Assembly (NCBI GenBank): GCA_016839605.1
Contig: JAEOTX010000188.1
Span: forward strand, 1-22,105
Source of the DNA: Candidatus Thorarchaeota archaeon
Lineage (GTDB): Archaea > Asgardarchaeota > Thorarchaeia > Thorarchaeales > Thorarchaeaceae
Length of the DNA: 22,105 nucleotides
Direction of reading: 5' to 3'
Shown here: positions 1 through 22,105 of the stretch, in pieces
Position numbering within the stretch: position 1 is the first letter of the stretch
Layout: each line of letters starts with the position of its first letter
The notes under the pieces: model-generated
The model's database searches: none
What the model was told of the DNA's origin: nothing
The model's input: the letters and a program-made list of their open reading frames with translations, nothing else
Made by a program: the position numbers and the translations under genes

Positions 1-801
1 AACGCTACAACTGATGTTGTAACTGCAGAAGAGATTAGAAACGGAATTCTTGATGACTACGACATCGTTGCTGTTCCAGGGGGATGGGCGTGGGCGTACT
101 ACCAAGACCTTGGAAGTTCGGGAGTTGTGTATATCCGCCAGTTCGTGGAGAATGGTGGTGCATTTTTTGGAGTCTGTGCTGGGGCATACTTTGCGTGTGA
201 CGGCATCAGATGGGAGGGCGGTTACATAGAGTATACACTTGATCTGTACCCGAATATTGGCAATGGGCCTATAGAAGAAATTGCGGCCTGGCCAGGTTAT
301 AACATGACGAGGATTAACCTGAACAAAGGCGCTGTAGGGCCAGACCTTTCTGGAGAGCCAGATTCCCACATTGTGATGTACTATGGCGGACCATATTTTG
401 AAACCAGTGGTACAGAGGGAGTCACTACTCTTGCTACTTACGATGCCAATGATGAGCCGGCGATAATAGCTTATGAATATGAACAGGGGCGGATAGTGCT
501 TTCAGGCCCTCATGTTGAATGGGAGGAAGATGCTGATCGAGATGGAGTGGCGTGGGTCAACGCGTATGATGATGAAGGGTCCGAGTGGAATATGATGCTG
601 AAGATTGGTCTTTGGCTCTCTGAGGGTGCTTCCACAACTTCTACTACAAGTGCCAGCACTGCTTCTGTTACAACTACTACTACGACCACTGTGAATCCCA
701 GTCCATCACCAACACCGCTCGAGATTGACCCGGTCGTTGGACTTGTTGCCATTTTCGCTGTTATTGCGGTTGCAGTCATAGCTGAAAGGTTGAGAAAGTG
801 A
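1..801 (+). CDS. BPL-N / class I glutamine amidotransferase-like hydrolase with Thr/Ser/Pro linker and C-terminal TM anchor (5' truncated by window)
   Basis: Frame is open from base 1 (NATTDVVTAEEIRNGILDDYDIVAVPGGWAWAYYQDLG...), so the track start at 127 is internal. Motifs: PGG, GGAFFGVCAGAY nucleophile elbow, YYGGPYF, LSGPHVE (Cys-His-Glu). Ends in a T-rich linker, a hydrophobic helix and RLRK. Confidence 0.8.
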   Translation, partial: NATTDVVTAEEIRNGILDDYDIVAVPGGWAWAYYQDLGSSGVVYIRQFVENGGAFFGVCAGAYFACDGIRWEGGYIEYTLDLYPNIGNGPIEEIAAWPGYNMTRINLNKGAVGPDLSGEPDSHIVMYYGGPYFETSGTEGVTTLATYDANDEPAIIAYEYEQGRIVLSGPHVEWEEDADRDGVAWVNAYDDEGSEWNMMLKIGLWLSEGASTTSTTSASTASVTTTTTTTVNPSPSPTPLEIDPVVGLVAIFAVIAVAVIAERLRK

Positions 802-837
802 ATGATTTGAGGCAAGAAATGTGCGAATTCGATCATA

Positions 838-902
838 TGAGCACATGTTCATGACTAGCACACTATGAACAAGAGTGTTCGGTGGGTTTTAATCGGTGTA
901 CA
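838..902. promoter_or_regulatory. Phased TGWWCA operator boxes flanking a TATA-like element upstream of the ABC operon
   Basis: TGTTCA 846, TGAACA 866, TGTTCG 876, TGTACA 897 (spacings 20, 10, 21); TGAGCA 838; TTTTAAT at 887-893. Confidence 0.6.
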
Positions 903-949
903 CCTGTTATTTTTTACTAGCTAAACGCTAAATTCAGGATGTGACATCT

Positions 950-2893
950 GTGAAAAAGAAGGAAGCACTCCTGGCACTGACTCTGGCGGTCTTTATGATC
1001 TTACCAGTGTTTGCTTTCGTACCGACTACTGCAGTAGCGCAGACACCTAAGATTATCAAGATAGGGATGTTTGACGAACCAGACAGCCTTAATCCGGTCA
1101 TGGCCTCAGAAATCAGTTCATGGAGTATGATTAATTGGATATTTGACCCTCTGGTCAGATGGGATGATAACTGGGGCATCCAACCCGGTCTCGCAGAGAG
1201 CTGGGAGTGGGCAACAAACGGCTCTCAGTTAGTCATGCATATCGACCAAGATGCGGCATGGCATGACGGAACTCCATTTACAGCACATGATGCAAATTGG
1301 ACACTCTTTACATGGACCTGGCTTGGATTTTGGGTAGGTCAGACACCTCGCATTGATCATAGAAACATCAGAGTTCCGGATGACTACACCATCGTCCTCA
1401 ATTTTGTGGACAGTGGTTATGAGAACATAACCGAGTGGGCACTTGGTGGACTACCTAATAACGCCTACAATGGAACGCCTGTACAAGTCAACAAGGAAGC
1501 ATTCCTTACAGGACTCACCTATGTGCCAATCCTCGCAAAGCATCTGTGGGATCCGGTGACATGGTGGGACCCAATTTATGGTATCGGAACTTGGTACTGG
1601 GACACAGCACTTTGGAAGGATGCAATCTGGTGGGGCATGCTCGATCCTGCGTGGCCAACACCACTCAATGGAACTGGTGCATTCATGCTGGATGAATATG
1701 TTGTAGGAGAATACATGAGATTTGATGCCAACCCCAACTACCATTTGGGCGCGCCCAACGTCGATGGCATCCTTGTCACCTTCTACGACACCGTGGAAGT
1801 CATGACTGAGGCTGTAAAAGCCGGAGAAATTGATTTCTGCGAGACTGCACCTGCATTCATTGAGCTAGGTACCATTCCTGACACGGTCACCATAAATGAA
1901 AACCCGTGGATGGGCTGGGAAGGTCTCTTGGTGAACCAGTACTATAACTACACCAATGCTCAAGGAGAATATGCAGCTCGTCCAGTCAAGCACAATGCGC
2001 TCCTTCAGCCAGAAGTGAAAAAGGCAATGAATCAGGCTATTGACAAGGCGCAGATAGCTGAAGTTGCATATCTCGGACACGCGAATGCAGCTGATTCGCT
2101 AATCCATACTGAACTCAAGTGGTATAATGATGCCCTGATTACCTTTACTCAAGGCACTGCCGCAGCTCGGGCAACTCTCGAGGCGGCTGGATGGGTAGTG
2201 AATCTAGATGGAGTCTACGAGAAGGATGTAGATGGGACTGTTGAAACACTGTCCTTTGAAATCAAGTATGTCACTGGTGTTCCGACAGACTTCACAATTG
2301 TGTCGCTCGTTGGTGCATATCTTGAGGCTGCAGGATTTGAGATCACTGCAATCCCTCTTGAAGAAACAACCTTCACTGTGGACACCGCTACAGAGACTTG
2401 GAACTTTGACATAGCTCTAACCGCCTATAGTCAGATTGCTGATCCAAATAGCATGATGCAGTATATGACCAGTGACAGTTGGATCAACCCGAATGGTGTG
2501 AACATCACAAGGGTTGATGAGATATACAAGGAACAGCAACTGACAACCAGTGATACAACTAGGGCAGCTCTCTGTGATGAGTTCCAGCAAATAATGTACA
2601 ATGATTCAAGCATCATTATTCTCGTCGAGTTCAATGATATCGAGCTGTACAGAAACGATGTCTGGGAATTTACTCACACGGACTGGGAAAGTGGCATCTT
2701 TTCAATGTGGAACATCGATTCATGGCTAGAGGTTGACGTACCAACAGTACCAACAACAACGACAACACCAGTAACAACAACAACAGAACCACCACCACCA
2801 CCACCGCCGATTCCGATGGAACTGCTCCTTGCAGTCGGCTTAGGTATCGTGGTGCTGATAGTCGTTGTAGTGTTTGTTACTAGGAAAAGGTAG
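950..2893 (+). CDS. oppA: Peptide/nickel-family (family 5, DppA/OppA-like) ABC substrate-binding protein, signal peptide plus C-terminal membrane anchor
   Basis: Family 5 signature (DSLNP...IFDPLVRWD...PGLAESWE...WHDGTPFTAHD), GTGAF, VKKAMNQAIDK. Start moved to GTG 950 because SD AGGATGTGA (936-944) lies 5 nt upstream, giving MKKKEALLALTLAVF. Eight N-x-S/T sequons; Thr/Pro linker, TM helix and RKR tail. Symbol is family-level only. Confidence 0.92.
   Translation: MKKKEALLALTLAVFMILPVFAFVPTTAVAQTPKIIKIGMFDEPDSLNPVMASEISSWSMINWIFDPLVRWDDNWGIQPGLAESWEWATNGSQLVMHIDQDAAWHDGTPFTAHDANWTLFTWTWLGFWVGQTPRIDHRNIRVPDDYTIVLNFVDSGYENITEWALGGLPNNAYNGTPVQVNKEAFLTGLTYVPILAKHLWDPVTWWDPIYGIGTWYWDTALWKDAIWWGMLDPAWPTPLNGTGAFMLDEYVVGEYMRFDANPNYHLGAPNVDGILVTFYDTVEVMTEAVKAGEIDFCETAPAFIELGTIPDTVTINENPWMGWEGLLVNQYYNYTNAQGEYAARPVKHNALLQPEVKKAMNQAIDKAQIAEVAYLGHANAADSLIHTELKWYNDALITFTQGTAAARATLEAAGWVVNLDGVYEKDVDGTVETLSFEIKYVTGVPTDFTIVSLVGAYLEAAGFEITAIPLEETTFTVDTATETWNFDIALTAYSQIADPNSMMQYMTSDSWINPNGVNITRVDEIYKEQQLTTSDTTRAALCDEFQQIMYNDSSIIILVEFNDIELYRNDVWEFTHTDWESGIFSMWNIDSWLEVDVPTVPTTTTTPVTTTTEPPPPPPPIPMELLLAVGLGIVVLIVVVVFVTRKR
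2738..2815 (+). repeat. Low-complexity (ACA)n/(CCA)n tract encoding the Thr/Pro linker
   Basis: gtaccaaca x2, then acaacaacgacaacacca...accaccaccaccaccgccg, encoding VPTVPTTTTTPVTTTTEPPPPPPPIP. Confidence 0.85.
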
Positions 2894-2911
2894 CAGTGGA
2901 TTATAGATTGG

Positions 2912-2948
2912 ACAGACAGGACTCCTGTCTGTTCATTCCATATTTTTT
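2912..2948 (+). terminator. Intra-operon stem-loop plus T-tract after the binding-protein gene (partial terminator or mRNA stabiliser)
   Basis: ACAGACAGG (2912-2920), loop ACT, CCTGTCTGT (2924-2932): perfect 9-bp stem, followed by TTTTTT at 2943-2948. Confidence 0.6.
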
Positions 2949-2979
2949 ATAATCCAAAGAGAAAACAGAGTAGATTAGG

Positions 2980-5700
2980 ATGGCATTAAGAGACGTATTA
3001 CTCAAGCGAATAGCCCAAGCAATTGTTACAATCTTCATAGTTCTAGCAATCGATTTTGTGTTATTCCATATCCTTCCTGGCGACCCAATGACCTTCCTTG
3101 CTCGAAATCCCAACCTTACTGAGGTTGCCCAAGAGAGATTGATTGAGCAATTTGGACTTGATAAGCCACTGTGGGAACAGTTTATTCTATTCCTTGGAAA
3201 CTTCCTTACCATGAGACTTGGGATGTCATTCCATTTCAGAGAGGAAGTTGGACCAATAATAATGCACCACCTCGGAAATACTCTGATCTTAGTGGTTCCT
3301 GCATCAATCGTGGCGATTGTGGTTGGAATCTGGATAGGCAAGAACTCAGCCTGGCGGCGAGGCAAGGCAGCAGACCTCTTGGGCCTTCTGTTTTCGCTAA
3401 TTACGTACTCTATTCCCACCTTTTGGCTAGCCATGTTCTTCATCATGTTTTTCGCATTTGGGCTTGGTTGGTTTCCAGGGACACCAGGATTGACCACACC
3501 AGGCATGGACTTCACGGGCGATCCAATTGGTCTTGTTGTTGATATGATATCTCACTTGATGCTTCCATGGACTGTCCTGATTGTTGCAATCTTGGGTTCA
3601 TTTGCACTAATCACGAGAAACGCTCTGCTGGACGTCTTAAGTGAGGACTATATGGTCACAGCTAAAGCCAAAGGAAGAACTGAGAAAGAACAGCTGAACA
3701 AAGAGGCGATGCCAAATGCCATGATTCCCATAACAACGGTCATCGCACTCCAGCTTGGATTTTCAGTAGCAGGGGCACTCCAGACTGAGGTGGTATTCTC
3801 CTACCCTGGGATTGGGAATCTGATTTGGGAAGGAGTTTACTATCGAGACTACCCACTCTTGCAAGCTAGCTTCTTCATGATCACTGTTGTTGTAGTATTT
3901 GCTAATCTTATTGCCGACTTCATCTACTTCTATCTGGACCCAAGGATTAGAGTTGGTGCAGAGTTCACGATTGGTGATGAGAAACCACCCAGACCGCTCT
4001 CTCATTACGGTCTAGCTGTTATAGCCATTGTCGCGCTTCTGTCTACATGGGCGGTCATAGGAATTACAACAATACTTCCTCTCTTCATTCTCATAGTGAT
4101 TCTAAAACGAAAGGGTATTGCTCAGTTCCTAAGAAACCAACTTAGCAAAATCAAGCCTTCAAACTTGCTATACGCATGGCAGAACAAGCGATCTCAGATC
4201 TTGGTTCGGTTCTCAGTGATTGCTTTATTTATCAATTTGATCGCATTGACCATCATCGCATCATCGGGAGTCTTCATCCCTGAATGGGGCTTCTTTTGGG
4301 CAGGTGCATTTTTCGGACTAGAACCATTTCCTCCTATACCCCCAGGAGTGGAATACCCCGATTGGTCAATGACACTGGCATCAATTGCACATCCATCGGT
4401 GATGCAAATCGCTCTAGTTGGTGTGACCGTCGGAGTCATTCTGAGTAGGAGAAAGAGCTTGGGTGCTACATCCAGTCGATTCATCAGAACACGAATGGGT
4501 ACGGTAGGAACTGCCACAGTAGCGATGTTCACAGGGATGACTATATTTGGAGACATTATAGCTCCATATGATCCTGAGGCATTCTTTACTGGGAATATCT
4601 ACCAGCCCCCTGATATTATGCCAGAAGCGCAATTGCTCATTCTGTCAGTGGGTGTGGCATCACTTCTTGGTGCAACCTTAATTTGGTGGATATTTGACCG
4701 ATTCAAGAGACCAGGGATTCCTAGATACTTCATCACTATTCTGAGTGGAGGGCTCATTGTTTACATCGCAGCTTTATTTGGAGCCCAATCGCTCTCTGTT
4801 GAGAACACGACTACCTTGATTTTCTCAGCTGCAATTGGTGCTATTGGCGGCGTTATCATTCTGAAGGGGCTTCTGAGTGCTAGGCTAGATTTTAGCCTTC
4901 AGAAGCTGCAAATGCATCTTCCAAGATTGGTTATTGCTCTTGTGGGAGTGATTGGCGTGGGTCTCATTGTGCAAGGCATACTGCATGCTCCATGGGTAAT
5001 ACCGCTCGAATTTCCAGGCTTCCACTTAATGGGTACTGATCAATTGGGAAGAGACGTATATAGTCAACTGATTATAGCTGTAAGAATCACACTTCTAGTT
5101 GGTATTGTGGCAACAGGAATGTCTGTAGTCATAGGCACCTTAATTGGCCTTGTTGCAGGCTACTTTGGTGGAATTATTGACTCTTTCCTGATGCGGTTCA
5201 CAGATATCTTCTTCGTGATTCCGAGCCTAATCTTGATGATTATCGTGGCGGCAGTGTTAGGCCCATCGATTGTAACACTAATTCTTGTGATTGGTTTGTT
5301 CTCATGGCCCTCTACTGCACGAATCGTCAGAGGCCAGGTATTAACAATAAAAGAGCGCACCTATATCGAGAGGGTAAGAGCAGTGGGAGGAAGTGACTCC
5401 TATATTATTACTAAGCATGTATTGACCGCAGTTGCTCCACTTGTTGTTGCCAATACAATCCTTGTCACCGCATGGGCAATTCTCTCGGAGGTTGTTTTGG
5501 ACTTCTTTGGGCTAGGAGATCCAGCAATGATCAGCTGGGGCACAATGTTGTATCTCGCATTCAGTGCAGGCTCAATGTCCAATAACCTCTGGTGGCTAGT
5601 ATTCCCACCAGGTGTCATGGTTGTGCTTCTCCTCCTTGGAGTATCTATGGTAGGATACGCTATGGATGAGATTGTCAATCCAAGACTTCGGAGGAGGTAG
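2980..5700 (+). CDS. Fused DppB-DppC (OppB-OppC) ABC permease with extra transmembrane insertions, 906 aa
   Basis: N-half is DppB-like (LPGDP, FGLDKPLWEQF, SIPTFWL, EAA loop LSEDYMVTAKAKG, RDYPLLQ, YLDPRIR). C-half is DppC-like (APYDP, HLMGTDQLGRDVYSQL, MRFTDIFFVIP, EAA loop YIERVRAVGGS, SWGTML, NPRLRRR). No stop between the halves. Confidence 0.9.
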   Translation: MALRDVLLKRIAQAIVTIFIVLAIDFVLFHILPGDPMTFLARNPNLTEVAQERLIEQFGLDKPLWEQFILFLGNFLTMRLGMSFHFREEVGPIIMHHLGNTLILVVPASIVAIVVGIWIGKNSAWRRGKAADLLGLLFSLITYSIPTFWLAMFFIMFFAFGLGWFPGTPGLTTPGMDFTGDPIGLVVDMISHLMLPWTVLIVAILGSFALITRNALLDVLSEDYMVTAKAKGRTEKEQLNKEAMPNAMIPITTVIALQLGFSVAGALQTEVVFSYPGIGNLIWEGVYYRDYPLLQASFFMITVVVVFANLIADFIYFYLDPRIRVGAEFTIGDEKPPRPLSHYGLAVIAIVALLSTWAVIGITTILPLFILIVILKRKGIAQFLRNQLSKIKPSNLLYAWQNKRSQILVRFSVIALFINLIALTIIASSGVFIPEWGFFWAGAFFGLEPFPPIPPGVEYPDWSMTLASIAHPSVMQIALVGVTVGVILSRRKSLGATSSRFIRTRMGTVGTATVAMFTGMTIFGDIIAPYDPEAFFTGNIYQPPDIMPEAQLLILSVGVASLLGATLIWWIFDRFKRPGIPRYFITILSGGLIVYIAALFGAQSLSVENTTTLIFSAAIGAIGGVIILKGLLSARLDFSLQKLQMHLPRLVIALVGVIGVGLIVQGILHAPWVIPLEFPGFHLMGTDQLGRDVYSQLIIAVRITLLVGIVATGMSVVIGTLIGLVAGYFGGIIDSFLMRFTDIFFVIPSLILMIIVAAVLGPSIVTLILVIGLFSWPSTARIVRGQVLTIKERTYIERVRAVGGSDSYIITKHVLTAVAPLVVANTILVTAWAILSEVVLDFFGLGDPAMISWGTMLYLAFSAGSMSNNLWWLVFPPGVMVVLLLLGVSMVGYAMDEIVNPRLRRR

Positions 5701-5708
5701 TAGAATAG

Positions 5709-6698
5709 ATGACAGAAACATCCTCGCCAGAAACTCCTGCTGGACAACCAGTACTCAAAGTGTCAGGGCTTAAGGTCTACTACCACATCTCTCAGGGAAT
5801 AGTCAAAGCAGTCGATGACATTGACTTCACTGTAGGTTGTGGGGAGTTTGTAGGCCTAAGCGGTGAGAGCGGATGTGGGAAGACCACTACCGCAATGACT
5901 CTACTACACATCCTTCCTCGGGAGGGAGTGGTTGAAGGTGGACAAGCCATCTTCGGCAATCGTGACATTCTCGCTTTCGACAAAAAGGCCATCGAAGATT
6001 TTCGGTGGCAGGGAGTTTCCATGGTCTTTCAGGGTGCAATGAACTCATTGAATCCAGTTCATCGTGTGATAGACCAGATGGTTGATGCAATCCTGATTCA
6101 TGAAGATGTGTCAAAGGAGAAAGCGAAAGAGATTGCACTTGAGTTGATAGAATCTGTTGGAATTGAGCGGTCGAGGGCAACTGCATATCCACATGAACTA
6201 AGTGGAGGGATGAAGCAACGTCTAATGATTGCCCTTGCACTTGTACTACATCCGCCCCTTGTGATTGCAGATGAGCCAACCACAGCGCTTGATGTGATGA
6301 TTCAGGCACAGATTCTCGATCTCTTCGGGCAGCTTAGGGATAAAACGAGTCTCTCACTCCTAATCATCACTCATGACTTGTCAGTGCTTGCTGAGACCTG
6401 TGATAAGGTCATCATAATGTATGCTGGAAAAATCGTTGAGGAAGCACTGACTGAGATTCTATTCAATGAACCAAGCCATCCATACACAAGGAAGCTCATT
6501 TCATCATTTCCAAGCATTCTTGCTGACAAGGAGATTGACTTCATTCCAGGAAATCCACCGGACCTCATTGATCCCCCCACCGGATGCAACTTCCATCCGA
6601 GATGCGAATATGCAATCGAAAAGTGTAGCAAGGAAGAACCTCCACTTGTTGATGAGGGGGGTCATAGGGTGGCTTGCTTCAGGAGGCATGAAATCTAA
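5709..6698 (+). CDS. oppD: Oligopeptide/dipeptide ABC transporter ATP-binding subunit (DppD/OppD)
   Basis: Walker A GESGCGKTT, signature LSGGMKQR, Walker B VIADEPTTALD, HPYT, C-terminal CxFHPRC-x6-C Cys cluster; SD GGAGGAGG upstream. Confidence 0.95.
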   Translation: MTETSSPETPAGQPVLKVSGLKVYYHISQGIVKAVDDIDFTVGCGEFVGLSGESGCGKTTTAMTLLHILPREGVVEGGQAIFGNRDILAFDKKAIEDFRWQGVSMVFQGAMNSLNPVHRVIDQMVDAILIHEDVSKEKAKEIALELIESVGIERSRATAYPHELSGGMKQRLMIALALVLHPPLVIADEPTTALDVMIQAQILDLFGQLRDKTSLSLLIITHDLSVLAETCDKVIIMYAGKIVEEALTEILFNEPSHPYTRKLISSFPSILADKEIDFIPGNPPDLIDPPTGCNFHPRCEYAIEKCSKEEPPLVDEGGHRVACFRRHEI

Positions 6699-7696
6699 TG
6701 GCGAATGCTATTCTCGAAACTAAGAATCTCAAAAAGTGGTTTACAGTGAGAGCAGGATTCCTCTCAAGCCTCGTTTCCAAGAAGTCTGACTCCTACATTC
6801 GAGCCGTTGATGGAGTCGACCTGGAAATCAAGCAAGGTGAGGTTTTTGGCATTGCAGGGGAGAGTGGTTGTGGAAAGACTACAATTGCAAGATTAGTTAT
6901 GCGATTGGAAACCTTAACAGATGGGGAAATCTGGTTTGAGGGAGAAAAAATCTCTGCATTCAATGAGGGGAAGTTCAAGGAGTATCGCAGAAGGATACAG
7001 ATGATCTTTCAAGATCCATATGGGTCATTGAGCAATAGCATGACCATAGGCGAGATTGTCGCAGAGCCTCTCAAGATCCATAATGTATATGCATCACCTA
7101 GTGAGATGGAGGACCGAGTAATGGCTGCCCTCGAAGACGTGGGGCTGCGTCCAGCTGAAGAGTTTGCTGGCAGGATACCACATGAACTGAGTGGAGGTCA
7201 AAGGCAACGGGTTGCGGTAGCTGCAGCACTTGTGTTGGATCCAGTCCTTCTGATTGCAGATGAACCAGTTTCAATGCTCGATGTCTCAATGCGGGGCCAG
7301 ATCCTGAAGCTATTGCTCGAGCTGAGGGAAAAGAAGGGCATTACGCTTGTATTGATAACACACAATTTGGCTGTAGCCAAGCAGATGTCTGACAGAATCG
7401 CAATCGCCTATCTGGGCAGAATCGTTGAAACTGGAGTTACGAAGGAGATTATTGACAACCCAAGTCATCCCTACACGAAAGCACTAGTTTCAGTTGTTCC
7501 TGTTCCAGAAACGGGTGTAAAGAGGGAGAGACTGTTGCTCACAGGAGAGATTCCTAGTCCCATTGATATTCCAACGGGCTGTAGATTTCATACCAGATGT
7601 CCATTTGCGAAAGACAAATGCAGCGTGGAGGAACCTGAGCTAAGGACAATGCCAGATGGACGACAGGTTGCCTGCCACGACGATGAGCAGGCATGA
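6698..7696 (+). CDS. oppF: Oligopeptide/dipeptide ABC transporter ATP-binding subunit (DppF/OppF)
   Basis: GESGCGKTT, QMIFQDPY, LSGGQRQR, IADEPVSMLD, HPYT, CRFHTRCP; TAATG stop/start overlap with the preceding gene. Confidence 0.95.
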   Translation: MANAILETKNLKKWFTVRAGFLSSLVSKKSDSYIRAVDGVDLEIKQGEVFGIAGESGCGKTTIARLVMRLETLTDGEIWFEGEKISAFNEGKFKEYRRRIQMIFQDPYGSLSNSMTIGEIVAEPLKIHNVYASPSEMEDRVMAALEDVGLRPAEEFAGRIPHELSGGQRQRVAVAAALVLDPVLLIADEPVSMLDVSMRGQILKLLLELREKKGITLVLITHNLAVAKQMSDRIAIAYLGRIVETGVTKEIIDNPSHPYTKALVSVVPVPETGVKRERLLLTGEIPSPIDIPTGCRFHTRCPFAKDKCSVEEPELRTMPDGRQVACHDDEQA

Positions 7697-7723
7697 AGCA
7701 GAGTGCATGTTTCTAAACAGAGC

Positions 7724-7801
7724 CGTTCAAGAGTCTGAAAATCTGTTCACCATTGTACACACATGTTGGCAGTCCTTTTCATCATGTTCATTCTTTGCAC
7801 A
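7724..7801. promoter_or_regulatory. Phased TGWWCA operator array upstream of the corrinoid/methyltransferase pair
   Basis: CGTTCA 7724, TGTTCA 7744, TGTACA 7754, TGTTGG 7764, TGTTCA 7785, TGCACA 7796 (spacings 20, 10, 10, 21, 11). Confidence 0.65.
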
Positions 7802-7833
7802 GCCGCATAAGTAGACAATCTGAGAGTGGTATC

Positions 7834-8481
7834 ATGGGCAATGCAATTGAGAATCTGAAACAGGCAGTCATCGATGGAGACGCTGACGCGGTATCCAAGT
7901 TCTCCGCGGAAGCACTGGAGTCCGGTGCTGCACCGTTAGATATCCTGGAAAAGGGGATTTCTGAAGGAGCAAAGACTGTCGGTGAGCAGTTTGAGAATAT
8001 GGAAATCTTCCTTACAGAGCTTATGCTCTCGGGAGAAGCTATGATGGCGGGGTTGGATGTTGTTCTGCCTCATATCCAAGCTGGAGATGTACCGAGAAAG
8101 GGAAAAGTCGTCGTTGGCACTGTGCGTGGCGATATCCACGAGATAGGCAAGAACATCTTCAAGTCGCTTCTCGTAGCTAATGGGTTCGAGGTGAGTGACC
8201 TAGGAGTCGATGTTCCAACTTCGAAATTCATTGAAGAGGCAGAGAAGACAAACGCGGACATCATTGCCGTATCAGCACTCATGACATCAACCCTTGGAGG
8301 TCAAAAGGATGTCATTGATTATCTCGAGCAGTCTGGCAATCGAGACAAGTTCATCGTTATGGTGGGTGGTGGTCCCACGAACCAGGAATGGGCAGACGAG
8401 ATTCGTGCAGATGGATTTGCTGAAACAGCACCTGAAGCTGTAAGAGTAGCAACTCAACTCATTGAGAAAAGGAGGGACTGA
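7834..8481 (+). CDS. mtmC: Methyltransferase cognate corrinoid protein (MtmC/MtbC/MttC family), 215 aa
   Basis: N-terminal cap domain (VGEQFENMEIFLTELMLSGEAM), B12-binding motif GDIHEIGKN (DxHxxG), DLGVDVP, SALMTST, VMVGGGP. ATG 7834 is preferred over TTG 7753, which would translate the operator array. Confidence 0.92.
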   Translation: MGNAIENLKQAVIDGDADAVSKFSAEALESGAAPLDILEKGISEGAKTVGEQFENMEIFLTELMLSGEAMMAGLDVVLPHIQAGDVPRKGKVVVGTVRGDIHEIGKNIFKSLLVANGFEVSDLGVDVPTSKFIEEAEKTNADIIAVSALMTSTLGGQKDVIDYLEQSGNRDKFIVMVGGGPTNQEWADEIRADGFAETAPEAVRVATQLIEKRRD

Positions 8482-8485
8482 TACT

Positions 8486-9865
8486 ATGATTCCAATCATC
8501 GAGATTGCAAAGAGGGCGCTTGATGGCAAACCTCTCATAGAGAAGGAGTATGATATGAGAGTCTTCTCGCCGAGGGTTCGCGAGCTGGTTAAGGAATACG
8601 GCATCAGCTACGATCCTGAGGTGCTTGTTCCATCCGATGATGGTCTTGCAGACGCTGTGTTCAAAGCGGCGTTTGATCTCATCTGTGATGTGGGAGTATA
8701 TTGTAAGGACACTGAGCGAATCATTGCTTTTGAGGAAAAGGAAGTCCGTAACGAACTCAAGACCTCTTATGATCATGCAGTTCTTGGTGAAGGTATGGAG
8801 CAGAGGGCTCTTCTTCCCAGGAAACCGGACTCAAAGGAAAAGCCCTGGATATTTGCCGGAGCGGGCGGTGTTACAGTCTCAGATGAGAGCATCTTCATGC
8901 GTTTGGTGGAGAACTATGCGAAGAGGATTCCAATTGCTAATGCCATAACAACTCCTTGTCTACTCTCAGTTGATGGTGCCACGATTCGAGCACGGTCGCC
9001 CCTCGAGATAGAGGGTTCAATCAGGACTGTTGTTCTGGGAAGAGAGGCCCTTAGAAGAGCGGGGAGGCCTGGACTGCCGATTATGAATGCAATAGGTACA
9101 GCTGAATCAGCAATTGCACTGGCCTCAGGTCTTCATCCAGACTTCGGACTACGAAAGACGGATGGTTATATGATAGCTGAATTGGCTGAGCTCAAGACTG
9201 ACCTTGACCTCCTTAACAGAGCCGCGTTACTACAGTCGTTGAATGTGCCTATAGCTGGCATCTATGGTCCAATCTATGGAGGATTTGCCGGTGGAGCTGA
9301 GGGCACTGCAGTCACAAGTGCAGCATTTCACATTCAAGGAATCCTGACTTATGGTGCATCCTGGACACTTTGTTTCCCCATTCATATCAAGTATACATCC
9401 AGCTCATCACCGGAATTGATCTGGCTAGCTAGCCTCTATGCTCAGGCTGTAAGTAGGAATACCAAGGTGCCTGCGCTCTATTACAACTACACTGCTGCAG
9501 GACCTTGTACAGAAATGGTCTTGCAGGAATTCGCATCAGAGTTCATTGCAGCAATCTCTTCGGGAGCCTCAATAGAAACGGGGGGTGTCGCTAAAGGCAA
9601 GTACTTCGACTATCTGTCACCTATTGAGCCGATGTTTGCCGCAGAGGTAGCGTACGCGAGTGCGGGTGTGAAGAGAGCGGATGCTAATGAGATTGTGAAG
9701 CAGATTGTTCCGAAGTTCATTGACAAAGTCCCAGATCCCCCAAGAGGGAAGCGCTTCCAGGATTCCTGTGATCCTGTGACTGGTGAACCGTCAAAGGAAT
9801 GCTTCGAGATATATGACAAGGTGAAGAAGGAAGTTACTGATCTGGGTATTGAATTCCTGTATTGA
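8486..9865 (+). CDS. mtmB: Monomethylamine methyltransferase MtmB-family homologue lacking pyrrolysine, 459 aa
   Basis: MtmB hallmarks: GVYCKDTERII, SPLE, AGRPG, ELKTD, PIYGGFAGG, PIHIK, AGPCTEM, AKG, PRGKRFQ, DLG at the C-terminus. Uninterrupted ORF with no in-frame TAG. SD GGAGG at 8471-8475 lies inside the end of mtmC. Confidence 0.9.
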   Translation: MIPIIEIAKRALDGKPLIEKEYDMRVFSPRVRELVKEYGISYDPEVLVPSDDGLADAVFKAAFDLICDVGVYCKDTERIIAFEEKEVRNELKTSYDHAVLGEGMEQRALLPRKPDSKEKPWIFAGAGGVTVSDESIFMRLVENYAKRIPIANAITTPCLLSVDGATIRARSPLEIEGSIRTVVLGREALRRAGRPGLPIMNAIGTAESAIALASGLHPDFGLRKTDGYMIAELAELKTDLDLLNRAALLQSLNVPIAGIYGPIYGGFAGGAEGTAVTSAAFHIQGILTYGASWTLCFPIHIKYTSSSSPELIWLASLYAQAVSRNTKVPALYYNYTAAGPCTEMVLQEFASEFIAAISSGASIETGGVAKGKYFDYLSPIEPMFAAEVAYASAGVKRADANEIVKQIVPKFIDKVPDPPRGKRFQDSCDPVTGEPSKECFEIYDKVKKEVTDLGIEFLY

Positions 9866-9870
9866 TGCAG

Positions 9871-11013
9871 TCATCCTAAGCGGTACTTCCTGCCAACCTC
9901 TGGTTTCTCGCCGAAGTAGAGGACTGCAGTGGAAACACCCTCCTCGCGTGCAAACTCGTCCACACCGTCGAAACGCAGAAGCGCAAGTAGAAGCTTGAGT
10001 CCAAGATCTTTCATGAAGGATGTTCGTGATCTGAGTTGCACTCGGGTTAGTTCATTCTCACTGCGTACATCACACCGCTCTAGAAGGCCAAGAGAAGTCA
10101 CACCCAATGCAGCGCGTTTCACGTGGTCGACTATACTGGTTGGAGTCTCAGATCCGTGTGGGTCAATCTGTTCTATGTAATCACGTATACTGACCACTGT
10201 TCTCTCATCTAAGGCGTCCTTGATTGTATTGTTCGTCAACCATTCCAGAAGTGATGGATTCAAAGTGACAGTCCCGCTCTGTCCGGCTTGCATCAGCATT
10301 AGCTCTCTCCGTTCTCGCCAGAGACTGAGAACCCGTCGGTCACGTTCTTCCTTGATATTTTCGAAGAGCAGGGGGTCAACCCACATTACGCTGATCTTGT
10401 TCTCAGCAACAACTTCTGCATCTACTGAGTATCCCGCTTCATCCCATTCAGCTATGAGCATCATCAAGAGTATCTCTGGCTGTTCACGCATGAGCTTGGC
10501 TGTTGCTAAGATCGTCTTCCTTTCTGGATGGACCTCAACTGACCCAAAAATGCCCATTCTCCCTAAGAGCGCTACATTACTTGCAAATGAATCAAAGGTG
10601 TTCTCCCACATGTCCTGAGGGATTGTCCCAAGCCCACGAAGTAGCTTCGTCTGCTGATGTCCTATCTTTCGCAGCCGTGCAATAAGTTCCGATGCTCCCT
10701 GACCTGAGCACCCCAACTGGGCAAGAACGGACAGAACCTGGGAACTCACAAGACCCATATCAGCGGAGTCAATGAGCGATCTCCGAAGATTCGACACCTC
10801 CATAGCGTCACAATCATCGCAGCTGGGAATATCCTTTCGAGTGCTGTAGAACCTGACAGCTTCTTCTAGTGCATCATTGATGCGTCCCGATTCACCAGCT
10901 AACTCCTTCAAGAGTTGGCGTGTGCGCGCAGAGATGGTTGTATGTAGATGCACCCGAGCTGCAGTGGACCTATGCTTCTCATTGAGCGCATCCTTTTTTT
11001 GCTCTTCAGCCAT
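9871..11013 (-). CDS. Putative transcriptional regulator: N-terminal ribbon-helix-helix, CxxC, two tandem V4R/HNOB-like domains (380 aa)
   Basis: SD GGTGA upstream of ATG 11013 (MAEEQKK). RHH-like segment VHLHTTISARTRQLLKELAGESGRINDALEEAVRFY, then CDDC, then two similar ~130-aa units. Domain calls are by eye. Confidence 0.6.
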   Translation of the reverse strand: MAEEQKKDALNEKHRSTAARVHLHTTISARTRQLLKELAGESGRINDALEEAVRFYSTRKDIPSCDDCDAMEVSNLRRSLIDSADMGLVSSQVLSVLAQLGCSGQGASELIARLRKIGHQQTKLLRGLGTIPQDMWENTFDSFASNVALLGRMGIFGSVEVHPERKTILATAKLMREQPEILLMMLIAEWDEAGYSVDAEVVAENKISVMWVDPLLFENIKEERDRRVLSLWRERRELMLMQAGQSGTVTLNPSLLEWLTNNTIKDALDERTVVSIRDYIEQIDPHGSETPTSIVDHVKRAALGVTSLGLLERCDVRSENELTRVQLRSRTSFMKDLGLKLLLALLRFDGVDEFAREEGVSTAVLYFGEKPEVGRKYRLG

Positions 11014-11071
11014 GAACATCACCAAGAGGAGCATGTTCACAATAATGTTGTAGACAAGTCTGCGTGAACAT
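11013..11071. promoter_or_regulatory. Phased TGWWCA boxes in the divergent regulator/deacylase intergenic region
   Basis: TGAACA 11013 (overlaps the regulator start codon), TGTTCA 11034, TGAACA 11065 (spacings 21, 31). ATGTTCAC 11033-11040 and GTGAACAT 11064-11071 form a perfect 8-bp inverted repeat. Confidence 0.65.
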
Positions 11072-11181
11072 AAGGTCTCCGAATCAGAATACACAGACAC
11101 TTCAGAACCGGAACGATGCTATAGCAGGGTTAATCAAGGGGAGAGGCCTGAGAGATGTTTCTAGGAGGCTTCCGTTAGAAG

Positions 11182-12471
11182 ATGACCACTGGACAGATAG
11201 AATCAGTCTTGAAATGGATCAGTACGCATCAAGAGCACCTTGTAAGACTGACCCAAGACCTTGTGCAAATTCCTAGTATTTCAGGAGAGGAATATGCAGT
11301 ACAGAAACGAGTCCACAAAGAGCTTGAACAAATGGAACTTAGTCCTCAAATGTTCAATCCTGATGACAAAAAACTCCGAAAGCATAATGACTTCTTTGAA
11401 ACCACATCTTTCACAAAGTATGGATATGAGAACAGACCGAATGTCGGAGGCGTTCTGGAAGGATCAGGAGGAGGTCGCTCCATCTGTTTGAGTGGTCACA
11501 TCGATGTTGTGTCACCAGAGCCCTTGGACAAATGGACTCGCAGTCCATGGTCAGGAGATGTAGTTGATGGCAACATCCATGGACGTGGAGCCGGAGATAT
11601 GAAGGCAGGAGTAGCTGCCATGATCTTGGCCGTGCAGGCACTTCAAGAGAATGGCATCAATCTAAAGGGGGATGTACAGGTCGAAACCACCATCGAAGAG
11701 GAGGATGGGGGAATCGGCGGAGTCTTCTATATGCGAACGGTTCGTCCCAAGACTGATGCTGCTTTTGTTCCAGAGCCAGGTAATCTTGCTATCAGTGTAG
11801 CGAGTGCTGGCGTCATGTACTTCAGAGTGACTGTGCGAGGCGTCCCTGCACACGCCGCCACTGCGCATTTTGGTGTGAATGCAGTTCAAAAGATGATGCC
11901 AGTCATAGATGCGATTCAGAGTCTCCATGAAGCGCGACAGGCTAGAATCAGTTACAGCTATGCAGAATCAGACCCAAGAATGAAGGGAAGGGCTACGACA
12001 ATTAACATCGGTGTCATCAAGGCAGGCGACTGGCCATCCACAGTTCCCGCTGAATGCACAGTTGAGTGTAGAATTGGATTTCCGCCAGGCGAAACAAGGG
12101 AAGAAGTGATGAAACAAGTAGAGGATGCTGTACAAGAAGCTAGTAAGAGAGATGACTGGCTAAAGACGAACCCACCTGTCGTAGATTGGTTTGGCTGGAA
12201 AGCACGACCACATGAGTTGGATCCAACCAATGACTTCGTACAACTAGTTAGGCAAAATGTCATTGATGTGGCTGGCAGAGAGCCAGCTTTCATGGGAGGT
12301 TCAGCTGGTCTGGACACGAGGTTCTTTGTACATCATGGAATTCCTGCTCTGACCTGTGGACCCTATGCCGAGAGAATCCACTCCTTTGATGAAATCGTGA
12401 GTATTGAGTCAGTTGTGCAGACATCTCAAGTCATTGCAAAGACAATGCTCGAATGGTGCGGCACTCAATAA
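11182..12471 (+). CDS. ArgE/DapE-family (peptidase M20A) metal-dependent deacylase
   Basis: IPSISGEE, LSGHIDVV, GRGAGDMKAG, IEEEDGG, VPEP, AHAA...GVNA, INIGVIKAGDWPSTVP, IHSFDE; SD AGGAGG upstream. Confidence 0.92.
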   Translation: MTTGQIESVLKWISTHQEHLVRLTQDLVQIPSISGEEYAVQKRVHKELEQMELSPQMFNPDDKKLRKHNDFFETTSFTKYGYENRPNVGGVLEGSGGGRSICLSGHIDVVSPEPLDKWTRSPWSGDVVDGNIHGRGAGDMKAGVAAMILAVQALQENGINLKGDVQVETTIEEEDGGIGGVFYMRTVRPKTDAAFVPEPGNLAISVASAGVMYFRVTVRGVPAHAATAHFGVNAVQKMMPVIDAIQSLHEARQARISYSYAESDPRMKGRATTINIGVIKAGDWPSTVPAECTVECRIGFPPGETREEVMKQVEDAVQEASKRDDWLKTNPPVVDWFGWKARPHELDPTNDFVQLVRQNVIDVAGREPAFMGGSAGLDTRFFVHHGIPALTCGPYAERIHSFDEIVSIESVVQTSQVIAKTMLEWCGTQ

Positions 12472-12478
12472 CTAAAGC

Positions 12479-13246
12479 CTAAAGGAGAACCACTGCGAGT
12501 ATCCCTGTGAGAAACACTCCATCCCAGGTCCCTGCTCCGCCAATGGAAGCAGCATCAGTCTTTAGTTGAGACAACTTCCCAAGATTCAGAAAGTCGGCAC
12601 CAATTATGGTTCCCAGTGTTCCAGAGATGTAGGCGATTGCATACAGATTGATGATTCCAGGAAATATCATTCCAACAGCAAGAGTTGCTAAGACCGCTGC
12701 AAGCGGAGGCAAAAGCGCTGGAGTGACAATCCCCATGTTAGGCTCAATCCTTGCAATTCGGTGAACAGCAATTGTCACTGCTGTGATAGCAAACAGGATC
12801 GGGATTATGGACAGAAGGTTCAGAAGGATAAGATACCCGCTCACTATGACAGGTATCACAGCTCCACCGAGATTTATACTAATCTTGGTTTCGCGAGGTG
12901 TCGTAGGCTGAAACACCTGAAAGCTGAATCCCCAGTCAGACAGGTAGGGTGCCTCAACCAGGGGAGAAGACTCCGCCTGAATTGTGTACAGTGGAATATT
13001 CACTAGACTCCCCATAAGAGACCCAGGAACTATCAAGATAGCTAGCCATATCGGTATGCCGATCTGTATGAAGGCAACTCCTGCTGCCTGGATGAGAAAT
13101 AGACTCATCATGGCAAACATAAGGACTGCCAATGGTGAGGTAGGCCGTCTCTCTAATCGCCTCCTCCTAGGATTCAGTTCTCTATTCGGTTCTTCATCGA
13201 AAACGATTGGAACATTCTCATCATCGCTTTCTGAAGATAAATGCAA
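12479..13246 (-). CDS. DUF1614-family membrane protein
   Basis: GSLVNIP, INLGGAVIP, AYISGTLGTIIGADFLNL, ASIGGAGTWDGVFLTGILAV; multiple TM helices. Start codon uncertain. Confidence 0.82.
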   Translation of the reverse strand: MHLSSESDDENVPIVFDEEPNRELNPRRRRLERRPTSPLAVLMFAMMSLFLIQAAGVAFIQIGIPIWLAILIVPGSLMGSLVNIPLYTIQAESSPLVEAPYLSDWGFSFQVFQPTTPRETKISINLGGAVIPVIVSGYLILLNLLSIIPILFAITAVTIAVHRIARIEPNMGIVTPALLPPLAAVLATLAVGMIFPGIINLYAIAYISGTLGTIIGADFLNLGKLSQLKTDAASIGGAGTWDGVFLTGILAVVLL

Positions 13247-13283
13247 TGACCAACCTGGATTTCTGGATTTAGTCCGGTTTCGA

Positions 13284-13451
13284 TCACTCAGCGGCAGATT
13301 CCGCCTCCCACTTGTTTACTGGATTACCTGGATGAGCCATCTTGTGAACAAATAGGTCACACCCACATGTTTTGCATGAGGCTTCTCTCTCTTCATGGTC
13401 GGACCTTTCGTGGTCACACATACATTGCTCCAAAGCTCTCAAATCTATCAT
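13284..13451 (-). CDS. Small Cys/His-rich zinc-finger microprotein (55 aa)
   Basis: SD GAGGTA upstream of ATG 13451. Motif C-x-C-x-H-x4-H-x6-C-x2-C-x-C-x2-F (CMCDHERSDHEEREASCKTCGCDLF). Fills an otherwise empty gap, co-oriented with the DUF1614 gene. Confidence 0.7.
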   Translation of the reverse strand: MIDLRALEQCMCDHERSDHEEREASCKTCGCDLFVHKMAHPGNPVNKWEAESAAE

Positions 13452-13591
13452 TTCTTTACCTCTCATTTGGACATTGACCGTTTCTCATTTACACTAATTA
13501 ACGTTGGTCAAGAGGCAGGAAACAGGCTCCCTCGTGCTTAAATCCCAAATCCCATCTAGACTAAGGTAGGTGCATTATCACGATTGATATC

Positions 13592-14179
13592 TTGAACTTC
13601 TTAGTATTGTGTCTCATGATTGCCCTCTCCAGTGTGTATTACATCAAGAGCGTAAGTCCTGCAGCTTTGGAGCAGCAAATAGGAGAAAGTGCATACGAGA
13701 AGAGTGCAAGAAACAGGAAAGTAGCAACTGCCGCATATTATCTCATGTTTCTGAACTATGTCATCTACTACTTCTATCCGCTGTCCACACCATTACCCGA
13801 CTTCTTTCCATGGGAGTATTGGATTACCGCGGTAATAGCTACAGGGATATTCCTTCCAAGTATGTACCTCATGTATATTGGAGCAAGAGATGCGGGAGAA
13901 GAAACACTGACACCTAAGAAAGAGCATACTCTGTACGGTGGAATATATGAGAAGATTCGACATCCTCAGGCTCTAGGAGAGGTATGGTTGGGATTAGTGA
14001 TTGCACTATATCTCAACTCACCTCTGCTGGCGGCTCTCTCCTTGGTCTTCTTCCCTACATTCTATTACTTTAGCTTGGTCGAGGAGAAAGACCTTGTGAT
14101 ACGATACGGTCAGGACTACACTGAGTACAGAAAAAGAACAGGCATGTTCATTCCAAAAAGGAAACCCAAAGACGAGTAA
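13592..14179 (+). CDS. Isoprenylcysteine carboxyl methyltransferase (ICMT/Ste14/PEMT)-family membrane methyltransferase
   Basis: Several TM helices; GIYEKIRHPQALG; EEKDLVIRYGQDYTEYRKRTGMFIP. Confidence 0.85.
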   Translation: MNFLVLCLMIALSSVYYIKSVSPAALEQQIGESAYEKSARNRKVATAAYYLMFLNYVIYYFYPLSTPLPDFFPWEYWITAVIATGIFLPSMYLMYIGARDAGEETLTPKKEHTLYGGIYEKIRHPQALGEVWLGLVIALYLNSPLLAALSLVFFPTFYYFSLVEEKDLVIRYGQDYTEYRKRTGMFIPKRKPKDE

Positions 14180-14217
14180 TCAATGCAGAGAAGAAAAACG
14201 TTGGTCTGTATCGAGGG

Positions 14218-14805
14218 ATGCTTATGCCGATTTTAAGCAAGGGAAAACCAGAAGCTGGACTGCCAGTCTGGCGACTGAACCGAGTTCTAGCTATTCTCCA
14301 AACTAGAATAGAAACCCTATCCAGGGAAGGGAATCGAGAAACTCCAATCGTATGGAGTACGGCACACATGTATACGACTACTCAATTGGCTAAGATTGTG
14401 GCCATACAGCGGAGTCTTGATCCTGAGCTTGCTGGTTTGGTCTGTGCATTTCATGATGTCCACACACTCCACACTGGCAAGTATCAAGACCATGGACCCA
14501 AGGCCTTAGGATACATACTGGAGATAGTTAAAGAATACAACGATAAATGGAGCGACCAGCTAGGTGATATTTCCGAGGCAGAGGTCGAAATCATCTATCA
14601 AGCGATCAAGGGGCACAGTGACAAAAACGTTGTAACAGAACTCCCTTACGAAGAATTGCTAAAAGATGTTGATAGCTTGGATGCATTTTTGCATGGCTTC
14701 GAACCTCAAGAAAAATCTGCTAGAGAAGAACGTACAATCAGACTGCTTGACGAGTTCAATATTGATGACCAACTCTCAGCACTGAAACGTGAGGTTCCGG
14801 AATAA
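14218..14805 (+). CDS. HD-domain metal-dependent phosphohydrolase
   Basis: H...(ELAGLVCAF)HD...HG...H...LKDVDSLD pattern of the HD superfamily. Confidence 0.8.
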   Translation: MLMPILSKGKPEAGLPVWRLNRVLAILQTRIETLSREGNRETPIVWSTAHMYTTTQLAKIVAIQRSLDPELAGLVCAFHDVHTLHTGKYQDHGPKALGYILEIVKEYNDKWSDQLGDISEAEVEIIYQAIKGHSDKNVVTELPYEELLKDVDSLDAFLHGFEPQEKSAREERTIRLLDEFNIDDQLSALKREVPE

Positions 14806-14869
14806 GGAACTCGGTCCCGTTGAGCGATTGTCTTTAAACCAATGGCACAAGATAGTCTGGTGATGAAAC

Positions 14870-15391
14870 ATGACAGAGATTCCAATCCCTATGGCGAATA
14901 TATCTGATGTAATGTTGGACATGTTTATTCACGAGAGTAAACAAGCACGAGTTGTTCTCGAATGCGCTAGGAATACAGACCTTGATTTCACACCCAAAGA
15001 AGGAATGAGACCGCTAAAGGCACTTGCTAATCATCTCGCTCAGATTCCTTCCATGGATCCCTTCATGTATAGAGGGGTGATTGGAAATATCGAGCAGGCT
15101 CAAGCAAGAGAGAAAGAGCTTTGGCGTGATGATATTGACAGTATCATTTCATTATTTGATAAGGGCATAGAATCAGTCAAGGGGCAGTTTGAAGGTATGT
15201 CTGACGAAGAATTCCTTGCAGCAAATCTACAGCCTTTCTATGAACGGAAAGAGAAGAAAAGCTGGGCATATTATTTTGCAGAGTTTACTACCCACGTTTC
15301 TATGCACAAGATGCAGCTTTGGATGTATCTGAAGCTAGCTGGGGTAGATGTCAACATGATGACATACTATGGTGTGCCAAGTGAATCCTGA
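14870..15391 (+). CDS. DinB/YfiT-like four-helix-bundle protein
   Basis: LDFTPKEGMRPLKALANHLAQIP and HVSMHKMQLWMYLKLAG (three His ligands). SD GGTGA and a TTTAAA TATA-like box (14833-14838) upstream. Confidence 0.82.
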   Translation: MTEIPIPMANISDVMLDMFIHESKQARVVLECARNTDLDFTPKEGMRPLKALANHLAQIPSMDPFMYRGVIGNIEQAQAREKELWRDDIDSIISLFDKGIESVKGQFEGMSDEEFLAANLQPFYERKEKKSWAYYFAEFTTHVSMHKMQLWMYLKLAGVDVNMMTYYGVPSES

Positions 15392-15398
15392 TACTCCT

Positions 15399-15956
15399 CT
15401 ATTCAATGTCATAATCCAAGGAGAATGCATTCTCGATCCAACTCATGACGTCATCATGATCTCGTGAGTTCGGTTGAGCATCCTGATTGGGATCGCTATT
15501 TCGTAGTTCCTCCATCTTTGCTGAGAGGTCATTTGTCGCCATGATGTCGCCATCTTGGATTTGCAGTTCCAATACGGTTCGATAGGCCATTGGTCTTTGA
15601 TATCCCATATGCACATACATGCTTTCGATGAAGTTTTTCCCAAGAAGCATCGAGCCCGAGAACTTAGTCTTCAAGCTGAGATTCTCGTACCTATGACTGA
15701 AGAAGTGGCCACCTTCATCCAGGGGATCGATTCTGTTCACGGGGAGAGCCTCTTCAGTTCTCACACTCATTCCATCGAGAATGAGTTGGCCATCAACACA
15801 GTCGTATCGCATGACATAGCCACGATAGCATGCAGTACTCGCCATTATAGGGGTGATTCCGAAATCCTGTGGCGCATAGAGTGGAGACCCCTTTAGGCCA
15901 ATGAGTGAGAAGAGCTCACCCATGTACCGGAATTCATCAGGAATCTGAGCGGTCAT
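15399..15956 (-). CDS. Conserved hypothetical protein (MTAQxxD...STACYRGY type)
   Basis: Long ORF directly downstream of the aminotransferase fusion. The MTAQIPDEFRY start at ATG 15956 and STACYRGY/YVHMGY motifs look like a conserved uncharacterised family. Confidence 0.7.
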   Translation of the reverse strand: MTAQIPDEFRYMGELFSLIGLKGSPLYAPQDFGITPIMASTACYRGYVMRYDCVDGQLILDGMSVRTEEALPVNRIDPLDEGGHFFSHRYENLSLKTKFSGSMLLGKNFIESMYVHMGYQRPMAYRTVLELQIQDGDIMATNDLSAKMEELRNSDPNQDAQPNSRDHDDVMSWIENAFSLDYDIE

Positions 15957-15980
15957 TAGAACTATCAACTCAAACTAGAT

Positions 15981-18900
15981 TCATCCTGACGTCGCATACT
16001 TGACGAAATCCTCAGCGAGCACACGATCAAGTGTTTTCGCAAAGAACTCAGCGTTCTCTCTGGTGAATACAAGAGGGGGTTTGATCTTGAGGACATTATT
16101 GAAGGGACCATCCGTGCTTATCAGAATCCCCAAGTCTTTCATGCGATTGGCGACATACCTCGCCTGTTCCGTTGCAGGAGTTAGAATCTCATGGTTGAGG
16201 ACTAGCTCCACTCCAATGAATAGGCCAAGTCCTCTGACATCACCGATGATCTTGTGTTTCTTCTTCAAGATGTATAACTGGTCAATCAGGTAGGCACCGA
16301 CTTGGTGTGCGTTCTTTTGAAGGTCTTCCTCTTCTATTTCATCAAGGACCGCCATCCCAACAGCACATGACACTGTATTTCCGCCAGTAGTGCTAAAGAA
16401 CTCCATCCCAGTATTGAAGGACTCTGCAATCTCGGGTGTTGTTATGACAGCACCTAGTGGATGGCCATTTCCAATCGGTTTGCCAAGAGTTACGATGTCA
16501 GGAACAACGCCCTGTGTTTCAAAGCCCCAAAAGTGACTGCCAACCCGTCCGAATCCCACCTGCACTTCGTCTACGATGCATACTCCTCCAGCATCGCGAA
16601 CATAACCAAACGCATCTCGGAGATAGTTCTCAGGAAATATGATTTGACCAGCGCATCCCATCAGGGGCTCACAGATGAAAGCCGCCACTCCCTTTTCTTT
16701 ACCCAAGTCAAGAGTCTTCTTTAGAACGTCCATAGCGTATTTCTCACCGGCTTCCGGATTATCAGACTTGAAAAGGCCTCGATAGACATCGGGCGTCTTC
16801 ACCTTGTGAACATGTGGGGGAGCACCCTCACCCCCGGGTCCATCGAACTTGTATGGGCTGATGCCCACAAGGGTGCCTGTGTTTCCATGATAGGCACCAT
16901 CAATCACAATCAATTCGGTCTGCCTGGTGTGCGCATATGCCAGCCTAAGCGCGAGCTCGTTGGCTTCGCTACCACTATTGACAAAGAAACAAACACTCAG
17001 AGGATCTGGCATCTTGCTACAAAGCCGTTCTGCGTATCTCACTAAGTTTTCGTGAAGATACCTAGTGTTGGTGTTCAATACTCTCGCTTGGCGTATGAGT
17101 GAGGCTACCACCCTTGGATTGGAGTGACCTACATGGGGGACGTTATTTCGACCATCCAAGTATTGCTTGCCATTCGCATCATAGAGATATTGCATCTCGC
17201 CGCGGACAATATGGAGTGGTTCATCGTACGCAGTTCTAAGAGACTTGCCAATGTAACTCTGGCGAGCCTCCAAGACTGTCATTGTATCCATAGGAACCAA
17301 AATACGATCTTCTGGTAGTTGCAGGATAACGTTTGGATCCGGACAAATACTTAGCCACACTTCTCTCATACTTGCAGGAGCAACACCGAAGAAATCACCT
17401 TCTTTGTCGAGCATGTCTACAATCAGTTGAAAGTGCAAATGAGGCGGCCATCCGCCGTTTTCCGGGTACGATCCTACTTCACCAATCTTTTTGCCCTTCC
17501 TTATCTCGTCGCCCTTAGTCAGGCCTATAAGAGATCCCTTAGTCAGATGCGCATATAGTGTGTAGAATTTCAGGTCAGTGAAACCCGCGTCGTGCTCCAG
17601 AATTATTGTAGGCCCGTTGTCTAGGGGCAAATCGTTATCCTTGAGACTATGAACCGTCCCATCAAGTGGAGCCATGATCTGCGTTCCAGGCTCTAGTATT
17701 AAGTCAGTAGCAATGTGAACAGTCCTCGACTCCCCTGCGGGATTCAAATATTGCTCACCAGCATAGATCAGTCTGGCTTCATTGTATCTGGCAATGCCAA
17801 ACTTTGCCTCTCCCTCAGATATCCCTCGCGACATAATGGCTGAAAACTTATCGATGTCAGTTAGGTCAGAGGTTTTCTCGATCTCAAGGCTGCCAACACT
17901 GAGGTCTATCACTGTGAAGGGAGCCTTTCGAATGTCAAATTCAATTAGCGGGCCTATATCCCTAGCATTCTCTCTTAGCCACTCGACAACTTTCTCACTG
18001 TTGACGCATGGTGGTAGACCACACGCTTGACGGAACGCATATGATGCGAATCTAGGATGAACTTCCATAAGGCGCTGCAGGAGATCCCAGACGTTCTCCT
18101 GACTTATGAGCAGATATTTGTTATCGGGCTCCAGTTGTGTCTGATACCCCGCAATTGCAATACTTGTAGCGAGTCTAGCCAGAATTAGAGGGAAGAGGAG
18201 CTCGATCTCGGTCTCGGTCAAAGGGTAGTTGGAATGATAGCCCTCAACAATCTTAGATGCAGCTCCTATTGGATCCGCCTTGCCCAATAATGCATATGCA
18301 ATCGCCACAGCGAGCTCATTGATAGTATGAGTCAACACCATATCACCAAAGTCCAGAATGCCAAACCGAGCCTCCTCGGGGGAATAGGCATTTGAAACAA
18401 GGACATTGTAGTCATTTGCATCATTGTGGATAACACTAGTTCTGAGGTCAGGCATACGTGGAACAGCCAAAGTATCATAGATTGACATGACGTAATCTAT
18501 AGCTTTGGCCTTTTCAGAATCTTTGACGTACTCCTTGTACTTCTCTATCACTGAACTAGCTAGTTTGAGATCCCAATAGAACATCCTCTTTGCAGAGGGA
18601 TGGGAAAAGCCCTCAAAGCCACAGGTCAGGGCGCCAATAAATTCTCCATATTCTTTCAAAAGGCCAGGTGAGTGCGGTTTTAGCTCGGCGAATAACATAC
18701 CTGGTAGATACCGCAAGAGTCTCACAAGATGTTCGTTCTTCTTGGAGTCTTTCAGGGTGAGAATCTCGTCACCGTCCTTGGACAAGACAAAGCGAGGAAC
18801 ATTGAATGGGATATTCTTGTCAGCCAAGTGCTGCATGGCTCGGTGCTGCATATCCAAGATTTCGCGAGTTTCAGATTTGGCGGCAATTTTCAAAACGTAT

Positions 18901-19049
18901 TCGTCGCCGAAGTCCGTTCGAATGTAAAAGTTCAGATCACGTTCACCTGGAAGCTCCTTGACAGAACCTTTCACTCCGAATTTGGTCTCAGCAATCTTCC
19001 GTGCTTCCTCATCTGTGAATCGAGGACGATTGGTATCTCGTTCGAACAT
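15981..19049 (-). CDS. Three-domain fusion: APH/hydroxylysine-kinase-like phosphotransferase + M23 peptidase-like domain + class III PLP aminotransferase/phospho-lyase (1022 aa)
   Basis: Kinase: [28 protein letters not shown]23: HIATD (HxxxD), YTLYAHL, PPHLHFQ (HxH). Class III aminotransferase: [77 protein letters not shown]. Confidence 0.92.
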
Positions 19050-19077
19050 GACTAATACACCTCAGATCATCCACTTC

Positions 19078-19512
19078 TCATTCCAACGATAGATTGTCGA
19101 TTATAGACTCCTCAAACTCGCCAGGTGGCATATATGCAACTCTCTTGGGTTCAATGCGAATAAGCGCGTAGTTTGGGTCATCCACACCGGACCAATAGTT
19201 CTGGAAATAGGAAGTAGCAGTAGCCACTTTCTTCTTTGTAACAGCATCCTCCACAATCTGAGCCTCTCCTGATATCCTGAGGTAGCCACGATTACCGCCA
19301 TGCTCAACCATGCTCAAGACCTCAACCCGGTTGTCTTTCCGGATTTGGTCCACCTTCTTGGAATTTGTGCCAGTCAGCACAAAGAGAGACCCTCCCGTCT
19401 TGACGACAGTGACTGGTCGTACACGGGGAGATCCTGCTTCACTAGTGGCTAGATACACAGAAGACTCGCTCTTGAGTACATCATCCGGTGTTGGAACCGA
19501 AGTGTTGTTCAT
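19078..19512 (-). CDS. Pyridoxamine 5'-phosphate oxidase-like FMN-binding split-barrel protein
   Basis: VYLATSEAGSPRVRPV, TGTNSKKVDQIRKDNRVEV, YLRISGEAQIV, DDPNYALIRIEP. Confidence 0.85.
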   Translation of the reverse strand: MNNTSVPTPDDVLKSESSVYLATSEAGSPRVRPVTVVKTGGSLFVLTGTNSKKVDQIRKDNRVEVLSMVEHGGNRGYLRISGEAQIVEDAVTKKKVATATSYFQNYWSGVDDPNYALIRIEPKRVAYMPPGEFEESIIDNLSLE

Positions 19513-19569
19513 CGTACCTGTTCTAGCGGTATCAATACAGATAAATCAAGTCCGCTTGTTGACACGGCC

Positions 19570-20067
19570 ATGAAAGAGGAGTGCCTTGATGAAGTCACGA
19601 TAACTGTGTTTCCACCAATACCGGGGATTGGTGTTATCGAAGAGGATCCTGTTGTGGAGGATGATGCATGTGGTGACCCAACTCCTCCAGTTCCTGCCCC
19701 ATCCGAGAAGGTCGATGATGATACCTTAGTTATTTCATTAGCTCCCAAGGACCCTACTGATAAGATCACTGCGATGCTGCAGAAGGTCAAAGACAAGTTC
19801 GGGGAAAGCGTATGTCTTCGATATGCCAAGTATGATACGAATGAGGATTCCGAAGAAGCACGGTCCTGGCTCAATGCGGCATTGAGAGGTAGCGGGGACA
19901 ATACTGTCTTGGACCATCAGAAGTTCTCTATGTTCATTGGCTCTACTGCTCCAATCATCTCAATAAACAACAGGCTGTCCTTTGTCGGGACAACACCTAC
20001 TCTTCCTCAGTTGATGAGCAGGGTCTCTGCTGCACTGAGAATGGCTGAAGAAAAAAGAGTGGAATAG
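19570..20067 (+). CDS. Hypothetical protein with probable thioredoxin-like fold (ArsD-like arrangement)
   Basis: Beta strand VTITVF, acidic/Pro loop with ACG, helix ending KDKFGESV, and C-terminal APIISINNRLSFVGTTPT resembling the cis-Pro beta-beta-alpha end of Trx folds. AT-rich ATAAAT ~25 bp upstream (possibly leaderless). Confidence 0.55.
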   Translation: MKEECLDEVTITVFPPIPGIGVIEEDPVVEDDACGDPTPPVPAPSEKVDDDTLVISLAPKDPTDKITAMLQKVKDKFGESVCLRYAKYDTNEDSEEARSWLNAALRGSGDNTVLDHQKFSMFIGSTAPIISINNRLSFVGTTPTLPQLMSRVSAALRMAEEKRVE

Positions 20068-20107
20068 GTCTCACCCCGGAATGCATTGAGCAGACCGAGG
20101 GAGACCT
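20066..20107. terminator. Long imperfect hairpin between convergent genes (possible bidirectional terminator or 3' stabiliser)
   Basis: AGGTCTC/GAGACCT (7 bp), CC/GG, CGG/CCG and TGC/GCA stems around loop ATTGA; no U-tract. Confidence 0.45.
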
Positions 20108-20122
20108 GAGAGGAGATAACAT

Positions 20123-21478
20123 TCACGCTGGTTGTTCTTCTGAAGCTTTACTCTTCGCAAATGACGGAATAGAATTAGGTGCGAGTTCACCGTCCATCAA
20201 TGCTCCATAGGCGCCCATGTCAAAATGCCCGTGGCCGGAAAGGTTGAACACTATGACTCGTTCTTTGCCAGCCTTCTTGGCATCCCGTGCTGCATCAATA
20301 GCAGCCTTGACTGCAAAGGCAGACTCTGGAGCAGGGATAATGCCCTCAGCCTTCGCAAAGACAAGCGCGGTTTCTAGAACAGGAATCTGATCATAAGCAA
20401 TTGCACGAATCCGACCCTCGTTGAGAAGTGCGCTTATACTGGGCGCAACTCCGTGATATCTAAGTCCACCAGCATGGATTGGTGGTGGTGTGAAGTCTTT
20501 ACCCAGGCTATACATCTTGACCATGGGGGTCATTCCTGCAGTGTCGCCAAAGTCATACTTGAACTCGCCCTTCGTCATTGATGGACAGGCAGTTGGCTCC
20601 ACGCCTACGAAATCAGTCGCCTCAAATCGACCATCTGCAATAAAGGGGTAGGCCATTCCGGCAAAGTTGCTGCCGCCTCCTACACAGCCGATGATTGCAT
20701 CGGGCATCACGTCATCCTTCTCTAGCTGTAAGATTGTTTCTTGCCCAATCACTGATTGGTGAAGCAGAACATGATTCAGTACGGACCCAATAGTGTATTT
20801 CGTGTCATCGTTAGCCACGGTATCTTCAATGGCCTCGCTTATCGCGATGCCCAGTGTGCCTGGATGGTCGGGATTCTCGGCTCTAACCTTCTTCCCAAAT
20901 TTCGTCCTATCAGATGGACTTGGAACTATCTCAGCCCCATAAGATCGCATCATGGTTCCACGATATCCTTTCTGCTCCAAGCTTACTCGCACCATATACA
21001 CCATTGCTTTTAGCCCGAAGTGAGCACAAGAGAGAGCTACGGCACTTCCCCATTGACCTGCACCGGTTTCAGTGGCATATCTGGCAACGCCCTCGTTCTT
21101 TGCATAATATGCTTGCGCCAATGCAGTGTTGAGTTTGTGGCTGCCTGTGGGCGATGCATCCTCACGCTTGTAATAGATGCGCGCCGGGGTGTTCAAGGCT
21201 GCCTCTAGCCCAACCGCTCTCTGAAGCGGTGTAGGGCGACCGTACATCTGGTAAGCCTCTCGGACTTCTTCAGGTATCGGCACGGTTTTTTCCGTCGCCA
21301 CTTCTTGCTTCACACACTCAACAGCAAAGAGTGCCATCAGCGCCTCAGGACCGATAGGTTCTCCTGTCCCTGGATTCAGGGGAGGGGCCAGGGGCTCTTT
21401 GAGGTGGGGCAAGATGTTGACGTAATGTTTCGGTACTTCATCTAGGTCCAATAGGACCCTACTAGCTTTTCTAGTCAA
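20123..21478 (-). CDS. trpB2: Tryptophan synthase beta chain 2 (TrpB2), PLP-dependent
   Basis: TrpB2-type N-terminal extension (VPKHYVNILPHL..PL.PPLNPGT), GRPTPLQRA, SPTGSHKLNTALAQAYY (PLP Lys), TETGAGQWG, GSVLNHVLLHQ, GCVGGGSNF, IHAGGLRYHG, EGIIPAPES, FNLSGHG. TTG start with GGAG upstream. No trpA neighbour. Confidence 0.96.
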   Translation of the reverse strand: MTRKASRVLLDLDEVPKHYVNILPHLKEPLAPPLNPGTGEPIGPEALMALFAVECVKQEVATEKTVPIPEEVREAYQMYGRPTPLQRAVGLEAALNTPARIYYKREDASPTGSHKLNTALAQAYYAKNEGVARYATETGAGQWGSAVALSCAHFGLKAMVYMVRVSLEQKGYRGTMMRSYGAEIVPSPSDRTKFGKKVRAENPDHPGTLGIAISEAIEDTVANDDTKYTIGSVLNHVLLHQSVIGQETILQLEKDDVMPDAIIGCVGGGSNFAGMAYPFIADGRFEATDFVGVEPTACPSMTKGEFKYDFGDTAGMTPMVKMYSLGKDFTPPPIHAGGLRYHGVAPSISALLNEGRIRAIAYDQIPVLETALVFAKAEGIIPAPESAFAVKAAIDAARDAKKAGKERVIVFNLSGHGHFDMGAYGALMDGELAPNSIPSFAKSKASEEQPA

Positions 21479-21534
21479 CTCTATACTCTCCGTTTTTTGT
21501 TATATCAAATGGCCCTCTCCCCTGATTTTGGCGA

Positions 21535-21681
21535 GGAAGCTGCTGACACAGTCTGAATGACAATGAGTCAGCAATTCCAAGAAAACAAGTCGGTGCTTGC
21601 GTTGAGCGTGCGATATATGGAATATTCGCTAGGTGGGCCTCTCTCGGCCCGCGATCCATTGGCAATAACGCACGCTCATCG
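21535..21681 (-). promoter_or_regulatory. Structured 5' leader of trpB2 (two hairpins, intervening U-rich tract)
   Basis: Hairpin 1 (21678-21603): UGAGCGUGCG/CGCACGCUCA, AUGGA/UCCAU, UCGC/GCGA, GGGCC-GAGAGA-GGCCC. U-rich CUUGUUUUCUU at ~21589-21579. Hairpin 2: UGCUGAC/GUCAGCA (21573-21541), extendable with GGAA/UUCC. Confidence 0.65.
21629..21679 (-). CDS. Putative Trp-containing leader peptide (uORF) MSVRYCQWIAGRERPT
   Basis: ATG 21679 to TAG 21631-21629. Preceded 4 nt upstream by AGGATGTGA, the same 9-mer that precedes the ABC binding-protein start. UGG at codon 8 (21658-21656). Confidence 0.5.
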   Translation of the reverse strand: MSVRYCQWIAGRERPT

Positions 21682-21725
21682 TTTCACATCCTATGGAAAG
21701 GGTTATCCATCGCGCGCATCATTCC

Positions 21726-21771
21726 TTTATAAAGTTGACCATTTTTGTACATCACTCCCCGTTTGTGTACA
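21726..21771 (-). promoter_or_regulatory. trpB2 promoter: TATA box with upstream phased TGTACA boxes
   Basis: TTTATAAA 21726-21733; TGACCA 21736, TGTACA 21746, TGTACA 21766 (spacings 10, 20). Confidence 0.6.
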
Positions 21772-21780
21772 TTGAGGATT

Positions 21781-22105
21781 TTAGAGGCTTCTGAGCATCA
21801 GAGTATCAAGATATGTATCCATGGCGAACATGGTCAGGGTCCGATCCACTGCTGGCATCTCACGAAGTGAGTCAACGATGAAGTTGTTCATCTCTTGAAC
21901 ATCCTTCGCTCTCACTTTCAGAAGCACATCGAACTCACCACTCAGAACATGGACCTCCTGTACGAATGGATGCTGAGTGATTTCTTCACAGAATTCACGC
22001 TGAGAAATGACCTTTCTACTCCCCGGCACCCGATAGCGAATAGTAATGAGGATTAGGGCCAAAGTAGGACGACCAAGTTTTACGGGATTGAGGACTGCAG
22101 TGAAT
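21781..22105 (-). CDS. Lrp/AsnC-family transcriptional regulator (C-terminal RAM domain; 5' truncated by window)
   Basis: Frame is open to the window edge: FTAVLNPVKLGRPTLALILI...HPFVQEVHVLSGEFDVLLKVRAKDVQEMNNFIVDSLREMPAVDRTLT, the typical Lrp linker and effector domain. Confidence 0.9.
   Translation of the reverse strand, partial: FTAVLNPVKLGRPTLALILITIRYRVPGSRKVISQREFCEEITQHPFVQEVHVLSGEFDVLLKVRAKDVQEMNNFIVDSLREMPAVDRTLTMFAMDTYLDTLMLRSL

Follow-up and report, generated by a model that had tools for sequence, protein, structure and literature searches.

The window analyzed here, a 22,105-nucleotide stretch of DNA from a Candidatus Thorarchaeota metagenome-assembled genome (MAG), carries genes for a peptide-type ABC importer, a corrinoid protein (MtmC), a pyrrolysine (Pyl)-free methyltransferase of the MtmB family, a putative regulator designated as REG, and an M20-family deacylase (Table 1). 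The earlier note had described a Dpp/Opp ABC operon, mtmC/mtmB-like genes, a putative regulator, and a divergent ArgE/DapE deacylase as contiguous, and Pfam searches bore out this gene content, the regulator being an open reading frame that matches no Pfam family. An Lrp/AsnC gene is located at the end of the window.

Table 1. Genes and promoter boxes of the window
Feature	Position	Strand	Characteristics
BPL_N/class-I-glutamine-amidotransferase-like (PepE/DJ-1-like) gene, 3' part	1..801	+	Pfam BPL_N, 78.7 bits; truncated by the contig end
Promoter boxes of the solute-binding protein (SBP) gene	846..902	+	Sequence reading: TGTTCA 846, TGAACA 866, TGTTCG 876, TGTACA 897; TATA-like TTTTAAT 887-893 between the last two boxes
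SBP, family 5 (Opp/Dpp/Nik-type), with signal peptide	950..2893	+	Pfam SBP_bac_5, 170.9 bits
DppB-DppC-type permease fused in one chain, 906 aa	2980..5700	+	Pfam BPD_transp_1 (two copies), BPD_transp_1_N, OppC_N
Two Opp-type ABC ATPases	5709..6698 and 6698..7696	+	Pfam ABC_tran and oligo_HPY in each
mtmCB promoter, canonical 47-bp module	7744..7790	+	TGTTCA 7744, TGTACA 7754, TGTTGG 7764, TGTTCA 7785 (offsets 0, +10, +20, +41); weak TATA-like CTTTTCAT 7775-7782
Corrinoid protein, MtmC/MtgC type, 215 aa	7834..8481	+	Pfam B12-binding and B12-binding_2; motif GDIHEIG (DxHxxG)
MtmB-family methyltransferase, Pyl-free, 459 aa	8486..9865	+	PF05369, 309.7 bits
REG, lineage-specific putative one-component regulator, 380 aa	9871..11013	-	No Pfam match
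REG promoter boxes	11013..11070	-	TGTTCA 11070-11065, TGAACA 11039-11034, TGTTCA 11018-11013; TATA-like ATTATTG 11046-11040 abutting the TGAACA box
M20 ArgE/DapE-family deacylase, divergent from REG	11182..12471	+	Pfam M20 and M20_dimer

The BPL_N gene is the conserved first member of a larger island and has the SBP gene as its neighbor in every orthologous locus; its full-length orthologue in a related genome (G375; 327 aa, 88.6 bits) shows weak PepE/S51 and DJ-1 matches. The SBP, a 653-aa open frame with 31 Trp residues (4.7%), shows only distant kinship to binding proteins of known structure (best E 1.6e-17), and all of its NCBIfam matches lie under the family cut-offs. The permease fusion is kept at full length in all orthologous loci. 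The M20 protein exceeds the cut-off of the ArgE/DapE subfamily TIGR01910 (291.1 bits vs 217.6), and its nearest solved protein, 3pfo, is uncharacterised.

The true start of mtmC is the ATG at 7834, and the best NCBIfam match of its product is MtgC (222 bits, under the cut-off of 310). The mtmB gene is the sole MtmB-family gene of this genome, and its reading frame contains no in-frame stop or TAG. Its product belongs to the same Pfam family as Methanosarcina barkeri MtmB1 and aligns over its full length with the solved M. barkeri enzyme (1L2Q/1NTH; E 8e-64), which likewise works with a corrinoid partner bearing a DxHxxG motif. The two differ in that Met stands here opposite Pyl-202, followed by a 4-residue insertion; this Met is invariant among 13 homologues.

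The N-terminus of REG shows the pattern RVHLHTTIS and two helices. The protein also has an invariant CxxC; its middle domain is H-NOX/V4R/Bet3-like, and its C-terminal domain is ACT/ferredoxin-like. We call the N-terminus ribbon-helix-helix (RHH)-like on the strength of this pattern and the predicted helices: Pfam gave no match even at E 10, with no DNA-binding or RHH HMM recognised, and the REG sequence profile matched no solved structure. An AF2 model (pLDDT 79.8) yielded fold matches at Z 5.7-8.5, those of the sensor domain being middling (about Z 5.7-8). The family consists of 55 proteins among 5.8 billion, and all organism-named members come from Thorarchaeota/Promethearchaeota MAGs. Its remote relatives form approximately 10 clusters, one of which joins the REG N-terminal module to a receiver domain. 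Every one of the 17 MtmB-positive genomes of the thorarchaeal family encodes REG, which otherwise occurs only in G335 and, as one fragment-like match, in G312; where REG and mtmB both occur, they always adjoin each other.

The same phased TGWWCA boxes had been reported for three promoter regions. They are found at the SBP, mtmC, and REG promoters, so that the third region is that of REG itself; in this window no conserved box accompanies the M20 promoter, which has a TATA-like TTAATC near 11129. Across 16 orthologous loci, the mtmC promoter has invariant boxes and follows the consensus cTGTtCA n4 TGTnCA n4 TGTTgG n6 CTTTTC n4 TGTTCA with unconserved flanks. The layout of the SBP promoter is kept in seven orthologous loci and in G320, and the spacing of the three REG boxes is kept in most orthologous loci, with the start-codon box degenerate in two (L045 and L052). 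The window has 30 occurrences of TGTTCA vs 18.0 +/- 3.8 in shuffled sequences, none of 100 shuffles reaching 30, and the composite TGWWCA-N4-TGWWCA-N4-TGTT occurs once vs 0.00 expected. The slightly shorter pattern TGWWCA-N4-TGWWCA-N4-TGT has only two sites in the whole 3.08-Mb genome. These counts indicate that chance does not account for the boxes. The second genomic copy of the 47-bp module lies upstream of an aminotransferase operon on another contig (C85). Among aminotransferase promoters, the module is present in 20 of 20 orthologues at 65% identity or more and absent in 10 of 10 paralogues at 55% or less; it is also conserved at the promoter of one M28 peptidase gene (M28a).

The A of the REG start codon is the last base of the box at 11018-11013, and a TATA-like element lies approximately 27 nt upstream of this codon, an arrangement that fits autoregulation. 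Cooperative RHH repressors with tandem subsites include omega of pSM19035, MetJ, Arc, and CopG, and NikR combines an RHH domain with an ACT-like sensor. The locus resembles these systems in its short repeated subsites at helical phasing and in a regulator promoter that looks autoregulated, and REG shares with them a small N-terminal beta-alpha-alpha pattern followed by sensor domains, with an ACT/ferredoxin-like domain at the C-terminus. REG differs in matching no RHH HMM, in its middle domain, and in its confinement to Thorarchaeota. To our knowledge, nothing like the H-NOX/V4R/Bet3-like domain occurs in known RHH regulators.

Comparison with relatives extended the locus beyond the window. 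Two contigs of this MAG, C85 and C126, share the island, and in relatives the C85 part and the window form one continuous stretch. The C85 operon has the order aminotransferase-M28-CN hydrolase-CE4-SDR, and the additional regulon genes comprise a class-III aminotransferase, two M28 peptidases, a CN hydrolase, a CE4 amidohydrolase, an SDR, and the BPL_N/PepE-like gene. An accessory catabolic island of ~25 kb, restricted to a single Thorarchaeota family, probably has about half of its length in the window. Two genera share the order BPL_N-SBP-permease-ATPase-ATPase-MtmC-MtmB, REG lying on the opposite strand, and three more (with G392, G335, and G320 as representatives) have the same genes in a rearranged order. 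The M20 orthologue lies inside the aminotransferase operon in G392 and G335; in G320 it follows the aminotransferase and M28 genes on the same strand. In G392 and G320, mtmCB is apart from the ABC operon, and its promoter still carries the full four-box module. G335 possesses the island and REG, with all three REG promoter boxes intact, but a search for an MtmB-family gene found none, which marks the demethylase as an add-on module rather than part of the core. The proposal that the ABC operon, mtmCB, REG, and M20 form one regulon thus holds as to a conserved and, by synteny and operators, co-regulated set; the regulon is much larger, and M20 is tied to it by synteny, not by boxes of its own.

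The earlier note had placed the second methyltransferase and the activator outside the window, and an MtrH orthologue and RACo are indeed encoded on C117/C219. In G320, an MtmC-MtmB-MtrH-RACo operon lies next to REG, and in a Bathyarchaeota homologue MtrH and RACo are adjacent as well; no conserved box occurs at the MtrH-RACo promoter. This genome contains CdhC and Mch, so an H4MPT-type Wood-Ljungdahl pathway is present, supporting the suggested C1 pool. Non-methanogenic systems of Asgard and TACK archaea, in which a Pyl-free methyltransferase, a corrinoid protein, and an MtrH-like protein feed an H4MPT/THF Wood-Ljungdahl pathway without Mcr, have been predicted (PMC11291895, PMC9723677). They follow a comparable proposed logic but are built on MttB-like (COG5598), MtbC-like, and MtrH proteins, and their descriptions mention no Opp importer, amidase set, or defined operator and regulator (PMC11291895, PMC9723677).

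A function has already been published for one Pyl-free MtmB-family member, which is the sole demonstrated case: MtqB of Methanococcoides methylutens Q3c, reported in 2026, is, with MtqC, a tetramethylammonium/choline:corrinoid methyltransferase (PMC13044021). As here, its gene adjoins that of a corrinoid protein. MtqB serves a methanogen in which coenzyme M receives the methyl group via MtqA/MtbA, whereas the partner in relatives of the present organism is an MtrH-type methyltransferase, and the context here is an Opp importer with amidases under a private regulator. Methanococcoides is absent among the 79 genomic loci nearest to the thorarchaeal MtmB. Outside the thorarchaeal family, most Pyl-free MtmB homologues pair with MtmC alone, as do those of Bathyarchaeia and most Thermoplasmata. 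Thermoplasmata methyltransferase islands likewise hold an SBP_bac_5/Opp transporter, which connects Opp-type transport with Pyl-free MtmB independently of the thorarchaeal loci.

These comparisons bear on what the island degrades. Under the narrower scheme first put forward, an ABC-M20-MtmBC regulon would import an N-acyl-N-methyl amino acid or a methyl-lysine small peptide, which M20 deacylates and MtmB demethylates. We consider this rather unlikely: it leaves at least nine further regulon genes unused, the M20 promoter lacks a conserved box here, and the proposed substrates are guesses to which no residue-level feature or ligand points, even though five genera show synteny or co-clustering of ABC, M20, mtmCB, and REG, M20 scores as an ArgE/DapE deacylase, and the class-III aminotransferase family includes enzymes acting on omega-amino groups (ornithine, GABA, and putrescine). 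The interpretation of the earlier note as a whole is partly supported, but demethylation would be an accessory step, since G335 has the island and regulator without an MtmB-family gene. That island, together with the homologues that pair only with MtmC, means that the demethylase substrate could be unrelated to the hydrolases. On another reading, mtmCB might be a self-contained quaternary-amine demethylase (for choline, tetramethylammonium, or a betaine) that entered the locus between the ABC operon and REG, took over the promoter design found there, and acts on a substrate different from that of the hydrolases. The activity of MtqB on free tetramethylammonium and choline (PMC13044021) and the likeness of the corrinoid protein to glycine-betaine MtgC would agree with this. 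It is nevertheless a doubtful reading, given the full four-box module at the mtmC promoter in 16 of 16 loci, even those where mtmCB stands apart from the ABC operon, the constant position of REG beside mtmB, and the recurrence of Opp-type transporters beside Pyl-free MtmB in Thermoplasmata.

Breakdown of a methylated cyclic amide or carbamoyl compound (for example, a methylated hydantoin, dihydropyrimidine, or ureide) by the island is highly improbable. In such a scheme, a PuuE-like CE4 enzyme would open the ring, the CN hydrolase and M20 would take off carbamoyl groups, the aminotransferase and SDR would dispose of the amino acid, and MtmB would remove the N-methyl group. The best named NCBIfam match of CE4 is allantoinase PuuE, which is also among its PDB matches, and the CN hydrolase resembles Nit2 and an archaeal beta-ureidopropionase-type enzyme, but all such matches are far under family cut-offs, and a peptide-type importer with three exopeptidase-like genes (two M28 and one PepE-like) suits peptides better. 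There is a similarly slim prospect that the boxes are not REG operators and serve another factor or a special basal promoter type, REG being a non-DNA-binding sensor or enzyme that merely resides in the island. The Lrp/AsnC gene could supply such a factor, and the failure of DNA-binding HMMs and solved structures to match REG would be compatible with it. However, the composite box pattern is restricted to island promoters in the genome, REG presence tracks the island, most REG orthologues have their start codon inside a box, and fusion to a receiver domain is usual for output domains.

We therefore favor, as the probable explanation, an accessory island consisting of an Opp-type importer, amide- and peptide-cleaving enzymes, a class-III aminotransferase, and an SDR, with mtmCB as an optional part, under one promoter design and its own regulator. 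Gene content, synteny, operators, and co-occurrence are the observations behind this explanation, from which we infer the box-binding factor, ligand, substrate, and every catalytic step. The 47-bp promoter, with three TGWWCA-type boxes at 10-bp phasing, a weak TATA element, and a fourth box two helical turns on, would head each transcription unit. REG may bind the boxes in oligomeric form along one face of the DNA, bracketing the TATA box, repress its own leaderless gene, and sense a small ligand via its H-NOX/V4R-like domain. A peptide-like or N-acylated nitrogen compound would be imported and dismantled by the hydrolases (BPL_N/PepE-like, two M28, M20, CN hydrolase, and CE4), and an N-methyl group of the compound or of a breakdown product would be transferred by MtmB to Co(I)-MtmC. 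The MtrH-type methyltransferase would then hand the methyl group to H4MPT and the Wood-Ljungdahl pathway, while oxidised corrinoid would be re-reduced by RACo. One promoter design and one lineage-specific regulator in an Asgard genome thus provide a concrete handle on the diet of the poorly understood Pyl-free MtmB family.

All the genes named in the earlier note, which had proposed a regulon joining a peptide-type ABC importer, an M20 deacylase, a pyrrolysine (Pyl)-free MtmBC demethylase and a local regulator, were found by ORF listing and Pfam annotation of the window (see the table). The host MAG is 3.08 Mb in size and 80% complete, and its MtmB shares 88–96% identity with its nearest relatives, which come from MAGs annotated as Thorarchaeota, Hermodarchaeota, Sifarchaeia or Promethearchaeota; this places the host among the Asgard archaea. 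The transport genes have the make-up of an Opp/Dpp/Nik-type importer: one SBP_bac_5 protein, two BPD_transp_1 domains and two oligo_HPY ATPases, all scoring above their Pfam cut-offs. None of the NCBIfam equivalogs that would define the ligand class (NikA, Opp4A, CntA, OppA, DppA and GsiB) came near its cut-off. The DppB-like and DppC-like halves of the permease are joined in one chain, and this full-length fusion is kept in all orthologous Thorarchaeota loci; in Thermoplasmata relatives the permeases are separate, and one is an OppC with PKD domains. The binding protein is rich in tryptophan (31 residues in the 653-aa open frame, or 4.7%; 4.1–5.2% in orthologues) and has a Trp-rich insertion at about residues 195–235. 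This insertion was considered as evidence for a quaternary-amine cage and rejected as such, because its sequence and length vary among orthologues and it is present in a relative that lacks mtmCB (genome G335).

Predicted genes of the window that belong to the island
Feature	Position (nt)	Strand	Basis
Family-5 solute-binding protein SBP_bac_5	950-2893	+	Pfam
Single-chain DppB-DppC permease, 906 aa	2980-5700	+	Pfam
Two Opp-type ATPases with oligo_HPY extension	5709-7696	+	Pfam
Corrinoid protein MtmC	true start ATG 7834	+	Pfam B12-binding and B12-binding_2
MtmB-family protein, without in-frame stop	8486-9865	+	Pfam PF05369, 309.7 bits
Putative regulator REG, 380 aa	9871-11013	-	no Pfam match
M20 ArgE/DapE-family deacylase, divergent from REG	11182-12471	+	Pfam

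The phased boxes described in the earlier note were read directly in three intergenic regions as TGTTCA, TGAACA or TGTACA hexamers. In the mtmC promoter, boxes start at 7744, 7754, 7764 (a degenerate TGTTGG) and 7785, that is, at offsets 0, +10, +20 and +41, and a weak TATA-like element, CTTTTCAT, lies between the third and fourth boxes; we refer to this 47-bp layout as the module. The SBP promoter (846–902) shows a variant of this layout that is kept in 7 loci. TGTTCA occurs 30 times in the window, as against 18.0 ± 3.8 times in shuffled sequences (0 of 100 shuffles reached 30), and the chance expectation for the composite pattern in the window is nil. The strongest evidence that the boxes are genuine comes from conservation: across 16 orthologous mtmC loci, the four boxes and the T-rich element show little or no variation, whereas the flanks have drifted until they cannot be aligned. 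The REG promoter has three conserved boxes, one of which adjoins a TATA-like ATTATTG some 27 nt ahead of the start codon and another of which ends within the start codon itself; this geometry is that expected if a leaderless gene were to repress its own transcription. Genome-wide, it is the exact module alone, not box clustering, that distinguishes the island. The pattern TGWWCA-N4-TGWWCA-N4-TGT has only 2 sites in 3.08 Mb, the mtmC promoter and position 81 of host contig C85, while groups of three boxes in a 75-bp span number 10 against 7.2 expected and do not set the island apart. At the end of the window (21885–21901), two TGTTCA hexamers lie on opposite strands, 5 nt apart, within or beside an Lrp/AsnC-type gene.

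The site on C85 shows that the three-part regulon of the earlier note had been drawn too small. This second copy of the module precedes an operon encoding a class-III aminotransferase, an M28 peptidase, a CN hydrolase, a CE4 (PuuE-like) amidohydrolase and an SDR protein. The module was found upstream of all 20 aminotransferase orthologues with at least 65% identity and was absent from all 10 paralogues with at most 55% identity. Synteny was established by genome searches, retrieval of loci from genomes and tblastn, and in relatives with longer contigs the regions corresponding to C85 and to the window's contig are contiguous. The order in one of them (G375) is SDR, CE4, CN hydrolase, second M28 peptidase and aminotransferase on the minus strand, then the first M28 peptidase, which has its own module copy upstream; the BPL_N (PepE-like) protein, binding protein, permease, two ATPases, MtmC and MtmB on the plus strand; REG on the minus strand; and M20 on the plus strand. 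In the host MAG, the assembly gap between the starts of the two contigs takes in the first M28 gene and the 5' end of the BPL_N gene; we bridged this gap by synteny. Another aminotransferase gene is present in the window at 15981–19049 (minus strand), and its 1022-aa product joins an APH-type kinase domain and an M23 peptidase domain to a class-III aminotransferase; NCBIfam PRK06148, labelled 'hypothetical protein', is a model of this length and is also among the matches of the island aminotransferase.

Inclusion of M20 in the gene set, as proposed earlier, is upheld by synteny but not by its own promoter. The M20 orthologue lies within the aminotransferase operon in G392 (genus g16) and G335 (g10), and in G320 (g6) it follows the aminotransferase and M28 genes on the same strand; in genus g12, CE4-SDR rather than M20 is divergent from REG. 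No conserved box was found at the M20 promoter in the window, where a TATA-like TTAATC lies near 11129 and some 60 nt separate the promoter from the closest REG box. That the gene set is kept though its order is shuffled is good evidence for functional coupling.

REG follows the island closely. Each of the 17 family genomes with an MtmB encodes it; beyond these, it occurs only in G335 and as one fragment-like match in G312, and it always adjoins mtmB or, in G335, the ABC operon. A collection of 5.8 billion proteins holds 55 members; those with an organism name all come from Thorarchaeota or Promethearchaeota MAGs, where they bear the label 'hypothetical'. When 1.84 billion representatives were searched exhaustively with a profile, only about ten clusters of remote relatives were added, one of which is fused to a receiver domain. 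Two motifs are invariant, RVHLHTT(I/V)S at residues 20–28 and CxxC at 65–68. None of 12 REG orthologues matched any Pfam model, those for ribbon-helix-helix (RHH) proteins included, at E values up to 10, and the REG profile found no match in the PDB up to the same value. In an AF2 model built from 57 sequences (pLDDT 79.8), helices at 29–39 and 45–59 follow the first motif (pLDDT about 80), and the N-terminal strand is not formed in this monomer model. The CxxC separates the RHH-like N-terminus from the long helix; in a dimer it could form a four-Cys metal or redox site. Residues 89–219 gave recurrent but middling fold matches, to BcsD (Z 8.0, 115 aligned residues, rmsd 3.6), TRAPP/Bet3 subunits (Z 6.1–6.8), H-NOX proteins (Z 5.7–6.8) and the phenol-sensing domain of DmpR (Z 5.8). 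Foldseek returned a Thorarchaeota TRAPPC3 at a probability of 0.99 but an E value of 0.04, and residues 290–370 matched ACT/ferredoxin-like domains. In Atlas searches, residues 12–75 had no usable match, and the whole protein led to the 'AF_0136 family C-terminal domain' (PF27313; score 0.94), which we treat only as a lead and for which we found no literature. Because the fold scores are middling and no RHH model matches, 'RHH plus H-NOX/V4R-like sensor' is used here as a working description of the modelled protein, not as a family assignment.

MtmB matches PF05369 over profile positions 3–450 of 450, at 309.7 bits against a cut-off of 25. The monomethylamine-specific enzymes are defined by a UAG-encoded pyrrolysine at the position of Pyl-202 of Methanosarcina barkeri MtmB. 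No in-frame stop that could encode pyrrolysine as UAG occurs in the window's mtmB, and the residue aligned with Pyl-202 is a Met, conserved without exception in 13 homologues; the protein is thus a member of the MtmB family but not a bona fide monomethylamine methyltransferase. Its partner gene mtmC ends 4 nt upstream, and MtmC carries GDIHEIG, a DxHxxG motif. The demethylase is an add-on to the island. In G335 (85% complete), REG directly abuts the ABC operon, and REG, this operon, the BPL_N gene and an aminotransferase-M28-CN hydrolase-M20-CE4-SDR set are all present with modules, yet no MtmB-family gene was found in that genome. A second MtmC-MtmB pair, in G372 (contig C37, loci L047 and L161; 69% and 67% identity), lacks an upstream TGWWCA module, and its neighbourhood holds no ABC, REG or hydrolase genes. 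Outside the family, Pyl-free homologues occur in Bathyarchaeia (52–63% identity) and Thermoplasmata (42–48%) and are mostly paired with MtmC only. In about eight Thermoplasmata loci, nevertheless, an SBP_bac_5/Opp operon lies 3–8 kb from mtmCB. These loci are related to one another and are not independent counts; they indicate that Opp-type uptake beside a Pyl-free MtmB is not unique to Thorarchaeota. In the one island that was examined in detail, from a Thermoplasmata MAG (L217, OY970070.1, 257153–278520), MtmC-MtmB and the SBP_bac_5/Opp transporter are accompanied by an MttB homologue, a pterin-binding methyltransferase and a PAS-GAF histidine kinase.

The earlier note had reasoned that a second methyltransferase and an activator must be encoded elsewhere, and the host genome does encode an MtrH orthologue (61% identity) followed by RACo, whose gene is split between the end of contig C117 and the start of C219 with the gap bridged by synteny. 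The two functions are joined to the demethylase in G320, where an MtmC-MtmB-MtrH-RACo operon (MtrH, PF02007, 234 bits; RACo, PF14574, 264 bits) lies beside REG, and mtmCB is also found with MtrH and RACo in a Bathyarchaeota locus. The MtrH type of the G320 operon is much more widespread than the island, occurring in 51 of 86 family genomes. We considered the MtrH-RACo operon as a member of the box regulon and rejected it, as the TGTACA boxes upstream of it in the host genome lack conservation even among its closest relatives; given also its wide distribution, it is a shared, separately controlled module. CdhC and Mch are present in the host genome. Non-methanogenic methylotrophy through MtrH has been predicted in other Asgard lineages (PMC11291895, PMC9723677), and the host arrangement fits that prediction. 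The link to an MtrH-type transferase speaks for a methylotrophy of the non-methanogenic kind in Thorarchaeota that feeds the Wood-Ljungdahl pathway.

What the island acts on can be narrowed by its predicted functions. The importer is predicted to be of the peptide/opine/nickel type. PDB and NCBIfam searches gave no specific function for the aminotransferase, CN hydrolase, CE4 or M28 proteins. M20 has an M20_dimer domain and exceeds the cut-off of TIGR01910 (291.1 against 217.6 bits), and its substrate is not defined, since neither the ArgE nor the DapE equivalog of NCBIfam reaches its cut-off. It can be said that the predicted enzymes would cleave amide bonds of several kinds and transaminate one amino group. 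A small peptide-like or N-acylated, N-methylated nitrogen compound would fit this set best. We keep two rivals. One is a methylated ureide-type compound; the island encodes a PuuE-like CE4 amidohydrolase, and it also encodes peptidases and a peptide-type importer. The other is a free quaternary amine. Only one Pyl-free MtmB has been characterised, MtqB of Methanococcoides methylutens Q3c, which demethylates tetramethylammonium and choline; its clade has an active-site signature of conserved Met and Cys and aromatic residues, published without residue numbers (PMC13044021); no Methanococcoides locus is among the nearest 79 genomic loci of the window's MtmB. About a thousand Pyl-free homologues are known from archaea and bacteria, Asgard archaea included, and the authors of the MtqB study pointed to the Asgard members as uncharacterised (PMC13044021).

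A further reading, which we regard as a long shot, gives the Met-bearing Thorarchaeota MtmB a non-quaternary N-methyl amine as its substrate. Sarcosine, an N-methyl amino acid or a methyl-lysine residue would be released by the island peptidases and amidases from an imported peptide-like compound and then demethylated, under the control of a new RHH/H-NOX-like family of sensor-regulators. A compact and conserved regulon with its importer and hydrolase set narrows the search for a second substrate class of Pyl-free MtmB. The 47-bp promoter and its private regulator constitute a directly testable candidate gene switch in Asgard archaea, of which we found no published description; a literature search on Thorarchaeota and ribbon-helix-helix yielded just a virus paper and a two-component-system census. 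If the long-shot reading were true, it would provide a pyrrolysine-independent route for secondary-amine demethylation and the first defined transcription-factor regulon in Asgard archaea.

What the first reader, a model, noticed from the sequence alone, without database searches (positions are those of the whole stretch)
8486..9865. Full-length MtmB homologue with no amber codon at the pyrrolysine site
Seen: after the conserved AGRPG the DNA reads CTG CCG ATT ATG AAT GCA ATA GGT ACA (LPIMNAIGT, 9074-9100), and there is no in-frame TAG anywhere in the ORF. Established: methanogen MtmB has AGRPGMGV-Pyl-GPETS, and Pyl is catalytically required for methylamine; Pyl-free MttB relatives (MtgB, MtcB, MtpB) act on quaternary amines. 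Inference: with Met/Asn here and the following Glu also replaced, the pocket vacated by Pyl could accept a bulkier N-methylated substrate. I know of no settled substrate for Pyl-free MtmBs.
Basis: partly seen in the sequence, partly recalled or inferred. Interest (0 to 1): 0.7.

Follow-up and report, generated by a model that had tools for sequence, protein, structure and literature searches.

The report
Pyrrolysine-free MtmB methyltransferase, Thorarchaeon
An Asgard (Thorarchaeota) archaeon from marine sediment has a complete, pyrrolysine-free relative of the methanogens' methylamine methyltransferase beside its vitamin-B12 carrier protein and a peptide-type importer; this enzyme class is already recognised, but what this branch takes methyl groups from is still unknown.

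Summary
ORF 8486-9865 (+) is an uninterrupted 459-codon gene. It matches Pfam MtmB end to end, and its model superposes on M. barkeri MtmB (TM 0.95). It reads GRPG-LPI-M-N where MtmB has GMGV-Pyl-G. The genome shows no PylS or PylD, and TAG is its commonest stop codon.

The gene belongs to a well-supported subfamily with an invariant P-I-M-N motif. This subfamily occurs in Thorarchaeota, Bathyarchaeia, Methanomethylicia, Thermoplasmata, Chloroflexi and Desulfobacterales.

The claim that no Pyl-free MtmB has a settled substrate is out of date. MtqB of Methanococcoides, which acts on tetramethylammonium and choline, was published in 2026. The window's protein is only 24-32% identical to every Methanococcoides Pyl-free homologue I recovered and lies in a different clade, so it is not an MtqB orthologue.

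The surrounding genes are a corrinoid protein, an Opp/Dpp-type ABC importer, an RHH-like regulator and an M20 deacylase. Relatives carry class-III aminotransferases, saccharopine-dehydrogenase-like genes, DDAH-like genes and AFOR nearby. This points to demethylation of an imported N-methylated amino-compound, with the methyl group feeding the Wood-Ljungdahl pathway. The substrate is untested.

This scan has flagged Pyl-free MtmB homologues in at least 67 other genomes. It is a new member of a known, mostly uncharacterised kind, of moderate interest.

The parts
8486..9865 (+). Pyrrolysine-free MtmB-family methyltransferase (459 aa), 'P-I-M-N' subfamily. Met200 (9083-9085) lies at the Pyl-aligned position and Asn201 (9086-9088) follows it.
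7834..8481 (+). Cognate corrinoid (B12-binding) protein, about 215 aa counted from the ATG at 7834 (the longest ORF starts at the TTG at 7753). It carries the DxHxxG cobalt-ligand motif (GDIHEIG).
   Evidence: Pfam B12-binding and B12-binding_2. NCBIfam MtgC-like 221 bits and pyl_corrinoid 210.6 bits, both below their cut-offs. Orthologues align from about residue 28. A corrinoid gene lies beside the MtmB-like gene in 56 of 79 loci.
941..2893 (+). Family-5 solute-binding protein (Opp/Dpp/Nik type) with a Thr/Pro-rich linker and a C-terminal membrane anchor.
   Evidence: Pfam SBP_bac_5. PDB relatives are peptide and nickel binders at no more than 66 bits. Syntenic in Thor relatives.
2980..5700 (+). 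Fused DppB/DppC-type ABC permease (906 aa).
   Evidence: Pfam BPD_transp_1 twice, plus OppC_N.
5709..7696 (+). Two Opp/Dpp-type ABC ATPases (5709-6698 and 6698-7696).
   Evidence: Pfam ABC_tran plus oligo_HPY.
1..801 (+). 3' part of a secreted, membrane-anchored protein with a BPL_N / class-I glutamine-amidotransferase-like domain. It heads the ABC operon in relatives.
   Evidence: Pfam BPL_N 78.7 bits. Synteny.
9871..11013 (-). 380-aa protein with no Pfam-A match and an N-terminal ribbon-helix-helix-like motif (RVHLHTTIS...GRIND). Candidate local regulator, lying tail to tail with the MtmB-like gene. The start is taken as the ATG at 11013, not the GTG at 11100.
   Evidence: No Pfam family. 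Alignment A4. Present in all 16 Thor-family genomes that carry the MtmB-like gene, and otherwise full-length in only one. In that one genome (G335) it sits beside the same ABC operon with no MtmB gene. Atlas lead: AF_0136_C family.
11182..12471 (+). M20 ArgE/DapE-family deacylase, divergent from the regulator gene.
   Evidence: Pfam Peptidase_M20 plus M20_dimer. NCBIfam PRK06837 366.9 bits. Kept nearby in 5 loci.
844..851 (.). CATGTTCA box upstream of the ABC operon (a second, one-mismatch copy lies at 866-873).
7783..7790 (.). CATGTTCA box in the promoter region of the corrinoid/MtmB-like gene pair.
11013..11072 (.). Three ATGTTCA/TGAACAT boxes (11013-11020, 11032-11039, 11065-11072) in the divergent regulator/M20 promoter region.

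Best explanation
The gene encodes a pyrrolysine-independent, corrinoid-dependent substrate:corrinoid methyltransferase (an 'MT1') with the MtmB TIM-barrel fold, in a non-methanogenic Thorarchaeon. It most likely removes a methyl group from an imported N-methylated organic nitrogen compound. That compound would be amino-acid-, peptide- or amide-derived and larger than free monomethylamine, and probably not tetramethylammonium or choline. The methyl group is loaded onto Co(I) of the adjacent corrinoid protein. A second methyltransferase encoded elsewhere (MtrH-type, less likely MtaA/UroD-type) would pass it to H4MPT or folate and into the Wood-Ljungdahl pathway, and a RamA-type activase would keep the cobalt reduced. 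Shown here: family, fold, absence of Pyl, the subfamily signature, the conserved gene neighbourhood and the presence of the partner genes. Inferred: direction of transfer, class of substrate, which MT2 is used, and the fate of the methyl group.
For: Family and fold: PF05369 over its full length. The AF2 model has pLDDT 97.5 and superposes on 1L2Q at TM 0.95 and rmsd 1.4 A.

No Pyl: there is no in-frame stop. PylS and PylD models are not matched above noise in the genome, which is 80% complete. No tRNA-CUA was found. TAG ends 39% of ORFs of at least 300 codons, whereas Pyl users use TAG for under 5% of stops (PMC12180501).

Conserved, selected signature: the core clade of 27 representatives (support 0.999) has Met200, Asn201, W121, T155, P157, T205, Y335, E364 and P382 invariant, with I148, A126 and G227 in 26 of 27. 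A wider 'x-N' clade has support 1.0.

Partners: a corrinoid gene lies beside the gene in 56 of 79 loci. The genome holds 3 MtrH, 6 UroD-family genes, RamA and CdhC, but no McrA. In the Bathyarchaeia locus L069 the module reads corrinoid, MtmB-like, MtrH-like, RamA, and in L133 MtmB-like, corrinoid, MtrH-like.

Substrate class: in 7 or more Thor loci the pair sits behind a BPL_N/SBP5/permease/ATPase importer. An ATGTTCA box is shared by the importer, corrinoid and regulator promoters. The regulator co-occurs with the gene in 16 of 16 genomes.

Recurrent neighbours in other phyla: class-III aminotransferase in 10 loci, saccharopine-DH-like in 11, DDAH/ADI-like in 9, AFOR in 8, Lrp/AsnC in 8, plus M20, M28, M24/creatinase-like, CN-hydrolase and aldehyde dehydrogenase.
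Against: There is no biochemical or expression evidence, and no RNA run holds the stretch. SBP5 transporters also carry nickel, opines and sugars, so 'peptide-type' is loose. The regulator/importer island exists without the MtmB pair in G335, so the linkage is not obligatory. Neighbour counts come from related genomes and are not independent. No MT2 gene is in the window. The pocket could not be inspected because no coordinates are returned. The only characterised Pyl-free MtmB uses quaternary amines and shows a trace of monomethylamine activity.
Confidence: 0.6

Rival explanations
1. It is a functional equivalent of MtqB: a choline/tetramethylammonium:corrinoid methyltransferase.
For: MtqB is the only Pyl-free MtmB with a demonstrated activity (PMC13044021). 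That paper notes Pyl-free MtmBs in Asgard archaea. The subfamily-specific invariant aromatic residues (W121, Y335, mostly Y228 and Y303) could form a cation-pi cage for a quaternary ammonium group. That role is untested.
Against: All Methanococcoides Pyl-free homologues I recovered are only 24-32% identical to this protein. These are the WP_048204865.1 / WP_135612167.1 (strain AM1) type and the WP_342126935.1 type. They carry other motifs (GREGLTLMGPG, GRSGLCCVSPP) and fall outside the 61-leaf clade that holds this protein. No BCCT/OpuA-type choline or betaine transporter is in the island. The Q3c MtqB sequence itself could not be obtained.
Confidence: 0.12
2. It demethylates free monomethylamine (or dimethylamine) without pyrrolysine, that is, it is a true MtmB in function.
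For: The fold is almost identical to MtmB. MtqB shows a small monomethylamine activity. In 9 Thermoplasmata loci a DDAH/ADI-like gene lies a median 79 bp from the homologue, directly upstream in locus L111. DDAH enzymes release mono- or dimethylamine from methylarginines (established enzymology, recalled, not tested here).
Against: In MtmB, pyrrolysine is the group that binds and activates the amine (PMC9842639), and here a thioether side chain replaces it. Residues aligned to MtmB Glu229 and Glu259 are Met and Ile. The gene is linked to a large-solute ABC importer, not to an ammonium/methylamine channel.
Confidence: 0.07
3. It uses a methyl donor that is not an amine (an O-methyl or S-methyl compound), the MtmB scaffold having been recruited to another chemistry.
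For: Several acidic positions of the wider family are hydrophobic in this clade (I148 where most others have Glu, and Met/Leu at 229). That would suit a neutral substrate. The genome has several other corrinoid/UroD-type modules of unknown donor.
Against: Every characterised member of the family acts on N-methyl groups. The recurrent neighbours are amine and amino-acid enzymes: aminotransferases, DDAH-like, saccharopine-DH-like and peptidases.
Confidence: 0.08

Closest known systems
MtmB1 of Methanosarcina barkeri (pyrrolysine-dependent monomethylamine:corrinoid methyltransferase; PDB 1L2Q, 1NTH, 1TV2; Pfam PF05369)
   Same: Same Pfam family over the full length and the same TIM-barrel fold (TM 0.95, rmsd 1.4 A, about 30% identity). 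The GRPG segment before the catalytic site is conserved, as are family-wide residues (E174, D226, K237, GG265-266, T342). A cognate corrinoid protein is encoded next to it.
   Different: No UAG or pyrrolysine: Met200 sits at the Pyl202-aligned position, followed by an invariant Asn and a 3-4-residue insertion. Met and Ile sit where MtmB has Glu229 and Glu259. The host has no Pyl machinery and no MCR. The context is an ABC importer island, not a methanogen mtm operon.
MtqB/MtqC of Methanococcoides methylutens Q3c (tetramethylammonium/choline:corrinoid methyltransferase; Kashyap et al. 2026, PMC13044021)
   Same: A Pyl-free MtmB homologue paired with its own corrinoid protein. It shows that the scaffold can work without Pyl on bulkier N-methyl substrates.
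   Different: The Methanococcoides Pyl-free homologues are 24-32% identical to this protein, lie in other clades and have other site motifs. MtqB feeds CoM and methanogenesis through MtbA, whereas this genome lacks McrA and has MtrH and CODH/ACS. The transporter context differs.
Pyl-free MttB-superfamily quaternary-amine methyltransferases (MtgB, MtcB, MtpB, MtyB)
   Same: The same logic: a Pyl-free relative of a Pyl enzyme, working with a corrinoid protein on a larger N-methyl substrate. Genes of this superfamily lie near the MtmB-like gene in 19 of 79 loci, and the own genome has three.
   Different: A different protein family (PF06253). The model matches MttB and MtgB structures only at TM about 0.5 and 11-12% identity.

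Membership tests
MtmB family (Pfam PF05369) in the broad sense | Full-length match to the family profile above the gathering score | tested here: met
   309.8 bits against a cut-off of 25; residues 4-455 match profile positions 3-450 of 450.
MtmB family (Pfam PF05369) in the broad sense | MtmB-type TIM-barrel fold | tested here: met
   AF2 model with pLDDT 97.5. Foldseek against 1L2Q gives TM 0.95 and rmsd 1.4 A over 456 columns.
MtmB family (Pfam PF05369) in the broad sense | Cognate corrinoid protein encoded next to it | tested here: met
   B12-binding protein at 7834-8481 with DxHxxG. The pairing is seen in 56 of 79 loci.
Pyrrolysine-dependent monomethylamine methyltransferase (MtmB sensu stricto) | In-frame UAG encoding pyrrolysine at the position of Pyl202 | tested here: not met
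   There is no internal stop; ATG (Met200) sits at the aligned position.
Pyrrolysine-dependent monomethylamine methyltransferase (MtmB sensu stricto) | Host encodes pylS, pylBCD and tRNA-Pyl and avoids TAG as a stop codon | tested here: not met
   PylS and PylD score only 16-19 bits, which is noise. No tRNA-CUA was found. TAG is 39% of stops of long ORFs. Caveats: the genome is 80% complete, and pylB and pylC were not searched.
Pyrrolysine-dependent monomethylamine methyltransferase (MtmB sensu stricto) | Monomethylamine-dependent methylation of MtmC or cob(I)alamin | not testable with these tools
   This needs an enzyme assay.
MtqB (tetramethylammonium/choline methyltransferase clade) | Clusters with Methanococcoides MtqB in the family tree (the paper reports 78-87% identity within Methanococcoides) | tested here: not met
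   Identity is 24-32% to every Methanococcoides Pyl-free MtmB homologue I recovered, including the strain AM1 protein, and they fall outside the 61-leaf clade with support 1.0 that holds this protein. Caveat: the Q3c sequence (peg.950, 459 aa) was not available, so I cannot say which Methanococcoides type is MtqB.
MtqB (tetramethylammonium/choline methyltransferase clade) | Works with MtbA/MtqA and methyl-CoM reductase (methanogenesis) | tested here: not met
   No McrA in the genome. MtrH and CdhC are present instead.
MtqB (tetramethylammonium/choline methyltransferase clade) | Activity with tetramethylammonium or choline | not testable with these tools
   This needs an enzyme assay.
MttB superfamily (PF06253; MtgB, MtcB, MtpB, MtyB) | Match to the MTTB profile and fold | tested here: not met
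   The only Pfam family matched is MtmB. MttB and MtgB structures match at TM 0.49-0.55 and 11-12% identity.

The most novel reading that the evidence does not exclude
The P-I-M-N subfamily might be a demethylase for N-methylated basic amino acids or related omega-N-methyl amines: methyl-lysine, methyl-ornithine, or amines derived from methylarginine. These would be released from imported peptides or amides. The substrate's own alkyl-ammonium chain would occupy the space that the lysine-derived pyrrolysine side chain plus bound methylamine fills in MtmB, in the same way that glycine betaine is thought to mimic the trimethylamine-Pyl adduct in MtgB. This would be an undescribed anaerobic, B12-dependent way of recycling methyl groups from protein methylation marks into acetyl-CoA, in Asgard, Bathyarchaeia and Thermoplasmata sediment archaea. 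It rests only on neighbour genes (saccharopine-DH-like, class-III aminotransferase, DDAH-like, ArgE/DapE/LysK-type M20, Lrp/AsnC, peptidases, peptide-type importer) and on clade-specific aromatic residues whose position in the pocket I could not check.
Probability: 0.15. Interest if true: 0.8.

Novelty: new member of a known kind. Interest (0 to 1): 0.4.

Why it matters
Pyl-free MtmB homologues are widespread in uncultured anaerobes and are routinely annotated as 'monomethylamine:corrinoid methyltransferase'. That label wrongly suggests methylamine use. Only one member, MtqB, has a known substrate.

This window gives a clean example of a different, well-delimited subfamily. It has an invariant P-I-M-N site, a cognate corrinoid protein, a dedicated importer island, a candidate regulator and a shared promoter box. 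Together these supply what is needed for a substrate screen.

If the substrate is an N-methylated amino compound from decaying biomass, it would add a methyl source for the Wood-Ljungdahl pathway in Asgard, Bathyarchaeia and Thermoplasmata sediment archaea. It would also inform the debate on whether pyrrolysine enzymes evolved from such Pyl-free ancestors or the reverse.

Tried and rejected
I obtained contexts through the genome search, the fetch from genomes and the search for related loci instead.
- The first alignment (A1) was too diverse for the search for related loci, so I repeated the search with A2.
- The '1 TAG' flagged in Asgard locus L040 is that gene's own stop codon, not a Pyl site. 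No Pyl-type MtmB was seen among 400 Asgard genomes.
- The Q3c MtqB sequence could not be obtained. Only its length and mass are in the supplement (459 aa, 49,382 Da). Matching by mass was inconclusive. Two Methanococcoides Pyl-free types were found, and I cannot say which one is MtqB.
- A literature search for the roles of MtmB Glu205, Glu229 and Glu259 found nothing in the held library, so their roles are treated as recalled and unverified. PMC5864231 (Thorarchaeota genomics) is not held.
- Regulator candidate: its model is only moderate (pLDDT 68.6) and Foldseek gave no meaningful match. The best hits are designed proteins, and H-NOX/V4R-type hits have E 0.02-0.05. The Atlas lead to the AF_0136_C family is unverified.
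- No RNA holder is listed for the stretch.
- ARAGORN found only 13-14 tRNAs in the genome, so the lack of a tRNA-Pyl hit is weak on its own.
- PDB relatives of the SBP and the M20 enzyme gave no clue to specificity.
- Cavity sizing by superposition could not be done, because the tools return no coordinates.
Full report
**Observation**

ORF 8486-9865 (+) translates to 459 residues with no internal stop and ends in TGA. A GGAGG lies just upstream of the ATG.

The protein matches Pfam MtmB (PF05369) over the whole profile, at 309.8 bits and E 4e-92. It hits M. barkeri MtmB (1L2Q/1NTH) at E 8e-64. AGRPGLPI-M-N aligns to AGRPGMGV-Pyl202-G.

An AlphaFold2 model built on 149 homologues has pLDDT 97.5. 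It superposes on 1L2Q with TM 0.95 and rmsd 1.4 A. MttB and MtgB structures match only at TM about 0.5.

The gene is therefore real, complete and a true MtmB-fold protein. One detail of the finding depends on the alignment. HMMER puts a four-residue insertion after Asn201 and pairs MtmB Glu205 with Glu207. MAFFT pairs it with Ile203. The position is not conserved in the subfamily.

**Organism and pyrrolysine**

The closest proteins (88-96% identity) come from Thorarchaeota, 'Hermodarchaeota' and Sifarchaeia-labelled MAGs. The DNA occurs in marine-sediment metagenomes. The genome is 3.08 Mb in 259 contigs and 80% complete, and it has a single MtmB homologue.

- PylS and PylD models find only noise.
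- ARAGORN finds no tRNA-CUA, although it finds few tRNAs at all.
- TAG terminates 39% of ORFs of at least 300 codons, making it the commonest stop. Pyl-using methanogens use TAG for under 5% of stops (PMC12180501).
- Among 400 Asgard genomes, 50 carry an MtmB homologue and none has a stop at the Pyl site. The one flagged TAG is that gene's own terminator.

**Place in the family**

HMMER against 1.84 billion representatives finds 978 relatives. In trees of up to 184 sequences, the window's protein sits in a core clade of 27 representatives (support 0.999).

- Invariant in all 27 are Met200, Asn201, T155, P157, T205, Y335, E364 and P382.
- W121, A126, I148 and G227 are conserved in 26 of 27. At position 148 most other family members have Glu.
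- A wider clade of 61 (support 1.0) keeps the Asn. It includes a second Asgard group with a G-F-H-N motif.

Named members of the near clade come from the following groups:

| Group | Identity to this protein |
|---|---|
| Thorarchaeota | 69-95% |
| Bathyarchaeia | 52-63% |
| Methanomethylicia | 55% |
| Thermoplasmata, including the non-methanogenic RBG lineages | 42-48% |
| Chloroflexi, Desulfobacterales, a spirochaete | 40-46% |

Other Asgard families reach only 43% or less. The Thor copy is therefore closer to Bathyarchaeia genes than to other Asgard ones, and it is patchy within its own genus (8 of 16). This suggests lateral spread.

**Comparison with what is known**

[quoted passage not shown] MtqB of Methanococcoides methylutens Q3c demethylates tetramethylammonium and choline, with a trace of monomethylamine activity. 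The other Pyl-free clades were left as unknown (PMC13044021).

I could not obtain the Q3c sequence; only its length and mass are given. I did recover two Pyl-free types in Methanococcoides:

- The WP_048204865.1 / AM1 WP_135612167.1 type, with motif GREGLTLMGPG. It is shared with Methanohalobium, Methanohalophilus and Methanolobus.
- The WP_342126935.1 type, with motif GRSGLCCVSPP.

Both are 24-32% identical to the window's protein. Both fall outside its 61-leaf clade, as does a Pyl-type MtmB of Methanomassiliicoccaceae. Orthology to MtqB is therefore not supported, although an MtqB-like substrate cannot be excluded.

**Neighbourhood**

In the window the gene order is:

1. BPL_N-like secreted protein.
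2. SBP5 binding protein.
3. Fused permease.
4. Two Opp-type ATPases.
5. Corrinoid protein.
6. MtmB-like gene.
7. On the opposite strand, a 380-aa protein with no Pfam match.
8. An M20 ArgE/DapE-type deacylase.

This order is kept in Thor relatives down to 88% MtmB identity. It is kept in rearranged form at 73-79%.

The unknown protein has an RHH-like N-terminus. It is present in all 16 Thor-family genomes that have the MtmB-like gene, and always nearby. Otherwise it is full-length in only one genome, G335. There it flanks the same importer operon without any corrinoid/MtmB pair. It therefore belongs primarily to the importer island, and the methyltransferase pair is an add-on to that island.

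The heptamer ATGTTCA/TGAACAT occurs 9 times in 486-14365 of the window, where about 1.7 are expected by chance. The exact octamer CATGTTCA sits in all three promoter regions, with one-mismatch copies beside two of them. The heptamer recurs upstream of the importer, corrinoid or regulator genes in most of the 10 orthologous Thor loci, depending on the locus. This fits one regulon, as another first-stage note on this window proposed.

**Neighbours in other phyla**

I clustered 843 neighbouring ORFs from 79 loci and counted loci that carry each family within 7 kb:

| Neighbour family | Loci |
|---|---|
| Corrinoid protein | 56 |
| MttB-superfamily gene | 19 |
| Saccharopine-dehydrogenase-like | 11 |
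| Class-III aminotransferase | 10 |
| DDAH/ADI-like (Thermoplasmata, median 79 bp from the gene) | 9 |
| Aldehyde:ferredoxin oxidoreductase (AFOR) | 8 |
| Lrp/AsnC regulator | 8 |

M20, M28, M24/creatinase-like, CN-hydrolase, Amidohydro_3 and aldehyde dehydrogenase genes also recur.

In the Chloroflexi locus L121 the order is corrinoid, MtmB, MtmB, aminotransferase, AFOR; L109 has a similar run with a second corrinoid gene and three MtmB copies. That reads like N-methyl amine to amine to aldehyde to acid. Two Bathyarchaeia loci add an MtrH-like gene, one of them with RamA.

These counts come from related genomes and are not independent. Even so, the theme is amine, amino-acid and amide catabolism, not methanogen-style C1 amines.

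**Mechanism proposed**

This is a Pyl-independent MT1 that methylates its corrinoid protein from an imported N-methylated amino compound. The own genome supplies candidates for the later steps: three MtrH, six UroD-family genes, five further corrinoid proteins, RamA and CdhC. McrA is not found. The methyl group would therefore enter the H4MPT/folate Wood-Ljungdahl route that is described for Thorarchaeia (PMC9635834).

What replaces Pyl chemically is unknown. The subfamily-specific Met-Asn pair, the hydrophobic replacements and the invariant aromatic residues are candidates for a binding cage. I could not verify that they line the pocket.

**Verdict**

- This scan has already noted Pyl-free MtmB homologues in at least 67 genomes, including several Thorarchaeia with the same motif.
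- This is a new member of a known, largely uncharacterised kind, with a well-defined island that makes the substrate question testable.

Noticed in passing
window 15981-19049 (-): A 1022-aa fusion of an APH-type kinase, an M23 peptidase domain and a class-III aminotransferase (NCBIfam PRK06148, 1208.9 bits). This resembles the kinase/phospho-lyase pairs that act on hydroxylysine or ethanolamine phosphate (recalled, not tested). It lies 6 kb from the MtmB-like gene and is kept in locus L075.
   Followed up: partly
whole genome G000: TAG is the most frequent stop codon of long ORFs (39%). A tRNA-Sec (anticodon TCA) gene is present.
   Followed up: partly
L138 (G335:C12) 8961-17883: A Thor-family genome has the same BPL_N/SBP5/permease/ATPase operon and the RHH-like 380-aa gene but no corrinoid/MtmB pair. 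The methyltransferase pair therefore looks like an insertion into, or a loss from, a pre-existing importer island.
   Followed up: yes
L067 (G372:C37) 8486-10523: One Thor genome carries a second, 69%-identical MtmB-like gene with its own corrinoid gene. It sits in a different context (an Lrp/AsnC regulator, no Opp island, no RHH-like gene).
   Followed up: partly
L111 9163-9924 and 8 other Thermoplasmata loci: A DDAH/arginine-deiminase-fold gene lies a median 79 bp from the MtmB-like gene (directly upstream in L111), where other loci have the corrinoid gene.
   Followed up: partly
L109 3615-13900; L132 6401-18000: Anaerolineales loci have three to four tandem P-I-M-N-related MtmB copies, followed by a class-III aminotransferase and an aldehyde:ferredoxin oxidoreductase.
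   Followed up: partly
window 2980-5700 (+): The two ABC permease subunits (DppB-like and DppC-like) are fused into one 906-aa protein. The fusion is kept in Thor relatives.
   Followed up: no
proteins P0247, P0281, P0287 (Methanomassiliicoccales-type): Close relatives (46-56% identity) of a Pyl-type MtmB carry Ile, Thr or Val at the Pyl position while keeping the following G-P-E. This looks like a separate, recent loss of Pyl (or its ancestor state) inside a methanogen lineage.
   Followed up: no

Follow-up and report, generated by a model that had tools for sequence, protein, structure and literature searches.

A translated tryptophan-codon leader frame within a conserved RNA structure is proposed to couple ribosomes to trpB2 control in Thorarchaeaceae

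How does an Asgard archaeon adjust a tryptophan gene to the supply of its amino acid, and could a ribosome do the measuring? That ribosomes on a leader peptide can gauge amino-acid supply is textbook knowledge from bacteria, and we found no archaeal case of it in the open literature. Characterised archaeal trp control is exerted by DNA-binding proteins (PMC6737238). The question is raised by the region upstream of trpB2 in a contig of Candidatus Thorarchaeota archaeon (JAEOTX010000188.1), analysed here over its whole length of 22,105 nucleotides and referred to as the window; the locus lies on its minus strand. The original prediction saw in this region an attenuator-like leader, and its minus-strand coordinates for the TATA box, the Shine-Dalgarno (SD) sequence, the ATG, UGG and TAG of a short reading frame and the trpB2 TTG all check out in the sequence. 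Comparison among relatives strongly supports the view that a translated leader frame with a Trp codon, set in conserved RNA structure, couples ribosomes to the control of trpB2. The leader is most likely a tryptophan gauge read by the ribosome, of a kind so far shown only in bacteria.

The gene at issue, trpB2 (20123..21478, TTG start at 21478), encodes a TrpB-like PLP enzyme of 451 aa (Pfam PALP), the TrpB2-type identity of which is indicated by NCBIfam NF009057 (653.8 bits against a cut-off of 366) and by a TIGR01415 score of 613 against a cut-off of 518.85. It is the sole Trp-pathway gene detected in the source genome, and IGPS was detected in only 4 of 41 genomes of the family Thorarchaeaceae. 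Its own SD, GGAGAG at 21486..21491, is complementary to the 16S 3' end, and nearly all relatives have a GGAG 6-9 nt ahead of their trpB2 start. The TATA box TTTATAAA (21726..21733) has a counterpart, TTTATA/TTTAAATA, at the same place in relatives, and from the usual archaeal spacing transcription is predicted to start near 21705-21700. An internal TGATATAA element at 21507-21500, which had been named as a possible origin of a shorter transcript, is conserved within the genus and absent from L011 and from other genera; this restricted conservation, and a long reading frame (uORF2, below) that reads through the element, disfavour an internal promoter there. Just upstream of the TATA box are two TGTACA boxes, 20 bp apart (21771-21766 and 21751-21746), and most leaders of relatives have two to three TGTACA-like boxes in this position with a phasing of about 10-11 bp. 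We take TGTACA to be the TRP box, the target sequence of TrpY, and the boxes are likely to be an operator for a TrpY-like repressor. TrpY itself binds TRP boxes (PMC6737238). Further upstream, and in the same orientation as trpB2, lies the 3' part of an Lrp/AsnC-family regulator gene (21781..22104; Pfam AsnC_trans_reg), a full-length relative of which, in L004, has an AsnC-type HTH and a ligand-binding domain. Its linkage to trpB2 is kept only in part of the genus, and its product is a candidate local regulator of trpB2.

The first of two reading frames in the leader, uORF1 (21629..21679), begins with an ATG at 21679 and comprises 16 codons followed by TAG (21631-21629). It is preceded by an SD-like element, SD1 (AGGATGTGA, 21684..21692), of which 8 of 9 positions are complementary to the genome's own 16S 3' end (...AUCACCUCCUA); as had been pointed out, the same 9-mer recurs at 936-944, and this is the only other copy in the window. 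An SD-like element is found 4-9 nt upstream of the uORF1 start in most relatives and is weak in a few. The possibility that a single Trp codon in so short a frame arose by chance can be set against 17 trpB2 upstream regions, selected by TrpB2 homology alone: all 17 have uORF1, with an in-frame start, an SD-like element and adjacent Gln and Trp codons, which is far beyond chance, and the pattern also appeared in each additional leader inspected. The conserved arrangement is Met, five to eight residues, Gln-Trp, two residues, Gly, three residues, Pro, one residue and stop. Across all leaders the CCAATGG that holds the overlapping CAA-UGG, and with it a single UGG (21656..21658), the proposed sensor codon, are invariant, and some genera have a second UGG two codons after the first. 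CAA is never replaced by CAG, nor UGG by UGY. Despite upstream indels the start is in frame with the UGG in every leader, and a 3-nt insertion in L088 preserves the frame. Conservation does not extend to the N-terminal peptide, since the reading frame in which the conserved RNA block GAGCGTGC lies differs from genus to genus. Judged by this pattern of conservation, uORF1 looks translated.

The leader is as specific as it is conserved. In every Thorarchaeaceae genome with usable sequence, uORF1 with its SD, one UGG and the hairpin described below precede trpB2. A scan of 185,579 species for the exact pattern matched 38 contigs, all from Thorarchaeota/Promethearchaeota, and in the 33 matches that could be tested trpB2 lay 150-215 nt downstream without exception. 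The motif is confined to Thorarchaeaceae and always precedes trpB2; it occurs in a single copy per genome, which speaks against a repeat or mobile element. Searches of the leader for tRNA and tmRNA found none, and no Rfam family matched it at the gathering threshold, the family search that had been suggested for it having covered the trpL leader RF00513, which gave no match even at E<=10. Three weak C/D-box snoRNA matches at E<=10 were rejected, having 22 bits where 58 are required and lying, in two cases, on the opposite strand. Related arrangements exist elsewhere: Trp-rich uORFs lie upstream of trpB2 in other Asgard families, and in four members of the same family the trp operon is preceded by a different conserved uORF with one Trp codon.

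Both the start and the Trp codon of uORF1 lie within a conserved RNA fold. For the 251-nt leader the folding energy is -84.4 kcal/mol (z = -3.9), a stability that none of 200 shuffles attained. Folding and a covariance model agree on a three-tier hairpin (21604..21677) that buries the Trp codon along with the starts of both uORF1 and uORF2, and in which helix P1 pairs 21677-21669 with 21612-21604, helix P2 pairs AUGGA (21659-21655), which holds the UGG, with UCCAU, and helix P3 pairs GGGCC (21650-21646) with GGCCC (21639-21635). A multi-tier hairpin with the UGG in the AUGGA/UCCAU helix had been predicted from the one sequence; it is found in the leader fold, and the compensatory changes sought for it are present as double changes in 13 of 22 pairs. 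In the covariance-model alignment of 47 matches, 89% of cells are paired compared with 79.5% for shuffled and 30-47% for slid controls, with none of 500 shuffles as high, in an alignment that is fitted to the structure by a model seeded from the own-genus alignment. P3, beginning 5 nt after the UGG, is near-universal, with 99.6% of cells paired. When all 40 leaders were aligned with MAFFT and folded with RNAalifold, P3 alone was recovered, owing to shifts of the 3' arms. The invariant bases are those of codons and stems, and the loops and junctions vary.

Two further helices involve the rest of the leader. P0, which the original prediction overlooked, joins the predicted 5' end of the mRNA (21695..21712, core ACCCUUUCC) to 21507..21527 (core GGAGAGGG at 21520-21513), 28 nt upstream of the trpB2 start and within the region through which uORF2 runs. 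It beats shuffles at p<=0.05 in 23 of 36 leaders and shows evident compensatory changes between genera, and thus appears as a covarying long-range helix that closes the whole leader of about 230 nt. After the hairpin comes a pyrimidine/U-rich tract (TTGTTTTCTT, 21579..21588), a possible pause or termination signal. A U-rich tract and a second hairpin had been expected here and both exist; the tract proves to be a pyrimidine one, however, serving mainly as a strand of helix P4, with no clear terminator. Most leaders have a T/C-rich 10-mer after the base of the hairpin, and runs of at least five T, on which intrinsic termination in archaea usually relies, are seen in few of them. The tract forms the 5' strand of P4 in other genera (p<=0.05 in 14 of 30, with compensatory changes), and within the own genus P4 is significant in L009 and L010 only. 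A simple scan of the leader for a bacterial-type terminator or a sigma-70 promoter found none. The suggested competition of the tract with the trpB2 ribosome-binding site (RBS), in which the tract would act as an anti-RBS, did no better than chance, since the duplex energies match those of shuffles (median z ~0). In the folded leader the trpB2 RBS is for the most part free of pairing (mean 0.60), and in equilibrium folding a ribosome masked at the UGG left this accessibility unchanged (0.60 vs 0.56), so that stall-dependent unmasking of the trpB2 RBS was rejected. With the UGG masked, no conserved alternative or antiterminator partner was found for the freed 3' arm of the hairpin, and the rest of the fold was unchanged. 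Progressive masking of the uORF1 RBS as the transcript lengthens was likewise set aside, folding having given only a modest trend (0.47 to 0.41 to 0.33).

The second reading frame, uORF2, had also been overlooked, and it extends from the sensor codon to trpB2. In the window it spans 62 codons (21471..21659; ATG 21659-21657, TAG 21473-21471) and overlaps the trpB2 TTG by 8 nt (TTGACTAG). Its ATG is made of the last base of the CAA and the UG of the UGG, so that uORF2 is the -1 frame of uORF1. The frame is open for 57-85 codons in all full-length leaders, across highly divergent sequence; the chance of its staying open is about 0.1 per leader, and it is open in 8 of 10 sequence clusters, the product of chances being about 1e-8. 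It ends between -20 and +32 nt from the trpB2 start in 32 of 36 leaders, and two more reach +62. The junction with trpB2 is ATGA in 9 leaders and TGATG or TAGATG in 2; another 10 (this window included) have an 8-nt overlap and 7 a gap of 3-7 nt. The exceptional stops fall between +17 and +62 or between -20 and -84 relative to the trpB2 start. In most leaders, therefore, the stop of uORF2 lies on or a few nucleotides from the trpB2 start, the arrangement typical of termination-reinitiation. In the uORF2 frame TGG is depleted about 3-fold (7 observed against ~23 expected, in a count that spans related sequences) and TGY is not, which fits a frame that needs to be readable when Trp is scarce. uORF2 has no strong or canonical SD and its start lies inside the hairpin, with an SD-like GAGYGUG in the P1 arm 6-8 nt upstream of the uORF2 start/UGG region. 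In equilibrium folding, the uORF2 start became more exposed (0.58, up from 0.35) when a ribosome was masked at the uORF1 stop. The long open frame, the position of its stops and its loss of Trp codons suggest that uORF2, too, is translated.

We propose a series of linked steps by which the 302-nt region upstream of trpB2 would act as a ribosome-read Trp sensor that combines two overlapping uORFs, a folded leader and termination-reinitiation. On the comparative evidence we consider this the probable reading, though with considerable reserve, and we infer the sign of the control and its transcriptional component. uORF1 would take on a ribosome before transcription of the leader is complete. Under a shortage of charged tRNA-Trp, this ribosome would pause with the UGG in its A site, against the GC-rich P3 that begins 5 nt downstream, and would block formation of the big hairpin, so that pausing or termination at the hairpin and its pyrimidine tract would be avoided. 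Once the ribosome leaves, the uORF2 start region and the SD-like GAGYGUG would stay unpaired, and the Trp-poor uORF2 would be translated through P4 and P0, its ribosomes being passed to trpB2 by termination-reinitiation to yield more TrpB2. When Trp is plentiful, uORF1 would be completed fast, the hairpin would close over both starts, P0 would seal the leader and expression would be low. The TGTACA boxes at the promoter would form a separate repressor layer, like TrpR in E. coli. Experiments in an archaeon have found strict coupling by termination-reinitiation at overlaps such as ATGA and TGATG (PMC6728339, PMC10666635), and in Haloferax post-termination scanning over about 20 nt is inefficient (PMC10666635), which makes a scan back from the uORF1 stop to the uORF2 AUG unlikely. 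Some lineages have stops, at +17 to +62 or at -42 to -47, that are a poor fit to coupling. The prediction of ribosome-coupled Trp sensing in an archaeon thus gains strong support from conservation, in a form that includes uORF2 and P0 and has no antiterminator.

One step of the proposed sensor, more uORF2 initiation upon a stall, is left unexplained by simple geometry, because a ribosome stalled at the UGG covers the uORF2 AUG; by the same geometry an opposite wiring, in which the stall blocks uORF2, is equally simple. Ribosomes on uORF2 would then repress trpB2 as they pass across its SD and start or terminate there, an occlusion comparable to that of B. subtilis rtpLP or of ATF4 uORF2. With plentiful Trp, ribosomes on uORF1 would open the hairpin, uORF2 would be translated and trpB2 blocked; with scarce Trp, the stalled ribosome would be forced onto the overlapping AUG, uORF2 would fall silent and trpB2 would be read from its own GGAG, which the folded leader leaves largely unpaired. 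Such a scheme has homeostatic logic with no extra assumptions, and uORF2 ends inside trpB2 (+17 to +62) in about nine leaders, which suits occlusion better than reinitiation. It does not predict the loss of Trp codons from uORF2, however, if that frame is read only in Trp plenty, and the stops cluster at ATGA, TGATG and near-adjacent sites that are typical of positive coupling (PMC6728339). Moreover, with no strong SD and a start in the hairpin, uORF2 may carry too little traffic to occlude a good RBS. We therefore regard occlusion as unlikely.

The exact -1 relation of uORF2 to uORF1 at the hungry codon also admits a switch of frame in place, by which a ribosome starved at the UGG would enter uORF2 and continue to trpB2 with no need of an alternative RNA fold, either by a -1 shift, the A site then reading AUG, or by drop-off of the peptidyl-tRNA and re-initiation on the overlapping AUG. 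If true, this would, with termination-reinitiation as the last step, convert Trp shortage directly into TrpB2 synthesis, again with homeostatic logic. The uORF with one Trp codon ahead of trpE in this family might then be a counterpart of the switch; trpE lies in the +1 frame there and, in one genome, is without a canonical start. Sites for -1 frameshifting of the dnaX type have a tripartite layout, and one is offered here by the GC hairpin 5 nt after the A-site codon and the SD-like GAGYGUG 6-8 nt upstream; the lack of a canonical SD for uORF2 and its depletion in Trp codons would be accounted for as well. The site itself argues to the contrary: C-CAA-UGG does not follow the slippery X-XXY-YYZ pattern, re-pairing of tRNA-Gln on CCA would leave a mismatch in the middle, and no lineage has adopted the readily slippery A-AAA-UGG. 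The invariant A that makes the AUG speaks for a genuine start codon, and no archaeal precedent is known. Frame switching is, in our judgement, rather improbable.

A third reading concerns the peptide rather than the codon. The analogy with TnaC, raised by the original prediction, would have the uORF1 peptide (Trp ... Gly ... Pro-x-stop) block release at the stop together with free tryptophan, and in most leaders the Trp-to-stop distance is indeed a fixed 8 codons, with Pro one residue before the stop. The likeness turns out to be weak. In four lineages the stop is shifted by +4, +6, +13 or -7 codons while the UGG, the uORF2 AUG and uORF2 itself are retained; the codons for the conserved Gly and Pro make up the two strands of P3, where they covary as RNA; the N-terminal residues vary; and nothing corresponds to Asp D16 of TnaC. 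An arrest peptide is accordingly very doubtful. Least probable of all, and far from likely, is an RNA structure with incidental reading frames that acts by binding a protein or a small ligand, as a riboswitch-like element or a repressor site. The covarying P0, P1-P3 and P4 and the Lrp/AsnC gene adjoining in part of the genus would suit it, but the variable loops and junctions do not, no Rfam family matches, and structure alone leaves unexplained the in-frame start, the frame-keeping indels, the 60-codon stop-free frame in 8 of 10 clusters and the loss of Trp codons from it.

If the leader is a ribosome-read Trp sensor, then Asgard archaea, the closest prokaryotic relatives of eukaryotes, would gauge an amino acid by translating upstream ORFs. 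The layout is unlike any described attenuator, in that a short sensor uORF has its Trp codon overlapping the start codon of a long uORF, the stop of which lies on the main start. The leader bears on whether archaea couple translation to gene control, on how archaeal ribosomes reinitiate, and on whether uORF logic is older than eukaryotes.

The leader shares features with several known systems. As in the enterobacterial trpL (RF00513) and other leader-peptide attenuators, an SD-led short ORF with a codon of the pathway's amino acid lies within conserved RNA structure, a hairpin is followed by a pyrimidine/U tract, and there is a repressor layer at the promoter. Unlike those attenuators, it has no 2:3 antiterminator that we could find and no clear oligo-U terminator, matches no Rfam family, belongs to an archaeal host without Rho, and has a second, long uORF that begins on the sensor codon and ends on the gene start. 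Its single Trp codon (two in some genera) counts against classic attenuation; classic attenuators carry tandem codons of the regulated amino acid. With TnaC of the E. coli tna operon it shares a short leader peptide that has one Trp and, close to its stop, a Pro, but here spacing and peptide are not conserved, RNA pairing explains the conserved codons, Asp is missing, the Pro is followed by one residue, and the regulated gene is biosynthetic where that of TnaC is catabolic. The stable P3, 5 nt downstream of the site, recalls dnaX-type -1 frameshift sites, in contrast to which all leaders have C-CAA-UGG in place of an X-XXY-YYZ heptamer. Archaeal coupled gene pairs likewise have ATGA/TGATG junctions or overlaps of a few bases, with the SD inside the upstream frame (PMC6728339, PMC10666635). 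In our case, however, the upstream partner is a non-conserved leader frame and no protein gene, this window combines an 8-nt overlap with a TTG start, and some lineages have distances that nearly abolish coupling in Haloferax. ATF4 and GCN4 resemble the leader in having a short uORF and then another, some 60 codons long, that extends to or across the main start in a different frame, in response to amino-acid supply; they differ in that uORF2 here begins inside uORF1, initiation is SD-based with no sign of scanning, and the proposed sensor is a codon where theirs is eIF2 phosphorylation. TrpY of Methanothermobacter thermautotrophicus controls trpB2, and the phased TGTACA boxes at a trp gene promoter are reminiscent of TrpY/TRP-box repression, which acts on DNA and would run parallel to the leader. 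In rtpLP-rtpA (anti-TRAP) of B. subtilis, charged tRNA-Trp sets the position of the ribosome on a leader ORF, rtpLP, that ends at the SD. There the Trp codons are in the ORF that reaches the SD, whereas here that ORF is Trp-poor and the Trp codon is in a separate uORF; in both, the ribosome's position on a leader ORF ending near the SD or start decides, or in the proposed sensor would decide, access to the downstream start.

The TrpB2-type gene (trpB2) starts with a TTG at 21478 on the minus strand and encodes 451 amino acids, as assigned by Pfam and NCBIfam (NF009057, 653.8 bits against a cut-off of 366). A spacer of 302 nt separates it from an Lrp/AsnC-family regulator gene (Pfam), which ends at 21781 on the same strand. 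This spacer carries, also on the minus strand, a TATA box (21733-21726), the SD-like AGGATGTGA (21692-21684) and a 16-codon ORF (uORF1, 21679-21629) with a single UGG at 21658-21656. The coordinates of these features in the original prediction were all correct when checked against the sequence, and the only other copy of the AGGATGTGA 9-mer in the window is indeed that at 936-944. The source genome, a Thorarchaeota (Asgard) MAG that is 80% complete, carries the leader element as a single copy. Because this 80% complete genome shows no trpA, trpC or trpE, and only 4 of 41 genomes of the family have an IGPS match above cut-off, trpB2 is probably a stand-alone indole-salvage step. Between trpB2 and a downstream gene for a 1022-aa fusion protein (15981-19049, minus strand; aminoglycoside-phosphotransferase-like kinase, M23 peptidase and class-III aminotransferase domains) lie a PNPOx-like gene and an ORF of 130 aa that matches no Pfam family.

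TrpB2 homologues were gathered from 40 relatives and the DNA upstream of each was inspected. The same short ORF was present in all 17 relatives with sufficient sequence upstream of trpB2; its start is in frame, it has an SD-like element and the invariant heptamer CCAATGG (Gln-Trp), and a GC-rich hairpin lies 5 nt past the heptamer; the TAG usually lies eight codons after the Trp codon, a position that is common rather than universal. When 185,579 species (one genome per species) were scanned with a fixed-length pattern of the leader invariants, 38 contigs matched, against about 4 that we estimate would be expected by chance. Their labels are mostly Thorarchaeota or Promethearchaeota, with a few reading only "uncultured archaeon" and one Hermodarchaeota, and trpB2 lies 150-215 nt downstream in 33 of the 33 with adequate downstream DNA. 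The motif is present in 47 of 86 genomes of the family and, among the genomes of the window's own genus searched for both, its presence goes with that of trpB2; run on 151 genomes of the phylum, a covariance model of the hairpin matched in no other family. One genome (G009) has two trpB2 copies (L006 and L088), 86% and 69% identical to that of the window. Each copy has its own leader, the two leaders being of different genus types, which suggests that gene and leader were duplicated or transferred together.

The leader folds at -84.4 kcal/mol (z -3.9), equalled by none of 200 shuffles, and a multi-tier hairpin encloses uORF1. Folds computed for each sequence give the same three tiers in nearly all relatives, namely the outer stem P1, P2 containing the UGG, and the apical stem P3 (GGGYCC/GGRCCC). 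In 20 of 40 leaders the 5' arm was more complementary to the sequence past the uORF stop than shuffles were (p<=0.05). A covariance model was seeded on the own-genus alignment and its 47 matches were aligned; in this alignment, which is itself fitted to the model, 89% of cells are paired (79.5% in shuffles, 30-47% with partners slid), 13 of 22 pairs have changed on both sides (113 cells), and none of 500 shuffles reaches the observed values. L089 has an additional double change in P3 (GGCUCC/GGAGCC). The predicted hairpin around the uORF is thus conserved and covarying, and the Rfam search proposed with it matched no family to the leader, nor did a tRNA search find a match. A weak Rfam hit to a C/D-box snoRNA family on the opposite, plus strand (21492-21564) scored 22 bits of the 58 needed and was judged to be chance.

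uORF1 appears to be under coding constraint as well as structural constraint. The conserved block GAGCGTGC, which is the 5' arm of P1, is read in different frames in the window's genus and in other genera, and despite this the uORF1 start codon is in frame with the UGG in every leader; L088 has 3 nt inserted in its P3 loop, again without loss of frame. The Gln codon is always CAA and never CAG, and the next is always UGG and never UGY. The stop position is looser: in four lineages it has moved, by 4, 6 or 13 codons downstream or by 7 upstream, with all the other features kept.

A second ORF of 62 codons (uORF2; ATG 21659-21657, TAG 21473-21471, minus strand) begins within the first, its ATG joining the final A of CAA to the UG of UGG, and its end overlaps the trpB2 TTG in the window (TTGACTAG). 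This frame is open for 57-85 codons in all 36 full-length leaders, the other two being shut after 5-50 codons; its stop falls -20 to +32 nt from the trpB2 start in 32 of the 36, and two more reach +62. Nine leaders overlap trpB2 by ATGA, and two further lineages by TGATG or TAGATG. In dinucleotide shuffles of each leader, the frame stayed open that far in ~10% of trials; across 10 leader clusters, whose downstream likeness to one another is at most 60% (random baseline up to 58%), uORF2 is open in 8, with a product of chance values of ~1e-8. The uORF2 peptide shows no conservation among leaders. TGG is scarce in its frame (7 observed, ~23 expected; 20 and 39 in the other frames) and mostly confined to the very end, over the trpB2 SD, and TGY is not depleted. 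Because ATGA and TGATG overlaps in Haloferax mediate strict termination-reinitiation coupling, which fades within ~20 nt (PMC6728339, PMC10666635), uORF2 looks, by analogy, like a conduit passing ribosomes to trpB2.

Two further helices had escaped the original prediction. P0 pairs the predicted mRNA 5' end (21712-21695) with 21527-21507 (minus strand), reaches significance in 23 of 36 leaders and is plainly compensatory between genera. P4, in which the pyrimidine tract past the hairpin pairs with a purine-rich stretch close to the 3' strand of P0, is significant in 14 of 30 leaders, within the window's genus only in L009 and L010. With P0 and P4 beside the hairpin, the leader is predicted to be a closed, two-domain fold of ~230 nt. 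The tract was originally described as U-rich; it does follow the hairpin, but a tract survey of the leaders and a simple terminator scan gave no convincing archaeal terminator. In a duplex test the tract paired no better with the trpB2 RBS than shuffles did, and it does not mask that site.

On balance, the sequence evidence favours, with some reserve, a leader that acts as a ribosome-operated Trp gauge. The Trp codon lies 5 nt upstream of the P3 hairpin and overlaps the uORF2 start, and the hairpin buries both uORF starts and an SD-like GAGYGUG, of the same type as the uORF1 SD of other genera. The own 16S gene, read to its 3' end, spans 2131 nt against a 1478-position model, with ~28 additional nucleotides between ...GGCTGGAT and the terminal ATCACCTCCTA (contig C82, L074:1470-1500), probably rRNA introns or inserts. 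In computed folding, a ribosome set at the uORF1 stop raises uORF2 start exposure from 0.35 to 0.58. For the wiring of the gauge, we prefer a scheme in which a stalled ribosome would keep the hairpin open, uORF2 would be translated and trpB2 would be switched on, since uORF2 is Trp-free, its overlaps are of the coupling type and homeostatic logic would be expected. Against this, a ribosome stalled on the UGG also sits over the uORF2 AUG; equilibrium folding gave no stall-dependent change at the trpB2 RBS, and no alternative partner for the freed hairpin arm appeared in the leader folds. That obstruction of the AUG would suit the opposite wiring, in which uORF2 traffic occludes trpB2, but the coupling-type overlaps make it unlikely. 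An in-place frame switch by the ribosome at the UGG is also unlikely, and TnaC-like arrest of the uORF1 peptide, whose stop position shifts, is the least probable of the three. The original observation is confirmed, and its interpretation, ribosome-coupled Trp sensing, is partly supported: the conserved Trp-codon uORF in a covarying structure stands, no alternative fold and no convincing terminator came to light, and uORF2, P0 and P4 extend it.

Two TGTACA boxes, 20 bp apart (21746-21771, minus strand), abut the TATA box just upstream, and the trpB2 and trp-operon promoters of most relatives have two or three such boxes with 10-11 bp phasing, which suggests a TrpY-like operator. In Methanothermobacter TrpY controls trpB2 too, and the TRP box consensus is TGTACA. 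Methanothermobacter TrpY binds TRP boxes (PMC6737238). A different conserved one-Trp uORF lies upstream in four Thorarchaeaceae with a trp operon (L070 at ~7490-7560, L071, L072 and L073); it is SD-led, has 16-20 codons with Trp near the end, and lies ahead of trpE. Relative to this uORF, trpE is read in the +1 frame, which is open back to the uORF's ATGA and in L070 has no ATG, GTG or TTG ahead of the conserved TrpE N-terminus; the substitutions look synonymous in the trpE frame, and the arrangement may reflect either a +1 shift at a hungry codon or a start of non-canonical kind. In two other Asgard families, uORFs of 45-66 codons with a Trp-rich tail (3-4 Trp in the final 10 codons) lie ~215 nt (L021, L023) or ~320 nt (L022) upstream of trpB2, those of L021 and L023 starting within a CCTTGGAATGG motif that resembles the Thorarchaeal CCTTGGCCAATGG. 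Both the trp-operon uORFs and the Trp-rich uORFs add weight to the association of Trp codons with Trp genes. No description of leader-peptide control in an archaeon came up in full-text literature searches. The comparisons strongly support the leader as an archaeal and putatively new form of amino-acid sensing by leader ORFs, with two uORFs in an unusual relay, and a repressor layer plus a leader layer before trpB2 would parallel TrpR and attenuation in E. coli.
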